This document shows, piece by piece, positions 1-64,000 of a stretch of DNA of 64,000 bases. The notes beneath the pieces are model-generated. The model saw only the letters and a program-made list of their open reading frames with translations, made no database searches and was not told the origin of the DNA. The stretch covers positions 331 to 64,330 of the forward strand of contig JAFGJL010000010.1 in the NCBI GenBank assembly GCA_016929115.1, read 5' to 3'. This stretch comes from Candidatus Omnitrophota bacterium (lineage in GTDB: Bacteria > Omnitrophota > Gorgyraeia > 2-01-FULL-45-10). A program made the position numbers and the translations under genes. How positions within the stretch are numbered: position 1 is the first letter of the stretch; each line of letters opens with the position of its first letter.

Positions 1-24
1 AGGTTTTGCCAGGACTATCTTCAT

Positions 25-723
25 CTAATTTACGAACCTGTATTTTAACAGCGTGGCGAGCGCCGAGATGCCGTGCTTCCAGGATATCTTCTTGCCCTCG
101 GCGTAGCTCCTGCCGTAATACGATATCGGCATCTCGTAGATGCGCAGCGACTTATTCTTCAGTATCTTCGCTGTCAGCTCCGGCTCGACCGAAAAACCGT
201 TCGAGCGTATGGTGATGCCGTCTACGACGCTTCTCCTGAACATCTTGTAGCAGGTCTCCATGTCGCTGAGCGTGGAATTGTACAGGAAGTTCGTAAGAAA
301 AGAGAGGAAGTTATTGCCCATCTTGTGCCAGAACATGTGTACGCGCTGCGGCTTGCCGCCGGAGAGGCGCGAGCCGTAGACGACGTCGGCCAATCCTTCC
401 TGTATGGGCTTGGCCATCTCGATAAACTCCTGGGGGTCATACTCAAGGTCCGCGTCCTGGACCACGACCACCTCTCCGGAGACGCTCTTGAAACCGGTGC
501 GCAGCGCCGCGCCCTTGCCCGAATTCTTCTCGTGCAGGATCACCCTTACTCTGGGGTCGAATTTCGCATCGCGCAGGACATCCCTTGTGCCATCGCCGGA
601 ACCGTCGTCCACGACCACTATCTCCTTGACGATGTCAAGCTTCAGCACCTTATCGATTATCTTCAGGACCGTGTTCTTCTCATTGTAGACCGGCATCACG
701 ACAGATAGAAACTGTTTATCCAC
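25..723 (-). CDS. GT2 glycosyltransferase, DPM1-like polyprenyl-phosphate mannose/hexose synthase (soluble type)
   Basis: The translation has SVVMPVYNE...VVVDDGSGDGT...VQDADLEYDP, a GT2 DxD/DAD signature, and a C-terminal region typical of dolichol-P-mannose synthase catalytic subunits. There is no TM segment. The start codon is GTG at 723. Confidence 0.8.
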   Translation of the reverse strand: MDKQFLSVVMPVYNEKNTVLKIIDKVLKLDIVKEIVVVDDGSGDGTRDVLRDAKFDPRVRVILHEKNSGKGAALRTGFKSVSGEVVVVQDADLEYDPQEFIEMAKPIQEGLADVVYGSRLSGGKPQRVHMFWHKMGNNFLSFLTNFLYNSTLSDMETCYKMFRRSVVDGITIRSNGFSVEPELTAKILKNKSLRIYEMPISYYGRSYAEGKKISWKHGISALATLLKYRFVN

Positions 724-755
724 GTCAAACTCCTCTTTTTTATGAACTGATGGCC

Positions 756-785
756 GAATCAGCTCATGAGCTCATGAGCTGATTC
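756..785. repeat. Perfect 30-bp palindrome (gaatcagctcatgagctcatgagctgattc) in the intergenic gap between the rSAM stop and the GT2 start
   Basis: Checked base by base: the reverse complement equals the sequence itself. It contains a tandem agctcatg core. It lies 14 nt downstream of the stop of the 799..2238 gene. It is a possible hairpin, attenuator or dimeric-regulator operator. Confidence 0.85.
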
Positions 786-798
786 GCAAACCTTCATT

Positions 799-2238
799 TT
801 AATATGCGATTTCATACTTCCCTTTTCTCTTCTTCCTTTTAAGAAGGCCGAGGCCTTTCAGCGTATCCTTGACAAGGTCCTCGAAGGCCTTCCAGTAGTA
901 CCGGTGGTATTTCAACGCGTCGACGAGCGCTAGAGTCGAAAGCGGCTTTCTCTTATCGAGCGCGTCATGGAAGATATTGAGGGCCGTCTTTGAGTTCTCC
1001 GCGGTGAATATCTTCCAGTGGTAATCGGTCAGCCAGAAATCGTCGTCGATAAAGCCTATCTTCTTGGCATGCTCGTACAGCTCAGTACCGGGAAGGATCC
1101 TTAGCCCGTTCGCGAGCCCCACCTCATCCGGCCCTGTCCTGTTCAGGAAATCGATCGTTTCGTTTATAGTTCGCCTGGTCTCGCCGAGATTGCCTACTAT
1201 GAGGAGGGCGGATGTCCTTATGCCCATCGTCTTCGTCATCACTATCGCCTTCTCCGAAATCCCGACGTCGACCTCTTTATGCATCTTTTTCAAGAGTTCC
1301 GGCGAGGCCGATTCTATACCGAAGCATATCTTGAAGCAGCCTGCCTTTTTAAGGGCGGCCAAAAGGTCCGGGTCGATGCAATCTGCGCGCGATACGATCT
1401 CAAAAGTTATCCTCAGCCCGCGCCGCGTTATCTCTTCGGCCACCTCTTTTGCCGCGCGTCGGTCCGCCGTGAAGAGGTCATCGTTAAAATTGAAGCGTTT
1501 GGCGCCGTATGTCTTATTGAGCATCTCGATCTCATCGACCATGTTCTTAGCGGACCTGCGGCGCCACCGTTTCCACAGGAGTTTGTCGGCGCAGAATACG
1601 CAGCGTCCTATGCATCCGCGCGAGAATACCACCGGAACGCACGGCTCGGCGGCGAGATCGATACCGTTATATCTACCGGACCCTTCGGGCGGATATTTGC
1701 CGATGTCGATCAGTTCCCACGCGGGGAACGGCACATCATCAAGGTTCGCGATAAGTGGCCGCTCGGGGTTCAAGCGGACTTCTTTGCCTTCCCGATAAGC
1801 TATACCCTGAATGTCTTTCAAGTCCTTGCCCTGGCACATCTCCAGAAAGGTGATCTCGCCTTCTCCCCTCGCCACAATATCGACGAACGGGTAGTGCTCG
1901 AGAAGTTGCCGAGGCATCAGCGTGGCGTGGGCGCCGCCCAGGACGACGAGCGTCTTCGCGTCCGCCTTTTTGACCGCCTCCGCCACTTTAAGCGCCTTAA
2001 CGCGGGAATAGGTGTGGCATGTGATACCGACGATCGTGGGTCGGTACTCCCTCATCTTCTTCTCTATTCCGTCCCATCCGGCGATGTAACCGTCGATAAG
2101 ATCGACGGGGATAGAGTTCTTCTTCAGCACCGCCGCAAGATATAAAAGCCCCAGAGGCGGCGTCGAATAGTCACCCCGTCCTGATTCCGGAGGGTTTATG
2201 AGGAGGACTCTTTGCATAACTCCCTGTATTTTGCCCAC
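799..2238 (-). CDS. Cobalamin-binding (class B) radical SAM enzyme
   Basis: The N-terminal B12-binding Rossmann region is LLINPPE...PPLGLLYLAAVLKK...VGITCHT. The radical SAM CX3CX2C motif is GCIGRCVFC. Length is 479 aa. Confidence 0.8.
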   Translation of the reverse strand: MGKIQGVMQRVLLINPPESGRGDYSTPPLGLLYLAAVLKKNSIPVDLIDGYIAGWDGIEKKMREYRPTIVGITCHTYSRVKALKVAEAVKKADAKTLVVLGGAHATLMPRQLLEHYPFVDIVARGEGEITFLEMCQGKDLKDIQGIAYREGKEVRLNPERPLIANLDDVPFPAWELIDIGKYPPEGSGRYNGIDLAAEPCVPVVFSRGCIGRCVFCADKLLWKRWRRRSAKNMVDEIEMLNKTYGAKRFNFNDDLFTADRRAAKEVAEEITRRGLRITFEIVSRADCIDPDLLAALKKAGCFKICFGIESASPELLKKMHKEVDVGISEKAIVMTKTMGIRTSALLIVGNLGETRRTINETIDFLNRTGPDEVGLANGLRILPGTELYEHAKKIGFIDDDFWLTDYHWKIFTAENSKTALNIFHDALDKRKPLSTLALVDALKYHRYYWKAFEDLVKDTLKGLGLLKRKKRKGKYEIAY

Positions 2239-2969
2239 TTAAGGAAATTTATGAACGCGAACAATACGGCGAATAGAAGCCCGTAAAACCCTTCCCTGTA
2301 GCCCTTCTTCTTGAAATACGCCTTCCAGAATATCTTGAATGAGCGGCCCATCATCTCTTTGCGGATCTTCTTCTCGCTCAAAACGCCTTTTTCCTTCAAT
2401 AAGTCTTTTGCCGCGATATCCGTATAGCGGTTCTGCCTGTTTATGAACTGGCTTATCGAATCGAAAGGGTAGTGCTCGATATCCGCCTCGATCGTGCCCA
2501 TCGCGCCTTTATAGACGGGCACCTCATGGACCTCGCCCTCGAAACGGACGAAGCGCCTGTTGAGGAAGTTCGGGATATAGTGACTCCACCCGCCATTCTC
2601 CATCGCGTGCCCGAGGAAGAAGTTCTTCCGGCGGAATTTGTATATTACGGTATCGCCCTTGTTTTGCGAGAGCGCATCCTCCGCCTTGAGGCGGAAACCA
2701 TCGGTCACGATGTCGTCCGCGTCGAGCGTCAGGACCCAGTCATTGCGGGCATTGTCATTGCCGACGTTACGGTCGTCGGCAAAGGCGCCCGTGAACTTGT
2801 GCGGCACTACCTTCGCGCCGTAGCCCTTCGCTATCTCGACCGTCTTATCGGTCGAGAGGCCGTCCACGACGATGACCTCGTCGACCCACCTGATCGACTC
2901 GAGGCACTTCGCGATGCGTTTTTCTTCGTTCTTCGCGATAATTACGGCTGATATCTTCGGCGCGCTCAT
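2196..2969 (-). CDS. GT2 family glycosyltransferase (WaaE/KdtX-like)
   Basis: MSAPKISAVIIAKNEEKRIAKCLESIRWVDEVIVVDGLSTDKT...LTLDADD. The start is set at the internal ATG at 2969, which forms an ATGA overlap with the upstream stop. The 358-aa N-terminal extension in the ORF track would overlap the whole upstream gene and is rejected. This is a paralog of 2966..3742. Confidence 0.75.
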   Translation of the reverse strand: MSAPKISAVIIAKNEEKRIAKCLESIRWVDEVIVVDGLSTDKTVEIAKGYGAKVVPHKFTGAFADDRNVGNDNARNDWVLTLDADDIVTDGFRLKAEDALSQNKGDTVIYKFRRKNFFLGHAMENGGWSHYIPNFLNRRFVRFEGEVHEVPVYKGAMGTIEADIEHYPFDSISQFINRQNRYTDIAAKDLLKEKGVLSEKKIRKEMMGRSFKIFWKAYFKKKGYREGFYGLLFAVLFAFINFLKWAKYRELCKESSS

Positions 2970-3742
2970 ATCTTCGGCTGGTTTTTCTCGTTCTCCAGCA
3001 TCTCCCAATATTTCACATAACTCATGAACTGGTAGGCGGCGCCGGCCCAGGAGACGATGAACCCGAGGAAGCCGTCCTTGAAGCCGCCTTTCTGGATATA
3101 CGCCTTGATAAAGCGGCTCGCCCCCTTGCGGTACATCTTGATGAAGTTTATCCTGCGCCTTTCCTTGAACCATTTCTTCGCCTCGAGAGTCGTCTGATTG
3201 TTCAGGCTCTGGAAAAAGTCGTGGAAGTCGCGGTACGAATAGTGGATGATGTCGCCTTTCAGGTGCCCGCATGTGCCGTCGATGAACACCCTGGGATGTA
3301 CCTCGGCTTCTTCATACTTGAACGAGCGCCGCTCAAAGAGCCGTACCTTCGGCGCCGGATACCAGCCCGCATGCCTGATCCAGCGCTTGCCGATGTACGT
3401 CTTTATCGGGATGGTGTAGGCCTTGTGCGGCTCAGGCCCGGCCTTGAATAGGCCGGCTAGTTCCGCGATGATCTCGGGACTTATACGTTCGTCAGCGTCA
3501 AGGCTCAGCGCCCAGTCGTTCCTGGCAAGGCTATAGGCGTAGTTGCGGTGCCTTCCCTCGATGTCCATCTTGCGCGAAAATACCTTGTCGGTGTAGCGCT
3601 TGGCGACCTCAACGGTCTTATCCGTAGAATTGTCGTCGAGCACGATCACCTCATCGCATCCTTGCGCGCTCTTCAGGCACTCCGCAATATTCTCTTCCTC
3701 ATTCTTCGTAATCACTACAACCGATATAGGTATTTTGTCCAT
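2966..3742 (-). CDS. GT2 family glycosyltransferase (WaaE/KdtX-like), paralog of the downstream gene
   Basis: ISVVVITKNEEENIAECL...VIVLDDNSTDKT...LSLDADE. The C-terminal half with KGGFKDGFLGF is shared with the neighbouring paralog. Confidence 0.8.
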   Translation of the reverse strand: MDKIPISVVVITKNEEENIAECLKSAQGCDEVIVLDDNSTDKTVEVAKRYTDKVFSRKMDIEGRHRNYAYSLARNDWALSLDADERISPEIIAELAGLFKAGPEPHKAYTIPIKTYIGKRWIRHAGWYPAPKVRLFERRSFKYEEAEVHPRVFIDGTCGHLKGDIIHYSYRDFHDFFQSLNNQTTLEAKKWFKERRRINFIKMYRKGASRFIKAYIQKGGFKDGFLGFIVSWAGAAYQFMSYVKYWEMLENEKNQPKI

Positions 3743-3761
3743 TATCTTTCCTTATTTTGAG

Positions 3762-3799
3762 ATTCCACCTACGCGGTGTTAACACCGCGTAGGTGGAAT
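3762..3799. repeat. Perfect 38-bp palindrome (attccacctacgcggtgttaacaccgcgtaggtggaat) centred on GTTAAC
   Basis: Checked base by base. It occupies almost the whole 63-nt gap between the stop of the GT2 triplet (3806) and the start of the GT2 pair (3742). No T-run follows it on the coding strand. Confidence 0.85.
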
Positions 3800-3805
3800 T
3801 ACCCG

Positions 3806-4825
3806 CTAATAATACTGTATCTTCGCCTTGTGAATGAACGAGAATTGCTCGAGCACCTTGCCGAAGCGCTCGTCGTCGACGAATATCCTGTCGAACTTCT
3901 TCTTCTTTTTCAATATGTTGAACAATACCGCCAGATGGAAGCGCTCGGACGGCATGCTCTTCACGATGATGTTCGAATGCCTCGGCGCGTCGAACGGCCC
4001 CTTCGAGAAGCACCAGACCCAGTTGCCGCCGCGCGCCAGTTTCATGAACTCGTTATTGACGTGGTTCAGCGTCAGGTCATCGAACGAGTCGAGCACGTAC
4101 GCCACGCGCGCTGGCCTGCCCCACCTGAACTCGTATATCTCCTTGTTGCGCTTAAAATCCTCTTCGAACGTCTTTGCCTTGTTGAACGAGCCGTGTTCCC
4201 TGTGGTACACATAGGCGCCGCACGCGCGGACGCATTTAAAACCTTCCCTAACGGCTTTGCGCGAAAAATCCGTGTCCTCGAAGTTGCCCATGCCGTATAT
4301 CTCGTCGAAATAGCCTATCTTCCCGATCACGGCCCGCGTTATGAGCATGCAGAAGCCGATCGCCGCGCCCAGTTCGACGTAAGCGCCGGCCTCTCTTCGG
4401 AGCTTCTCGGCATAAAGCTCGACCGGCTCGCCGGGTTCAGGCCTTTGGCCGAGATTGTTAGAAGACGGGTTCACAATGCCTATATCGGCCGACTTCTCCG
4501 CGATGGCGATCATTTCGCCGAGCCATCCTTTAGTCACGAGAGTATCATTGTTCAAAAGACAGACATAAGGCGCGCTTGACGCGCGCATACCCTGGTTCGC
4601 GGCCTTTACGAATCCGGTGTTCGCCTCGTTCCGGATGAGAAGCACCTTGTCGCCGTGCGACTTCGCAAGCGACTCGAGATAACTCTTCGTCTTCTCCTCG
4701 CTCGCGTTATCGATGAAAACGATACGGTACTCCGCGCCGGTATATTTAAAGATGGAATCGACGCAGTCGGCGGTAAAAGCGAGCTGGTTCCAGACAGGTA
4801 TTATTATGTCGCACTTCGCGCTCAT
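3806..4825 (-). CDS. GT2 glycosyltransferase with about 110-aa C-terminal extension (triplet member A)
   Basis: MSAKCDIIIPVWNQ...FIDNASEE...NNDT...FEDTDFS. The start is set at the ATG at 4825, which forms a verified ATGA overlap with the upstream stop. The track ORF extends to 4873. Confidence 0.75.
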   Translation of the reverse strand: MSAKCDIIIPVWNQLAFTADCVDSIFKYTGAEYRIVFIDNASEEKTKSYLESLAKSHGDKVLLIRNEANTGFVKAANQGMRASSAPYVCLLNNDTLVTKGWLGEMIAIAEKSADIGIVNPSSNNLGQRPEPGEPVELYAEKLRREAGAYVELGAAIGFCMLITRAVIGKIGYFDEIYGMGNFEDTDFSRKAVREGFKCVRACGAYVYHREHGSFNKAKTFEEDFKRNKEIYEFRWGRPARVAYVLDSFDDLTLNHVNNEFMKLARGGNWVWCFSKGPFDAPRHSNIIVKSMPSERFHLAVLFNILKKKKKFDRIFVDDERFGKVLEQFSFIHKAKIQYY

Positions 4826-5868
4826 GGTTGATCCGTTTTCGCGATCGCGTCGATTATATCGACGACGCGGCATTCGTCCTTATCCGCGTTGAAATAATAG
4901 ACTTTCGGCCTGACTTTCGAAAGTACCTGGCAGAGCACCGCGTCATCCGTAAAGACGGCGGCGTAACGCTTCGTCTTCTGCTTTGTCCAGTTCAGGCCCA
5001 GAAAGAACGGCGCGATGACCGCGGTGACAAGCCCCGGCCACTTCTTGTAACGTATGTTTATATGCTCCAGGCCTGCCCTGGCAGCGCCGTTCCACACATA
5101 GACGATGTGCTGTCGCCTGGCGAGCGACAGCAATATATCGAAGAAGCGCCTGTCCCTCGCCTTTGTCATGACGAAGGCGACGTTAAGGCGCCTGCCCCAT
5201 TTCTTGTAGAAGAGCGCCTTGTTCTTCTCGTGGAGCTCGAGCCGCTCGGCCTCCGCGAAAATATCCTTGAATGTGGAATCGCGCAGATGCTCGACATAGA
5301 CATCGTTCGCCCTCACGCACTTAAAGTGGGCGCGCAGCGCCCGCACCGAGAAGTCATCGTCGTCATAGTAGCCCAGGCCGTAACCCTCATCAAGGCCGCC
5401 GATCTTTTCGAGCACTTCCCTTTTTACAAGGATGCAGTAACCACGGCAGAAATCCACCTCGATATAGGGCTTATCCGACCGCTGCCTTACCTTCACCTCG
5501 AACCTCGGGTTCACGAGACCTATATCCGGTTCTGTCGCGGCAACGGCGAGGAGCTTCGAAAGCCAGCCCTTCGTATGCACAACAGTGTCGTTGTTCATGA
5601 CGCAGATGTACGGTGTTGAGGAAAGTTTTATGCCCTGGTTGACCGCCTTCACCCAGCCGAGATTCTCATCGTTGCGCACCAGGATAACGTTACCGTTGGA
5701 GCGCTTGAAATCCTCGAGAAATCCTTTTATTTCGCCTTTCGAACCGTTATCTATCAGGATGAGCCTGTACGGCGCGGTCGTGTTGGCTTGGATGCTCTCG
5801 AGGCAGTTCTTCGTGAGCTCCAGTTTGTTGTATACGGGAATGATGATGTCGCACTGCGCATCAGGCAT
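4822..5868 (-). CDS. GT2 glycosyltransferase with C-terminal extension (triplet member B)
   Basis: CDIIIPVYNKLELTKNCLESI...LIDNGS...MNNDT...YDDDDFS. It overlaps the next gene by 8 nt (ATGCCTGA). Confidence 0.75.
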   Translation of the reverse strand: MPDAQCDIIIPVYNKLELTKNCLESIQANTTAPYRLILIDNGSKGEIKGFLEDFKRSNGNVILVRNDENLGWVKAVNQGIKLSSTPYICVMNNDTVVHTKGWLSKLLAVAATEPDIGLVNPRFEVKVRQRSDKPYIEVDFCRGYCILVKREVLEKIGGLDEGYGLGYYDDDDFSVRALRAHFKCVRANDVYVEHLRDSTFKDIFAEAERLELHEKNKALFYKKWGRRLNVAFVMTKARDRRFFDILLSLARRQHIVYVWNGAARAGLEHINIRYKKWPGLVTAVIAPFFLGLNWTKQKTKRYAAVFTDDAVLCQVLSKVRPKVYYFNADKDECRVVDIIDAIAKTDQP

Positions 5869-7033
5869 ATTTTTTACGCTTCTCTTTTATGGAGAGGGCC
5901 GCCTCCTTCCCTCTTTCAAGCCAATCGTCGCATTCATCCTGCACCGAAAGCCGTTCGACGAAGGTATTGACCGCCCTCGCGCAAATAGCGAGCGGCCCGG
6001 CCACGGCATCGTCCAGTATCACGACCGCGTCGAAGCGCTTGTCGCGCATCCTTTTGCGGATCCGCTCGACGAGTTTGCCCGAGAGCGTCAGGCCGAAGAG
6101 CGGCTTCGGCAGATTGAAACGGTCGATCCTTATGTTCTGGTGCGGCGCCAATCCCTTTTTCGCCAAAACGGCCATCACCATCTCATCCAGCTTCTTGGCG
6201 TCGGCCGCCGTGTTTACCCAAAGATGGACCCATGTCCATTCCCGCGCGAGACCATAGGCCAGCAGGACCGCCTTTTGCAGCGTCATGGCATCATTGGCAG
6301 CGATAGAGACGGCCAGGCCGATGCGCAGGTGCTTGCCCCACTTTTTATAATAGATCTTCTGGTTACGCCTGACCCAATGCTCGCGGTTACCCGCCTTATC
6401 GAACGACGCATGGATGCGGTGGTAGACGTAGGCGTCATGGATGGCGACGGAACGGTAGCCGGCATTGTGGGCCCGCATCGAGTAATCGGTATCATCATAG
6501 CCGCCGATGCCGAACGCCTCGTCGAGATACCCTATCTTATTGATAAGGTCGCGCTTTATGAGCATGCAGAAGCCCTGGCACTGGTTCATCTCCATGTACT
6601 TGCCCTTGTTCTTCGCCAGCTCCTCCGCGTACGCTTCTATCGCCTTATCGCGGTGCCCGCCGCATACGGGGTTGATGAGGCCCACATCGTCGTGGCTCGC
6701 GGCAAAGTCTATCATGCGCTCGAGCCATCCCGGTCCGGGTATCGTGTCGTTATTGAAGACGCAGATATAAGGCGCGTCCGACAGCTTCATGCCCTGGTTG
6801 ACGGCTCTTACGAACCCCGCGTTCTCGTTGTTGCGTATTAGCCGCACATCGATCTCCTTGCCCAGCGCGCCCGGCTTCGCGATACCTTCGAGATATGCCC
6901 TTGTCTCGGCGTCGCTCGCGTTATCGATCAGGATGAGCCTGTACGGATACGCCGTGTTCCTGACGATATGCTCGACGCACTGCTTAGTGTGGTCGAGCTG
7001 GTTCCATATGGGTATGATGATGTCGCATTTCAT
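5861..7033 (-). CDS. GT2 glycosyltransferase with C-terminal extension (triplet member C)
   Basis: MKCDIIIPIWNQLDHTKQCVEHI...LIDNASD...FNNDT...YDDTDYS. Length is 390 aa. Confidence 0.75.
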   Translation of the reverse strand: MKCDIIIPIWNQLDHTKQCVEHIVRNTAYPYRLILIDNASDAETRAYLEGIAKPGALGKEIDVRLIRNNENAGFVRAVNQGMKLSDAPYICVFNNDTIPGPGWLERMIDFAASHDDVGLINPVCGGHRDKAIEAYAEELAKNKGKYMEMNQCQGFCMLIKRDLINKIGYLDEAFGIGGYDDTDYSMRAHNAGYRSVAIHDAYVYHRIHASFDKAGNREHWVRRNQKIYYKKWGKHLRIGLAVSIAANDAMTLQKAVLLAYGLAREWTWVHLWVNTAADAKKLDEMVMAVLAKKGLAPHQNIRIDRFNLPKPLFGLTLSGKLVERIRKRMRDKRFDAVVILDDAVAGPLAICARAVNTFVERLSVQDECDDWLERGKEAALSIKEKRKKYA

Positions 7034-7039
7034 AGTCGT

Positions 7040-7125
7040 TAGCCATGTTTAGCGTTTAGCGTGGAGCGTATAGAGAAAAATCCCCACCCTATACGCTAAA
7101 CGCTATCCGCTATACGCTAATTCAT
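7040..7125. repeat. Intergenic dyad element built from 7-nt periodic AGCG / CGCT repeats
   Basis: The left arm is tttAGCGtttAGCGtggAGCGtatag. The right arm is ctataCGCTaaaCGCTatcCGCTataCGCTaa. They are separated by gaaaaatccccaccc. It lies between the B12-rSAM stop (7133) and the GT2-triplet start (7033). Confidence 0.7.
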
Positions 7126-7132
7126 GCGCTCC

Positions 7133-8464
7133 TTATATAATACGCTGTAAAAAGTGCTTTATACGCCGCTCGATTATAAAATCGGCTTTCCGCGCGAGAC
7201 GGACGGATACGAAACGCTTTTTCGATTCGACAAGGGCTTCCTGCAGGAATTTGTAGTCGATCCCCTTTATCTTGGGCGCGTTCGGCGAACGGGCGAAGTC
7301 CGAATGCGACCTTATGAGCGACAGGCCGTTCTTGACGCAATAGTCGTAAAGGTCGCTTCCCGGATGGGGCGTGAAGAACGCGGGGCTCGGCCGGTAGGGC
7401 TTTATCTTCTGTATCATCCTTACCGTGTCCATCGCCTCCTCTTTCGTCTCGGTCGGCATGCCGAGCATGTAATTCGCCCATATCCGGACGCCGTGCTTTT
7501 TGCAGATCCTCGCGGCGCGATAGTTCATCTCAACCGTAGTCCCCTTGCGCAGGAAATTCAAAACGCGCTGGTTGCCGCTCTCGAAACCTATCAAGTACAT
7601 CGCGAGGCCGGCCTTCTTCATCAACCGGACCATATCCTCGTTCTTGCAGATTATATCGGCCCTTGACTGGCAAACGAACGGCTTCCGGAACTTGCGTCTC
7701 CTGTATTCGTCGCAGAACCGGATCACCCATTTGCGGTCCTCTGTCAGGCAATCGTCATGGAACATGAAACTCTGGAAGTCGTATCTTTCCCTCAAGAGCT
7801 CCAGCTCATCTATGACATTGGCCACGCTCCTTCGCCTGACTTTACGGCCGAATATCTTCCGCTCAGCGGGCTGGCAGAAGCTGCAGTTGTAGACACATCC
7901 GCGGCCCGCTATCACCGTGACGAAGGGCCGCCTCAGGAAATTCTCGATCGGTGATTCCTTGAAGCGGAAGAGCTCGCGATCGGCGAACGGCAGCGTGTCA
8001 AGGTCGGGATGCTCGCCGGTGATGACTCGCTCGCGCGGCCTGCAGTTCTCGATATCCTCGAGCAGTTTAAGGAAGGTCGTTTCGCCTTCGCCGACGACAA
8101 CGTAGTCGATGTTCGCGCCGGCCGCCACCTCCTCAGGCAGGATGCTCGGATGAGGCCCGCCGGCCACCACGACGATGTTCCTGTCGACTGATTTCGCGAT
8201 GCGCGCCGCCTCCATCGCCGGTTCGTAATCGACGCTCATCATCGTGACGCCGAGGACCTGCGGCTTAAGCCGCGATATCTCGCCGCGCACATCATCCCAG
8301 CCGGCAAGTTCCCTGAGGTCAATAAGGCTTACGTCGTGGCCCACCGCCTTGGCGCAAGCGCTCAAGGACGAAAGGCCGTGGTTCATCCAGCTGTATTCGA
8401 CCGGCGCCTTCGCTGTGTTGAACCCGGTCTCAGATATCCCCGGGAATACGAGCGTGACTCTCAT
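7133..8464 (-). CDS. Cobalamin-binding (class B) radical SAM enzyme
   Basis: N-terminal B12-binding region (VTLVFPG...VLGVTMMSV...VVVAGGPHPS). The CX3CX2C motif is GRGCVYNCSFC. Length is 443 aa. Confidence 0.8.
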   Translation of the reverse strand: MRVTLVFPGISETGFNTAKAPVEYSWMNHGLSSLSACAKAVGHDVSLIDLRELAGWDDVRGEISRLKPQVLGVTMMSVDYEPAMEAARIAKSVDRNIVVVAGGPHPSILPEEVAAGANIDYVVVGEGETTFLKLLEDIENCRPRERVITGEHPDLDTLPFADRELFRFKESPIENFLRRPFVTVIAGRGCVYNCSFCQPAERKIFGRKVRRRSVANVIDELELLRERYDFQSFMFHDDCLTEDRKWVIRFCDEYRRRKFRKPFVCQSRADIICKNEDMVRLMKKAGLAMYLIGFESGNQRVLNFLRKGTTVEMNYRAARICKKHGVRIWANYMLGMPTETKEEAMDTVRMIQKIKPYRPSPAFFTPHPGSDLYDYCVKNGLSLIRSHSDFARSPNAPKIKGIDYKFLQEALVESKKRFVSVRLARKADFIIERRIKHFLQRII

Positions 8465-9542
8465 TTTTTATGTCTTCCATGAAGCGGTCGATGTGGCGTG
8501 TCACATCGGCCGGTTTTATGCGGTCAAGGCATTTGAATGTATCGCAGGCGTTATGCTTGAAATTCCTGTAGCAGGGCCTGCATGCCTCGTCGCTCGTCAC
8601 CGTGACGAAATCCGCCTTCTGCGGATACGGCCCGTATATCCGCTCATCGACCGGGCCGAAGATCGATATGGTCCGTTTCTTCAGTCCCACAGCTATATGC
8701 AACGGGCCGCCGTCATTCGTGACGATGAGATCGCACCGGTCCAGAAGCGCGGCGAACTGCCCGAGCGACGTCTTGCCGCACGCGGTGACCGGCCGCGCCT
8801 TCATCTTCGCGTCGACCTCATCGCATATCAGCTTCTCCCTCTCGTCCCCGAAGATAGCTATCTTGCAGTCATACCTCTCGGCAGCGTAGTCGGCCACCTC
8901 GGCGAACTTCGAGGGCAACCATCGCCGGTACTTCGCGTTCCGGCCCCAGCTTGCACCGCAACCCGGAATGATGCCGCATACGCAGTCATCCTTATTGATG
9001 CCATGCTCAGCCAAAAAGCGCTCTGCCCATCGCCTGTCCTCATCCGCGACACAGACCTCTATGCACTTATCGGAGACGTCGATACCAAGCGGACGCCCCA
9101 GGTCCAGGTAATACTCGATGACGTGTTTGCCGTTAAAACCCTCCAGCATGATCTTATCGGTCAAAAACTTGCCACGATCCCTGTAGTTAAACCCTATGCG
9201 CCGCCGTATATGGGTAAAAGCTGCCAGGAGCAGGCTGCACTGATAGCCCAGCGACATATCGATAGCTACGTCGTAACCGGCCCTGTCCAGCGTCTTCAGG
9301 AGGCCATAAAGGGCCTTCAGGCATCTTAGCTTCGATTCCTTCCATAATTTCCGGTAGTCGTCCTTCTCGAATATATGGATGCCCGATATCTGGGGATTGT
9401 CCTTTATGATGCCGTAGGCCCTTTTGTTGCAGACGTAATCGATAGAGGAATCTGGGTACGCTCTTTTAAGCGCTCTCACAAGAGGCGTCGAAAAGAGGAC
9501 GTCCCCTACGCCGAACGGGTTTATGATGAGTATCTTCTTCAT
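8430..9542 (-). CDS. GT9 family ADP-heptose:LPS heptosyltransferase-like glycosyltransferase
   Basis: KKILIINPFGVGDVLFSTPLVRALKRAYP, the hallmark GT9 N-terminus, with a C-terminal GT-B half (TNDGGPLHIA). Confidence 0.8.
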   Translation of the reverse strand: MKKILIINPFGVGDVLFSTPLVRALKRAYPDSSIDYVCNKRAYGIIKDNPQISGIHIFEKDDYRKLWKESKLRCLKALYGLLKTLDRAGYDVAIDMSLGYQCSLLLAAFTHIRRRIGFNYRDRGKFLTDKIMLEGFNGKHVIEYYLDLGRPLGIDVSDKCIEVCVADEDRRWAERFLAEHGINKDDCVCGIIPGCGASWGRNAKYRRWLPSKFAEVADYAAERYDCKIAIFGDEREKLICDEVDAKMKARPVTACGKTSLGQFAALLDRCDLIVTNDGGPLHIAVGLKKRTISIFGPVDERIYGPYPQKADFVTVTSDEACRPCYRNFKHNACDTFKCLDRIKPADVTRHIDRFMEDIKNESHARIPGDI

Positions 9543-9544
9543 AT

Positions 9545-10825
9545 TTAAGCGCCTTCCGATATCCGGCCCATCGATGCCAAAAGTCCTGCCGACACCCAGA
9601 AGAGCGCGGCAAGATTAAGCGAAAACAGGTTTGTGTCCGTGAAAGCGTGAACAAGATATGCGATCATGCCCAGAGCGAGACCTGCCTGCATGCAACGAAG
9701 GAGAGCGTCTTCCGTCTTGCTTATCAGGTGCCGCGCGCGCCACACAAGCGCTGCCGCAAAGGCCAGGAATGCCGACAGACCCAATAATCCGGTATCCGCG
9801 GCTATCTGAAGATAACAATTATGGGCATAGGACCCCTTTTTGCCCTTGTATTCATCTTCGCGGATATTCATATAATTCACAAAGAATGTGTTGATGCCGC
9901 TGCCGATGACCGGATGCTGTTTGAATATCTTCCAGCCGTTTGACCACATGGTGTTCCTTTCAGCGATGCCGCCGAAAGACGTTACCGCCCCCTTCATGTG
10001 TTTCTTGAGAACGAACGGGCTTGCCAGCAATATGATGACCGCGAAAAGCGCGAGCGGTCTTTTTATGCTGCGGAACTTTATGCTGAATAGGGGAGCGATC
10101 AGGAGTCCCACGCCAAAAGCAAGCCAGGCCCCCCTAGTCTTGGTCAATATAAGGAATAGCATAAGGCATGCGGACAGGAGCGCAAAAAATATCCTGGCCA
10201 GGGGCTTTCCTTTATATGCTATGGCCATAATCGCTACGGGAAAGATCATTACCAGGATCCATGACGCGAAATCGTTCGGGAACGGGAACGACGCGGTCGG
10301 GGCCCCAAGGAACGTGGTTATGCGCGGATGTATTGAGCCAGGATATGTGACCATGAACGAGGTGCTGAACTGGAAGGAGGGATACCCGTGGAGTATATCG
10401 ACATAGGTGACGAAATACTGGATGAACGCGTCGATCACTATGACCACGCACGATATGAGCGCCATAACGGAGAAGTTCTTTATCTTTATCCTGTCATTGA
10501 GGGCCTCCTGCGCGACCAGGAAAAGCGCCGCGAACTTCAGGATCTTGGTAAAGAGCGCCTTAAGGCTCAAGGCTGTGTATGCGGTATTGATAAAGGACGG
10601 CAGCGACGCGAGGACAAAGGCCAGCAGCGCTATGTTGACCGCATTGAGAGCGAACAGCCTTTCCCTCTTCAATGCCTTCCTGGCCATGACCGCCACCAGA
10701 GCGACCACTATGCCGATCTCGATGATCGATTTCGAAAAGGGCAGGGCAAATATCAATATGTAAAGCGCCCAGGCCGCTATTTTGTCGAAATACCGCGCTA
10801 TTCTTTCGCGCTGCTCGCTTATCAT
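9545..10825 (-). CDS. O-antigen ligase/polymerase family (WaaL/Wzy_C-like) polytopic membrane protein
   Basis: KTRGAWLAF, GIAERNTMWSNGWKIFKQHPVIGSGINTF and YAHNCYLQIAADTGLLG match Wzy_C signatures. There are many TM helices. The start is set at the internal ATG 10825, with a verified ATGA overlap. The 112-aa upstream extension begins with GTG, is not membrane-like, and is rejected. Confidence 0.7.
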   Translation of the reverse strand: MISEQRERIARYFDKIAAWALYILIFALPFSKSIIEIGIVVALVAVMARKALKRERLFALNAVNIALLAFVLASLPSFINTAYTALSLKALFTKILKFAALFLVAQEALNDRIKIKNFSVMALISCVVIVIDAFIQYFVTYVDILHGYPSFQFSTSFMVTYPGSIHPRITTFLGAPTASFPFPNDFASWILVMIFPVAIMAIAYKGKPLARIFFALLSACLMLFLILTKTRGAWLAFGVGLLIAPLFSIKFRSIKRPLALFAVIILLASPFVLKKHMKGAVTSFGGIAERNTMWSNGWKIFKQHPVIGSGINTFFVNYMNIREDEYKGKKGSYAHNCYLQIAADTGLLGLSAFLAFAAALVWRARHLISKTEDALLRCMQAGLALGMIAYLVHAFTDTNLFSLNLAALFWVSAGLLASMGRISEGA

Positions 10826-11850
10826 TTTTTCTTCCGTCCGAACCGTTTCGTGTCTACGAGCGCCAATCTCAAGCCCAACACCAGCATGACCATGAAGACA
10901 AGGAATGCCACCACAAGGCTCGTCGTCCAGTATGCCTTCGTCACCGTCACGGCCGCGAGCCCCAGGAAGACGCATACGCCATATATGACAAGGACCGCCC
11001 TGAAGCGCTTTAATCCAAGCAGGGCCAGACGGTGCGACGAATGGTCCTTCCCGCCCTGGAATATTGAGCGCCTCTCCAGCATCCTGACCACCGTAACGAG
11101 AGTAGTGTCGAATATGGGGTAACCGAGGATAAGGATCGGGATCATGATCGACGTCGTCCACGAGGACGTCTTCCAGCTTGCCAGTATAGCTATCGTAGCG
11201 AGAAGATACCCGAGAACGAGGCTTCCTGCATCGCCCATAAAGATGCTTGCCTTGGGAAAATTGTGTTTCAGGAAACCCAAAGCGCTCCCCGCCACGGCGA
11301 AAGAGAGCGCGGCCACCATGCCCTGGCCGCTCATGTACGCGACCGTCCCCAGGAACGCCGCGGAAATAACGGCTATGCCGGCCGAAAGGCCGTTCATGTT
11401 GTCCAGAAGGTTGAACGCGTTCGTGATGCCTATTATCCAGAGATATGAGAATATTACATCGAGGTAGTAATTATTGAAAAATTCTATCCTCACGCCGGCC
11501 TTAATGGCGACGAGGGCCGCGAGGAACTGGCCCAGAAGTTTTATATTGGGCATCATGCCCATCTTGTCGTCGATAAGTCCGATCATAATGAGTATGAAAA
11601 TACCGCCTATCATGGCTTGCACATAGCCTGAAGATATGAGATCAACCTTCGTGAGGACCGCGATCAGGAAGGCGAAGAATATCGCGAGGCCTCCCAGAAG
11701 CGGCGTAGGATGGGCGTGGACCTTGTTGTCGTGAGGATGGTCAAGATATCCGAATCTTAAGGCAAGTCTCTTGATGAACGGGATAAGCGAATACGAGACG
11801 ACCAGCGCTACGAAAAAAGCCTCAAGGATCTGAGCTATCTGCATACGCAC
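10822..11850 (-). CDS. Polyprenyl-phosphate N-acetylhexosamine-1-phosphate transferase (MraY/WecA/GPT family initiating enzyme)
   Basis: IGLIDDKMG (DD motif), NAFNLLDNMNGL and IFMGDAGSLVLG, in a polytopic membrane protein of 342 aa. Confidence 0.8.
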   Translation of the reverse strand: MRMQIAQILEAFFVALVVSYSLIPFIKRLALRFGYLDHPHDNKVHAHPTPLLGGLAIFFAFLIAVLTKVDLISSGYVQAMIGGIFILIMIGLIDDKMGMMPNIKLLGQFLAALVAIKAGVRIEFFNNYYLDVIFSYLWIIGITNAFNLLDNMNGLSAGIAVISAAFLGTVAYMSGQGMVAALSFAVAGSALGFLKHNFPKASIFMGDAGSLVLGYLLATIAILASWKTSSWTTSIMIPILILGYPIFDTTLVTVVRMLERRSIFQGGKDHSSHRLALLGLKRFRAVLVIYGVCVFLGLAAVTVTKAYWTTSLVVAFLVFMVMLVLGLRLALVDTKRFGRKKK

Positions 11851-11853
11851 CTC

Positions 11854-12840
11854 TTATGTGAACTTCGGCTTATGTTTGAAATCCATGACGATCCTGGAGA
11901 GGAGCTCGTCTATCTCGATCTCCGGCTTGAACTTCGTCGATCTTTTCAGTTTCGTTATGTCCGGCTCGCGGTGGCGCATGTCCTCGAACCCCTTCTCATA
12001 CGCCTTGTCATACGGGATATGGTGTATCGGCGACCTTGAACCGGTCAGCTCCTTTATCCTTTTGGCTAACGCATTTATCGTTACCTTGTTGGCGGGATTG
12101 CCGATGTTGTATGCCTCGCCGTATAACCTTTGAACGTCGGCCAGGAGCATTACTGCCTTCACCGCGTCCGATACGTCGGTAAAGCACCTTGTCTGCTTGC
12201 CGTCGCCATAGATGGTAATGGGCTCGTTGGCAAGCGCCTGCCTGACGAATCGCGGGACGACCATGCCGTAGCGGCCTGTCTGGCGCGGCCCGCAGGTGTT
12301 GAAGAACCTGATTATTGTCACGGGCAGTTTCTTCTCCTTGAAATACGCGAGCGCAAGGAACTCATCAAGGGCCTTCGTGCACGAATAGCTCCAGCGCGAT
12401 ATCGATGTCGGGCCCAGGACGCGGTCGTCGTTCTCGTTAAAAACGCTCTTGCCGGGCCTGTCCTTGCCGTAGATCTCGGATGTCGAGGCGATGAGGACTT
12501 TTTTATTGCCGTACTCGTGCGCGAGCGACAGCACCATCTCAGTCCCGCCAACGTTGGTCAGGATCGTCTCGAGCGGATGGTCTATCACATACCTGACGCC
12601 GACAGCGGCGGCAAGATGATATATGACGTCGCATTTCTCGACAAGCTCTATCATGAGCGTCTTGTTCATGATGGTATCAATGTAATAGGTGAAATCCTTC
12701 ATCTCTTTCAGATGCGCGATATTCTCCACCCTGCCCGTGGAAAGGTTATCGATAACGGTTACGGTATCCCCTCTCTGCAGGAGCGCCTCCGCAAGATGCG
12801 AACCGATAAAACCCGCACCGCCTGTGATTAGGCATCTCAT
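11854..12840 (-). CDS. NAD-dependent nucleotide-sugar epimerase/dehydratase (extended SDR)
   Basis: CLITGGAGFIGSH (GxxGxxG) and YSCTK (YxxxK). Length is 328 aa. Confidence 0.8.
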   Translation of the reverse strand: MRCLITGGAGFIGSHLAEALLQRGDTVTVIDNLSTGRVENIAHLKEMKDFTYYIDTIMNKTLMIELVEKCDVIYHLAAAVGVRYVIDHPLETILTNVGGTEMVLSLAHEYGNKKVLIASTSEIYGKDRPGKSVFNENDDRVLGPTSISRWSYSCTKALDEFLALAYFKEKKLPVTIIRFFNTCGPRQTGRYGMVVPRFVRQALANEPITIYGDGKQTRCFTDVSDAVKAVMLLADVQRLYGEAYNIGNPANKVTINALAKRIKELTGSRSPIHHIPYDKAYEKGFEDMRHREPDITKLKRSTKFKPEIEIDELLSRIVMDFKHKPKFT

Positions 12841-14078
12841 TTCTTTCTCCTTTTCGCTTCAAAACGATCAAGATACAGCTTCGTCATGTTCTTCACCAGG
12901 TTTTCCTTGCTGAAATACGCGCTGCGCTTCAGGCCCTCGGCGCCGAGACGGTGCCTCAGTTCCCCGCTCTCGATGAGCCTGATGAGACCCGCGACAAAAC
13001 CGCCAAGATCGTTCTTCTTGACGAGGATGCCGTTGGCGCCGTCCTCCACAATATCGCCGACGCCACCTACATCTGTCGCGATGACCGGCCTCGAACAGGC
13101 CATCGCCTCGATAAGGGCCAACGGCGTTCCTTCGTTCAGCGAAGTAAGGGCCACGACGTCGAGCGCCTTATAAAGGACCGCGAGGTCATCGCGCCATCCG
13201 AGAAAGCGAACGCAGTCTTCTAAGCCGATCGAGTTAGAAAAACTCTTCAAGACGCCTGAGAGCTCTCCGTCGCCCGCGATGACAAAGACAGCTTTAAGAT
13301 CAGGCCGCCTCTTGCGCACCCCGGCAGCCGCGCTTAAGAACATTATATGGTTCTTGACCGGCACGAGCCGTCCTATAATACCTACCAGTACGGTCTTATC
13401 ATCTATCGCGAGCTCTTTTCGCAAGTCCACCGACACGCCGTTCGACGCGCTTAACCGGCTGATATCGACCCCAAGCGGAATGACCGCGCATTTAGAGCCA
13501 GGCATGATCTTGAACCGCCGCGCTATATCATCTTTCTGGCGCTCGCTCAAGACTACAACTTTATCGGTGACGAGCCCCAGGAACCGTTCGATCATGACAA
13601 AGAGCGCAGTCTTGACCGGACCGAAATAATGCTCAAAGACGTTGCCGTGGAAAGTGTGTATCTTCACCTTGACGCCGCACAAAGCCGCGGCCATCCTGCC
13701 GAGCGTACCCGCCTTGGCCGTGTGCGTGTGGACTATGTCCGGCCTTTCCCTTCGTATGATACCGAGTATCTTGAAGAAAGCCTTTATATCGCCCAGAGGA
13801 CTTATTTCGCGCCCCAGTTCCGGCACAAGCTCCATATCTACGCCCTGCTGCTCCATGAGGTATTTAAAGCTTCCCTCGCCTTTTGCCAAAGAACCGTAGA
13901 TAACCTTTGTCGAAAAGGTCTTAGCGTCCAGCGAAGATGAAAGTATGGACGCGTTGACGGCCGGACCGCCTATATTGAGCCGGGCGATTATCCTGAGGAC
14001 CCTTATCCTCCTTCGCCCTTCAACAGAAGACTGAGGTAGGGCTTCGGAGGATCCCGCAAAGTGCTTCATATTATCCAT
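12837..14078 (-). CDS. GT4 family glycosyltransferase
   Basis: EGTPLALIEAMACSRPVIATDVGG (the GT4 EX7E region) and a GT-B N-domain with HTH..AG. An alternative ATG at 14069 would give an ATGA overlap with the small upstream ORF. Confidence 0.8.
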   Translation of the reverse strand: MDNMKHFAGSSEALPQSSVEGRRRIRVLRIIARLNIGGPAVNASILSSSLDAKTFSTKVIYGSLAKGEGSFKYLMEQQGVDMELVPELGREISPLGDIKAFFKILGIIRRERPDIVHTHTAKAGTLGRMAAALCGVKVKIHTFHGNVFEHYFGPVKTALFVMIERFLGLVTDKVVVLSERQKDDIARRFKIMPGSKCAVIPLGVDISRLSASNGVSVDLRKELAIDDKTVLVGIIGRLVPVKNHIMFLSAAAGVRKRRPDLKAVFVIAGDGELSGVLKSFSNSIGLEDCVRFLGWRDDLAVLYKALDVVALTSLNEGTPLALIEAMACSRPVIATDVGGVGDIVEDGANGILVKKNDLGGFVAGLIRLIESGELRHRLGAEGLKRSAYFSKENLVKNMTKLYLDRFEAKRRKK

Positions 14079-14383
14079 CTAGAATTTTCCGCCGCGCGGC
14101 CTAGCGCGTTCATTATCCCGCTGCCCCGATAAATATTGCCGGCAAAATTGAATATGGCGTTTTTCAACAGCGCGAGAAAATTCACGGCAGCCGACAGGGA
14201 CGCTGAATGGGCTGAGGCCGCGGCAAATACGGAACCTGCCCGCGACGAGAACTTCGCCGCGGCGCCTACGAACGCCGAATTTGAATAGTAGGTGCCCAGC
14301 GCCCTTTCGAGCCTATTAAGAAAGCTGCCGCCGAGAGTTGCCATGCCGGCCAAAAGATCCAATGTGACGCTTCCCCGCATCAT
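14066..14383 (-). CDS. Small hypothetical protein (105 aa, Ala/Ser-rich)
   Basis: The ORF is exactly bracketed by ATGA junctions at both ends (14380..14383 and 14066..14069). There is no recognisable domain. Confidence 0.35.
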   Translation of the reverse strand: MMRGSVTLDLLAGMATLGGSFLNRLERALGTYYSNSAFVGAAAKFSSRAGSVFAAASAHSASLSAAVNFLALLKNAIFNFAGNIYRGSGIMNALGRAAENSRWII

Positions 14384-14850
14384 GCTTTATCGCCTGCTTT
14401 CGTATCAAAATCAAGGATTGTCCCGTCCAGGACAGAATAGACCGGGTTCAACAAAACGATATTTGAATTTATCTTGATCGGCGTATTGGCGCAATAATAC
14501 TCACCGTTCAATATGACGCATTTCGCCTTTATGAGGACGATCACGTCGCTGTATCCGGCCTCCTTGTCGCCATAGCCTTTAACGGGCTTTATCTCCAGCA
14601 CCTTCTTTATCCTGGCATTGCCGCCCATTATGGCCTCGTCGGGCCTGAAGATCTTCCTGTTATTGGCTACCTCGGTCGGCAGGCGGCACAATACTTTCAC
14701 GTAAAGCTCCCGGCTCAGCTTTTCGGTCTTTGCCCTGTCCGAGAAGTTGATCCTTACGGACATGGCGACCCCCGCGATCAGCAATATCACCAGAAGATCT
14801 ATGAGGTTTATTATACCGAATAATCTGCCCTTATTATCTACCAGCCGCAT
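14380..14850 (-). CDS. Hypothetical membrane-anchored protein (N-terminal TM helix, DUF4330-like)
   Basis: GIINLIDLLVILLIAGVAM N-terminal helix followed by a soluble domain of about 120 aa. This protein type often accompanies polysaccharide loci. Confidence 0.5.
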   Translation of the reverse strand: MRLVDNKGRLFGIINLIDLLVILLIAGVAMSVRINFSDRAKTEKLSRELYVKVLCRLPTEVANNRKIFRPDEAIMGGNARIKKVLEIKPVKGYGDKEAGYSDVIVLIKAKCVILNGEYYCANTPIKINSNIVLLNPVYSVLDGTILDFDTKAGDKA

Positions 14851-16093
14851 ACTCGCTCCTTTTTTTGAACAGGAACCGGTAAAGTTTAGATATACTGAAA
14901 CTGAAGAATATAAGCACCAGCGGCTCTACGAGCCATCTATGCCTCCCCTCCACATAAAAGAAACTCTGCATACAGCAGACGGCCATTAAGACGAATACGA
15001 TGAGCAGCGCCCCCTCCCTGGTCGCGTTATTCCCGGAGAAAACGGCGAGCAGAAGTCCCGCAACTGAAAGCGGCAGCATAACCGAATAGAGCCATTTATA
15101 AATGACAAGGTATAGCCTGGGATACAGATAACCGCTCTGGTCCGAAAACCACCAGAAGTAACGGATCTTTGTGAAATAAAGTCCGATAAAACGCGCCGGG
15201 TTGCGCCTTATAAAGGCGAAGGCCTCGTTCTCGAAGAACTTCTTCTGCCCCAACTCGTCCAGTGAACGGACCTTCTCCTGAAAACCGGCTGGCCACAGGC
15301 CCAGTATCGATCTTCCGTCCTTTGTCAGCGATGCCCCTGTCGCGAGCTCATTATTGCCGCGCCAGAAATTTTCCCCGGTGGTCGATACTATAAAAACGAA
15401 TTCTTTTTGGACCGTGTAATTCCGTATCAGCCATGGCGATATCACTATAAATGCCGCGAGCACCATAAAAGATGCCAGCTTAAGTTTCGTTTTGAAACTG
15501 GCGCTCTTAACGAACAGGAATAAGAACAGGAGCAGGAACGGCAACAGGGACCCGATCATCCCCCTGCTCAAGGTTCCCAACCCTATGATACCGCCGATAA
15601 GCAACGCCCTTAAGGCAGTAGGCCTGTCCTTAAAGCGCAGAAAAAGATAGGTGGCTGAGGCTATAAAGAACGAGTCGATGCTGAGCGGTATAAGGTTAAA
15701 AACATCGTAATACATATAGCCCGGGTGAAAAACGACGAGCGTTGCCGCGATTAACGCGACATCTTCATCGAACAGGGCCTTCGCGATATTGAATATAACG
15801 GCCGCAAGAGCCAGCGAAAAGAGCGCCTGCAGCAAAAGGACCGCCAGATAACTGTGGTTCGTCAGTAGATATATCCCCGCGCATAGATATGTATAGAGCG
15901 GGGTCGTCAAAGACCTGCATGAAGCCCCTAAGAAATTCCCGTACAGGAAGCCCTTGCCGGCCAGGATGTTATTGATTATCTCCTCAAATTCCCATTTCAC
16001 GGGATGGGCATACGTCTTAAAGGCGATTATCAGCGCTATCCTGATCAAAAATGCCGCAGCCAAAATTATGATAAGTTTCTTCTTCATGTCCAC
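14834..16093 (-). CDS. GT-C fold membrane glycosyltransferase, ArnT/PMT (GT39/GT83, COG1807)-like
   Basis: Polytopic protein of 419 aa. An acidic WEFEE loop follows TM1. The overall TM architecture is typical of polyprenyl-P-sugar-dependent GT-C enzymes. Confidence 0.6.
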   Translation of the reverse strand: MDMKKKLIIILAAAFLIRIALIIAFKTYAHPVKWEFEEIINNILAGKGFLYGNFLGASCRSLTTPLYTYLCAGIYLLTNHSYLAVLLLQALFSLALAAVIFNIAKALFDEDVALIAATLVVFHPGYMYYDVFNLIPLSIDSFFIASATYLFLRFKDRPTALRALLIGGIIGLGTLSRGMIGSLLPFLLLFLFLFVKSASFKTKLKLASFMVLAAFIVISPWLIRNYTVQKEFVFIVSTTGENFWRGNNELATGASLTKDGRSILGLWPAGFQEKVRSLDELGQKKFFENEAFAFIRRNPARFIGLYFTKIRYFWWFSDQSGYLYPRLYLVIYKWLYSVMLPLSVAGLLLAVFSGNNATREGALLIVFVLMAVCCMQSFFYVEGRHRWLVEPLVLIFFSFSISKLYRFLFKKRSEYAAGR

Positions 16094-17082
16094 TAGGAGA
16101 CCTTTACCCCTGTCCCTCTCCAGCTGTTCTTATTCCTGAAAGATATATTGATATCGCTTAGACCCGCCCTTTTAAACCAGCTCTCTATCTCATTCTTGCT
16201 TATATACTGGGTCTTGGCAGCTACCAGCTGATCGAAGACTATATTGAATATATAACGGAAATTAAAGGCCGCTATCGAATCAAGATAATCGTTCAGGGGG
16301 ATGAATCTTGTAACGGGTTTCGTGAAACGCATCTTGTTAAGCGGGTATATGATAAATCTGGACATTGTAAAAAGGAGCGCTGACGCCGGAAACGACAAAA
16401 CATAGAGTAGAAAACGCGGCATCCTGGATGTGATATGCAGCCTCACGGGATCGATGAACTTCCTCACTATGAAATTGCCCTCTTTCGCGTAAACCCAGAC
16501 CGAGATACGCCCGCCCTTCTTAAGCAGCTTCGTGAGCGATCTGAAACCTTCTTCCGGGTCAGGCAGGTGATGCAGCACCCCTATGCAATAGACGTAGTCA
16601 AAGACCTGCGATAGCGGGACGTTATATATATCGGCCTGCATCAAATGAACATTGCTGAATTCCCTCGTATTCTCATGCGCAACATCTATTGCCTTGCTCA
16701 GATCTAACCCCACCACCTCTTTTGCGCCGAACATTGCGGTCTGGTAGACATGGCGGCCGTTACCGCAACCGGCGTCGAGCACTACCTTATCCTTGAGATC
16801 ATTTGGCGAGACGGGCCATATCCAGCTGAGGAACTGCTGACGGTAAAAATCATAATATTCCGGGAAGGCCGTCCATGAATAACCGAAGCCCTCAGCGGTC
16901 TTCTTCTTCAGTTCCGACAGCTTGGGATCGAGGAATCTGGGTATGCCCGATACTACGGGATAGCTGCTGCGGCATTTCCCGCATATCAGCTCACCGTTTG
17001 CGGAATCTTGCCGATCCGCGCCTTCAAACGCGCTGCGGCATTTCGGGCACACTAGTATCTCACACAGATACTTATCTATCAT
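16093..17082 (-). CDS. Trm112-like zinc-ribbon fused to class I SAM-dependent methyltransferase
   Basis: LVCPKCRS...CGKCRSSYP (Cys4 ribbon) then VLDAGCGNGRH (SAM motif I). The start is set at the ATG at 17082, with a verified ATGA overlap. Confidence 0.75.
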   Translation of the reverse strand: MIDKYLCEILVCPKCRSAFEGADRQDSANGELICGKCRSSYPVVSGIPRFLDPKLSELKKKTAEGFGYSWTAFPEYYDFYRQQFLSWIWPVSPNDLKDKVVLDAGCGNGRHVYQTAMFGAKEVVGLDLSKAIDVAHENTREFSNVHLMQADIYNVPLSQVFDYVYCIGVLHHLPDPEEGFRSLTKLLKKGGRISVWVYAKEGNFIVRKFIDPVRLHITSRMPRFLLYVLSFPASALLFTMSRFIIYPLNKMRFTKPVTRFIPLNDYLDSIAAFNFRYIFNIVFDQLVAAKTQYISKNEIESWFKRAGLSDINISFRNKNSWRGTGVKVS

Positions 17083-17864
17083 TTTACGCTTTCCTTCTTC
17101 CTGGCAACGCACATCACCGCTACACCGAAAGGAAGTCGTGTCTTCTTTACGATCCTGGACTCGAAGTCCAGGATACTGACTAATATGGAGTTCAGGAATG
17201 GAGGCAGGCTCTCGACCCTCGTCCTCTCTACCTTGAGAAAAGGCCTAAGGAGACCGTATTGGACGAGTCTTATGGCCGCAACGAACGGAAATAGGAAGAA
17301 ATTCGCATAAGTCATCCTCGCCACTTCAAACCCCGCCTTCTCAAGCTTAACCTTCAGATCGCATGCCGTATAGCGCCTCTTATGAAAATTGGCTATATCA
17401 TGCTGGCTCCATAGAAAACCGAAAGCCGGCACCGCGATCACGAGGAATCCGCCTTTTGCCATCACCCTGTTCATCTCCTTAAGCGCGCCCAGATCATCTT
17501 CTATGTGCTCTATTATATCGAAAGCGTTCATCAACGAGAACGACCCGTCCTTGTACGGGATATTTTCTGCCGACGCCTGGTTTAGGCATACAGAAGATCT
17601 CTCTTTCGTAAACCTCAGCGCATCCATGGACAGGTCCAGACCGTACACCTTTGCGGCATAGTTCCTGAGGTGGAGCATCTTTCCACCCGCGCCGCATCCC
17701 AGGTCCAGCGCCCGGCCCGTCCGGTCAAAACCTTTAAGGGACACTTCGAGGAAAGCGGCCCATATATCGAACATGCCCTTGTAAAACCAGTTCGTGTCCT
17801 TGAGCTTAAAATCCCTTTCGAACTCTTCTTTCGGCAGGTTCGTCACTATGCCCGCTCTCAGCAA
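17079..17864 (-). CDS. Class I SAM-dependent methyltransferase
   Basis: ALDLGCGAGG (motif I) and MNAFDIIEHIED...MAKGGFLVI (Methyltransf_11-like). Confidence 0.75.
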   Translation of the reverse strand: MLRAGIVTNLPKEEFERDFKLKDTNWFYKGMFDIWAAFLEVSLKGFDRTGRALDLGCGAGGKMLHLRNYAAKVYGLDLSMDALRFTKERSSVCLNQASAENIPYKDGSFSLMNAFDIIEHIEDDLGALKEMNRVMAKGGFLVIAVPAFGFLWSQHDIANFHKRRYTACDLKVKLEKAGFEVARMTYANFFLFPFVAAIRLVQYGLLRPFLKVERTRVESLPPFLNSILVSILDFESRIVKKTRLPFGVAVMCVARKKESVK

Positions 17865-18808
17865 TTTACCTTCTCCTCCACCACGTAAATGGTCCTTCTG
17901 GTCGTTTCGTAATATATCCGCACGCTCAGTTCCGCGAGTAGGCCCATGAATATTATCTGGGTCCCCAGGATGAATGAGAATACGGATAAGAGCAAAAGCG
18001 GGTTCCTATGCACCCACAGCCCCAATATCACTTTCTGGGCAAGCGTTACGAACCCGCAGACCGTACCGACCGCTATCAGCAGCACCCCCCAACCGCCAAA
18101 AAAATACAACGGGCTCGTGGAGGAGTTGCCCAAAAGGAACTTTACGGTAATAAGATCGAATATAACTTTAAGCGTCCTATTGATGCCGTATTTGGACTTG
18201 CCCCACCTGCGTCCCCTGTGGTTCACCTCTATCTCCACTATCTTCCCGCCCATCCAATATACGTAAACAGGTATGAAGCGGTGCATCTCACCGTAAAGGT
18301 TCACATTCTTCAGGACGTCCCGCCTGTACATCTTGAGCGTGCACCCGTAATCATGCAACTTCAATCCGGTAAGCGCCGATATTATGCGGTTGGCTATCAT
18401 CGAGGGAAGGCGCCTGCTCAAAAAAGGCTCCTTCCTTTTCCTGCGCCATCCGTTGACAAGGTCATAACCTTCATCCATCTTCTTAAGGAGAAGGGCAGCG
18501 TCCCGCGGGTCGTTCTGCAGGTCCGCGTCCATCGTCATCACGTATTTGCCCTGGGCGTGGTCGATGCCGGCAGCAATGGCGGAGGTCTGCCCGAAATTCC
18601 TCCTTAAGAGGACCGCCTTCACCTTGCTATCCGCCTTGGCCAGGCCCCTTATCAGGTCCCTGCTCTTATCGATACTACCGTCATCGACGAATATGATCTC
18701 GTAAGGATTGTTTATCGCGGAAAAGACTTCCCGCAATTCATCGTAAAGCACGGGAATGTTCTGCTCTTCATTGTAGACCGGGATCACGACCGATATCATC
18801 TCGCTCAT
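17858..18808 (-). CDS. GT2 polyprenyl-phosphate sugar synthase (GtrB/ArnC/CsbB-like) with C-terminal TM helices
   Basis: ISVVIPVYNEEQNI...FVDDGSIDKS...TMDADLQNDP plus two C-terminal TM segments. The start is set at ATG 18808, with a verified ATGA overlap. Confidence 0.8.
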   Translation of the reverse strand: MSEMISVVIPVYNEEQNIPVLYDELREVFSAINNPYEIIFVDDGSIDKSRDLIRGLAKADSKVKAVLLRRNFGQTSAIAAGIDHAQGKYVMTMDADLQNDPRDAALLLKKMDEGYDLVNGWRRKRKEPFLSRRLPSMIANRIISALTGLKLHDYGCTLKMYRRDVLKNVNLYGEMHRFIPVYVYWMGGKIVEIEVNHRGRRWGKSKYGINRTLKVIFDLITVKFLLGNSSTSPLYFFGGWGVLLIAVGTVCGFVTLAQKVILGLWVHRNPLLLLSVFSFILGTQIIFMGLLAELSVRIYYETTRRTIYVVEEKVNC

Positions 18809-20673
18809 ATCCACCCCTTCCACCAATAATAGGCTATCCCTATATATTCATGCACTATGCCTTTTATCTGGCCGAAACTTATCTGCCGGTGAAAAAACGG
18901 GATATCCTCATGCGCGTAGAATGCGCTCCTGGGCACCGGCGTGTAGGCGATCTTCATGTCGCCGGCATACTTCTCAAAGACAAGGGATAAGCGCTTCATG
19001 TGGTAAGGCGAGCTTACAAGCAATGCGCTGCGCCACTTGTTCGCCAGCATAATCTCCCTGGTCTGTTCCACGTTCTGATAAGTATTCGCCGATTTGTCAT
19101 CCAGGATTATATCTTTTGCAGACACGCCAAGCGCTACGGCCAGGGCCTTCATCACAAGTGTCTCTTTGAACACATACGTATAACCGGAAGAGAACACGAT
19201 ATGGCCGGCGTAACCCTTTTTATAAAGTTCTACGGCATACTGGACCCTCTCCTCATACCCCTGCCCGGCCTTGCCTGATTCCCCCACCCCGCCTCCGAGC
19301 ACTACAATAGCGTCAGCCTTCTGCGGCTGATCGGCTATGGCAAGCGGCCCGGCCAGGAACCACATTAGAGGCGTATAGAACAAAAGCAGGTACAGCGCCA
19401 GCCCTGCTGAGAGGGCCTTCAAGGCCCCACGCCTTGTGTTCTTATATAACAGCAGGAACTTCTCCTGCCAGTTCGCGGAAGGGGCTTTCTTCTTCCTCTC
19501 GATGGCGCTTTCCATTAGAGCGCTCATGCGCTCTATGCGCTCGTTCCAACTGTTCTTTTTTGCGAGTTCCATTCTCTGCCCCGAGATCTTCCCGTGATCG
19601 CAAGCGAGCGCCTTTTCGACAAGCTTGACAAATTCTTCCCGCGTCCTGGCTATCGCCGTAAGACAGCTACCCTGCTCATTCATGGCCTCTACCTCGGGAA
19701 GGGCCGTGGAAACAACGGGCTTGCCCATTATATGGTATTCGTTCAGCTTGGATGGATAAACGGTTTCCGTGTAACCCGAGACAAGATAGGGTATTGTGCA
19801 GACATCGAACCCGTTTATATACGCCGGCAGCGTATTGAACTCCTTCTTTCCCAGCGCAAAGACGTTCGGCATAGCGTCTATCTGGGACGTATCGGTCTGT
19901 TTCGGCCCAACCAGCACTATGGACCATTCCGGATGGCTCGCGGCCATGTAGTGGATGAGGGTCATATCCACATGCTTGTGTATCCCCCCCACATAGCCGA
20001 TTATGGGCTTCTTTATCTCCTTCAATCCCTCCGCCTCGCCTTTTACGGGAGCGCTCAGGTAATCCTCGAATATCTTCGTATTGACACCGGGCGGAAAGAT
20101 GTGGACATTCGCGTTCAGCTTCCTGCACTTATCGGCGAGTACCTTTCCCTGGGCGAATATGATATCGCTCTTCTTTATCAATATCTCCTCTGTCTTCTTC
20201 AGCATTTTCGGGTTATCGGTCAATTCTTCAAAATCCGCCACGCAATCATAGACCAGGAGCTTCCTGTCAGACAGTTCATCTATGATCTCGAGCGCTATGG
20301 TGGTGGGCAGAAAAGTCCAGATGATAGGATCGTGGAACGACATAGCTTTTATCCAGCGCTTAAGCGGCTCTATCAGCAGCCGTTTATTGATCCAGCAGGC
20401 GAACCTTGAATAAGGAAAAGGCAATACGACCGGGGAATATATAAACAGGTTGCCCGATTCTTTCCTGAATCCCTTGATGCTCTTTAACCAGCTAACCACG
20501 CGCTTCTTTAAACGCATTATGTCCCTGAACCCGGGCTTGCGGACGCCTGTATTCTCTATGAAAAGTACCCTGTTGCCGTTCTTCGCAAAGGTCGACATTA
20601 TCTCCTGGTGGCTCTGCCAGACAAAGTCCCAGTCTATGGAGGATATGCATATTATGTTCTCGTTCTTACGCAT
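18805..20673 (-). CDS. Fusion protein: GT4-like glycosyltransferase (N) + DUF218 / YdcF-ElyC-SanA family domain (C)
   Basis: The GT-B region is GYVGGIHKHVDMT...GKPVVSTALPEV. The C-terminal region has ADAIVVLGGGV...SSGYT...NTYQNVEQT...LVSSPYHMKR, which is characteristic of DUF218. Length is 622 aa. Confidence 0.7.
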   Translation of the reverse strand: MRKNENIICISSIDWDFVWQSHQEIMSTFAKNGNRVLFIENTGVRKPGFRDIMRLKKRVVSWLKSIKGFRKESGNLFIYSPVVLPFPYSRFACWINKRLLIEPLKRWIKAMSFHDPIIWTFLPTTIALEIIDELSDRKLLVYDCVADFEELTDNPKMLKKTEEILIKKSDIIFAQGKVLADKCRKLNANVHIFPPGVNTKIFEDYLSAPVKGEAEGLKEIKKPIIGYVGGIHKHVDMTLIHYMAASHPEWSIVLVGPKQTDTSQIDAMPNVFALGKKEFNTLPAYINGFDVCTIPYLVSGYTETVYPSKLNEYHIMGKPVVSTALPEVEAMNEQGSCLTAIARTREEFVKLVEKALACDHGKISGQRMELAKKNSWNERIERMSALMESAIERKKKAPSANWQEKFLLLYKNTRRGALKALSAGLALYLLLFYTPLMWFLAGPLAIADQPQKADAIVVLGGGVGESGKAGQGYEERVQYAVELYKKGYAGHIVFSSGYTYVFKETLVMKALAVALGVSAKDIILDDKSANTYQNVEQTREIMLANKWRSALLVSSPYHMKRLSLVFEKYAGDMKIAYTPVPRSAFYAHEDIPFFHRQISFGQIKGIVHEYIGIAYYWWKGWI

Positions 20674-20836
20674 CGGCCTTATACCCCCACACGATCCGGC
20701 TCAGCTGAAATTAAAAAGCATCGGTTAGGCTTATTACGCATGTTTTGTATATGATCTATATATCAGACTTATATTGTTATATTACAGGGAAGGAGGTATT
20801 ATAATATAATATTGATATATAAGCAAGGAGATGTAA
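20674..20836 (-). promoter_or_regulatory. 163-bp AT-rich intergenic island; candidate promoter TTGCTT-N17-TATAAT on the coding (minus) strand
   Basis: Base composition drops sharply. The minus strand reads ttgcttatatatcaatattatattataat. The gene 18805..20673 follows with a GGGGG SD. Confidence 0.4.
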
Positions 20837-21922
20837 TTAGGGGATAATTATATTCTTATTCTGAAGGTAAGTCAAGGCATCCTTTATGCGGTGATGCCAG
20901 GTATGGCTTTCCAGGACCTTTTCCTTACCTTTTTCTATCATTAAACGGCGCTTTTCCGGATTATCCAGATAGAACCTTACCTGCCTCTTCAGGTCAACAA
21001 GGTCTTTATAATACGCTATCTCCTTCCCGGGCTTAAAAAGCCTGTCCATCTCCGGCTTATAATCCGTCAATTCGAACGCGCCGCAGGCAGGTATGTCGAA
21101 GGTCCTGGTATTGACCCCTTCCCTGCCTTCCGGAGTATGGATATTCAATACGATCTTTGAAGACCTGTAAAGTTTCAGGACCTTCTCGCCCACGGCCTTG
21201 CCCTTGTAATAATCAGGCGTCTTTTTGAGCCTCAGCCAATGCCATTTGTCCCATCCGTCGCCAAAGACGCCAAGCCTGAATTCCCGGAGACTGTCCAGGA
21301 CCTCTACGCGGTTGTATAACGGCGATCCGACGAAACAGATATCATAGCCAAGCTCTCTCTGTTCTTCGGCGCTTATATCTATCTCCTTATACTGGCCTGG
21401 GCTTGTGGCGAGCGGCAGATAGCTTACATGCGATATGCCCCTTGCCGTTATCTCCCTGACGTAATACGGGTCGTGGACAAAGATGTGGTCGTACATCCGC
21501 ATGCAGTCGGCGAAATTATTCTTTCGGTATTTATCCGCGAACTGGCCCATAAAAGAATAGAAGGGGCAGTCCCATACATATGCCACGCAGGGGATCTTCA
21601 TGCCGTTCTTAATTGCCTCCAGGGTCTTCGGGTAGATCGTCTCCCCTTTGATGACGAACAAAAGATCCGGCTTTGCGTCCCTTATGAGGGATATATACTC
21701 TTCGTTATCCCTGTCCAGGTATGACTTTATAAGAGGCGTCAGGAGCGGTTCGGCTAACGGCACGCTTTTAGCGGCCTTCAAAGCGATGGATTCGGCAGGC
21801 TCCAGCCTCTTCCTGGTGTTCTTCAGGACGACCTCGAACCCGAAAGATCCGAATATCCGGCTGATCGACTTATCGATGCCGTAAAAATCCGGCGCTATGA
21901 TGAATATCTTTTTTTTAGCCAT
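20837..21922 (-). CDS. CgeB-family (Glyco_trans_1_2 / DUF3880-like) putative glycosyltransferase
   Basis: KIVLNIHTPEGREGVNTRTFDIPACGAFELTDY...FYLDNPEKRRLMIEKG resembles the CgeB-type C-terminal domain. Confidence 0.55.
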   Translation of the reverse strand: MAKKKIFIIAPDFYGIDKSISRIFGSFGFEVVLKNTRKRLEPAESIALKAAKSVPLAEPLLTPLIKSYLDRDNEEYISLIRDAKPDLLFVIKGETIYPKTLEAIKNGMKIPCVAYVWDCPFYSFMGQFADKYRKNNFADCMRMYDHIFVHDPYYVREITARGISHVSYLPLATSPGQYKEIDISAEEQRELGYDICFVGSPLYNRVEVLDSLREFRLGVFGDGWDKWHWLRLKKTPDYYKGKAVGEKVLKLYRSSKIVLNIHTPEGREGVNTRTFDIPACGAFELTDYKPEMDRLFKPGKEIAYYKDLVDLKRQVRFYLDNPEKRRLMIEKGKEKVLESHTWHHRIKDALTYLQNKNIIIP

Positions 21923-22820
21923 TCCCGGAAGCCTTTTTAAGATTTTTCATCAACTTAAGCCCCTCGGTCACGGAGAGGGGCTTTATCCCCAGTACAGCGC
22001 GCATCTTTCCGGTATGATACGAAGTATCCGACGGTCTTTTCGCCATCTCGTTGAAAAATCCCTGCTGGACCGGCATGACAAGGCCCGGATCGAACCCGAA
22101 GATGCGGGCCGCTTTTTGGATAAGGCCGTATATGCTCACCCTCTCTTTGCCGGCGATGTTGAAGGTGTCGTATCTTTCGTCTTTCACGATCTTCCATATG
22201 GCGTCGGCGCAGCTCTGGACGAAAAGCGGGTTCACGTATACGTCGTCATAGACATGCACCTTCTCGCCTTTCCGAAGCTTGGAAAGGGCGAAGGTCACTA
22301 TATTCGGCCTGGACGACGGGTTGTTCCAGCCGTACATCAGTATCGGCCTCACTATGGCGTGCGGGACACCGGTTTTTTTTGCGACCTTCTCGCCTTCCAG
22401 TTTTATCTTGCCGTAAAAGTTTATGGGTTTGGCCTTGTCGTCCTCTCGATAGGGCGCGCTCTTCCCGTCATAAATGCCGTTCGAGGATATGTATATGAAC
22501 TTTGCCCCGTAGCGCTCGCAGTTGGCGACGATATTGGCGGTGCCGCCGACGTTTATCTCGCGGGATTCCTTCTTGTGCTTTTCGGCGTGATCGGGGCTGC
22601 CCACGCCGGCCGTGTGTACCACCACGGAAGGCCTGAGCTCCCTGAAAAGACGGTCATACCCTTCCCTGTCGCGGATATCCAGCTTCCTGTATTTAACGGC
22701 GGGGGTATCCTTCGGCGGGCACTTATCCAGATACGTCGCCGTTATACCGCAACGCCGGCCCGACGTCTCGATGAGCGCCCTGCCCAAAAGCCCTGTCCCT
22801 CCCGTTATCAATATCTTCAT
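21915..22820 (-). CDS. RmlD-like NAD(P)H-dependent nucleotide-sugar reductase (dTDP-4-dehydrorhamnose reductase family)
   Basis: MKILITGGTGLLGRAL and YGKIKLEGE (YxxxK). Length of 301 aa is typical of RmlD. Confidence 0.7.
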   Translation of the reverse strand: MKILITGGTGLLGRALIETSGRRCGITATYLDKCPPKDTPAVKYRKLDIRDREGYDRLFRELRPSVVVHTAGVGSPDHAEKHKKESREINVGGTANIVANCERYGAKFIYISSNGIYDGKSAPYREDDKAKPINFYGKIKLEGEKVAKKTGVPHAIVRPILMYGWNNPSSRPNIVTFALSKLRKGEKVHVYDDVYVNPLFVQSCADAIWKIVKDERYDTFNIAGKERVSIYGLIQKAARIFGFDPGLVMPVQQGFFNEMAKRPSDTSYHTGKMRAVLGIKPLSVTEGLKLMKNLKKASGNG

Positions 22821-22835
22821 CGCATATTGCCTGGG

Positions 22836-24431
22836 TTATCTTGAAATAAAGTCCTTGACCGCTGATTTAACATCATGGTCCAATCTTTCCCGGAACCATT
22901 CGACAGCCACGGAAACACTCTCATCTTTATCGATCGCTGACGACCATCTGGAGACGCCTTTAATAAACCCGAATGATCCATGAACGCTCTCAGCCAATAA
23001 CGAAGCCTCTTTCCGGAATCCCGACCTTTTATACAGCCAGCCTAACATAAGCGCAAATCTTAAGAAGTGGAATTTGTTCGTATCCGGAGGAAAATCCTTA
23101 AGCCATTCGACATCGTCGGAAGATAATTTCATCTTCTTCGAATAAAGCATATCGATCCAAAGACTTTTAAGTATATTTTCTTTATACGCCCCTGAAACAA
23201 CTCTTTTTAATAGGGCCAGGTCTTCCCGGCCGGCCCTGCGCGTAACAAGCCCCTTGATAGCATCTTCCGCATCCGGATTGCTGTATTCTGCGGCAGATAA
23301 CCGCTCGATCACCCTGCGAGCTTTAGCTCTATACCCCATCCATGCCCAGAAGAGTGACAGGTCCGCCCACTTAATCCATTCATTACCCGCAGCTCCGGAA
23401 TCTATGACCTCTCTTATCTTGGATACGGCGTTCATAGCCGACTTTTCCGGCGGGATCGAAAGATGCGCTTCAATTAAACTGTCATAAATACCGACCCCTT
23501 TTTCATGGATGATGCTGATCACCCTGGGAACATCGGTTTCGTCCCTCACTATTATCTCGTCCAGCGAACCGTCGAATATCGTCCTGCGGCAGATCGGGAC
23601 AGGAACCACAGGTATCTTTCTCTGCATCGCGTCTATGATAACCTGGGATGTCCCCCTGTTGAAGAGGATATCAGTAACATCCAGGACCCTGTCTATGGGC
23701 GTCGGTCCGGGAGCCATCCTTGCGCGCGGGGCATAAGTTCTTAAGAATTTCATGGTCGTCGCCATGCTCTCAGCGGGATGCGGCTTGACCAGGAGCTCGT
23801 ATTCTTCCGTCAGCCCTTTTGACAAGATCTCAAGAATGCGTTTGCGCATGAAAGGCGTCTCTCCGTTAGGCGCAAGAAGGTCGAGGCTTAAGGTCGCAAC
23901 ACGCTTACTCTCGCTCAAACCAAATTCGCTCTTTGACGCTTTTTTTATAGTTTCACCCTTTTTATAACGGAATACGCCGCCTACCGTTTCTAGCGCGCTG
24001 GATGGCACCCCCAGTTTCATGAACTCGCTCTTCTCGTATTCCGAAGCAACAAAAAAATTATCAACAGGCAGGATATAATTATTCATAGCCGCCTGCGATA
24101 GCATCATCTGAGAAACCTCTTCCACAGCGATCACCGGTATCTTTCTCAAAAACGCCTCTTCCACCAGATTGCACTGCGCCGTGCGAAGCTGGGCGGTAAA
24201 AAGTATGACAGCCTTCACATCATCAAACGCCTCGCGAGATGGGCGCTGGAACAACCTGCCGCCAAACCATACCGCATCATCGCAGGACAGTTTCGCCGGA
24301 TCGGAAAACCATGAGAAATTCGGGTTGTATATCGCCCGGAAATGAAACTCCGGCATCAGCTTCTTGAATATCTGTATATTCCTGTCGTGAACAATTCCGA
24401 CCGGATTGAACAATATAACGTTTTTCTTCAT
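22836..24431 (-). CDS. Hypothetical GT-B-like protein with HP motif (TagF/KpsS/KpsC-type) plus helical C-terminal domain
   Basis: LLVKPHPAES followed by GTSQVIIDAMQRKIPVV, as in CDP-glycerol glycerophosphotransferase and capsule Kdo-transferase families. Confidence 0.45.
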   Translation of the reverse strand: MKKNVILFNPVGIVHDRNIQIFKKLMPEFHFRAIYNPNFSWFSDPAKLSCDDAVWFGGRLFQRPSREAFDDVKAVILFTAQLRTAQCNLVEEAFLRKIPVIAVEEVSQMMLSQAAMNNYILPVDNFFVASEYEKSEFMKLGVPSSALETVGGVFRYKKGETIKKASKSEFGLSESKRVATLSLDLLAPNGETPFMRKRILEILSKGLTEEYELLVKPHPAESMATTMKFLRTYAPRARMAPGPTPIDRVLDVTDILFNRGTSQVIIDAMQRKIPVVPVPICRRTIFDGSLDEIIVRDETDVPRVISIIHEKGVGIYDSLIEAHLSIPPEKSAMNAVSKIREVIDSGAAGNEWIKWADLSLFWAWMGYRAKARRVIERLSAAEYSNPDAEDAIKGLVTRRAGREDLALLKRVVSGAYKENILKSLWIDMLYSKKMKLSSDDVEWLKDFPPDTNKFHFLRFALMLGWLYKRSGFRKEASLLAESVHGSFGFIKGVSRWSSAIDKDESVSVAVEWFRERLDHDVKSAVKDFISR

Positions 24432-24434
24432 GAT

Positions 24435-25415
24435 CTAGTCATTCCATGAGGAAACGGTGTCACAGACTACCGTGCATTTTCCGCATACCGGATATTTTTC
24501 ATATTTGAAACCGCGAAAATCCTCGCGCACTTTCCTGTAGGCATCGCCATTCCATATTTCATGGATACTCTTATCCCTGACGTTCCCGATAACCTGATCC
24601 CCGTTATAATCCGGAGCGCATAAAACCACATCGCCATTTATGAGTATCACCATAACGCGCCATGGGAAAGTACAGATCCTCGCAATGTCGCCCATCTTGA
24701 TAAATGAGCGTCCGTCACCATAATTATATAGAGGAGCGATAAAAACCGAATCCCCCAATGATCTATCCAGAAAGGGGTTCACTAACTGAGTGAATTCTTT
24801 CGTCATGCACTTGTTCGTCGGGGTCCCTATATACTGTATGATGACTTTCGGGTTCTTCCTGCCGAGCTCTTTCCGCGTCTTGAAAAATACCGAGACCTTC
24901 GAAATGGTATCATTAAAATCAAGGCCGACCATCGTACTGTTATAGGTCTCCGGATCCGTACCGTAGAAGCTGAATTTCATCTCATCAAGCCCGGCCTCTA
25001 TGATCTCACGCGCTCTCGCCTCTGTGAATAACGAGCCGTTTGTTACAAAATAAGTATGGCGCATACCGCGATCTTTGGCGATCTTCACTCTTTTCGCAAG
25101 GTCTTTATCGAGAAGCGGCTCGCCAAAATTATGAAGGTGCAATCGTGTGACGTCATCGCGGTGCATCGAGACTTCTTTCATGATCTTCTCAAAAAGGCCT
25201 AAATCCATAACGCCTTGCGGCCTTGTGAGCTTCTCGCGCGGGCATATCGTGCAATGGATATTGCACCTGTTGGTATTTTCTATATAAACCTCGGGAGGAA
25301 AATCGGTGGGTTTCATAAATGGCCTTGCCGTTAAATACGAGCGTTTTTTTCTGCCATATAGAATAACGGGTTTCAATGCCCGCCACCGGTTCATATACCT
25401 GATCATGTTAACCAT
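24435..25415 (-). CDS. Radical SAM / SPASM-domain protein
   Basis: The CX3CX2C motif is CNIHCTIC, and C-terminal auxiliary-cluster cysteines are CGKCTVVC. Length is 326 aa. Confidence 0.7.
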   Translation of the reverse strand: MVNMIRYMNRWRALKPVILYGRKKRSYLTARPFMKPTDFPPEVYIENTNRCNIHCTICPREKLTRPQGVMDLGLFEKIMKEVSMHRDDVTRLHLHNFGEPLLDKDLAKRVKIAKDRGMRHTYFVTNGSLFTEARAREIIEAGLDEMKFSFYGTDPETYNSTMVGLDFNDTISKVSVFFKTRKELGRKNPKVIIQYIGTPTNKCMTKEFTQLVNPFLDRSLGDSVFIAPLYNYGDGRSFIKMGDIARICTFPWRVMVILINGDVVLCAPDYNGDQVIGNVRDKSIHEIWNGDAYRKVREDFRGFKYEKYPVCGKCTVVCDTVSSWND

Positions 25416-25424
25416 TTCAGCTCC

Positions 25425-26492
25425 TTAAAAAGTGAATCTGGACAGCCATCTCTTCGGTAAAAATTTAAAGGCGCGCAGCAGGCGTGTGTAAAAATAATGG
25501 CCATATAAAAATACGTCGAATTTCCTTGAGATAAGGCCTGATACGGAATTTTCCCTCCAAAGAATGAAGCGTATGTTACTGTCATATTCGCGCGGGAACT
25601 TTTCCGCCTTTTTGCCGGGTGAGCGCTTGAATATGCCTCTGACTTTCTCGTCGACAAATATGGGCTCGAAATTATCCATGATGCTCATGAGCGCGTTCCT
25701 CGAAAAGTGATACAGGTGAGCTATATGCAGGGAGCCGAGATAGCTCTTATCATGGCTTTTATAATAATTGGCGTTCTTTATGCTCGGGACCGAAAGGTAC
25801 AATATCCCGCCATCCTTAAGAAGGTTGAAAGCTGTCTGCACGGCCTCTTTCGGATCCACCAGGTGCTCAAGCACATGATTCATTATCAGGAAGTCAAATC
25901 GCTCGCCCGTATTTTTCACTTCGTCTATGCCGCCATGACGGAGATCCAGACCTCTGTTTATGCTGCGGCCGTACTCGAGATAACTTTTATTATAGTCGTA
26001 CCCCCGCACGTCCGCGCCATCCTCTAAAAAAGGCAGCAGTATGCCCCCCGCGGAACATCCGATCTCCATCACAGTCTTTCCCCTGAATCCCGATATATTG
26101 AGATGCCCTTTAATAAAATCTTTCATATAAACGCCGCCGGTGACCTGCGCACGGAAATGATCGGAGATATTTTCAGGCTCGGCATCCCAATAGAGGTCCT
26201 GGTACTCCCGGCTGTAAAATTCCTTAAGGACACCGCGGCTAGGTCGAGGATCGATCCGTAAAATACCGCATGACCTACATATGACCGTATTGATGGCAAA
26301 GCCGTAGCGGTCCGTTCCCGCAATAATGACATCGTCATCAGCGCCGCAAAGACAATGGCAATCCTCGAGCTTGTAATATCCCTTATCAAGCTTATCCTGA
26401 ATGGCGTCGCGCAGCGCGGTTTGGACGCTGTTCAACGGAACATGCGATCTACCGGAGAACATGAAACGGTTCGGCATTTTATAAATTGACAT
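25425..26492 (-). CDS. SAM-dependent methyltransferase with N-terminal Cys4 zinc-binding domain (sugar C-/O-methyltransferase-like)
   Basis: CHCLCG...CRSCG then MEIGCSAGG and LIMNHVLEHL. This is a paralog of 30955..31971. Confidence 0.7.
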   Translation of the reverse strand: MSIYKMPNRFMFSGRSHVPLNSVQTALRDAIQDKLDKGYYKLEDCHCLCGADDDVIIAGTDRYGFAINTVICRSCGILRIDPRPSRGVLKEFYSREYQDLYWDAEPENISDHFRAQVTGGVYMKDFIKGHLNISGFRGKTVMEIGCSAGGILLPFLEDGADVRGYDYNKSYLEYGRSINRGLDLRHGGIDEVKNTGERFDFLIMNHVLEHLVDPKEAVQTAFNLLKDGGILYLSVPSIKNANYYKSHDKSYLGSLHIAHLYHFSRNALMSIMDNFEPIFVDEKVRGIFKRSPGKKAEKFPREYDSNIRFILWRENSVSGLISRKFDVFLYGHYFYTRLLRAFKFLPKRWLSRFTF

Positions 26493-26506
26493 GATTGACC
26501 GTTTTG

Positions 26507-28303
26507 TTAGATATTTTGAGCGTTGATCTGCGTTTCGTGTAATTTTCTATATATACCCTGTTTATGGATCAGCTCCGAATGATTTCCGCTTTCAGCGATC
26601 CGTCCCTCATCCAAAACTATTATATTATCCGCATTATGTATCGTCGAAAGCCTGTGGGCTATTACGATCACTGTGCGGTTCTTCGACAGCTCGTCGAGCG
26701 CCCGCTGGATCTGCTTTTCTGTCCTGGTATCAAGATGGCTGGTGGCCTCATCAAGGATTAGTATCTCCGGATTCTGTATGATGGCCCTGGCTATCGACAT
26801 CCTCTGCCTCTGGCCGCCCGAGAGCTTAACGCCCCGCTCGCCGAAGATCGTATCATATCCCGCCGGAAGGCTCATGATATAATCATCTATGTCAGCGATC
26901 CTGGCAGCCGCCCTTATCTCGTTTTCCCGCACGCCTTGCCGGCCGTAGACTATATTATCCCGCGCCGACGCATTGAATATGAACACGTCCTGGGAGACGA
27001 CACCGATATTTTTTCTCCACGACCTGAGCTCAAATTCTTTCAGGTCGAACCCATCCATCGTGATCCTTCCTCCAGAGACGTCGTAGAACCTCAGGATGAG
27101 ATGCGCGATCGTCGTCTTGCCGGTCCCGGAAGAGCCGACTATGGCAGTGGTCTTATCTTTTGGCACGATGAACGACGCGCCGTCAAGGACCTTCTTATTG
27201 GCTTCATAGCTGAAACGGACATTTTCGAACCTTATCTCTCTCCTTAGCCCCTCAAAACGGCGTATGCCGTCCGCCATGGCGCTTTCGTCTATCCTTTTCA
27301 GGAAATCTTCGTAGGAATCAAACGCGCCGAGATAGCCGGCGGCCTCAGCCCTGCGGTCCTGGATGCCGCCGAAATCCGTCAACACGTTCTTCGAGACGTA
27401 AAGATAGGTGACGACATACGGCATCATCTTCATTACATCGATCGTTAGGACGCGTAACGCGACGATAAAGAGCCCAACGAATATACTTAAGAACGCTATC
27501 TGGCTGATAGGCATCATGAGTTCAGAGTGTTTCAGGTTCGAATAATTAAATCTATAGACATCATCCGAAGCATTCTTAAAGCGCTTCCGTTCGTAATCCT
27601 CGCCTGCGAATATGCGGATGACCCTTATGCCGTTTATCGCTTCGAGGACCGTAAAATTGAAACCGGCTATCGCTTTATTCACTGCGACGCCTATCTGCCG
27701 TATCCTTTTTACCACGAAAGACAGGGGGATGCGGATAACGATGAAGACCAGAAGGGCTATGAGCGTAAATTTCCATGACATAGCCGTAAGGATGACGAGA
27801 CCGACCGAAAGCCTCACGGCCATGGCGCAAATGCGCAAAACACAATTGATGAAGTTGCCTATCCTTGTCGTCTCATTGTACAAGCTGTTTATTATGAAAC
27901 CGCTCTTCGCCGAATCAAAAAAACCGATACCCGCAGACATCAGCCTGTCAAAAAGGTCAACCTGCAGATCCCTCGTCAGGAGAAAGCGCTGCTTGCTTAT
28001 CGCCACATTCCCTAAATAAAAGATCATGCTCCTCGCGATGAAAGAGGCCAGATAGAATATCAAGAGGATCGATATCACGTCGGGGCGGTCCCACCCGGCA
28101 AAAAAGGCACCCATCCTGTTTATTACAGGTATCCCCCGGAAGATGGTGTCGCTTCCCGATACCGCCTGCAGTATCGGGAAGAGCAGCCCTACATTGAAGA
28201 CTTCCAGGGCCGAGCCAAACACGATAAAAAGGAAGACAATAAGCGATAACGCCCAGTACTTTTTCAGGTAGAAAATCGTTTTCAGCATCTTATCGGTTAC
28301 CAT
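26507..28303 (-). CDS. ABC exporter, fused TMD-NBD (MsbA/PglK-like lipid-linked glycan flippase candidate)
   Basis: Walker A is GSSGTGKTT. The ABC signature is LSGGQRQRMSIARA. Walker B is ILILDEATSHLD. There is an N-terminal 6-TM domain. Confidence 0.85.
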   Translation of the reverse strand: MVTDKMLKTIFYLKKYWALSLIVFLFIVFGSALEVFNVGLLFPILQAVSGSDTIFRGIPVINRMGAFFAGWDRPDVISILLIFYLASFIARSMIFYLGNVAISKQRFLLTRDLQVDLFDRLMSAGIGFFDSAKSGFIINSLYNETTRIGNFINCVLRICAMAVRLSVGLVILTAMSWKFTLIALLVFIVIRIPLSFVVKRIRQIGVAVNKAIAGFNFTVLEAINGIRVIRIFAGEDYERKRFKNASDDVYRFNYSNLKHSELMMPISQIAFLSIFVGLFIVALRVLTIDVMKMMPYVVTYLYVSKNVLTDFGGIQDRRAEAAGYLGAFDSYEDFLKRIDESAMADGIRRFEGLRREIRFENVRFSYEANKKVLDGASFIVPKDKTTAIVGSSGTGKTTIAHLILRFYDVSGGRITMDGFDLKEFELRSWRKNIGVVSQDVFIFNASARDNIVYGRQGVRENEIRAAARIADIDDYIMSLPAGYDTIFGERGVKLSGGQRQRMSIARAIIQNPEILILDEATSHLDTRTEKQIQRALDELSKNRTVIVIAHRLSTIHNADNIIVLDEGRIAESGNHSELIHKQGIYRKLHETQINAQNI

Positions 28304-29799
28304 ATTTTCACCAGTTTGGCCAATTTCTTGCGTACGCTGAACGGCAAGAGCGGCAGGACAGCATCAGCTATGTTGTAAAGGAACATATAAGGAAGATAGA
28401 GCGCCGGCCTGTTCTTCCTGTAATAATCCAGCCTCGTCTCTTTCCTTATCATGAACGCCCATCGTTTCCACATCCTGTCAGGTGTTTTAGTAAGGTTGAT
28501 GAACGGCCTGCCTCCGTGCTCGCAGACCAGATCAAGATATTTTTCAAGGTCATCGATGAGCTTGTTCTCTTCCACATAATTCCATATAGGCGCTCCGGGC
28601 AGCGGCATAAGATAGTTCAGGGAATACTGATATCCGCCGACATCCTTCAGGAACCGGACCGTCTCCCGGATCGTATCTTTCGTCTCGGAAGGAGAGCCGA
28701 TAACTATCTGAACGACGCTCAGTATGCCTACCTTTTTGGTTGTAAGCACTGTTATATCCCTGTTCTTACTGCTCGATATGCCCTTTCTGTACTCCTTCAG
28801 TATGGTGTCTGACCCGGACTCCTGCCCATAGGAGATCTCGATACATCCGGTATCTTTCATACGGCGTAATATTTTTTCATCCATCTTATCGAGCCTTGCG
28901 CCCGCAACGATGTAGAAGATGTCGATCTTTTCCCTTTCTAACGCATCACAAAATTCATAGACCCATTCCTGACGGGAATTGAAAAGTTCATCGGCAAATG
29001 AAAAACCTTCGATCCCGTAGGTTTCCATGAGAAACTTGATCAGGCGTATCAGATAGCCGACGCTATGCTGCCTTATACCGTCCATGTGCCTGTAGCAGAA
29101 GCTGCATCTATGCGTACAGCCCCTGGCGGTAACGACCGGGAAATAATGCGTCCTGTTGCCTATGCGCGCCTTGATGTCGTTGTACAACGGATTTATCTCA
29201 AACAACATTTTATATGAAGCATAAAGGGTCGACACCGGCTCAAGATACCTCTTCACATCAACAAGATGGTAAGCGGGAAAAGGGATCGAGTCCAGGTCTT
29301 TTATCTGCTCGGGATTCTTATTCCTGGTTATTATCCCGTCCGATCGATGTGAAATGCCCGGAGTGCTTTTCCAGTCCCCGCCGGCCGCGACTTTATCAAG
29401 AAAATACGGCAAGGACGTTTCAACCTCACCGTGAAAAACCGCGTCTATCCCGGCATTTTCCAGAAGAAGGCGGGTGATAGAGGCAAGCGGCCCGCCGGCT
29501 ATCTGTAATATGCCGGGATAATTGGCCTTCACGAATTGAGAGAGCTTCTTTGTCCTGCCATACGAAGTAGATACGCCCCCGTACCCGATTATCGATGGTT
29601 TGAAAGATCCTATCAGCTCTGATATCTTGCTGAAATCTCCCGCATCGAATTTTTCTATATCTGAAGGGTCTAGATACGGATCATAGATAGCTGCCTTGTG
29701 CCCCTCTCTTTCGACGGCCGATCCGGCATACAACAATCCCTGCGGAAGCATGCTTCCGCCCCCTTTTCTCGACGGGCTATTTATCAAAAGGACGTTCAT
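28297..29799 (-). CDS. Cobalamin-binding (class B) radical SAM enzyme
   Basis: The B12-binding N-terminus is NVLLINSP...PQGLLYAGSAV. The CX3CX2C motif is TARGCTHRCSFC. The start is set at ATG 29799, with a verified ATGA overlap. The track ORF extends to 29835. Confidence 0.8.
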   Translation of the reverse strand: MNVLLINSPSRKGGGSMLPQGLLYAGSAVEREGHKAAIYDPYLDPSDIEKFDAGDFSKISELIGSFKPSIIGYGGVSTSYGRTKKLSQFVKANYPGILQIAGGPLASITRLLLENAGIDAVFHGEVETSLPYFLDKVAAGGDWKSTPGISHRSDGIITRNKNPEQIKDLDSIPFPAYHLVDVKRYLEPVSTLYASYKMLFEINPLYNDIKARIGNRTHYFPVVTARGCTHRCSFCYRHMDGIRQHSVGYLIRLIKFLMETYGIEGFSFADELFNSRQEWVYEFCDALEREKIDIFYIVAGARLDKMDEKILRRMKDTGCIEISYGQESGSDTILKEYRKGISSSKNRDITVLTTKKVGILSVVQIVIGSPSETKDTIRETVRFLKDVGGYQYSLNYLMPLPGAPIWNYVEENKLIDDLEKYLDLVCEHGGRPFINLTKTPDRMWKRWAFMIRKETRLDYYRKNRPALYLPYMFLYNIADAVLPLLPFSVRKKLAKLVKIW

Positions 29800-30977
29800 A
29801 CGTGCACCTTGATAGCATCCGAGACTATCTGCCAAAAAGGCTTGTCTTCCGAGACAGACCTTTTAATATATGATTCGATATATTCCCTATATGCCGTTTC
29901 ATCTATGGACAGCTCCCCGGCCAGATCGATATCGAGCGCTTCATCCACATTTACCGCCCGTTTATTGAACTGAGAAGCTATATCATCGATGACTCTCCCC
30001 TGCGCGCCCGCCTTCAACTCATTCGTCGTAACGCATATCAGCGGCTTTTTAAATAATATGGCATAGTTGATAGATGTGGTCGAATGCGCTATCACAAAAC
30101 TCGAACGCTTTACAAGCTCAACGGTCTTTCCCTTTATGACGGGCCTCTTCCCGAAGTAATCCGGAAGCTCCTCGTATTTTGAACGTGGATGCGCCGCAAT
30201 GACGACATCAAGACCGCTCTTCTTCTCCAGGAGGCTGAAGAACTTCCTCAGAGGCCCGTAATACTTGTCGGGCGTCGCGAACGGGGCATGTTTCACATAG
30301 AGGTAATCCCGGTGGAAGCAGATATCCTCATCCAGAAACAGGGCGAATGGTTTTTCGGCAACGGAGGCCTTTTCCTTTTCTTTCAGATAGATATCGTAAT
30401 CCAGCGCATGGGCCCACACTATCTTCGTATCGCCGTTCAGAGGATAGTATATATACTGGTTCGCGCTTATTTTTCCTCCTGCCAATAATAAGGCCGCGGG
30501 CCGGACACCGAAATACGCAAATGGCAGCCGGAGAAATATGGCGTTCGATATCTTGTCCGCAGTGAGCCGCCTGAGTCTGCGTAGCGCATCCGGTACCGTC
30601 GATCTGTTATTGCCCTTAGGCAGGGCATTTGCGGCGAACATGGCATACTCTATCCCTTTTCTGGAAATCGCCCTGAACATGGGATAAGAGTTCAGATCGT
30701 AAAAAACGAATGAGACCACAAATGACTTTTCCCGGATAGCTGAAACGGCCTTCAGGACTTCCTTTTTCGCACGAAAGAGGCGGTAACCATCGCAGTTGAT
30801 CGGGCTTTCCCCTGTGATCTTGGCATAGATATCCGGATGCAGCGCCGGAGTAAGGTCCCACACCTCTACTGCGAAACCGCTATCCTTCATGGTATCGACA
30901 CCGAACCTCTCGTAGTCCCTTTTGCAGAAAGGCGCTTCTACCATGTATATTATTTTAGATATTTTGGCCATACCCAT
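29796..30977 (-). CDS. Hypothetical GT-B-like protein with HP motif (TagF/KpsS-type fold)
   Basis: VVIAAHPRSKY...SFVIAHSTTSINYAILFKKPLI. There is no other recognisable domain. Confidence 0.4.
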   Translation of the reverse strand: MGMAKISKIIYMVEAPFCKRDYERFGVDTMKDSGFAVEVWDLTPALHPDIYAKITGESPINCDGYRLFRAKKEVLKAVSAIREKSFVVSFVFYDLNSYPMFRAISRKGIEYAMFAANALPKGNNRSTVPDALRRLRRLTADKISNAIFLRLPFAYFGVRPAALLLAGGKISANQYIYYPLNGDTKIVWAHALDYDIYLKEKEKASVAEKPFALFLDEDICFHRDYLYVKHAPFATPDKYYGPLRKFFSLLEKKSGLDVVIAAHPRSKYEELPDYFGKRPVIKGKTVELVKRSSFVIAHSTTSINYAILFKKPLICVTTNELKAGAQGRVIDDIASQFNKRAVNVDEALDIDLAGELSIDETAYREYIESYIKRSVSEDKPFWQIVSDAIKVHV

Positions 30978-31971
30978 CCGCCTGCTTATATAGACCCAGT
31001 CCGGACAAGACCGTCTTCACGCGGTATTTCAGCCGGATAAATCCCAGATGAGAACGCATCTTTAAATAATGCCCCTTGAGCCCGCCTCTCATTACAGGCG
31101 CCCCTTTCTTGAATATGCCGAACATATGCACCTTTTGTGCCGGGCCCTTCATTATGAGCCGCAGGCCGGCCTTTGAACAAAAATACTCCAATGTCCAAGG
31201 CGTGAAATAATAAGTGTGCGCGCCCTGCAGTTGCGAAATGCCGAAATTCATGATATTGGGGACGCCTATATATATGACGGACCCGTCGTGCATATGCTTT
31301 GTTATCTTTTTCAGCAAGCCGACGGGGTCCGGCAGGTGCTCCAGAACATGGTTTATGATGACTACGTCATATACGCCCCTGATATCGTTCGCATCGCCCT
31401 GAGCCATGTCTACGCCGTGCTTGCGCCCCAGTTCCACAAGGCTCGGGCTATACTCTATTCCGCGCGCTATCGCCCCCGCCTTTATGAAAGGCAGGAGATT
31501 CCATCCTCCGCCGGCGCCGAGCTCGATCACCGTTACCCCCGGCGTTATTTTCCTTGCCTTATCAACCGCTTCAAAGATATGGATCACGGAGCTGTCTTCG
31601 TATTTGCGTTTCTCGAATGCCTCGAGATAGTCATAACCTTCGTAACATCTCCTGTAAAGGTCCGATGAATAGAAATCGCGGGTTTGGGCTTCGGTCATCC
31701 TCGGATTGGACCGGATGAGGCCGCAATCGGTACACATGACCGTCTGCTGGAGTATGGCGTACCTGTCGATCGACGCTATCAGTACAAAATCCCGGCAACC
31801 GCACAGGCAAGGCGCTTCTTCAAACGCCACCCTGTTGTTTGTAATATCTTCGTTAAACTTCCCGATAAGCCGCAACTGGTCATCCGTCGTTGGCCCGACC
31901 GGTTTAGCCGCGGACGTGAACGGTTCGAACGGGAATAATATAGCGCCTGTTTTCATTTTAATCCCACTCAA
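30955..31971 (-). CDS. SAM-dependent methyltransferase with N-terminal Cys4 zinc-binding domain (paralog)
   Basis: CLCGC...CTDCG then IELGAGGG and VIINHVLEHL. Confidence 0.7.
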   Translation of the reverse strand: MSGIKMKTGAILFPFEPFTSAAKPVGPTTDDQLRLIGKFNEDITNNRVAFEEAPCLCGCRDFVLIASIDRYAILQQTVMCTDCGLIRSNPRMTEAQTRDFYSSDLYRRCYEGYDYLEAFEKRKYEDSSVIHIFEAVDKARKITPGVTVIELGAGGGWNLLPFIKAGAIARGIEYSPSLVELGRKHGVDMAQGDANDIRGVYDVVIINHVLEHLPDPVGLLKKITKHMHDGSVIYIGVPNIMNFGISQLQGAHTYYFTPWTLEYFCSKAGLRLIMKGPAQKVHMFGIFKKGAPVMRGGLKGHYLKMRSHLGFIRLKYRVKTVLSGLGLYKQADGYGQNI

Positions 31972-32839
31972 AATCTTCTTCGCGAAAATATCTCAGCTTA
32001 TATTTCACCTTCTCCTCTTCGGAGAATAAGACCTTCTCTCCTGTCCCGAGAAGGTCTTTTACGGCCCTTGCATCCCTCACTACGAGTTCCAATCCTCTTT
32101 TTTCCAAAGAAGCTGATTGGTCTGACCCGTACATGCTCCTGTCAAGAGTTATATGCCTTTCCAGGGCCACGGCGCCCAACGCAGCCGCAACCGTAGTCGG
32201 GCCTACGCCGTTCTCGTGGCCGCTGTAACCCACCGGGCAGTCATATCTCTTCCTGAAGACATCGATCATCTTTACGTTGCACCATTCGTCCGGGCACGGA
32301 TAGATCGAGACGCAGTGCATAAGGGTGAACGGGCAGTCATGCTTTCTGAAAAGGGCGACCACCCTGTCCACCTCATCCAACTTGCTCATGCCCGTCGAGA
32401 TAAAGGTGTGTTTGCCTTCCCTGGCTATCATCTCAACCAGGCCCTTGTGGGTAAGCATAGCCGACGCTATTTTGTTGAACGGCAGGTCGTACTGCCTCAG
32501 GAACTCCTGGCTCTTTTCATCCCATGCGGAAGCGAACCAGTGGATACCGATCTCTTTGCAATGCCTGTCAATGACATCGTATCCTGGCTTGCCCAGCTCA
32601 AGGGCCTCCTTCTGGGCCCTTTGCGTAGTCCCCCAGGGGCTCTGTCTCGGGGAATCGAGCACCTCTTTAGGGTAGACTATTTCTATAGTCCTCTTCTGGA
32701 ACTTTACAGCATCAGCCCCGCATTCCTTCGCCATATCAATCAACTTCTTTGCGATACCGACATCACCGTTGTGATTGATACCTACCTCGGCTATTATGAA
32801 CGGCAAGCTCTCCTCATTCTTATAAGGATCTATGCGCAT
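31958..32839 (-). CDS. NeuB-family (N-acetylneuraminate/pseudaminate/legionaminate synthase-type) PEP-condensing synthase, lacking C-terminal SAF domain
   Basis: IIAEVGINHNGD...KFQKR...ISTGMS...GYSGHE...ERHITLD. At 293 aa it is only the TIM-barrel domain. Confidence 0.85.
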   Translation of the reverse strand: MRIDPYKNEESLPFIIAEVGINHNGDVGIAKKLIDMAKECGADAVKFQKRTIEIVYPKEVLDSPRQSPWGTTQRAQKEALELGKPGYDVIDRHCKEIGIHWFASAWDEKSQEFLRQYDLPFNKIASAMLTHKGLVEMIAREGKHTFISTGMSKLDEVDRVVALFRKHDCPFTLMHCVSIYPCPDEWCNVKMIDVFRKRYDCPVGYSGHENGVGPTTVAAALGAVALERHITLDRSMYGSDQSASLEKRGLELVVRDARAVKDLLGTGEKVLFSEEEKVKYKLRYFREEDFEWD

Positions 32840-34757
32840 ACGATACCTCCTTTTTGCTCTCCGCCAATCCGTTCTCTTCCCTGTACTTCTTCACTGAAAT
32901 ATCCAGCGAATGCTTTGCATCGTTCGTTCTTGCCAGCTCGCACATAAAGGTTTGAATAAATCCGCCTATCCTTTCAGGCGCCAGGAGATCATCGAAATAA
33001 TTGAACTTCTGTCTCCATTCGGTAAAATCGCCTATCGTCCTGTCCCCTCCAGCCGCTTTAACGATCGCCGCCTTAAGGTCATCGAGTGAAAGATATACGA
33101 TCTTCTGCCCTGCGTCTGTCTGGAATGTGCGGTGGCGTATCCCGCCGCAGTCCCAGTGTATCGCGCGGCAACCATGGACAGCGGAAATGATGCCGGCGGA
33201 ATTAAGCCCGAAACATACCGAAAGGTCGGCTTGCCCGGATGCCGCAAGCGGATTATTTTGACGGTCCAGCATGACAAACCGCTTCTCTTTCGCAAGAGCG
33301 TCCATTCTCGAAACGATCTTTTCCCCTTCCGGCAACGACCGCAGGCGCGCCCTGTCACTATTCTTGCTCTTGACTATAGCGCCCCACCGCGGGTTATCTT
33401 CGATGAGGCCCAGTATCTCCAGATAGAACCTTGCCAGCGTAGCGGTCGAATACTGGATATTGTACCCTGCGGAGTTGTCGAATATCGCTATGACGAAATC
33501 CAGCCCGTCGCTAAAAGCCGGCTTCGGATCGAGGCCTCCCTCAGGCCGCATCATCCATAATCCGGAAGGCAGTATATTCCGGGGGGCATTGCCTATCTTT
33601 TCCATATATTCCCGGATCTCCTCCCCCCAAGTGAAATAGACATGGTGCGGAAAGATGTGGGTGGGAAGCGACAGGAAGTAGTAGTTAGACCAGTTATACC
33701 CTAACATGATGCCGCCGGCCGCCTCAACGGCCTTTGCCTGGACTTCCTGCCTCCAGAAAGCTTCCTGATGCTGGATCAGCACCTTCACCTGGAACCGCCT
33801 GAAGATCTTCTCATACAACAATAGATACAATTCATAATCAAAATAGAACAGCCGGAGCCACCGAGGCGATTTTTTAGTGAAGCGGCGGCGCCTTGGAAAC
33901 AGCCTGTTTAACTCGCTAAGCCTTATACCGCTCAGAGATATCATCGGGAAGAAATGAAGGTCGATCCATTTACATCCTCTCTTCCCGGCCATCTCGGCAA
34001 ACTTCAGCCGCAAGCCATCGTCGTTCCTGTCGAGATAATACACTACGTCGAATGCCTCTGCCTTGACGTGGCCGCGCCAGAAAAGAAAATCGACCATGCC
34101 CACATTGGCATATTCCACCCAGACAGCAGGCCTTGGCCGATCTATGTTCCCCCGCGCCTTTGCGGGGATAAACCTCGCCGCCAGAATAGCTAAAAAACAA
34201 AGAGCCGGTTTCGTAAAGAAACCCGCTGTTTCCATCACTCCGCATTCTTTTACGTCGAAATCCTTTTTCTCGTCGAACAGGAATATAACGGAGTTAAGAG
34301 GGTGCCTTTGTACATAGAGCACATGCCTGATATCTTTTGCGGTATTTTCCTGGCATTTTACCTTCGCCTCGACCATTGTCATGAACATAAAACGGTGGAG
34401 CAGGAAGCGGGCAAGGTAGGACTTAACCATCTTCCTGAACGAAGCGGGCTCTTCAGGTAGATATTGCATACAAAATTTTTCCAGGCATGTATCCGCCCGC
34501 ATCTGAGCCCGTTGGCTTAACGCAAATCCCTCGCCCTCCTTAAGATTCATCGATAGTCCGGCCTTATGAAAATTACGACATAGCCCGATCTTCCCGGCAA
34601 ACGGCATAAGGCGGGCTGCCGCACAGGATATCCTGTGCTCATCATACAGTATTTCGGCTCCGGAAAAGAAGCTTACGAACGACAAAGACAGCAGCTGTGC
34701 CAAACCCATCTTCTCAACCCATATTTTTTTTACACATCTTCTGCTTTCGCTATTCAT
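32820..34757 (-). CDS. Large hypothetical protein (645 aa), possible novel glycosyltransferase
   Basis: No signature motifs recognised. The C-terminal third has a GT-B-like pattern (VIAIFDNSAGYN...CFGLNSAGIISAVHG). The true start is probably downstream of the first ATG. Confidence 0.35.
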   Translation of the reverse strand: MNSESRRCVKKIWVEKMGLAQLLSLSFVSFFSGAEILYDEHRISCAAARLMPFAGKIGLCRNFHKAGLSMNLKEGEGFALSQRAQMRADTCLEKFCMQYLPEEPASFRKMVKSYLARFLLHRFMFMTMVEAKVKCQENTAKDIRHVLYVQRHPLNSVIFLFDEKKDFDVKECGVMETAGFFTKPALCFLAILAARFIPAKARGNIDRPRPAVWVEYANVGMVDFLFWRGHVKAEAFDVVYYLDRNDDGLRLKFAEMAGKRGCKWIDLHFFPMISLSGIRLSELNRLFPRRRRFTKKSPRWLRLFYFDYELYLLLYEKIFRRFQVKVLIQHQEAFWRQEVQAKAVEAAGGIMLGYNWSNYYFLSLPTHIFPHHVYFTWGEEIREYMEKIGNAPRNILPSGLWMMRPEGGLDPKPAFSDGLDFVIAIFDNSAGYNIQYSTATLARFYLEILGLIEDNPRWGAIVKSKNSDRARLRSLPEGEKIVSRMDALAKEKRFVMLDRQNNPLAASGQADLSVCFGLNSAGIISAVHGCRAIHWDCGGIRHRTFQTDAGQKIVYLSLDDLKAAIVKAAGGDRTIGDFTEWRQKFNYFDDLLAPERIGGFIQTFMCELARTNDAKHSLDISVKKYREENGLAESKKEVSYAHRSL

Positions 34758-34768
34758 ATTGCCCCGCG

Positions 34769-36163
34769 TTAAGCGTGCCGGAAACCTCGAAAAGCGGCAT
34801 CCTTTTCCAGATAAAGCGCTTTTGACTGCCGTATCGACTCGGACAGCTTTTTGCCGAAATAGTTCTCAAGGAGCCTTACGTTAGCCTCTAAAAGGCACCT
34901 GTGGAATTCATCGTCTTCCATATCCGTGAAGTTCACGCTCAAAAGGTCGGAATTGACATGCTTATGCTCATAAAAATCCTCGCAGTCCTTAAGCAACCCT
35001 TTTGTGATAGCGTGATAATACAAGGGAGACCCGGGATAAGGCGTAACAGGCCGTATGGTCCTGATCTGGGACCCGTCGTCATACTTCAAAAGGAACTCCA
35101 CGCCTTTTTCCAGAGTCTCTTTGTCCTCGCCGATGTTCCCGAATATGATATTGAGGCCCGGGCTTATGCCGACCTCAAGCGTGTTCTCGATCCCCTTTAT
35201 CACCTGCTCGGTCGTCAGGGCCTTGTTCATGTTCTTGAGTATGCGGTCATCCATGGCCTCTATACCGTAGTTGACAAATACGCACCCTGCCTTCTTCATC
35301 AGCTCAAGCACCTTCTTCGTGGCAAAGTTGAGCCTGCCGTTGCAATACCAGTTTATGCCGAGCCCCGCACGAAGAAAATCCTCGCACAGCTCCGTCGTCC
35401 TCGCCTCCGAGCACATGAAAAGATCGTCGCAGAAAGATATGTAGGTGACGTTATACCTGTCCTTGAGCGTCTTTATCTCGTCTATTATGCTCTTGGCTGT
35501 CCTTGGGCGGAACCCCTTGTCCATCCTGTAGCAGAAATTGCACTTATAAGGGCAGCCCCGGCCCGTTATTATAGGAAGACCTTTCTGGTTGTGTTTGATA
35601 TTGGGAAAACGGAACAGGGAGTAATATTCCATGTTAAAGAGATCCCATGCCGGATACGGTATCGAATCGAGGTCCTTTATCAGCGGCCGCGATGGCGTCT
35701 GGATGAACTTTCCGCTCTCTTTGTCTATATAGGCTATGCCCTTAACATCTTTCCACGGAGAATCATTTTCGATGGCCTTGCATAACTCCACGATAGTCTT
35801 TTCGCCCTCGCCTGTCACGACAGCGTCCGCTTCCGTCTTCTTCAGGAAATACTGCGGCTCAGGCGACGGGCCGTGCCCGCCGATGACATAGACCGGCCTG
35901 TTCTTTGACTTATTTACGGCCTCGGATATCTTGAGCAATTTCCTGTATTGGTAATATCCGCCCGAAACGCCCATGCCCACCAGGTCAAACCGGTGTTCAT
36001 CAAGATAAGCGGTGATATGCCCCTCCGGAAGATGGCCCGCATCCTGCTGATAGACGGTCACATCGTGCCCCGCCTCCCTCAGCGCGGCCGCGACGTATCC
36101 CAATCCCAGAGGGAACCAGTGCAGGAACGAATCGTTGTCATAGGCTATCAAGAGTATCTTCAT
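34769..36163 (-). CDS. Cobalamin-binding (class B) radical SAM enzyme
   Basis: The B12-binding N-terminus is KILLIAY...PLGLGYVAAAL. The CX3CX2C motif is GRGCPYKCNFC. Confidence 0.8.
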   Translation of the reverse strand: MKILLIAYDNDSFLHWFPLGLGYVAAALREAGHDVTVYQQDAGHLPEGHITAYLDEHRFDLVGMGVSGGYYQYRKLLKISEAVNKSKNRPVYVIGGHGPSPEPQYFLKKTEADAVVTGEGEKTIVELCKAIENDSPWKDVKGIAYIDKESGKFIQTPSRPLIKDLDSIPYPAWDLFNMEYYSLFRFPNIKHNQKGLPIITGRGCPYKCNFCYRMDKGFRPRTAKSIIDEIKTLKDRYNVTYISFCDDLFMCSEARTTELCEDFLRAGLGINWYCNGRLNFATKKVLELMKKAGCVFVNYGIEAMDDRILKNMNKALTTEQVIKGIENTLEVGISPGLNIIFGNIGEDKETLEKGVEFLLKYDDGSQIRTIRPVTPYPGSPLYYHAITKGLLKDCEDFYEHKHVNSDLLSVNFTDMEDDEFHRCLLEANVRLLENYFGKKLSESIRQSKALYLEKDAAFRGFRHA

Positions 36164-37746
36164 GCTGTTTCCAGTGCCGGCTCTTCATTAAAACGCTTTT
36201 TATAGACCCTGTATTCCAGGTCGCGCAGGCCTCTTGCCGCCTCGCTATCGGCCGCGGTAAGCAACCGCTTCACTTCGTCGCGCATCGCTGGCTCGGTCTC
36301 CTGAAAAAGTATAAAATTGTCCATGAGCCTCTTGCCCTCTTCCTTTGTCTTCGGGTCTACTTTGAGGACGGTGTCCTCGAACGTGATGTAATTCTCATTC
36401 AGATAGTCCATGTCGCGGACGGATCCTTCGTCCTCGATCCTGTTGAGCGCGTTCAAGTCGATCATGCCTTCTTTCATGCAATACTCTCTCAGCTCCGTTC
36501 CGGCGTAAGGGTAAAATATCCTTGCGGAAGCATGGTCGATGCCCCATTTGCCGCTTAAGCGGACATCCTGCCACATGTCTTCCAGCGTTTCATGGGGAAG
36601 GAAGAACATGAAATTGGCGACTTTCCGCAAGCCGTACTCAGTGATTATTTCGAAACATCTTTCGTACGCCTCATTGGATATGGGCTTGTTGAGGACCTTT
36701 TTTCTCAGCCGCTCATTCGACGTTTCCACCCCCACGCTCACTGACCGGCAACCCATCTCCGCCAGCATCCTGGCATTGTCGCGGTTTATCGTTTGCGCGG
36801 TCGTTTCGATGGTGAACGGCAGCGCTATGCTTTTTTTGTAAATGCTTGCGAATTTTGACAGATAATCCTTCGGCATCGAAAGGAATGTCTCGTCCCAGAA
36901 GCGCAGGAATTCCAGGTCATAGCGCTCCTTCAGGAAAAGAAGCTCGTCTGTGAGATAAGAAAGGCTCTTGAACCGCGGGCGTCTGCTTTCCCCGCCATAT
37001 ATGCGCCCGAAGAGGTCGTTTATGCAAAAATTGCATACATACGGGCATCCCCTGCCGATGAAAACGCTTCCCCGCCTGTAAAGTTTCCCTTCAAAGGGAT
37101 AGTAGAAATTGGCATCGTTGTACATGGACCAATCCAACATGGGAACGTCGTCGCTGAACTGCATCAGCGGCCTCAGGGGATTCTTTATGACCTTACCGTC
37201 CTTCTTTATCCACAGGTTCTTGATGGAGGTATCCGTCTTTCCGCTGTCTATAGCATCGAGGAGGTCGACAAGCGCCAGCTCCCCCTCGCCCACGCAGACC
37301 ATCGACACCTCGTCATGTTTTATGACTTGCTCCGGCCTGACCGTGGCGTGAACGCCGCCCACTATGATGGGGATATCCGGCACCATTGCGCGGACCTTCC
37401 TTATAAGAAAAAGCGCAAAGGGCCAATCGTCGGAAAACGACGAAAAGCCGATGACATCGATCTTGCGGTTCACGATAGCGCCTCTGAGATCGCCCAAAAG
37501 GCTCATGATGGACTTTTTCCGCGGCATGACCTCTTTATTCTTTATCGCCCTGAATTCAAGGTCTATGCGGGGCTTGTCCTTATACGACCTGTACGATGCC
37601 GCTGCCTTATCGCTCGTGTAATCCGCGGTGTCAAAAAATATGAACTTGTGCCCTGCTTTTTTGGCAAAAGCCGACATGCTCGAGATGCCCGGATACTGGA
37701 CGCCCGAGACCAGCCTGTTGCAATGTATCATCAAAACCGTTGCCAT
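36160..37746 (-). CDS. Cobalamin-binding (class B) radical SAM enzyme
   Basis: The B12-binding N-terminus is present. The CX3CX2C motif is GRGCPYVCNFC. There is a verified ATGA junction with the downstream rSAM gene. Length is 528 aa. Confidence 0.8.
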   Translation of the reverse strand: MATVLMIHCNRLVSGVQYPGISSMSAFAKKAGHKFIFFDTADYTSDKAAASYRSYKDKPRIDLEFRAIKNKEVMPRKKSIMSLLGDLRGAIVNRKIDVIGFSSFSDDWPFALFLIRKVRAMVPDIPIIVGGVHATVRPEQVIKHDEVSMVCVGEGELALVDLLDAIDSGKTDTSIKNLWIKKDGKVIKNPLRPLMQFSDDVPMLDWSMYNDANFYYPFEGKLYRRGSVFIGRGCPYVCNFCINDLFGRIYGGESRRPRFKSLSYLTDELLFLKERYDLEFLRFWDETFLSMPKDYLSKFASIYKKSIALPFTIETTAQTINRDNARMLAEMGCRSVSVGVETSNERLRKKVLNKPISNEAYERCFEIITEYGLRKVANFMFFLPHETLEDMWQDVRLSGKWGIDHASARIFYPYAGTELREYCMKEGMIDLNALNRIEDEGSVRDMDYLNENYITFEDTVLKVDPKTKEEGKRLMDNFILFQETEPAMRDEVKRLLTAADSEAARGLRDLEYRVYKKRFNEEPALETA

Positions 37747-37766
37747 GCGCTATCCTGCTTATCGTT

Positions 37767-38426
37767 TCAGGCCACTTCCACAAATGATATCGCGTTTGAA
37801 TAAGGAAGTTTATTTATCTTTATATTCTTACCGTTGAAGAAATCATCTATCGCTTTATTGGCGCCCGCGAACGCGCCGTAATCATCCAGCACCACGATGC
37901 CCCCTTTGGAGACGAGCGGATACAGCTCTTTAAGGCAAACAGCCGTCGCTTCATGCAAGTCCACATCGATATGCAAAAGGGATATCTTGAGATGGGGATT
38001 TTTAGCTTTGTACTCCGGGACGGTCTTCAATATGTCCCCTTCAACGAGATCTATGTTCTGGTATAAGCCGAGCTTTTGAAGTACGGAGACGAACTGGTCC
38101 TTGCTGATGCTCTGGCTGCCTGCCTCTTTTATGAATTGCGCCCTGCGCTCCACATCCTTTTCATACTTCGCCGCCGGAAATTCCCCGAACGTATCGAACG
38201 CCACTATCTTCTTTGAGTGGACGTTCTCGAAAAGCGCCCTGAATTTGATGAAACGCGAAAGCGAGACGCCTTTAAAGACGCCGCACTCCACTATGTCCCC
38301 CGCTATGCCGGATACCCTCCTGAAAAGGTCGAGGTGTGTCGCGAACTTACTTATCCTGTTGATGGGGGCCGTCAGGTAGAAATTATTCTCGTAATCGAAC
38401 TGTTTTGCGAAATCAAGCTCTATCAT
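37767..38426 (-). CDS. TylF/MycF-family (macrocin-type) SAM-dependent sugar O-methyltransferase
   Basis: GDIVECGVFKGVS...LLHIDVDLHEAT...GGIVVLDDYG, typical of the PF05711 family. Confidence 0.75.
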   Translation of the reverse strand: MIELDFAKQFDYENNFYLTAPINRISKFATHLDLFRRVSGIAGDIVECGVFKGVSLSRFIKFRALFENVHSKKIVAFDTFGEFPAAKYEKDVERRAQFIKEAGSQSISKDQFVSVLQKLGLYQNIDLVEGDILKTVPEYKAKNPHLKISLLHIDVDLHEATAVCLKELYPLVSKGGIVVLDDYGAFAGANKAIDDFFNGKNIKINKLPYSNAISFVEVA

Positions 38427-38449
38427 ATGCCTCTCCTTAGCGCCTGCGG

Positions 38450-39307
38450 CTATTTTTTCAGTTTCTTCCTTATATCTTTCTCGCTCGGCATGATCCGTTT
38501 CTCGCCGTCTCCCATGATCGCGTCTATATCCCTTATTCTTTTCCTGAGCATATCCATCGCCGCAACCTCAAGGCTCGCGGCGTGGTCGGTCCCCCACATG
38601 CCGTGGTTCAGCGTTATGTGGCGCTCGATGATCTTCGCCCCCAGCACCGACGCGTAGACGGTCGGCTCAACGTTATACTCGTGGCCGCTGTATCCGATGA
38701 CGCAGCCGTAACGTTTTTTGAGGGTCTTTACGCAGTTGATGTTCAGCTCTTCTTTCGGTGTCGGATAGCTGGAATTCGTGTGCATGAGGGCAAAATCCGA
38801 CGCGTACCTTTTCAATACATCCACGAGGTCATCCACTTCCTTCATCGAGCTCATCCCGGTGGACGCTATTATCGGCACCCCGGTCTTGGCGGCGGTCTCT
38901 ATCAGTTTCAAGTCCGATATCTTGGCGGAAGGTATCTTGATGAACGGCATTTTATAGCCCAGGCTGAACCGGAGGCTGTCCATGTCCCAAACGGACGCGG
39001 TCCAGTCGATCGGCTTCTCCCTGCAGTACTTATCTATGTAATCGTATTCTTCCCTGCCGAATTCTATCTTCTTCTTGTATTCAAGATATGTCATCCTGCC
39101 CCAAGGGGTATCCCTCAAGACCTTCTTCTGCTTTTCAGGGATGCATTTATCCGGATTCCTCTTCTGGAATTTGGCGCAGTTCCAATGGCATGCGAAGACC
39201 GCGTCGATCAGCCTTTTGGCGATATTCAGGTCGCCGTTATGATTTATCCCTATTTCCCCTATAAGGTAAATACCGTCGATATCCTTGAAACGCATCATAT
39301 CGCTCAC
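38450..39307 (-). CDS. NeuB-family PEP-condensing synthase, SAF-less (second paralog)
   Basis: LIGEIGINHNGD...KFQKR...ASTGMS...GYSGHE...ERHITLN. Length is 285 aa. Confidence 0.85.
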   Translation of the reverse strand: MSDMMRFKDIDGIYLIGEIGINHNGDLNIAKRLIDAVFACHWNCAKFQKRNPDKCIPEKQKKVLRDTPWGRMTYLEYKKKIEFGREEYDYIDKYCREKPIDWTASVWDMDSLRFSLGYKMPFIKIPSAKISDLKLIETAAKTGVPIIASTGMSSMKEVDDLVDVLKRYASDFALMHTNSSYPTPKEELNINCVKTLKKRYGCVIGYSGHEYNVEPTVYASVLGAKIIERHITLNHGMWGTDHAASLEVAAMDMLRKRIRDIDAIMGDGEKRIMPSEKDIRKKLKK

Positions 39308-39312
39308 CTCTT

Positions 39313-39987
39313 TTATTTCGATTTGAAGAACCGGCCTATTTTTTGGGCTTCCTTGAAATCTTTCTCGCTGTCTATGTCTACCGAAGAGAATACGCCATCC
39401 TGCTTATATAATCTTGCGGCCTTGCCGTACCAAGAATTATGGCCGCGGAAGTGGCCCACGTTGACGGCGTAAAACATGCCGTTCTCGACCGTATATTCAA
39501 AGCCGAAATCATCCGTGCCGCGGCGCTTGCCTTCTGTTTTGAACAAAGGCCTGCTTGACCTCCAAACGAACGGACTGACGCTGAAGCACGAGATAACGGC
39601 GTCCGGGCCGTCTTTTTCTATGATCTTCGCTATAGAACGGTAGTCCTCCTTCGTCCTGAAAGGCGACGTCGGGTTCAGCAACCAGAGATAATCTTTACCG
39701 GACATCCCGTATCGGCGGATCAAAAGCTGCATAAGGTCCTTGATGCATGCCCTCTTCGTCGCAAGCCTCTTCTCCCTAAGGTGTTTCACGGCTCCGGCCG
39801 GTGGCCTGTAGGCAATCCTGTCGGTAGATACTATCACCTTGTCGAAAATGCCGTCCGGTATCGTTGCCAACGTAAAATCGACCAGGCATTTCCCGCCCAA
39901 AAAGGAGCGCCAGTTCTTGTCCCTACACCGGCTCGAATTGTTCTTGGCCGGGACCAGTCCGTAATGTCTTATATTATTTCTCTTCAT
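39313..39987 (-). CDS. Acylneuraminate cytidylyltransferase family (CMP-ulosonic acid synthetase, NeuA/KdsB-like)
   Basis: GLVPAKNNSSRCRDKN...LGGKCLVDFTL, a CTP_transf_3-type N-terminus. Length is 224 aa. Confidence 0.75.
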   Translation of the reverse strand: MKRNNIRHYGLVPAKNNSSRCRDKNWRSFLGGKCLVDFTLATIPDGIFDKVIVSTDRIAYRPPAGAVKHLREKRLATKRACIKDLMQLLIRRYGMSGKDYLWLLNPTSPFRTKEDYRSIAKIIEKDGPDAVISCFSVSPFVWRSSRPLFKTEGKRRGTDDFGFEYTVENGMFYAVNVGHFRGHNSWYGKAARLYKQDGVFSSVDIDSEKDFKEAQKIGRFFKSK

Positions 39988-41320
39988 TTAGGAGTTTCTC
40001 TTTTATGAGTTTACCCACTATCGCCTCATCCTTCAGCCCGAAATCGGCAGGCGAAAACGTTCCGCCTTTTTTGTGCCAGGCCTCCAGTATGAGGGCGATA
40101 TCATCCTTAACGCATAATATCTCGGAGCCAAAACGGTCTATCATGTAAAAACCATCTTCCTTCCTGAACCTCAAGTTGGACGGGACTGAGCATTTCAGGC
40201 CGGAAAGCTTCACTGTCGGCTCTTTTTCGGCCACCCGGCCTTTCGGTTTGACGGGCCACCCTATCCTGAGTATATCAGCCGAAGACATCCTACCGGCATA
40301 GGCCAGCGCGCACAGCCTGCAGCCTCCGTTGCATTCGTCGAACATCTCGCAGGCTTTGCACTCATCCGGGAAATATTCACCGGACCGCCACTTTTTCATG
40401 TTCGCCCATACGCCCTTTAATCCGGCTTCGAATATGTTGCCGTAGCTTTCCTTCTCGTGGACGCAGGCATGGGCGTCGCCATTCGCGTTCAGCGATATCA
40501 TCTTGTTCCCGGCGGGGCAGCCGTGAGAATAAAATTTCGCGTACCTTTTTTTATCGTCATCCCCTACGAGCAGGCACAGCGGGAACGGAACAAGCGTTCC
40601 GACCTGCATCGGGAAATCCTTCTCCACCCTCATCAACTCATCGATTATGCGGCGCGCTTCCTTCTGGTATATAAGGAACTCTTTCTGCTCGTTCACGTCC
40701 TTTGTAATGTGCGGGGTCACACGCGTCCCGAAGAATTTTTTGGCTCCGAGTTCCGAGGCGAGCTTCGCTGTCTCGTAAATATCGCCTATGTTCGTTTCGG
40801 ATATTATCATGTTTACGCTTATACGTATGCCGACCGAGACGGCGTTCTTTATGCCATCGACGATCTTGGCATAGGCGCCCTTCATCGATACGAGGTAATC
40901 GTTCCTCTCTGGGATGTGGGAATTCAGGGATGTCAGGACATGCTCCAGACCGGCCTCTTTGAGTTTCTTGAGCTTCCCGGCCGAATTCGCCACGGCGAGT
41001 GTGGAATTACAGGTAACACTGGCGCCGGCGCCCTTCGCCTTTTTTATGCCCTGCAGGAGCAACGGGCTGTTCAAAAGCGGCTCACCCCCCGTGAAGATCA
41101 CGTGCATGATGCCGTTCTTTATAAGTTCATCCAGTATCCTGTCGAGCTCGGCCTGCGACATGAAAACCGGTTTCGTCTTCTCCGGCCGCCAGAAGTTGTA
41201 ACAATGCCTGCAGCTGAAACAGCATGAAGATGTAAGCTCTATATGCACGGTTGTAGGCAATGAAAGCGTCATGTCGTTTTCCAAAGTGGCTATGGGGGTC
41301 TTGACTATTTTTTTCAGCAT
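39974..41320 (-). CDS. Radical SAM / SPASM-domain protein
   Basis: The CX3CX2C motif is SSCCFSCRHC, and the C-terminal SPASM cysteines are CKACEMFDECNGGCRLC. Length is 448 aa. Confidence 0.75.
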   Translation of the reverse strand: MLKKIVKTPIATLENDMTLSLPTTVHIELTSSCCFSCRHCYNFWRPEKTKPVFMSQAELDRILDELIKNGIMHVIFTGGEPLLNSPLLLQGIKKAKGAGASVTCNSTLAVANSAGKLKKLKEAGLEHVLTSLNSHIPERNDYLVSMKGAYAKIVDGIKNAVSVGIRISVNMIISETNIGDIYETAKLASELGAKKFFGTRVTPHITKDVNEQKEFLIYQKEARRIIDELMRVEKDFPMQVGTLVPFPLCLLVGDDDKKRYAKFYSHGCPAGNKMISLNANGDAHACVHEKESYGNIFEAGLKGVWANMKKWRSGEYFPDECKACEMFDECNGGCRLCALAYAGRMSSADILRIGWPVKPKGRVAEKEPTVKLSGLKCSVPSNLRFRKEDGFYMIDRFGSEILCVKDDIALILEAWHKKGGTFSPADFGLKDEAIVGKLIKEKLLNEEK

Positions 41321-42663
41321 TATTTTTTCATCGCTCCTCTTGCTATTATATAAGCCGTCTTATTGTTAAGGGTGTCGGTCCGGAAAGATTCCTTCCCTGA
41401 AAGGCCGAAAAGATCCACGTTATCGAAGTGGCGTTTCATCATGGCGCTGAGACTGTTATATGTGAGGTTGCTTATATGGAAGGGGTTTTCTGTCTGGCCG
41501 GTTATATCTTCCGAGACCGGGCATGTCAGCCATACCTCGCCGCCGGGCTTCAGCCAGCTCTTGGCCCTCACGAGGAACTTTTCCGGTTCGGCAAGATGCT
41601 CTATCGTCTCGACGCTGATGATCTTGCTGTAAAGCTCTTTCGGGTCGAATGACTCCACCGGCGAGGCATCGAACCGTATATTGGGCCGCCCGTGATTGCG
41701 CCTGGCGTATTCGATCGTCTTCCGGTCGCCGTCCACACCGCGGACCGCAAGCGCCTTTGAAGCCAAAAGTTCACTGCCATAGCCGCTTCCACAAGCTATA
41801 TCAAGGACCGAATCACGCGGTTTCACATGCTTAAGGAAGAACCTGTAGCGCCCGAAATGCCTTTCGTAAGCGGCGGAATCGAAGGCGTTCCTTAATATGC
41901 CCATTTGCGGATCATCGTGTACATAGAAACGCTGGACATTGAACCTTCCTCTCTCGTTCCAGCTCACGCGCTTGTTTTTAAATGAGAGGGCCGCTTCAGC
42001 CATCGCGACATCATACTGGGTCTCTATGTCGACCCCCGACACTTCGTCCATTTCGAAGCCATAGGACTTCCCGGACATAAGCAGGCCGTTTAACCCGTCT
42101 ATCTGCTTAGGCCTGATAAGCCATATGGCGCGATTCAACCTGTAAAGAGGCGGCTGGTCCTGGCGGTTGGTATATTTAAAGGCGCCTTTGACCAGCGGCC
42201 TGGCCCTCTTACTGCCGTCCAGCGATAATCCTCCAAAAGGATGTGTGCGAAGCCGCGTGACACCCGCCACGCTGTCAAAGCCCTTCAGTGACCGGGCGAA
42301 CTTTATCGCGTCTTCGACGTGTTTCGCGGTCCTGAACGGCGCGGTGGGAGAAAGTACCGCTACCATGTCCGGCCCTGGCCGACCCATATGGCTGAGAGCG
42401 TTCTTCACAGCGTCCTTTATAGGTGCGCCATCGCCGGCCAGGGGTTTTGGCCGCCTTATCAGTATCATGCCCCTGTGTCCTTTGTACTTTTTGAGAAGCT
42501 CCGCGTCATCCGTGGACAGATAGACGTTGCGTACTGATGGGGATCCGCAAGCCGCTTCGATCGTATATTCTATGAGAGGCTTATCGCCGATAAGGATCGT
42601 GCATTTCTTATACAACCCCTTACTGCCGCTGCGGGCCAATATGAGTGCGTCTGTCTTCATCAT
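41320..42663 (-). CDS. Bifunctional fusion: acylneuraminate cytidylyltransferase-family domain (N) + class I SAM methyltransferase (C)
   Basis: The N-terminus has ALILARSGSKGLYKKCTILIGDKPLIEY (CTP_transf_3). The C-terminus has VLDIACGSGYGSELL...ISVETIEHL (Methyltransf_11). Length is 447 aa. Confidence 0.75.
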   Translation of the reverse strand: MMKTDALILARSGSKGLYKKCTILIGDKPLIEYTIEAACGSPSVRNVYLSTDDAELLKKYKGHRGMILIRRPKPLAGDGAPIKDAVKNALSHMGRPGPDMVAVLSPTAPFRTAKHVEDAIKFARSLKGFDSVAGVTRLRTHPFGGLSLDGSKRARPLVKGAFKYTNRQDQPPLYRLNRAIWLIRPKQIDGLNGLLMSGKSYGFEMDEVSGVDIETQYDVAMAEAALSFKNKRVSWNERGRFNVQRFYVHDDPQMGILRNAFDSAAYERHFGRYRFFLKHVKPRDSVLDIACGSGYGSELLASKALAVRGVDGDRKTIEYARRNHGRPNIRFDASPVESFDPKELYSKIISVETIEHLAEPEKFLVRAKSWLKPGGEVWLTCPVSEDITGQTENPFHISNLTYNSLSAMMKRHFDNVDLFGLSGKESFRTDTLNNKTAYIIARGAMKK

Positions 42664-42670
42664 CTCCCCT

Positions 42671-43222
42671 TTATACCAGCTTGTCGGCCAACAATAACGC
42701 GGTCGAGGCGAGCGACTTAAGTTCCTCTATTTTCTTAAGCCTTTCCTCGTAGGTCTTTGCCAGCTTCTTCTCTTCATCGGTCCAATTCTCATCCGGCACC
42801 TTGATGATGTTCTTGAAGGAGTCTATCATGTCTGAGGTCTCTCCCATCCTCCTCTGGATAGCCTGCCTCACCTTTCTCAATATGACGCCTTTCACATCGA
42901 GGTTCGCCTCATAGTAGTCCTTCCGGGACCCCTTTACCCAAACGCTTCTTACGGCGTTCCAGTTCTCAAGCTCCCGGATATTGATGCTGACATTGCCCTT
43001 GCTTACCTTGAGCCTTTCGACTATCTCGTCCAGGGAAAGAGGCTTGTCGCTCAGATACAGCACGGCGTAGAGCTGGGCTATGAAACGGTTCAACCCGAAG
43101 CTGTCGCACAATTTCCCGATGCTTTCAATGAACTTGTCTTGGGCGGTCTCCAACTTGCTATTCATCTGCATCCCCCTTTGATTATCTCCTGTTGCGCTTT
43201 CGATCCTCATCTGTTTTGACAT
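42671..43222 (-). CDS. GbsR/MarR-like winged-helix transcriptional regulator
   Basis: LNRFIAQLYAVLYLSDKPLSLDEIVERLKVSKGNVSINIRELE...KDYYEA resembles COG1510/GbsR. The start may be an internal ATG (43210 or 43174). Confidence 0.55.
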   Translation of the reverse strand: MSKQMRIESATGDNQRGMQMNSKLETAQDKFIESIGKLCDSFGLNRFIAQLYAVLYLSDKPLSLDEIVERLKVSKGNVSINIRELENWNAVRSVWVKGSRKDYYEANLDVKGVILRKVRQAIQRRMGETSDMIDSFKNIIKVPDENWTDEEKKLAKTYEERLKKIEELKSLASTALLLADKLV

Positions 43223-43673
43223 AATATAAAAGCTCCCTTAAAACGCCCTCGCCGCCGGTTGTATTCAGGACGATCTTTGCTACAGCCTTTGCTTCCTTGC
43301 AGGCGTTAGCGGGACATACGGGATGCCCCACGATCCGCATCGCTTCAAGATCGTTAAGGTCGTTACCCACATAGACCACGTCCTTCAGGGGTATATTCGT
43401 GTCGCGGCAATATATTTTCAAGGCCTCGCACTTATCCGGCACATCCTGCAATACGGGTATATCGAGCTTTTTCGCTCTTTCAGCGACCACCTTGTTTCTT
43501 TCTGTGGAGAGGATCATCTGGGGTATTCCGCGGCGCTTAAAGACGCCCACCGCCAGCCCGTCAGAACGGTTGACGGTGACGCTCTCCAGGCCGTCCTCCC
43601 TCAGGATGATCTTATTATCCGTCATCACTCCGTCAAAATCGTATACTATGAGTTTTATGTTCCTCACCAGCAT
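43182..43673 (-). CDS. KdsC-family HAD phosphatase (ulosonic acid-phosphate phosphatase)
   Basis: LIVYDFDGVMTDN (DxDGV) and VYVGNDLNDLEAM. A length of 163 aa is typical of KdsC and of KDN-9-P phosphatases. Confidence 0.8.
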   Translation of the reverse strand: MLVRNIKLIVYDFDGVMTDNKIILREDGLESVTVNRSDGLAVGVFKRRGIPQMILSTERNKVVAERAKKLDIPVLQDVPDKCEALKIYCRDTNIPLKDVVYVGNDLNDLEAMRIVGHPVCPANACKEAKAVAKIVLNTTGGEGVLRELLYYVKTDEDRKRNRR

Positions 43674-44524
43674 GTCCTCCCGCCGTCTATCACGACATTT
43701 GCCCCGGTCATATAGGAAGAAGCGTCGCTGACCAGGAAGACGACCGCGGCTTCGTATTCATCGCTCTTGGCCATGCGTCCCATAGGTATCAGATCCGTAA
43801 GCTTGCTGACGAACCCGGCCGGTTGGTTCTTATAAACTCCACCGGGAGATATGGAATTCACCCGTATGTTCTTACTTGCCCAGTAGGTAGCGCAATATTT
43901 GGTAAGCCCTATAAGGCCGTGCTTGACCACAGAATAAGTGACGGGCTTAGCGGGTTGCCCGGTTTCCGGCAGCCCTTTTTTGCGGTATATCCTCTGATCA
44001 GGCGCTATGACGCCCAGATCCGAAGAAACGTTCAGCATGACCCCGCCGCCGTGTCCGGCAAAATAGGATCCCACGACCTGGCTGCAGATAAACGCTCCGG
44101 TGAGTCCGACGGAAATATCTTTTTCCCATGACTCAAGTCCGAAGTTCTCCAGTCTGCTTCCGGCAAGGCTATCGCTTTTTTCCACCTTCGGGTTATGGGC
44201 CGCGTTATTTATGAGTATATTGGCCTTTTTGAACCTGCGGATAACCGCCGAAAGCGCGTCCTTGACGCATTTCTGATCCCTGATATCCACGGCAAAACCT
44301 TCGCATCTGACGCCGCAGGATCTATTGATATCCTGGGCGGCTTTCTTCACGGCCTTTTCGTCTATATCCCATAACACCGGTATCCCGCCCGCTTCGCCTA
44401 CCGCCTTGGCGTGCCTGCGCCCTAAAAAGCCAGCGCCGCCCGTGATGATAGCCACTTTACCCCCGAGCCTGAATCTATCAAGTGTTTTCATGGTGATCCT
44501 TTTATCTTTAGGCCATCTCTTCAA
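43664..44524 (-). CDS. Classical short-chain dehydrogenase/reductase (SDR)
   Basis: VAIITGGAGFLGRR, NNAA and YSVVK (YxxxK). The start may be the ATG at 44491. Confidence 0.75.
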   Translation of the reverse strand: MKRWPKDKRITMKTLDRFRLGGKVAIITGGAGFLGRRHAKAVGEAGGIPVLWDIDEKAVKKAAQDINRSCGVRCEGFAVDIRDQKCVKDALSAVIRRFKKANILINNAAHNPKVEKSDSLAGSRLENFGLESWEKDISVGLTGAFICSQVVGSYFAGHGGGVMLNVSSDLGVIAPDQRIYRKKGLPETGQPAKPVTYSVVKHGLIGLTKYCATYWASKNIRVNSISPGGVYKNQPAGFVSKLTDLIPMGRMAKSDEYEAAVVFLVSDASSYMTGANVVIDGGRTCW

Positions 44525-45875
44525 AACACTCTTCGTAAACTCTCAGCCCTTCCACAAGCGCGCTTTCTGGTATCGTCAAGGGCGGGCCGAGTTTTATTGT
44601 CCCGCGCCCGGTGCATATCGAGAAGACGCCTTTTTCCATGGCCCGCTCAACGATGCGGTTCGTGAAGTCTATATCGAGCTCGTCAGAATTCTTCTTTGTG
44701 ACGAAGACGCCGAAGAGCATGCCCTTACCCAGGATACGGCCGATCCGGCCGGGAAACCGCTTTTTCAATCTGGCGAGCTCCCTGGTGATTACAGCTTCTT
44801 TCCGCTTCGATACGGCCACTAGATCGTCCTTTTCGAACGCCTCCAGATTGCCCAGTCCGGCCGCGCATACCAGCGGATGCCCGCCGTGCGTGCTGGTATA
44901 GGTCGGGTCAAGCTCGATCAGGCCGGCGCCTCCCAATACGGCCGAAAGCGGCAGGCTCGACGAGATCGCCTTACCGCAGATAACCATATCGGGCTCCACG
45001 CCGTAGTGCTCGTAGGCGAAAAATTTGCCCGTCCTGCCGAAACCCGCCTGTATCTCGTCAAATACCAGAAGCGACTTGTTCTCTTTGGACCACTTTCTCA
45101 TCGTCTTTATATAATCTACCGGATAGAAGACCGCTCCCCATCCCTGGAACGATTCGACAAAGAACGCGGCGATCTCGTTCAGTTTAACGCCGCCCTTTTC
45201 AAGGTCTTTCAAATGCTTAAAGAAGAGAGCTTCCCCCCTCAACCCGGATCTTTCCAATGCCCATGGATAAGGGAACGGCATATGAACCATGTTCGGGTCG
45301 AGGTAGCCTATCCATTTCTTTCCGTCATGCTGGCCGCCTGCCATCTGGGAGCCCATCGTCTTGCCGTGGAAATTCCCCTCTCCTCCGACGATAACTGCCT
45401 TCCGTGGCGTGAACTGCATGCCGTAGTACCGGGCCAGCTTTATCGCCCTCTCGCTGGCCTCTGTCCCGGAACTGAATAATGACGCCTTCTTCAGGTAAGA
45501 AGGCGTCATTGAAATGAGCTTTTCCAGGAATGCCGCCCTTATGGGGGTAGGATAAGAATAGCTATGGAGAAGCGGCTTGTCCAACTGCTCCTTGACGCGC
45601 TTTATTATACGGCTATTGCCGTGGCCGGCATTGGTAACAAAAATGGACGACGTGAAGTCTATCCATTTGTTCCCCCAGGAGTCAAAGACCTGGTATCCTT
45701 CGGCATGGTCCCATATCACAGGCAACTGGTCCATCACGTTGGAGGACTCGTACTTTTTGATCTTTTTCAGCAGTTTCAGCGACTGTGGCACCGGGATCTT
45801 AGTTTTGATGCAACGGTACTTTGTAAGCACTTTCGGAACGGCTCGCGGCGTCAGGTTGAACTTAAAACCACTCAT
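44508..45875 (-). CDS. Class III PLP-dependent aminotransferase
   Basis: DEIQAGFGRTGKFFA and ICGKAISSSLPLSAV (Schiff-base lysine region). Length is 455 aa. Confidence 0.8.
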   Translation of the reverse strand: MSGFKFNLTPRAVPKVLTKYRCIKTKIPVPQSLKLLKKIKKYESSNVMDQLPVIWDHAEGYQVFDSWGNKWIDFTSSIFVTNAGHGNSRIIKRVKEQLDKPLLHSYSYPTPIRAAFLEKLISMTPSYLKKASLFSSGTEASERAIKLARYYGMQFTPRKAVIVGGEGNFHGKTMGSQMAGGQHDGKKWIGYLDPNMVHMPFPYPWALERSGLRGEALFFKHLKDLEKGGVKLNEIAAFFVESFQGWGAVFYPVDYIKTMRKWSKENKSLLVFDEIQAGFGRTGKFFAYEHYGVEPDMVICGKAISSSLPLSAVLGGAGLIELDPTYTSTHGGHPLVCAAGLGNLEAFEKDDLVAVSKRKEAVITRELARLKKRFPGRIGRILGKGMLFGVFVTKKNSDELDIDFTNRIVERAMEKGVFSICTGRGTIKLGPPLTIPESALVEGLRVYEECFEEMA

Positions 45876-45920
45876 CTTTACACCTCTTTCTTTGATCTTA
45901 TCGTTGCCGAATATGCTGAA

Positions 45921-47009
45921 CTAACGACTCCTGGACATTTCCGGGACGTTCATCTCTCTTGTCGTAGGGACATAGCGCTTAGCTTGCTCAATATCCTTCC
46001 CGGATGACGTCAGGGTATACTTGACGGATAAGTATAGGGCGGAATCCATGACCTTTTCGCCCACACGTATCTCCTTTAAAATCAGGGCCCTGCCTCCGGC
46101 GATAACCCTGACATACCGGTCGTCCAATATAGTAACGATCTTGCCGTTACAAAAAGGATGGAATTCCTGCGAGACCGATGTGTCGATATAGCTGTCCAGG
46201 ATATGCACCTTTTGGCCGTTGTAATAGGTATAGGCTCCCGGATAAGGGACGCTGAACGCCCTTATGAACCGTTCGACCGAGTTGATATCCCAATCCCAGT
46301 TTATGATGCCGTTCTGCTCCGTATAAAGGCGCGGATAATAAAAGCTTTTGTTGTGGTCCTGGGGCCTGGCGGGAACGGGATCCTCCTTTAAAAGAATGTC
46401 GAGAAACCCGCTCAGGAGCTTCTTGCAATTGTCCACTTCCGCGATCAGGTAATCGACCGGCTTGGGGTGATCCTTTTTTATGGCGACGCGGCCCTGGAGG
46501 ATCACGTCTCCGCTGTCTATGCCCTCGTCGAGATAATGGACGGTGTCCCCTACCGTGTTGATGCCGTTCAGGATGCGCCAGGTATTCAACGCCCCTCCCC
46601 TTTCATCCGGCAGATACGAGTCATGGATATTGAAGATCTGCCCCTTGAAATAGTCGATTATCATCTTCTTTATGATATTGCGGCAGCTCGTCGAAAAGCC
46701 GATATTGCATTTATGCCCGGACAGGATCTCGATAGCTTCGTCGCAATTGACGTTCTCCATCTTGTAGATCCTGACCAACCCACGGCTGGCCAGGGACTCC
46801 ATGTCCCCGCAAAGCCCGTAAGGGGTCAGGAGCTTTTTATCCCTCATGTATTCTTCGTCCGGAGAGACGATCGCGACAGGCGGCGGGAATCCGCGCGCGT
46901 GCAATTCCTTGATCAGATGGTCTGTATAGACGATCCTGCCGAAAATGGCGAATTGAAAGTCCTTGGGCTGTTTCACGTTTGCGTCCTTTGGGTTAAAGGC
47001 TCCACACAC
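45921..47009 (-). CDS. Formyltransferase-family protein (sugar N-formyl/acyl transferase, Fmt N+C domains)
   Basis: NIHDSYLPDERGGA matches the HxSLLPxxRG formyltransferase motif. There is a C-terminal Fmt_C-like domain. Confidence 0.7.
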   Translation of the reverse strand: MCGAFNPKDANVKQPKDFQFAIFGRIVYTDHLIKELHARGFPPPVAIVSPDEEYMRDKKLLTPYGLCGDMESLASRGLVRIYKMENVNCDEAIEILSGHKCNIGFSTSCRNIIKKMIIDYFKGQIFNIHDSYLPDERGGALNTWRILNGINTVGDTVHYLDEGIDSGDVILQGRVAIKKDHPKPVDYLIAEVDNCKKLLSGFLDILLKEDPVPARPQDHNKSFYYPRLYTEQNGIINWDWDINSVERFIRAFSVPYPGAYTYYNGQKVHILDSYIDTSVSQEFHPFCNGKIVTILDDRYVRVIAGGRALILKEIRVGEKVMDSALYLSVKYTLTSSGKDIEQAKRYVPTTREMNVPEMSRSR

Positions 47010-47796
47010 TGTTGGAGCCGACCGGTTCTTTCAAACGGGCCTCTCTTTTCAGGTTCTTGTAATTTGAGCAAAGATGATCATAGACGGGATGTTTCTGGTT
47101 CGCCAGAAAGAAGTTCAGCTTCCTGAAATCGTCCGGTCCGTCGACTTCGCCCGTGTCGGGAGTCATGAAGGCCAGCATCCTCGGTCCGTAACACGATCTA
47201 TAGCGCTTCAGGGTGTGCGTTTTGATGATATCGACATACCCGTTACCGAAATATGCGGGCGGGAAAGCCTGTCTGGGAAGCGTAAAATATTCCGGTCTGG
47301 GATCGAAGGGACACAGGCCCTGCAGATAACCGTCATGCATGCCGAACATCTTCCCTGGCGGCTCTTCGATCTCATGCACGGAAACGAGGCTGGTCGACTC
47401 CGGCCTGCTTTTTATGTACGAGACGGATTCGCTGAGCAGCGCCGGGTCACGAAGCGGGGTCGTGGGGCGTATCTGGACCCAGTATTCAGGCGCATAGTTC
47501 TCGTTCTGCTCAAACCAGCCCAGGGCATGCTCGATGACTTCCTTATCCGTTGAATTGTCCCTGGCGAATTCGGCCGGCCTCATAAAAGGCACTTCGGCAC
47601 CAAAAAGTTTCGCGATCTCCGCGATCTCTTCGCTATCCGTTGAAATGATGGTCCTTTCTATATTCTTGGCCAGCTTGCATGCAACCACTGAATACGCTAT
47701 TAAAGGAAAGCCACCGAGATCGCGTATATTCTTTTTGGGCACTCCCTTTGAGCCGCCGCGGGCTTGTATCAACGCGATCACATCGCTTTTTTTCAT
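46993..47796 (-). CDS. Acylneuraminate cytidylyltransferase family (third CMP-sugar synthetase)
   Basis: ALIQARGGSKGVPKKNIRDLGGFPLIAYSV. Length is 267 aa. Confidence 0.8.
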   Translation of the reverse strand: MKKSDVIALIQARGGSKGVPKKNIRDLGGFPLIAYSVVACKLAKNIERTIISTDSEEIAEIAKLFGAEVPFMRPAEFARDNSTDKEVIEHALGWFEQNENYAPEYWVQIRPTTPLRDPALLSESVSYIKSRPESTSLVSVHEIEEPPGKMFGMHDGYLQGLCPFDPRPEYFTLPRQAFPPAYFGNGYVDIIKTHTLKRYRSCYGPRMLAFMTPDTGEVDGPDDFRKLNFFLANQKHPVYDHLCSNYKNLKREARLKEPVGSNSVWSL

Positions 47797-47808
47797 TGCT
47801 CTCTTCTC

Positions 47809-49152
47809 CTAATTGGAAACAGCATTACGTTCGCGCAGGCCTTTAAAGACAGGCGAACCCGGTTTGCATCTAAGGAATTTTGCGATATCGTCGCCGCTCT
47901 CCACGGCGTTCTTTATGACGACGCAGGCCTTGTCGAACGAGTCGATGAAACAATCAAGGTCTTCGCGCGAATGTGAGTAAGAGAGCATGAGGACCCCCGC
48001 AAAGCAGAGTATGCCCTCCTTGAACATCTCCTGTTGGTAAAGCGTTGCGAGGTTAAGGTTGTGGATGCCGTTTGAATCGTGCGTATTGACCATGAGCCGC
48101 ACCGGATATCCCGCCAGGGAAACGTTTTTACCGACCCCGTGCCTGTCAATGATAGCCCTGAGCCCCTTCTCCAGATATTCTCCTTTCTCCCATAATTTTG
48201 CGATCACATCATTTTCCTTATAAAAATCTATCACCGCTGAAGCCGCGGCCAATGTCAATGCTTCAGGCGCGTAGGTGGAGGAGAGAAAGGCCTTGTCAAA
48301 ATTTTTCATGTATTTCCTCTTCCCCGCGATAACGCCCAGAGGCATGCCGTTCGTTATGCCTTTGCCGAATGTCGCGAGGTCGGGCACCACATTAAAGAAC
48401 TCCTGCGCCCCTCCCATCCTGAAGCGGAAACCCGATATCATCTCGTCGAATATGAGGAGCGCGCCGTTCTCGTGAGCCAGCGCCTTGACCTTGTTCAGGA
48501 AATCGTCCTTTGGTTTTTCCGCTATCACCGGCTCCATGATCACGGCGGCCACACGGCCGTGGTACTGCTCGAACATCTTACTTAAACCGCTTATGTCGTT
48601 ATACCGGAAAGACTTGGTGAGCTCGCGCACGCATTTGGGGACACCGGCGTTGCGGTCCGTAGAGCCGATATACCAGTCCTGGAAGCCGTGGTAGCCGTAA
48701 CATAATATCATCTCTTTTCCTGTAACGGCCCTTGCCAGCCTCACGGCCGCCGCGCACACATCGCTGCCGTTCTTGGAAAATTTGAGCATCTCGGCACACG
48801 GAATGCATTCAACAAGCTTTTCGGCCACCTCCACCTCCAGCGGATTGAGCAGGCTGAAGAGTATGCCTTTATCCATCTGTTTTTTTATGGCCTCATTGAT
48901 GGGCTCGTAATTATGCCCCAAGGTGGTCGGCCCGCACCCCATTACCATGTCGATAAACTCGTTGCCGTCAACGTCCCAGACATGGGAACCCTTCTGCCGG
49001 ATGACGTATTTCGGCGCGGCACCGTCCGGAAAGACGCCCGGGGACCTGCTGAATGTCTGAGTGCCAGTAGCTATCACCTTGAGCGCTCTCCGCCATAATT
49101 CGTCGCTCTTCTTGATGCCGTACCTCAAGCCAAGTTTTTTGTTTGCTGACAT
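47809..49152 (-). CDS. Class III aminotransferase, glutamate-1-semialdehyde aminomutase-like
   Basis: FDEMISGFRFRMGGAQEFFNVVPDLATFGKGITNGMPLGVIAG (HemL-like signature). Length is 447 aa. Confidence 0.8.
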   Translation of the reverse strand: MSANKKLGLRYGIKKSDELWRRALKVIATGTQTFSRSPGVFPDGAAPKYVIRQKGSHVWDVDGNEFIDMVMGCGPTTLGHNYEPINEAIKKQMDKGILFSLLNPLEVEVAEKLVECIPCAEMLKFSKNGSDVCAAAVRLARAVTGKEMILCYGYHGFQDWYIGSTDRNAGVPKCVRELTKSFRYNDISGLSKMFEQYHGRVAAVIMEPVIAEKPKDDFLNKVKALAHENGALLIFDEMISGFRFRMGGAQEFFNVVPDLATFGKGITNGMPLGVIAGKRKYMKNFDKAFLSSTYAPEALTLAAASAVIDFYKENDVIAKLWEKGEYLEKGLRAIIDRHGVGKNVSLAGYPVRLMVNTHDSNGIHNLNLATLYQQEMFKEGILCFAGVLMLSYSHSREDLDCFIDSFDKACVVIKNAVESGDDIAKFLRCKPGSPVFKGLRERNAVSN

Positions 49153-49994
49153 ATCGCCTCCTTATCTTCGAGCCATTTTTCCACCATACAACGGTACCTG
49201 CACAACGCGCCGGCATGATCACCGTCCGAAGCCCTTGCGGTCTGCAGGATATAGTTACCCTCATAACCGCCGGCACGAAGAGCGCTGAGAGCACCGGCTA
49301 TATCGGCATCCCCTTCTCCCAGGGGCACGGTCGTGCCCTTGAACTTCCTGTCCTTTATATGGACGTTCTTTATCCTGCCGCCATAAGCCGGGAACTCCTC
49401 TTTAAAATCATAGCCCAGCGAAGCGCTGTTACCGATATCGTAATTGATACCGAAATGTTCCGGATCAAATTTAGCGATGAACTTCTTAAGGCGGGACGGC
49501 CTAAAATCCGATTCGAATACTATGACCGCCCCGCTATCGCGAAGGACAGGAGCGACCGAAGCCATGCCTCTCAATAATTCCTCCTCCTGATCCTTATTTT
49601 CCAGGCTGCCTTTATCCACCAGCGGGACCACTATCTTCTTTATGCCTAATTCGGCGCATGAGGAGACTATTTTCTTAAAATCATCCAGCAGACTTGTGTT
49701 GCGGGACCCTTGCGCTTTATAAAAAGGCTCCTGGATATAGGTGTCGCAGGTTATGGACCTTATAGCCATATCGTTCTTCTTCATTAATTCCTTGATCTCA
49801 AGACGGCCCGCTCTGCTCATGAGGGGGTTCTCGTTCAATCTTTCCTGCTCAATAACCCATTCCATCAGCCTGAACCCATGCTTCTTTGCAATGGCGAACT
49901 CATCGCGCCATGTCTGCCAAGGGAAGGCCTGTATCCTGCCTTCCTCTATAACCGAAAACCGGCCCTGCATAAAACCTATTCGCGCTGGATCCAT
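49125..49994 (-). CDS. Xylose-isomerase-like TIM-barrel sugar(-phosphate) isomerase/epimerase
   Basis: AP_endonuc_2-type pattern (HGFRLMEW...IVFESDF...HFGINYDIGN...HIKD) with the acidic/His metal ligands. Confidence 0.65.
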   Translation of the reverse strand: MDPARIGFMQGRFSVIEEGRIQAFPWQTWRDEFAIAKKHGFRLMEWVIEQERLNENPLMSRAGRLEIKELMKKNDMAIRSITCDTYIQEPFYKAQGSRNTSLLDDFKKIVSSCAELGIKKIVVPLVDKGSLENKDQEEELLRGMASVAPVLRDSGAVIVFESDFRPSRLKKFIAKFDPEHFGINYDIGNSASLGYDFKEEFPAYGGRIKNVHIKDRKFKGTTVPLGEGDADIAGALSALRAGGYEGNYILQTARASDGDHAGALCRYRCMVEKWLEDKEAICQQTKNLA

Positions 49995-50032
49995 ATTATC
50001 CTCTATTTACTACTTTTAGAACGTTTTGAACG

Positions 50033-50061
50033 ATTATACTAACGTAGCACTATCTTGTCAA
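50033..50061 (-). promoter_or_regulatory. Consensus sigma70-type promoter TTGACA-N17-TATAAT, followed by an AGAGGA Shine-Dalgarno and the ATG at 49994
   Basis: The minus strand reads TTGACAagatagtgctacgttagTATAAT (-35 at 50061..50056, -10 at 50038..50033), verified base by base. The SD is aatAGAGGAtaatATG. Confidence 0.5.
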
Positions 50062-50084
50062 GGCAAAAATGGGGATGATCGGGA

Positions 50085-50831
50085 TTATCTTAAAGGATTG
50101 ATCGCTTCTTCTTTTTCTATGCCGAAGGCCTTCTTGAGTTCGTATATAATGCGGTGCAGCGGCATCTGCCTGTAAGGGCGCAGGGTAATACCATCTCTGA
50201 CCTGCCGCAGGTCAATACTATAATATAGATCCTTATATGGAACCCCATTTATCACTACATTATCCACTTCCTCACCCCTGACTAAGGAGGGATCATTAAC
50301 TATATCTTCTACTGAGGCTATCTCGCCGTCATCTTTTCTGAAATATTCCCCATAAAAGGCGTCAAAGACACGCCACTTACCGTTGATCTTGACAAGCGAT
50401 ACAAAATTTCTTGCCTTGTGCTCTTTATCATAGAACTTCTCAAGAAATGCCGGCAGGCCGGCATATGAACAGAGCGTGGTAAAGACATCCTGGAATTGCT
50501 CGGGCACAGCGTATCCCCTGATGATGATATTCAATACATGGTCATCGATGACAGGCGCTCCTGCGGACAGTTCCCTGATATTATCATGCGTCCATTCGAG
50601 TATCGCCAAGGCCTTCTCTTCGTCGGTCCGGCAGCCCGCCGTTATCTCCCTGGCCAGCCTTGCGTATTCATAATGGCGCGCGAGGAACTGCGTCCACTTT
50701 ACATATAACGGCATGTGGATATGCCTCAGGCGCCCATCGACTCCCTGACGTATCGATACGTCAATATTCGCTATCGCTATCACAGCGGCAAAAAGAACTA
50801 AAAAAACGGCAAGATACCGTATTTTTCTCAT
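50085..50831 (-). CDS. Secreted transglutaminase-like (cysteine-protease fold) domain protein
   Basis: N-terminal signal/TM region (LAVFLVLFAAVIAIA). TLCSYAGLPAF resembles the transglutaminase core Cys motif, with downstream His/Asp. Confidence 0.45.
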   Translation of the reverse strand: MRKIRYLAVFLVLFAAVIAIANIDVSIRQGVDGRLRHIHMPLYVKWTQFLARHYEYARLAREITAGCRTDEEKALAILEWTHDNIRELSAGAPVIDDHVLNIIIRGYAVPEQFQDVFTTLCSYAGLPAFLEKFYDKEHKARNFVSLVKINGKWRVFDAFYGEYFRKDDGEIASVEDIVNDPSLVRGEEVDNVVINGVPYKDLYYSIDLRQVRDGITLRPYRQMPLHRIIYELKKAFGIEKEEAINPLR

Positions 50832-50847
50832 CCTTATCCCCTTCTCT

Positions 50848-52284
50848 CTATTCGCTGAGCCCGAGAAGCGCTCCGGCCGCTCTCCAATAATACTTTATAT
50901 CTTCAACAGACCGTATGCTCATGAGGTTAGCCATGATCACCTTCGGGGATGTGTAAAATTTCAGATACGCCTTTTTATAGTATTTTAACAACCTTTCTTT
51001 CCCCAGCTGCGGGTTCACGTATATCGGGTTGGAAAAGTCCGTGGAGGTGTAGTCATCCCAGGCGACGCCTTGCCTCAATCCCCCGTCGATCCTGCATTGC
51101 TCCAGAAGCTCCGTTCCCGGAAAAGGCACCGGAAGGTAGAATATCGCCGTATGCGTCGCGAGCTTCCTGGCAAAATCGATCGTATTCTCCACTTCCCTTG
51201 ACGTCTCGCCGGGGAACCCTAATATATATGAAGCGTATACTTGTATGCCTGCCTTTTTTACCGCGTTGACCGCCCTGACGACCTGTGCCGGGGTCTGGTT
51301 CTTCTTCATAAGTTTAAGCGATGATTCGTTCGCTGACTCAACGCCAAAGACTATCTGCCAGCAACCGGCCTTCTTCATTAGCCGGGCGAGATCTTCATCT
51401 ATCTGGTCCACCCTCGCGTTGCACATCCAGGACAGGTCATACCTTCCTTTAATAAGGCGCTCGCAGAATTCAACAACATATTTCCTTGAAGTCAGAAAAC
51501 TTGAATCTTGGATAAAGAAACCCCTGGCCCTGTGCTCTCGTATCAGGTAATCCATCTCCTCGAATATCTTATCGAGCCCTTTCATCCTCAGTTTCCTGCC
51601 GTGGATCTTGGAGGCGGAGCAGAACGTGCACTGGTACGGGCATCCCCGCGTCGTCAGTAACGGATAGCTCGGGAGCCTTTTATATTGAGTAGAGTGCGGA
51701 AAGTACTTGTCAAGCTTCAGCAGGTCGTATGCCGGCATCGGCAATATATCCAGGTTCGCGATCGGATGGCGCAGCCTTGTCATCTTCACGGCTGTGCCGT
51801 CCCTGTAAGCGATGCCGTTGATCTCTTCCAATTTCATGCCTTTGCCCGATCTCCAGTCGAGTACATCTAAAAAAGTGAGTTCCCCCTCGCCTATCACGAC
51901 CATATCAGCTGCCGGGCACTCCGACATCGTCTTTTCAGGAAGGACCGTAGCATGAACTCCTCCCAGGACGACCAAGGATCCGGGCAATGCTTTGCGCACG
52001 ATATTGGCAGTCTTGAACGTGTAACCAGCTGTGTTCGTAAAACAAGGCATTCCGACGACATCGTAATTCTTGGACTTCAGATGCTTCTCCAAATCGTCGT
52101 CGCGCATGCCCTCCACGCCGGTATCGAATATTTCGACGCTATATCCCTTCTCCCTGATATAGGCGGCTATGGAAAGCATGCCTATAGGAGGCACAAAACC
52201 TCCTCCCCTGTGGAACTTGCCCCACAGGACCCTGAAAGGGACTATCGGATGCAAGAGAAGTATCTTCAAGCCTATTTTTTCCAC
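50848..52284 (-). CDS. Cobalamin-binding (class B) radical SAM enzyme
   Basis: The B12-binding N-terminus is KILLLHP...PIGMLSIAAYI. The CX3CX2C motif is TTRGCPYQCTFC. Length is 478 aa. Confidence 0.8.
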   Translation of the reverse strand: MEKIGLKILLLHPIVPFRVLWGKFHRGGGFVPPIGMLSIAAYIREKGYSVEIFDTGVEGMRDDDLEKHLKSKNYDVVGMPCFTNTAGYTFKTANIVRKALPGSLVVLGGVHATVLPEKTMSECPAADMVVIGEGELTFLDVLDWRSGKGMKLEEINGIAYRDGTAVKMTRLRHPIANLDILPMPAYDLLKLDKYFPHSTQYKRLPSYPLLTTRGCPYQCTFCSASKIHGRKLRMKGLDKIFEEMDYLIREHRARGFFIQDSSFLTSRKYVVEFCERLIKGRYDLSWMCNARVDQIDEDLARLMKKAGCWQIVFGVESANESSLKLMKKNQTPAQVVRAVNAVKKAGIQVYASYILGFPGETSREVENTIDFARKLATHTAIFYLPVPFPGTELLEQCRIDGGLRQGVAWDDYTSTDFSNPIYVNPQLGKERLLKYYKKAYLKFYTSPKVIMANLMSIRSVEDIKYYWRAAGALLGLSE

Positions 52285-54548
52285 ACGCTTTCCAGGTTTT
52301 TGTAAAATAACGGCGCGTTGGACGCGAGAGAATATTCTTTTAAGGCCTTTTCCCTGCCTTTCCTGCCCATCGCGTCACGCAAGGCGGGATCCTCGACCAG
52401 CATCGATAATTTGCGTATCCATTCCTCGACGCTGCCGGCAAGGAAACCGTTTATCCCGTCATCTATTATGTCCAGGTTTGTACCTACGGGAGAAGCCACG
52501 ACGGGAAGCCCGCATGTCATATAAAGTATCGCCTTAAAGCCGCACTTGCCCTTTGTCCAATCGGTATCCGGCATCGGCATTATGCCTATATCAAAAGACC
52601 TGATATCGTCCCTTTCGGTATCCAAAGACCACTCCCTGATTATTATCCTTTCGTGGCTTATCCCATCGGATCTGCTGCCCACAAGGCATATCTTTAGATC
52701 CTTATATTTATCGAGCAGCGACAGGAATGCCCGCTCAAGGTTTTTCAGATAGACCCGGGTGGTATGGCTGCCTATCCAGCCTATAACTACATCATCCTTG
52801 CCGCCCTTGGCGGGACCCGGCCCGTTATATTTATCCGTATCTATGCATGTCGGGATTATGCTGACATTCTTATTTAAAAGCCTGGCGTGGTCTCGCAAAA
52901 ATTCATTCCCGGCTATGACGAGGGAGCTGTGCTTTATTATAAAGTCCGTCTTCCAGGGGCACTTCATCATGCTCATGATCTTAGCCGATCCTTCAGGCGG
53001 AAGATATATCGCGTCATCGAAGTCAAATATGACCTTTTTACCGAATAAGAAGAGCGCGGCCTCGAATAACGGCGGCCCTATGGGGAACATCTCCCTGTGT
53101 ATAAAGACAATGTCGTAAAAGAGCGCTCTTGCCAGGTCGACGAGCCGGCGGCATGAGCAGAAGATGAATAAGAGGAATTTGCCGATCGCGTGGCCTTTTT
53201 CGTACAATATGCCGTAAAAACGGGACGTAAGAAAAGGCCTGACGGCATATCTTATGCCGGCCTTGTCGAGGACAGGCAGGAACTGCTCCACCCTCAGGCG
53301 GACGCTCGCTCCTTCTTTAGGATAAGGGACGATAAATATAACCCTCTTTTTCATCAAGCGGTCATATATCGCGCTGTAAACGGATGAGCCCAGACTCATG
53401 GGAAGATGTTCTGCCGCGACTTTTCCGCACCGCTCACGCATCGATCCGCCTTCTTTCACAAGGTCCTCTAGAACGCCCAGGGCCGCGATGTATGAACCGG
53501 TATCGCAAGAGCCGACCACGACACCCGCCCTGTTTTTAGAGACGAGCTCTTCGACGTCACCCATTCCGGAGTTTATGACTACCGGAAGTCCGGCCGCAAG
53601 ATATTCGGCTATCTTTATAGGGAATGAGTCGAGCCGCTGATTCGGCCGTTTGAACAATATGCCGGCAGTCGCGCCGCGGAGGTATCTCGGGACATCTTCA
53701 TAGCGCGCCTTTACGATCATGACGCCTTCCAGCTTCCTCTCCTTTATCATGCGGCCGAGGCTGCCGTCTTTATCGTCCGTCAGGAACAGGAATTCCGAGC
53801 CTGGACGCGCCTTTTTTACGGCCTCGAAAAAGCTCAGCATCTCAGGCAGCATATACCATCCGGATAATGACCCAAGGTAGACGAGCTTTATCCCGCCGCC
53901 CGATGGCGGATACGCGCCTTGCAGGTTTCCGGCGAAGCGCTCGATATCGACGCAGCATGGAAGGACCGTTATCCGCGGAGGCCTCTTCCTTGAGGATGCC
54001 ATATTTTCCAGCTGCCCCTTATGGACGTTCGTTTCGACTATGACCTCATCCGAATTAAGGACGCACAGCCTTTCGAGGTACGCGAGCGCTTTGTATGTCA
54101 GCGACCCCCGCTTTATCCTCCCGCTCAGGCGGTACCCTTCGGCCAGGGAGCTCTTCATATCGAATATGAACCTGGCGCCGCAAAGTTTTGCGGGAACCAG
54201 CGATATGCATGCGCTCATTATGCCGCGGGCATGGACAATATCTATCTTCTTTGTGATGCATGTCCACAGGGCGACGAGAGAGCCGAGCTTGATATCGAAT
54301 GGTTTTGCGATTATGAAAGGCTTATGGTGGAACTTCAGCCTTATCCATCCTATTCCGGCATCCTTTAATTCTTTTGAAACGTCGGCGCCGGCCGCTGGCT
54401 CTTTCTCAAAAGACATAAGATAGAACTTTATGCCTTGAGCCGATAGTGCGGAGATGTAGGGAAGCGCCTGGCTCTTAACGAGCGGCTCTGTCGCGGCATT
54501 ATAGGATACGAATAAGGCCCTTTTGTCTTTTGGCATCTTTCCGCTCAC
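52272..54548 (-). CDS. Tandem two-domain GT4 glycosyltransferase (GT4-GT4 fusion)
   Basis: Two complete GT-B units. The first has ...IAEYLAAGLPVVINSGMGDVEEL. The second has ...FKAILYMTCGLPVVASPVGTNLDII. Length is 758 aa. The start is GTG at 54548 or ATG at 54536. Confidence 0.75.
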   Translation of the reverse strand: MSGKMPKDKRALFVSYNAATEPLVKSQALPYISALSAQGIKFYLMSFEKEPAAGADVSKELKDAGIGWIRLKFHHKPFIIAKPFDIKLGSLVALWTCITKKIDIVHARGIMSACISLVPAKLCGARFIFDMKSSLAEGYRLSGRIKRGSLTYKALAYLERLCVLNSDEVIVETNVHKGQLENMASSRKRPPRITVLPCCVDIERFAGNLQGAYPPSGGGIKLVYLGSLSGWYMLPEMLSFFEAVKKARPGSEFLFLTDDKDGSLGRMIKERKLEGVMIVKARYEDVPRYLRGATAGILFKRPNQRLDSFPIKIAEYLAAGLPVVINSGMGDVEELVSKNRAGVVVGSCDTGSYIAALGVLEDLVKEGGSMRERCGKVAAEHLPMSLGSSVYSAIYDRLMKKRVIFIVPYPKEGASVRLRVEQFLPVLDKAGIRYAVRPFLTSRFYGILYEKGHAIGKFLLFIFCSCRRLVDLARALFYDIVFIHREMFPIGPPLFEAALFLFGKKVIFDFDDAIYLPPEGSAKIMSMMKCPWKTDFIIKHSSLVIAGNEFLRDHARLLNKNVSIIPTCIDTDKYNGPGPAKGGKDDVVIGWIGSHTTRVYLKNLERAFLSLLDKYKDLKICLVGSRSDGISHERIIIREWSLDTERDDIRSFDIGIMPMPDTDWTKGKCGFKAILYMTCGLPVVASPVGTNLDIIDDGINGFLAGSVEEWIRKLSMLVEDPALRDAMGRKGREKALKEYSLASNAPLFYKNLESVWKK

Positions 54549-55849
54549 TGCTCCTCGGCCTTTTGGCCCTTCTTGGGGCGGCTTGTCTTCGCGAGCCCGT
54601 AGGCCGCGAATATTATATAGACAGGCACGATCATGTCCCTGTGTCTCAGGAGCGTCTCATAGTTGGCTTCCGAAAGCCCGAGAGCCGAAGTGAAGAACAA
54701 CCCGACGGTGATCAGGGCGAGCTTATCCGCCGTCATCTTTTTAAAGGAGAAGCACAATCCCGCTGCGGCAAAGACAACGACCAGATACCATGCGAGCATC
54801 TGCGGCAATATTACGAGCTGCTGGATCTTATTAAACGCAAGAGGCGACGGCCCGAATAAAAATACGCATACGCCCTTCAGATAAGCTATGATCATGTGAA
54901 AGGCGGATACGCCGTCCTGACAGATGCTCCTTCCCGTGGGTATATATGTATAATAACTTTCCGGCAACAGCTTGTATGTAAGGCCTCCGCGATAATTCAG
55001 GATCAAGTGATAATTCAGCATGAACGAGAGCTTTGTCCAGATAAAATCGAACAGCCGGCCGCTCGCCGGATAGAAAGCAAGGAGTGCCCCGGCGAAGGTA
55101 AGCGCCACCCGCCTGTAAGAGAACGCGAACCTGATAAAAAGGTATGCGGCCAGGAAGCCCGCCAGGACGAGCATGGCATTTACCCTCAGCTCAGCGAGCA
55201 GCCATAAAGCGATAGCGGTCACGGCCATAGCTATCAACGGCCCCCTCGCATCATCGGTCTTCTTTATGAACAATACCTGGGATATGACCAGCATGACCAG
55301 CAGGTTTATCAGGGTATCGCGCTGGATACTGGCTGAATAAATAATAAAGGATGGCATGAAGAGCGCTATAGCAAGGGAGATCCGCCCTGTCCGTTCGTCA
55401 AAAGCGCGCCTTGCCACATTATATGTCAAAAACGCCGTAAGAACGCTTGCGCCGCTTATGAAGAATCTTAAAAGGACCGGCGCATACCCGAATACATAAT
55501 AAAATCCTCCTATTATGTATGAAAAGAGGGTTACGCCGTATTCCCTTATAGAAGGCAGTAGGCCGCAGTAATTCACCGGCGTCCCTAAAAGCCCGCCTAT
55601 CAGCGAATAATCGTTGGGGATGCATTGCGCGGGCAGCGCCAAAGTATTGAACCCTTTCAGCACGAGCGCTATGTACCACCCCATTATCGAATACGCCTCT
55701 CCGTCGAACGCGTATATGGGCCTTTTGAGGCCGGCGATGAAGACGTGATAATACGCTGCGCCGATGCAGAACCTTACGATGAGCGCAAGCATAGCGATCT
55801 TGACGCAAAATACGGCCGGTTTCTCCTCGTTAAAAAATTTATTGATCAT
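54545..55849 (-). CDS. Polytopic membrane protein, GT-C-like putative glycosyltransferase/polymerase
   Basis: 434 aa with about 10 or more TM helices and no soluble domain. The context is GT-C/YfhO neighbours. Confidence 0.45.
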   Translation of the reverse strand: MINKFFNEEKPAVFCVKIAMLALIVRFCIGAAYYHVFIAGLKRPIYAFDGEAYSIMGWYIALVLKGFNTLALPAQCIPNDYSLIGGLLGTPVNYCGLLPSIREYGVTLFSYIIGGFYYVFGYAPVLLRFFISGASVLTAFLTYNVARRAFDERTGRISLAIALFMPSFIIYSASIQRDTLINLLVMLVISQVLFIKKTDDARGPLIAMAVTAIALWLLAELRVNAMLVLAGFLAAYLFIRFAFSYRRVALTFAGALLAFYPASGRLFDFIWTKLSFMLNYHLILNYRGGLTYKLLPESYYTYIPTGRSICQDGVSAFHMIIAYLKGVCVFLFGPSPLAFNKIQQLVILPQMLAWYLVVVFAAAGLCFSFKKMTADKLALITVGLFFTSALGLSEANYETLLRHRDMIVPVYIIFAAYGLAKTSRPKKGQKAEEQ

Positions 55850-58353
55850 CGAAGCGGCCTCGCAGCAAAAATGCGCCTGAGCGAAACGGCGAGCATGAGA
55901 GCCATAAGAGCCGCGCAGATGTAGAGCAGCTCGTAAAGGCCTTTCGGCTTAAATATAAAACGCACCCGCTTGTCCCCTGCCCTGACCTGGACGGCCCTGA
56001 ACGCGTAATCCGCCTTAAGGACAGGCCTCTCTTTGCCGTCGACGAACGCCCTCCAGCCAGGAAAATACGTGTCGGAAAGTACCAGGACGCCCTCTTCATC
56101 CCCTTCCGTCTCCACTACAACCTCGTTCGGGCCGTAACTCAAGATGTCCGGATACGATATCCCGGATCCCGCCACCTTTTCCAGCGCAACTCCATGGACG
56201 CGCTCGACGACCGCCTCTCTGGCCGGGTCGAAGGAATCCTCGCGGATCATGCCGTAAGCGGCTTCGCTGTCGGGAGCGACGCGGACGTTGCCGGTAATGA
56301 ACGCGCGCGGCATGGCGCCCGCGTTCCCGTATATCTTTACCTCTTTATCGTATACGAGCTCCCACCTATCGGCCGTTATCTCCTTTTCCGAGACCAGGTA
56401 TTTGACGTTCAGGAACGGCAGGAACTTGCTGTTGTAGTCATTAAAGCGCTCTATGACGATCTCGTCCGGCTCATCGCCCATGATGAACCGGTAATACCAG
56501 CGGGCCTGGCCCAGGTTCTCGTATCCGCGCACATCGTAGAGGCCATAAGGCATGGCGGTGTTCGGCGGATACATGTCCCCGCGCGGCGAGCTTGTCCTCT
56601 CGGAAAAACCTACGATCCTGAACAGGCCGCGGTCTGCGCTGAGGAAACGGGCCGCGTTAGTTACGGGATAGGCGTTCGACGCGCGCGAATACGCCGGAAA
56701 GACGAGGCCGTGCATGAGAAGATCGACCGCAAGCACGATGACGACAACCCCGGTGAAGACGGCCTTGCGCTTCGACACCGCAAGAGCCGCTATCGCGAGG
56801 AATGAGACGAGCGCCAGGCCGAGCGGCACGCGCGCCTCATCGGACGCAAGCAATGAGCCGTAAGCGGATCGCAGCGTCGCCAGATACTGTGTAAAGGCGC
56901 TGAGGCTCTTCAGGCTGTGCGTCCCGTCAAAAAGCGCGCCGGGAAGCGCCTTCTCGGCGGCGGCAAGGAATGATTTAGCCGATACCATATTGACGCGCGA
57001 TAAAATCTCAAGGCAGCCGAATAGAGAGATGAGGAGCGCGAGCGCGATCACCGCTATCTTGACGAATTTTTTTCCGTCATCCCGTAAAAGCCCGTCGCAT
57101 CCCCAGCCAGCCATGACAGCCACCGAAAAGGCGTAGAGCGTCGTGAGCCGGTAATGGTCCACGGACTGGAAATAAGGCATTAATTTTATGACCGGCTTGT
57201 AGACGAACGGCAATGCGAATGACATGAGCGCGATGAGTATCCCGCCGGAAAAGAAGAGATAAAAAAACCTGTCGTGTCTTTTGCGCGCTAAAAAACCCAC
57301 CGCCGCGAGAAAGAGAGTGATGATGCCGACATACGGCGGGCTGAGGCGCATGAAGCCCCTGTTAAAAATATACGTGCCGAACCCGAGGTCCCAGCCGTCG
57401 TACTGTATGCCGTAAAAGAACGGCGAGATATACGAGATGAGCATCTGCGGATAGAGCAGGCTCAGGCCGTAACGGCCGGCTGTCCGCGTGGAATTCGCGA
57501 TATTGATCTTCTGGACGATAAGCTCCGGCAATGCGTATAATACCGCTACCGTTATGATGATGAGCGCGATCGTGGCGTAACGGCCCGATCCTTTTCTATC
57601 TGAAACCGCGGACTGGATAGAACGAAAAACAAGATAGACAAGCGCCATTGCCGAGGCGTAGACGGCAAGTTGTATCTGGCCGGACCAGAAAAAAAGGGCG
57701 AATGATAAGCCGCACCAGAAGGCGGCCGATACGCTTTTCCGCGCAAGCGCCTTTTCTATCAAAAGAAGCGCGAGAGGCAGCCATGAAAAGACGCCCAGGT
57801 AGCTTAAGGTCTGGAACTGTATTACAAATGTCATGTTGAGCATATAGGCGAGCGCCGCCACCAGAGCGCCCGGCCTTCCGGAGCCGATCTGCCGGCTGTA
57901 AAAATACATACCGATACCGGCAACCGCGAACTGGCACATCAAAAATATCCCCCAAGCCTTGACGAAGCTGAAAAGAAAGAAGACGATGTTGAGCGGGTTT
58001 AACGGCGTGGCGAAGTTATTCCCCCATAACGGCGTCCCACACATGATGTAAGGGTTCCATAGCGGCATGATACCCTGCTTCATGAACTGGATAGTGACAA
58101 ATTTAATGGGATACATGTAGAGCACAGGGTCTGTGTCATTATTGAAAGGAGCGGCCGACGCCGCATGGGCTATCCCCTTCCACGGATAGAAGTTATCGAC
58201 GAGCCAGTCGGCGTTGAGCGGCACCATCCCGAGGAACACGAATTTGTAAAAGAATATGGCAAGGGCGGCGAGCAGTATGCCTATCATCAATATATCTTTA
58301 GCCCTTGGACTTAAAAGAATATCTTTGCGATCTTCCATATCCCCTGGTCCCAC
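55846..58353 (-). CDS. YfhO-family (GT-C fold) membrane glycosyltransferase-like protein
   Basis: 835 aa. There is a large N-terminal polytopic domain followed by a C-terminal extracytoplasmic domain of about 250 aa. The architecture and length match YfhO-type proteins that pair with CsbB/GtrB-like GT2. Confidence 0.55.
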   Translation of the reverse strand: MGPGDMEDRKDILLSPRAKDILMIGILLAALAIFFYKFVFLGMVPLNADWLVDNFYPWKGIAHAASAAPFNNDTDPVLYMYPIKFVTIQFMKQGIMPLWNPYIMCGTPLWGNNFATPLNPLNIVFFLFSFVKAWGIFLMCQFAVAGIGMYFYSRQIGSGRPGALVAALAYMLNMTFVIQFQTLSYLGVFSWLPLALLLIEKALARKSVSAAFWCGLSFALFFWSGQIQLAVYASAMALVYLVFRSIQSAVSDRKGSGRYATIALIIITVAVLYALPELIVQKINIANSTRTAGRYGLSLLYPQMLISYISPFFYGIQYDGWDLGFGTYIFNRGFMRLSPPYVGIITLFLAAVGFLARKRHDRFFYLFFSGGILIALMSFALPFVYKPVIKLMPYFQSVDHYRLTTLYAFSVAVMAGWGCDGLLRDDGKKFVKIAVIALALLISLFGCLEILSRVNMVSAKSFLAAAEKALPGALFDGTHSLKSLSAFTQYLATLRSAYGSLLASDEARVPLGLALVSFLAIAALAVSKRKAVFTGVVVIVLAVDLLMHGLVFPAYSRASNAYPVTNAARFLSADRGLFRIVGFSERTSSPRGDMYPPNTAMPYGLYDVRGYENLGQARWYYRFIMGDEPDEIVIERFNDYNSKFLPFLNVKYLVSEKEITADRWELVYDKEVKIYGNAGAMPRAFITGNVRVAPDSEAAYGMIREDSFDPAREAVVERVHGVALEKVAGSGISYPDILSYGPNEVVVETEGDEEGVLVLSDTYFPGWRAFVDGKERPVLKADYAFRAVQVRAGDKRVRFIFKPKGLYELLYICAALMALMLAVSLRRIFAARPLR

Positions 58354-59354
58354 GGCACGCGATGCGATACTCCCTTTGCCTTGCCGAATTTATTTTTATT
58401 ATCGAGATACCATCTGTAATTACGTATGAGCGCATCCTTGTTGGAGTATTTAGGCTTGAATCCTAATACTTTTTCCGCTTTCTCCATGGAGACAAAGGAC
58501 TCGACGTATGCGGTCCCGTAATTCCACTTATAGACCGGAGAAAGTTTCAGATAATGCAACAGCTCAAGAGCCAACAGCGCCGGCTTGACCGGGAAAGATA
58601 CTATCTTCTTGCCGTGCCCGGCGTAATCAAGGACCGCCTGAAAATCCTCGCGGATGGTCCTGAATTCTTTAGCGCCGAGATTGAACGTATCATTAACGGC
58701 ATCCGCATCCTTCGTCATGCAGGCGTATATCGCCTCCGACAGGTCGTAGACGTCCATTAGCTGGAAGAGATTATCGCCTTTTCCCACTATCGGGAAGTTC
58801 TTCCCGGAATCCGCCCAGTCATAAAGGAGCGCGAATATCCCGAGCCTCTCAGGACCTATGAACGACTTCGGCCTTAGGATGGGGACGCACATCCCCTTCT
58901 TCCTGTATTCCCTGCAAAGGCCCTCGGCCATGATCTTCGCCCTGCCGTAGTCGCCGACCTCTTCCCCGCCGAGCGGGTCGGTCTCGTAGATGGGGTGTTT
59001 CTTGGGGATGCCGTAAACGGCTGTCGTGGATATATGGATGAATCTCCGGACCTTATGCCTTAACGCCGCGTCAAGGACGGTGCGCGTGCCTTCGACGTCT
59101 ATGGAATATATGTCTTCCTTCTTGTAGAGCGGCAGCGCAGCTGCCGTATGGACGACCATGTCGATGCCCTCCATGGTTTTATCCATGAGCGCGGCATCCC
59201 TTATGTCGCATTTGATCGCCCTCACCCAGCCTCTTTCAGGGTAATCAAATTCAGCGATATCGACGCATACAATATCCCCGATCCCCTTCTCCATAAGAAG
59301 CCGGATCAGGTTGATCCCCAAAAATCCTGCTCCGCCTGTGACCAGCACCCTCAT
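58311..59354 (-). CDS. NAD-dependent nucleotide-sugar epimerase/dehydratase (extended SDR)
   Basis: MRVLVTGGAGFLGINL and YGRAK (YxxxK). Length is 347 aa. A GGGGGAGG SD lies 7 nt upstream. Confidence 0.8.
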   Translation of the reverse strand: MRVLVTGGAGFLGINLIRLLMEKGIGDIVCVDIAEFDYPERGWVRAIKCDIRDAALMDKTMEGIDMVVHTAAALPLYKKEDIYSIDVEGTRTVLDAALRHKVRRFIHISTTAVYGIPKKHPIYETDPLGGEEVGDYGRAKIMAEGLCREYRKKGMCVPILRPKSFIGPERLGIFALLYDWADSGKNFPIVGKGDNLFQLMDVYDLSEAIYACMTKDADAVNDTFNLGAKEFRTIREDFQAVLDYAGHGKKIVSFPVKPALLALELLHYLKLSPVYKWNYGTAYVESFVSMEKAEKVLGFKPKYSNKDALIRNYRWYLDNKNKFGKAKGVSHRVPWDQGIWKIAKIFF

Positions 59355-59418
59355 AGTAAGGCCTCCCCCATACGCTCCTTATATCCGGCGATGCATTGAA
59401 TGGGCTTCAGTGTCCGCC

Positions 59419-60189
59419 CTAATCATAATATCCGCTCAGCTTGGCCCTGAAATCATGGATCGTATCGTAGCCGTCAACCTCTGTCCTGCGCAATAGATAC
59501 GGATCGACCGACACGCCGTTCAGGCCCTTGATTGTGGAGCAGCCGCCTGTATACCCGGCCTTCTTTACCAAACTAACGATCCTGCCGTTCAGCTTCCCGT
59601 AAGGATAACTTATGGTCTTCGGATCGATACCGGTCTTGCTCAAGATCTCGTCTTTCGACCCTTTGAGCTGCGCGAGCGCCGCCTCATCATCAAGATCCGA
59701 CAGCGCTATGTGGTCGATCATGTGGGAGCCTATCTCGAATCCCATGCGGCCAAGCCGCGCGACGTCGTCCCAGTCCATGTAAACACGCCTGCTGCCGTCG
59801 GTCCAGGCATTGCGGCTCTTGCCGTCTATATATGATGTTGTGACAAAAAATGTGGCCTTCATGCCCCTGGCTGCGATCGCAGCCGCGACTTCGGTGACAT
59901 TATCCTTATATCCGTCATCAAAGGTCAAAGCTATATCTCTGGTCCTGTCCGCCGCGGCTCCGCCCTTGATGATATCAGAGACGGTCTTTGTGAAATACCC
60001 CCGGGCCGCGATCTCATCAAGTTGCCGCCTGAAATTTTCCGGAGGCACCCTGATGGCAAGTCGATGGTCTGCCGGGTTGCCGATCGAATGGTACATAAGG
60101 ATCCTTACCCCATCCGTTTTCCCGCGAAACGGCAAAAGGGACATGACATACGCCCTGATACGATGTATATTTTTCCGCACCATAAACAC
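59419..60189 (-). CDS. Polysaccharide deacetylase (CE4/NodB homology domain)
   Basis: LTFDDGYKDN (NodB motif 1), GSHMIDH (His motif) and RVYMDWDD. Confidence 0.8.
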   Translation of the reverse strand: MFMVRKNIHRIRAYVMSLLPFRGKTDGVRILMYHSIGNPADHRLAIRVPPENFRRQLDEIAARGYFTKTVSDIIKGGAAADRTRDIALTFDDGYKDNVTEVAAAIAARGMKATFFVTTSYIDGKSRNAWTDGSRRVYMDWDDVARLGRMGFEIGSHMIDHIALSDLDDEAALAQLKGSKDEILSKTGIDPKTISYPYGKLNGRIVSLVKKAGYTGGCSTIKGLNGVSVDPYLLRRTEVDGYDTIHDFRAKLSGYYD

Positions 60190-60192
60190 ACC

Positions 60193-61629
60193 TTAAGCCG
60201 CGAAACGTTTTTTAAATATCATCTTCAGCATGCGAAGCGCCGTCTTCGAGACCTTGAGATAGTTTTGGGAATGCTTTGAGACGCCGGTCGCGCGCTTGTA
60301 ATAAGATATCGGTATCTCGACGATGCGCTTGCGCGCGCGCAGCACCTCTATCATCATCTCCGGCGAGAACTCCGGCCCTGTGCCGGAAAGCCGGTCGCGT
60401 ATCTTCATGTACGTATCGCGCCATATCGCGCGGTACGTGCAGCCGACGTCGGTGAAGCGCGGCTCCTGGCCCCACCAGAGCGCCTCGACGAGCTTGCCGA
60501 CCGCGACGTTGCCCCACCGCAAGGCCCCCTTCATGTTCGCGCCCTGCTCTATCATCTGCCGCGTCGTGCGCGTGCCGATGACCATGTCCGAATCCTTCAG
60601 GTACTCCAGGAACTTGCCGAGGTCCTTGGCGCGGAACGAATGGTCCGCTTCTACGACAATAAGGATGTCGCCCTTCGCGTGGTCAAGGCCGTATTTTATC
60701 GTGTCGCCGTAGCCCTTCAACTTCACCGTCTCGACGCGCGCGCCCGCCTGCTCGGCGACGCGCCTCGTCCTGTCAGCGGATGAATTGTCGACGACAAAGA
60801 CCTCGTCGACCTTGCCTGCGAAGTCCTTCACCACGCAACCTATCGACTCCTCCTCGTTGTAGGCCGGTATGACGACGCTCGTCTTGAAGGAGCTGAAGAA
60901 CGTCGAGCGGTACATGTAATTGGCGTAGTTGTAGTCCTCGACCGAATTGATGTTGTGGTACTCGCCTTCAAGGAAGATGCCGCGCACGGCTTTACCTTCC
61001 CTGACGAGCGTATTGATGGCGTCGGTCAGCTCGACCCTGCCGGACTTTTTCGACGGTTTGGTGCGCTCTATCGCGCCGAATATCTCGGGCGTAAAGATGT
61101 AGGTGCCGATGCCGAGGACCGGGCCATCCGCCTTATTCGGCTTCTCTTCGAGCGAGGCCACCCTGTCGCCCTTGAGTTTCACGGTGTAGTTCTTCGCTAT
61201 CATCTTGAAGTCGTCGGACCTCAACAGGCAGCATGCGGCGGCGAGACCGCCCATGTCCATACCCTTCAGGATAGCGTGGTTCGAATTTATATACACTTCG
61301 TCGCCCAGGATCGTGACGAAATCCTCTTTTATCCTGTCCTTGGCGAGCAATATACCCTTCGCGAGGCCGCTCGCATGGTCATCGCAGTCTATATATTGTA
61401 TCTTGACCCCGAACCGCGATCCGTCCTTCAGGAAAGACTTTATCGTATCGCCCATGTAGCCGGTTATGGCCCAGATATCCTTTATGCCGAGCCTGTCCCT
61501 CATTATCTCGATATTGCGCAGGATGACGGGTTTGCCCGCTATCTCGAGCATCACCTTCGGGATATAGGTAGTCGCCGGATAGGCTCGGACGCCCGCGCCC
61601 GCGGCCGGTATAAGAGCTTTCGTTATCAT
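60193..61629 (-). CDS. Bifunctional fusion: sugar-1-phosphate nucleotidylyltransferase (N) + GT2 polyprenyl-phosphate/DPM-synthase-like glycosyltransferase (C)
   Basis: The N-terminus has KALIPAAGAGVRAYP...PKVMLEIAGKPV (NTP_transferase). The C-terminus has SVVIPAYNEEESI...VVDNSSADRT...VEADHS (GT2). Length is 478 aa. Confidence 0.75.
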   Translation of the reverse strand: MITKALIPAAGAGVRAYPATTYIPKVMLEIAGKPVILRNIEIMRDRLGIKDIWAITGYMGDTIKSFLKDGSRFGVKIQYIDCDDHASGLAKGILLAKDRIKEDFVTILGDEVYINSNHAILKGMDMGGLAAACCLLRSDDFKMIAKNYTVKLKGDRVASLEEKPNKADGPVLGIGTYIFTPEIFGAIERTKPSKKSGRVELTDAINTLVREGKAVRGIFLEGEYHNINSVEDYNYANYMYRSTFFSSFKTSVVIPAYNEEESIGCVVKDFAGKVDEVFVVDNSSADRTRRVAEQAGARVETVKLKGYGDTIKYGLDHAKGDILIVVEADHSFRAKDLGKFLEYLKDSDMVIGTRTTRQMIEQGANMKGALRWGNVAVGKLVEALWWGQEPRFTDVGCTYRAIWRDTYMKIRDRLSGTGPEFSPEMMIEVLRARKRIVEIPISYYKRATGVSKHSQNYLKVSKTALRMLKMIFKKRFAA

Positions 61630-63363
61630 CTATCCACCCACTTTTATGACTGAAAAATAGCGGTCCTCGTAGGCCGTCTTGAAGCCGGCGCCAAGCAGAT
61701 CCTTGATAACATCGTCATCCCTGCCCTTGACCGCCACCACATAATCCACCTTGTACTTCTTCGCGAGCCTCAAGCCGTCCTCGGACAGCATCATTTTATA
61801 CCGCGAGACCAGCGCCTTGCGCTCGGTCTCCATGAACTCCCTGGTCCTGTTCGAGTCGCCGGTGAGGAATATCGCGCCGTCCCATGAATACGGATGGCTG
61901 ACGGCCTCGTCGAGCGTCAGGCCAAAAAGCCTGTAAGCGGCGAGCATCCTGTAACGCGTCTCACCTGCCGATATGAGAGAGAGGCAGAAGAACGGTTCAG
62001 AATAGTAGACATAGCTCTTGGTGTAGATCGGGATGAGCTCTGACAACCGGATATCATTGGGTGACGGCAGTATTACGTCGCCGGGTAACGCGTTGGCGTT
62101 CAACCAGCGGAAAGCCCCGGCCATCTGCTGCAGCTTCAGGTTGTCGTTAAAGTGGTGGCGGTGGTAATTCAGCTGCATTCCGATGCCGTGAACGAGAAGC
62201 GCCGAGAAGAACAGGGCGGGCAGTGCGACCTGGAGCCAGGCCAGGCGCGTTCTCCTGGCTGCGAGGACTTTGGCAAGCGCGGCGACCGACAGGATGACCG
62301 TGATTATGAGCACGAACTTGCCGGTATAGGCGGTCCAGTGGCTCTCTTTGAAAAGTCTTCCGGTCAGTACCTGCTGATTTACCAGCAGGATGACCGCCGC
62401 GAGCATCGCTGCCAGAAACTGGAAGGTCCTCTTCCCCGATACGGCGACGATGGCCCTGCGCGCCAGTAAAAGAAAAGCAAGCGCTGCCACGGTCGCGACC
62501 GGCAAGACCGGCTTGTGCGTGTAAGCGACGTTAAAACGCAGGAGCAGGAGTCCATAGTTCGGGTCCCGCATAGTCTGGATATTCATCATCCAGTACGGTA
62601 CCGACACGATAGCCCCGATCACGGCAATGGCGAACGCCTTCCTGAAAGCGGAAAGATCCTTCTGCGCCAGGAAAACGATGCACAGGACGCCGATAGTCGC
62701 ATATATGTGCATCCAGTAGAACACGCTTACGTAGAAAAGCGAGCCGAGAAAGATCCCGGCAAGCCAGACAAATGTTTTTCTGCCATCATTGAGCGCCTTG
62801 TACAGGAAGATGAGCGCCAGCGTAAAGAATACAAAGTGCATCTGCGGCGTTATCGGCCTGGCGAACCATAGCGGCAGATGGTATCCCGTATTAATGAGCT
62901 TGCCGCCAAAAATGAATATTTTGGAGGCGAGGTGCATGCCGAAGAGCACGCCTGCCGCCATCGCGATCGAACACCACTTCACGCCCGATATTTCATACGA
63001 GAACACGAATACGAGGATAAAGATCAGCGCCGGCATCAGGAAAGTCCATAACATATCAAGCTGCGCCACTGAAAGGACGAGGGCCTTGCCTATAAGCGCC
63101 TCGATAGACTCGCAGATAGTCGGCATGATGACCGGATCGTTGCGGTGTTCGTATATGGCCGGATTGCGGGCCAGAAAGTCACCCCTGTAGATCGCGTTGA
63201 TCCGGCCCAGATAGACCGTCTCGTCGCGGAAACCGATCGGCACTATGCCCTTATACCTGTTGCCGGCCTCTTGCACAAACCGGAGGTCCGGGTAGATATA
63301 TATCAACCCGGCGAAGACCGCCAAGACGAACACTAGCGCTAAGGTTTTTTTCTTTGTATCCAT
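61630..63363 (-). CDS. Polytopic membrane protein with C-terminal soluble domain (GT-C/YfhO-like architecture), function unknown
   Basis: 577 aa. There are about 12 predicted hydrophobic helices and then a hydrophilic tail of about 150 aa. Confidence 0.45.
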   Translation of the reverse strand: MDTKKKTLALVFVLAVFAGLIYIYPDLRFVQEAGNRYKGIVPIGFRDETVYLGRINAIYRGDFLARNPAIYEHRNDPVIMPTICESIEALIGKALVLSVAQLDMLWTFLMPALIFILVFVFSYEISGVKWCSIAMAAGVLFGMHLASKIFIFGGKLINTGYHLPLWFARPITPQMHFVFFTLALIFLYKALNDGRKTFVWLAGIFLGSLFYVSVFYWMHIYATIGVLCIVFLAQKDLSAFRKAFAIAVIGAIVSVPYWMMNIQTMRDPNYGLLLLRFNVAYTHKPVLPVATVAALAFLLLARRAIVAVSGKRTFQFLAAMLAAVILLVNQQVLTGRLFKESHWTAYTGKFVLIITVILSVAALAKVLAARRTRLAWLQVALPALFFSALLVHGIGMQLNYHRHHFNDNLKLQQMAGAFRWLNANALPGDVILPSPNDIRLSELIPIYTKSYVYYSEPFFCLSLISAGETRYRMLAAYRLFGLTLDEAVSHPYSWDGAIFLTGDSNRTREFMETERKALVSRYKMMLSEDGLRLAKKYKVDYVVAVKGRDDDVIKDLLGAGFKTAYEDRYFSVIKVGG

Positions 63364-63364
63364 A

Positions 63365-64000
63365 TTATAATTTCCGGTATCTCTGCACGGTAAGGTCGCC
63401 GAATTTTTTCGAATCGACCGGCGTGTACCGCCCGTTCAGAAAGGAGTTGAACCGCTCGTGGCAGCGGCGTGATTCGAGCTTCTCCGGATAGGAGATAAAG
63501 ACGATCTCTCTGTCGGCTATGCGCCGGACATCCGGGTCTTCGAGCTGGTGCAGGTTGGGCATATCGTAGAAATAATACTTGAACGAACCGCCGAACGACG
63601 GCGATACTATCGCGGTCTCGCGTGTCGCGACCGCCTTGGCATAAGCATGCGCGCCTTTCAGGTCCATCTCCTTGTCCGCGTAAAGGAAGACCAGGCGGCT
63701 TAAGAATACCGCCGACACTGCCGCGAGAAGCAGATATTGCGCCTTCTCGGAAAGTACGGCGCGGCATGCTGCCACCAGGAAGAGAACGAGAAAGACGAAA
63801 CTTGCGATGAAATAATGGCTCATCAGCACTATCTTTACGGCCTGGTGCAGGAATATAGCTATGGCAAAAGGGACTGCCGCAAGGATCAGGAAGAAATAGG
63901 CGTATTTGCGCTCATCCCGCGTAAACTTAGGGCTGCGGATGTATTTGGCAGCTAGCAATGTCGCGGCGAGGGAGGATATAAGCATGCCGGCGAGGGAGGC
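63365..64000 (-). CDS. Membrane protein, C-terminal part (5' end lies beyond the window edge)
   Basis: The ORF runs in frame to the window edge. There are hydrophobic helices then a soluble C-terminus. It is likely another GT-C-type protein. Confidence 0.45.
   Translation of the reverse strand, partial: ASLAGMLISSLAATLLAAKYIRSPKFTRDERKYAYFFLILAAVPFAIAIFLHQAVKIVLMSHYFIASFVFLVLFLVAACRAVLSEKAQYLLLAAVSAVFLSRLVFLYADKEMDLKGAHAYAKAVATRETAIVSPSFGGSFKYYFYDMPNLHQLEDPDVRRIADREIVFISYPEKLESRRCHERFNSFLNGRYTPVDSKKFGDLTVQRYRKL

Follow-up and report, generated by a model that had tools for sequence, protein, structure and literature searches.

A sugar-1-phosphate nucleotidylyltransferase fused to a polyprenyl-phosphate-type GT2 domain as a putative source of lipid-linked sugar for GT-C glycosyltransferases

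Our analysis of the window, meaning the whole 64,000-nucleotide stretch of DNA, revealed a gene at 60193..61629 (minus strand; TAA stop at 60193-60195) whose uninterrupted, ATG-start reading frame of 478 aa joins a sugar-1-phosphate nucleotidylyltransferase (NT) to a GT2 glycosyltransferase. This fusion is widespread in uncultured bacteria. Our preferred reading, to which we assign a probability of about 0.65, is that it would act as a bifunctional peripheral membrane enzyme, converting a sugar-1-phosphate to an NDP-sugar and then to a polyprenyl-phosphate sugar for the GT-C decoration of an envelope glycan. Both catalytic activities, the lipid acceptor and the order of the steps are what we infer; direct substrate channelling between the NT and GT2 domains may follow, where the fusion itself would provide the co-localization of two plausibly consecutive activities.

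The NT domain covers aa 1–245 (60895..61629, minus strand) and the GT2 domain, of GT-A fold and assigned to the polyprenyl-phosphate glycosyltransferase type, aa 249–478 (60196..60885, minus strand). The first-pass annotation had proposed an NTP_transferase–GT2 fusion on the strength of ALIPAAGAGVRAYP, VVIPAYNEEESI and VEADHS, which are present at aa 5–18, 252–263 and 326–331, respectively. The Pfam search bore this out with both domains far above their cut-offs, as NTP_transferase (PF00483) was placed at aa 4–234 (74.5 bits, cut-off 21.2) and Glycos_transf_2 (PF00535) at aa 251–359 (71.3 bits, cut-off 23.3). The AF2 model of the 478-aa protein had a pLDDT of 88.5 and a pTM of 0.85, and the domain junction was modelled confidently. 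No paper describing the NT–GT2 architecture was found in the literature searched, an absence that is no proof, as subscription journals lay mostly outside the search.

Directly upstream of the fusion is a gene for a polytopic, 577-aa membrane protein of GT-C fold (61630..63363, minus strand). Its TAG stop directly precedes the fusion ATG and the two genes are translationally coupled. The protein had no Pfam match, and its architecture is that of a polytopic GT-C enzyme, including an acidic motif in extracytoplasmic loop 1. A NodB-family polysaccharide deacetylase of 256 aa (59419..60189, minus strand; PF01522, 95.6 bits), with PgaB/PdaB/NodB-like NCBIfam matches, starts 3 nt past the fusion stop and may serve to tailor the lipid-linked sugar. 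Further along are a YfhO-family GT-C glycosyltransferase of 835 aa (55846..58353, minus strand; PF09586, about 12 TM segments), whose position is kept in locus L007, and a PMT_2-family (ArnT/PMT-like) GT-C glycosyltransferase of 434 aa (54545..55849, minus strand; PF13231, 32.4 bits, cut-off 26.1, about 10 TM segments). The window also encodes an SDR epimerase/dehydratase of 347 aa (58311..59354, minus strand; PF01370), which repeatedly accompanies this GT2 subfamily. This adjacent SDR could work between the NT and GT2 reactions, which would speak against direct channelling.

The five GT-C-like proteins originally counted in the window were reduced to four, as PMT_2 proteins at 14834-16093 and 54545-55849, YfhO at 55846-58353 and the 577-aa protein at 61630-63363 were confirmed and the fifth was not. 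Homology upheld the two further polyprenyl-phosphate sugar synthases proposed at 25-723 and 17858-18808. A hopanoid reading of the HpnI/HpnK/HpnJ kind (glycosyltransferase, deacetylase and B12-radical-SAM enzyme) was rejected, since the GT2 does not belong to the HpnI type and matches to HpnA and HpnJ were far below cut-off.

Under the proposed mechanism, the N-terminal domain would first convert sugar-1-phosphate and NTP to NDP-sugar, with UTP or dTTP the most likely NTP by the RmlA/GalU/AglF/GlmU-type relatives. The C-terminal GT-A domain, bound at the cytoplasmic face by two amphipathic interface helices, would then move the sugar to polyprenyl (undecaprenyl) phosphate. Optional tailoring of the lipid-linked sugar may follow, for which the NodB deacetylase and the SDR are the window's candidates. 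The lipid-linked sugar would then be flipped across the membrane as the donor for GT-C enzymes that decorate an envelope glycan; the candidates in the window are the coupled 577-aa protein, YfhO and PMT_2, and the surrounding locus points to LPS or O-antigen as the probable target. The fusion would act as the pathway's private source of activated sugar at the membrane.

The alternative that survives best, although we consider it unlikely, is that the two domains are not consecutive, and that the NDP-sugar is released, edited by soluble enzymes such as the SDR and only then used by the GT2 domain, with the fusion serving co-expression or stoichiometry. Orthologues of the SDR do accompany the same GT2 subfamily in the window and in loci L007, L002 and L088 (59–86 % identity), and in the Arn pathway the UDP-sugar is edited before the ArnC step. 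The window SDR shares 86 % identity with a gene that follows the fusion in L002 after one intervening short methyltransferase ORF, and 59 % with a gene beside a GT2–PMT_2 fusion in L088. However, the SDR was present in only about 9 of the 81 non-duplicate orthologous loci that formed our neighbourhood sample, so that the family as a whole cannot depend on it as an intermediate step. The pTM of 0.85 suggests a fixed two-domain arrangement, and the SDR might just as well modify the sugar once it is on the lipid, as DprE2 does.

The N-terminal domain has an RmlA-like Rossmann fold and is of the RmlA/GalU/GlmU type. G11-x-G13-x-R15 (61576-61605, minus strand), K25, D110 and E162-K163-P164 (61138-61146, minus strand) aligned to RmlA motifs, and the motif set is complete, with the G-x-G-x-R loop and its catalytic Arg and Lys, the metal Asp and the E-K-P sugar-phosphate motif. 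Among 65 sequences, G11, G13, R15, K25, D110 and E162-K163 were invariant and P164 was at least 90 % conserved. This invariance of G-x-G-x-R, K25, D110 and E-K-P across phyla is unexpected for a degenerate regulatory domain, and makes it improbable that the NT domain is a non-catalytic, NDP-sugar-binding module for regulation or donor delivery (GalF- or GMPPA-like) with the GT2 half as the sole enzyme. Catalytically dead NT paralogues with regulatory roles include GalF, GMPPA and eIF2B subunits; what speaks for such a role here is that these families were among the weak matches, and that the GT2 subfamily also has standalone members (up to 58 % identical) that work without an NT domain. The NCBIfam assignment to a specific equivalog covered RmlA, GalU, AglF, archaeal GlmU and MurU; here the fusion scored 125 (cut-off 292), 124 (cut-off 320) and 116 bits (cut-off 400), all below the equivalog or subfamily threshold. 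The trio of Arch_glmU, AglF and rmlA_long was also matched in ten orthologues from other phyla, at about 89–135 bits and again below cut-off. Sugar and nucleotide specificity is not assignable from NCBIfam, because this trio scores alike across phyla and always under cut-off.

The C-terminal half has the GT-A fold of a GT2 catalytic domain, and its proposed polyprenyl-phosphate sugar synthase type was supported by whole-domain similarity, by the best glycosyltransferase structural match and by conserved acceptor-phosphate and A-loop residues. A profile of this half (238 positions) matched PfDPMS (5mlz) at 2.5e-18 over positions 3–221 and ArnC at 5e-12 and 2e-10 over positions 7–215, and only these two matched its acceptor half. 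GpgS, MpgS and other GT2s aligned only to positions 7 to about 88–117, so that similarity to GpgS/MpgS over the whole domain, acceptor-binding half included, was not seen, and GtrB matched weakly (8e-5) in the N-terminal half. All NCBIfam matches of the GT2 half were far below equivalog cut-offs, PpgS among them (51.9 bits, cut-off 370).

Residue-level comparison revealed both retained and altered features of the active site. DPMS, GtrB and ArnC have in common the canonical motif D-A-D-L-Q-[HDN], and 89-DADLQH-94 of PfDPMS aligned to the metal/donor motif E327-A-D329-H-S331-F332 of the fusion (60634..60651, minus strand). With E327, A328, D329, S331 and F332 invariant among homologues, the motif reads E-A-D-x-S-F, in which the metal Asp is retained, with Glu as the first acid and Ser in place of Gln. 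In DPMS, the second Asp and the Gln of D-A-D-L-Q bind metal and the first Asp is the putative base (PMC5526996). The acceptor-phosphate Arg, which is Arg122 in GtrB, has its equivalent in the invariant R354 (60568..60570, minus strand), which aligned to PfDPMS Arg117, a residue that binds the phosphate of polyprenyl-phosphate (PMC5526996). The A-loop motif R446-A-T-G449-V-S451-K452-H (60271..60294, minus strand) aligned to R202...K208 of PfDPMS and R-E-F-G-x-S-K of ArnC; R446, G449 and S451 were invariant and K452 was at least 90 % conserved, giving R-x-x-G-x-S-K. PfDPMS Glu12, Asp91 (metal), Arg117 and Arg202/Lys208 thus correspond to E259, D329, R354 and R446/K452, all of them invariant or at least 90 % conserved. 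The equivalents of PfDPMS Arg131 and Ser135 (IFH1) are uncertain, as K367 is variable and R371 conserved, and PfDPMS Lys178, which contacts sugar and phosphoester, aligned to the invariant Glu420. Because of the E-A-D-x-S-F motif and of Glu420 at the Lys178 position, donor and metal handling must differ from DPMS.

No TM segment was predicted in the 478-aa fusion, which ends where the TM domain of DPMS, GtrB and ArnC starts. In the structural model, two predicted amphipathic helices occupy the IFH1 and IFH2 positions flanking the acceptor site. The predicted interface (juxtamembrane) helix 1 (aa 369–384, ALRWGNVAVGKLVEAL; 60478..60525, minus strand) is an AF2 helix that aligned to the PfDPMS IFH1 region and for which the hydrophobic moment was computed. 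The predicted equivalent of interface helix 2 is a C-terminal cationic amphipathic AF2 helix (aa 457–476; 60202..60261, minus strand) with a net charge of +7, and the 18 residues from aa 457 have a muH of 0.61, the second-highest in the protein. A C-terminal TM domain is not essential for the Pren-P GT family, because type-II DPM1 also lacks one and a PfDPMS truncation without residues 230-352, which leaves the catalytic domain and IF helices, was still membrane-targeted and active (PMC5526996).

The suggested link to GT-C enzymes was reinforced by the coupled GT-C-fold gene, by neighbourhood enrichment and by GT2–PMT_2 fusions within the same subfamily. Genes in the orthologous loci were called with GC3-aware ORF selection, which is crude; longest-ORF calling gave spurious antisense ORFs in GC-rich genomes. 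Large polytopic proteins (at least 400 aa and at least 5 TM) made up 27 % of immediate neighbours across the 81 loci, compared to 3.4 % of genes four or more positions off. The odds ratio was 10.6 with a Fisher p of 3.6e-14, a value that overstates significance, the loci being phylogenetically non-independent. Such a protein lay within three genes in 51/81 loci, leaving about 37 % with none at that distance. The two largest clusters of these neighbours were PMT_2, and in L001 a 515-aa protein with 9 TM adjoins the fusion. Four proteins (P0178, P0198, P0209 and P0225) join a GT2 of this subfamily to a PMT_2 GT-C domain, with both domain orders represented, and the GT2–PMT_2 fusion in L088 adjoins a GtrA-family gene as well as the SDR orthologue. 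Furthermore, 8 bp separate a standalone GT2 member (58 % identical) from an upstream gene with a YfhO-like C-terminus (35 % over 80 aa to the window YfhO). An iterative HMM search for one family uniting all adjacent membrane proteins with the 577-aa protein joined only L007 and fragments in L002 and L008, and the GT-C partners therefore belong to several families rather than one. Methyltransferases, flavoenzymes and B12-radical-SAM enzymes were the candidate tailoring genes elsewhere in the orthologous loci.

Taken together, these data leave little room for a GT2 half that glycosylates a soluble phosphorylated acceptor, as glucosyl- and mannosyl-3-phosphoglycerate synthases do, and so makes a compatible solute or a polysaccharide primer, a reading we rate as very improbable. 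The GpgS/MpgS matches end at the DXD motif, whereas the alignments to DPMS and ArnC continue across the acceptor half and the A-loop. The C-terminal cationic amphipathic helix fits membrane binding; the GT-C coupling, the enrichment and the GT2–PMT_2 fusions fit a lipid-linked product; and no phosphatase or glycerate-pathway genes were found among the recurrent neighbours of the orthologous loci.

The search for orthologous fusions returned 1,431 database proteins at E<=1e-5, of which the best 120 were 436–539 aa long and 59–100 % identical, with both Pfam domains in 120/120, and a relative was encoded by 258 GTDB species-representative genomes from many phyla. That the window derives from a metagenome-assembled genome was the sole point found in favour of an assembly or sequencing artefact joining two neighbouring genes, a reading already refuted by these many independent occurrences, of the same length and with both domains in independent assemblies, and opposed by the confident AF2 model of the junction.

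The sugar handled by the two-step enzyme is tentatively an N-acetylhexosamine, as hinted by NodB, NagK/MurQ/NagA and LbH acyltransferase neighbours. A NodB deacetylase of a different subfamily from that of the window was present in 8/11 Blastocatellia loci, the Planctomycetota loci have a fusion/NagK-like/MurQ/NagA-like operon, and the Blastocatellia operon starts with an LbH acyltransferase. The donor is predicted not to be GDP-mannose, because the guanine-binding Asp39 of PfDPMS is replaced by Asn282 and Lys178 by Glu420. A broader proposal, possible but more doubtful than the two-step activity itself, is that the fusion represents a self-sufficient EADxSF-type (E-x-D-x-S-F) Pren-P GT subfamily not recognized before. 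Such enzymes would make polyprenyl-P-HexNAc from HexNAc-1-phosphate and NTP at the membrane, for de-N-acetylation or other tailoring and installation by several GT-C families, some without a Pfam family. This would amount to a widespread Arn/Lgm-like decoration of the envelope with amino sugars across largely uncultured phyla, among them Planctomycetota, Acidobacteriota and Omnitrophota.

Should the protein indeed catalyse both steps, a single polypeptide would convert sugar-1-phosphate to a lipid-linked monosaccharide donor. This would offer a compact tool for the chemo-enzymatic synthesis of polyprenyl-P-sugars, which are laborious to make and needed for GT-C studies, and the coupled genes would give a handle on the function of orphan GT-C families such as that of the 577-aa protein. 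It would also point to an abundant, unstudied route of envelope decoration in phyla represented almost exclusively by metagenomic data. The E-A-D-x-S-F site would widen the sequence definition of Pren-P GTs, now based on three solved enzymes sharing D-A-D-L-Q. No principle is overturned, as consecutive pathway enzymes are often fused and the scheme of three components (Pren-P GT, flippase and GT-C) is already firmly established.

Several known systems resemble parts of the one proposed here. The fusion differs from PfDPMS (PDB 5MLZ) and the TM-less type-II DPM1 in its extra N-terminal nucleotidyltransferase domain, in having E-A-D-x-S-F where these have D-A-D-L-Q-H and, compared to DPMS, in its bacterial host, which presumably offers undecaprenyl-P and not dolichyl-P as the acceptor. 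ArnC, GtrB, CsbB and GacI, working with ArnT, GtrX or YfhO, follow the same logic, in which a cytoplasmic Pren-P GT makes an Und-P-monosaccharide that is optionally tailored on the lipid, flipped and transferred by a GT-C enzyme. The whole GT2 domain of the fusion aligned to ArnC (5e-12). The deformylase ArnD belongs to the NodB family, and the window likewise has a NodB gene; with the SDR, PMT_2 and YfhO genes, this parallels the Arn and CsbB/YfhO systems. Compared to the ArnC/GtrB type, the fusion has neither the C-terminal TM helices nor the beta-hairpin tetramerization element, its DXD motif is non-canonical, and it has a built-in NDP-sugar-forming enzyme, whereas the ArnC/GtrB type draws on the cellular UDP-sugar pool. 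In the PpgS (Rv3631)/Rv3779, LgmA/LgmC/LgmB and FlmF2/NaxD/FlmK pathways, a Pren-P-HexNAc synthase acts first, its product is de-N-acetylated and a GT-C enzyme then moves the cationic amino sugar to an envelope glycan, a scheme that matches the deacetylase and GT-C neighbourhood of the fusion; to our knowledge, none of these systems has a fused nucleotidyltransferase. IPCT/DIPPS (PDB 4MND) and GlmU are also fusions that activate and then transfer, but their transferase partner is a CDP-alcohol phosphotransferase and an acetyltransferase, respectively, whereas that of the fusion is a GT-A glycosyltransferase, and both the chemistry and the products differ.

The ORF at 60193-61629 (minus strand) runs unbroken from an ATG start through 478 aa, and the strings that the first-pass annotation quoted when calling it a sugar-1-phosphate nucleotidyltransferase (NT) fused to a GT2 polyprenyl-phosphate (Pren-P) sugar synthase were found at aa 5-18, 252-263 and 326-331. 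Both domain calls held, with Pfam NTP_transferase matching aa 4-234 (74.5 bits against a cut-off of 21.2) and Glycos_transf_2 matching aa 251-359 (71.3 bits against 23.3). In our favoured reading, to which we give a probability of about 65 %, the NT domain would make an NDP-sugar, the GT2 domain, docked on the membrane surface, would move the sugar to polyprenyl phosphate, the lipid-linked product would optionally be tailored, and it would finally be flipped and consumed by GT-C enzymes, membrane glycosyltransferases that use lipid-linked sugars.

The neighbouring genes are all on the minus strand and closely packed. The TAG stop of the upstream gene, which encodes a 577-aa protein with a GT-C fold (61630-63363), abuts the ATG of the fusion, and a NodB-family deacetylase gene starts 3 nt past its TAA, followed by genes for an SDR epimerase/dehydratase, a YfhO GT-C and a PMT_2 GT-C. 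An alternative is that the two fused activities are not consecutive and that the SDR edits the NDP-sugar in between, which we consider unlikely. Directly upstream of the 577-aa gene, a 206-aa protein with about three TM segments (63365-63985, minus strand) matched no Pfam or NCBIfam model and may serve as a small accessory subunit in the membrane or as a flippase-like one.

Elsewhere the window forms a large surface-glycan locus, with a GT9 heptosyltransferase, WaaL/Wzy_C-like and WecA-like proteins, RmlD, NeuB, cytidylyltransferases, many GT2/GT4 genes and six B12-radical-SAM paralogues, and the decoration target is therefore likely to be LPS or O-antigen. The two further Pren-P sugar synthases reported earlier were supported, one TM-less and AglJ/PpgS-like (25-723) and one with a full-length ArnC match (225 bits) and two TM helices (17858-18826). 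The listed ORFs 9545-11161 (Wzy_C/WaaL-like) and 10822-11850 (WecA-like), both on the minus strand, share 340 nt, and the Wzy_C gene, the downstream one, probably starts inside its listed ORF. A nonulosonic-acid module (38450-42663, minus strand) comprises NeuB, a radical-SAM/SPASM protein and two CMP-sugar-type cytidylyltransferases, of which that at 41320-42663 carries a fused SAM methyltransferase, with class-III aminotransferases, a formyltransferase and a TylF O-methyltransferase nearby. The B12-binding radical-SAM genes (799-2238, 7133-8464, 28297-29835, 34769-36163, 36160-37746 and 50848-52284, all minus strand) were confirmed by Pfam in three cases and assigned from a common BLAST hit pattern in three; their top NCBIfam matches, BchE and HpnJ-like, were far under cut-off. 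This family is near the fusion in 13 loci elsewhere (adjacent in 7), and its members might C-methylate sugars or lipid-linked sugars or carry out ring chemistry on them.

When 65 homologues were aligned, the NT catalytic set G11-x-G13-x-R15, K25, D110 and E162-K163 proved invariant, on which basis the domain is regarded as a presumptive active pyrophosphorylase. The same invariance argues against a regulatory, non-catalytic NT domain, which is improbable. The top NCBIfam models for the window protein (archaeal GlmU NT domain, AglF and long RmlA) also ranked best in 10 orthologues from other phyla, and scores of ~89-135 bits, far under the cut-offs, gave no specificity call for any of these proteins.

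The closest solved relatives of the GT2 half were PfDPMS (1.9e-12) and ArnC (~2e-8) in a single-sequence search. With a GT2-only profile of 37 sequences and 238 positions, PfDPMS (2.5e-18) and ArnC (5e-12, 2e-10) aligned over positions 3-221, which upholds the proposed Pren-P sugar synthase type; the alignments of GpgS, MpgS, GtrB and other GT2s were confined to the nucleotide-binding half (positions 7 to ~90-117). Residue roles published for PfDPMS, from Glu12 to Lys208 (PMC5526996), were transferred to the window protein by alignment, with conservation taken from 65 homologues. As in DPMS, the acceptor-phosphate and A-loop apparatus is kept: the counterparts of Glu12 (locks the A-loop; E259), Arg117 (Dol-P phosphate; R354) and Arg202 (A-loop; R446) were invariant, as was that of the metal ligand Asp91 (D329), and that of Lys208 (A-loop; K452) was at least 90 % conserved. 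Residues touching sugar and base, however, were altered, with Asp39 (guanine binding) replaced by N282, Asp89 (sugar contact and putative base) by E327, His94 (sugar O3) by F332 and Lys178 (phosphoester and sugar contact) by E420, each invariant in its new state, as was S331 in place of Gln93 (metal). Where DPMS, GtrB and ArnC share D-A-D-L-Q-[HDN], the fusion family has E-A-D-x-S-F, and judging from the alignment such altered contacts are what a different donor would require.

No TM segment was predicted in the fusion protein, which stops at the point where DPMS, GtrB and ArnC would enter their TM domain. In a structure model, helices at aa 369-384 and 457-476 occupy the places of DPMS interface (IF) helices 1 and 2; the latter carries a net charge of +7, and the 18-residue segment from aa 457 ranks second in the protein by hydrophobic moment (0.61). 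Since PfDPMS cut to its catalytic domain and IF helices was membrane-targeted and fully active (PMC5526996), the missing TM domain is no obstacle to function. A soluble acceptor of the GpgS/MpgS kind is very improbable in view of the whole-domain match to Pren-P glycosyltransferases, the amphipathic tail and the GT-C coupling.

Orthologous fusions were looked for and found. Among 5.8 billion proteins, 1,431 matched the fusion protein (E<=1e-5), and all of the best 120 carried both Pfam domains (436-539 aa, 59-100 % identity). These 120 included Omnitrophota, Aminicenantales, Cyanobacteriota, Desulfobacterota, Acidobacteriota, Planctomycetota, Spirochaetota, Gemmatimonadota and Myxococcota, as well as one Xanthobacteraceae MAG; Omnitrophota is also the source of the window, a 69-kb MAG contig. 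Two-domain homologues in so many phyla rule out an assembly artefact, whose likelihood is practically nil. In a pattern-seeded scan of the GTDB species representatives, 258 genomes encoded a relative, and all 80 loci listed from these were of MAG origin, which is probably why the family has so far gone without study. Two MAGs labelled Aenigmarchaeota (DPANN archaea; L067 and L086) held fusions 53-55 % identical, reflecting either inter-domain transfer or mis-binning.

Across 81 non-duplicate orthologous loci, large polytopic proteins (at least 400 aa and at least 5 TM segments) made up 27 % of immediate neighbours, 16 % of second and 10.5 % of third neighbours, and 3.4 % of genes four or more away. 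The odds ratio of immediate neighbours to those at least four genes off was 10.6, with a Fisher p of 3.6e-14 that is generous because the loci are not phylogenetically independent. Such a protein lay within three genes of the fusion in 51 of the 81 loci, and PMT_2-type GT-Cs formed the two largest clusters. Another Omnitrophota MAG (L007) has the window's order of GT-C, fusion, SDR, YfhO and PMT_2. In an Aminicenantales MAG (L002/L008, 7642-10779), only a 119-aa remnant of the C-terminal domain of the GT-C partner (54 % identical) lies upstream, a methyltransferase ORF of 101-104 aa lies downstream together with an SDR that shares 86 % identity with the window's, and a phage-integrase fragment is nearby, a picture suggesting that the module was recently transferred horizontally and has partly decayed. 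In a further Omnitrophota MAG (L065, 3541-4884), a FAD_binding_4 oxidase, from a family including DprE1 and MurB, overlaps the fusion stop codon; this and the SDR partners together hint that the lipid-linked sugar is epimerised in a DprE1/DprE2-like way.

Stronger evidence than this enrichment came from an exhaustive search with the GT2 half (1.84 billion cluster representatives, E<=1e-30), which delimited a subfamily of 129 representatives. Beside NT-fused forms it holds standalone members (224-260 aa, up to 58 % identical), GT2s joined in either order to a PMT_2 GT-C domain (P0178, P0198, P0209 and P0225) and GT2s joined to SAM methyltransferases, including a triple NT-GT2-methyltransferase protein (P0166, 772 aa); P0218 and P0201 are also among the PMT_2- or methyltransferase-fused proteins. 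The 58 %-identical standalone GT2 lies 8 bp behind a gene whose product's C-terminus resembles that of the window's YfhO (35 % identity over 80 aa), and next to one GT2-PMT_2 fusion are a GtrA-family gene and a gene for an SDR sharing 59 % identity with that of the window. Taken together, the coupled upstream gene, the neighbour enrichment and the GT2-PMT_2 fusions support the earlier proposal that the fusion supplies GT-C enzymes.

N-acetyl-amino-sugar enzymes beside the fusion in independent clades make a HexNAc donor plausible, if tentative, and such settings resemble the logic of ArnC/ArnD/ArnT, LgmA/C/B, FlmF2/NaxD/FlmK and PpgS/Rv3779. In addition to the NodB deacetylase adjoining it in the window, a different NodB deacetylase is adjacent in 8 of 11 Blastocatellia loci, where the operon starts with a hexapeptide-repeat (LbH) acyltransferase and a flavin amine-oxidase-like protein; at L031 (3967-12643) and other Blastocatellia loci these are accompanied by NodB, the fusion, two PMT_2-type GT-Cs and a methyltransferase. 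The Planctomycetota operon holds the fusion, a NagK-like kinase, MurQ (MurNAc-6-P etherase; 343 bits, over cut-off) and a NagA-like deacetylase, in this order on one strand in the MAG loci L038 (6878-11378), L039, L045, L023, L030, L018 and L033, which links the fusion there to amino-sugar or peptidoglycan salvage and not to an adjacent GT-C.

In summary, a full-text literature search found no description of the NT-GT2 architecture, and public annotations of homologues are generic ('glycosyltransferase', 'sugar phosphate nucleotidyltransferase', 'dTDP-glucose pyrophosphorylase'). Consecutive enzymes are often found fused, and the pathway logic is well known. The finding is of value mainly for a subfamily that is widespread and uncharacterised and has a distinctive motif in its active site, and the fusion also offers a way into orphan GT-C enzymes.
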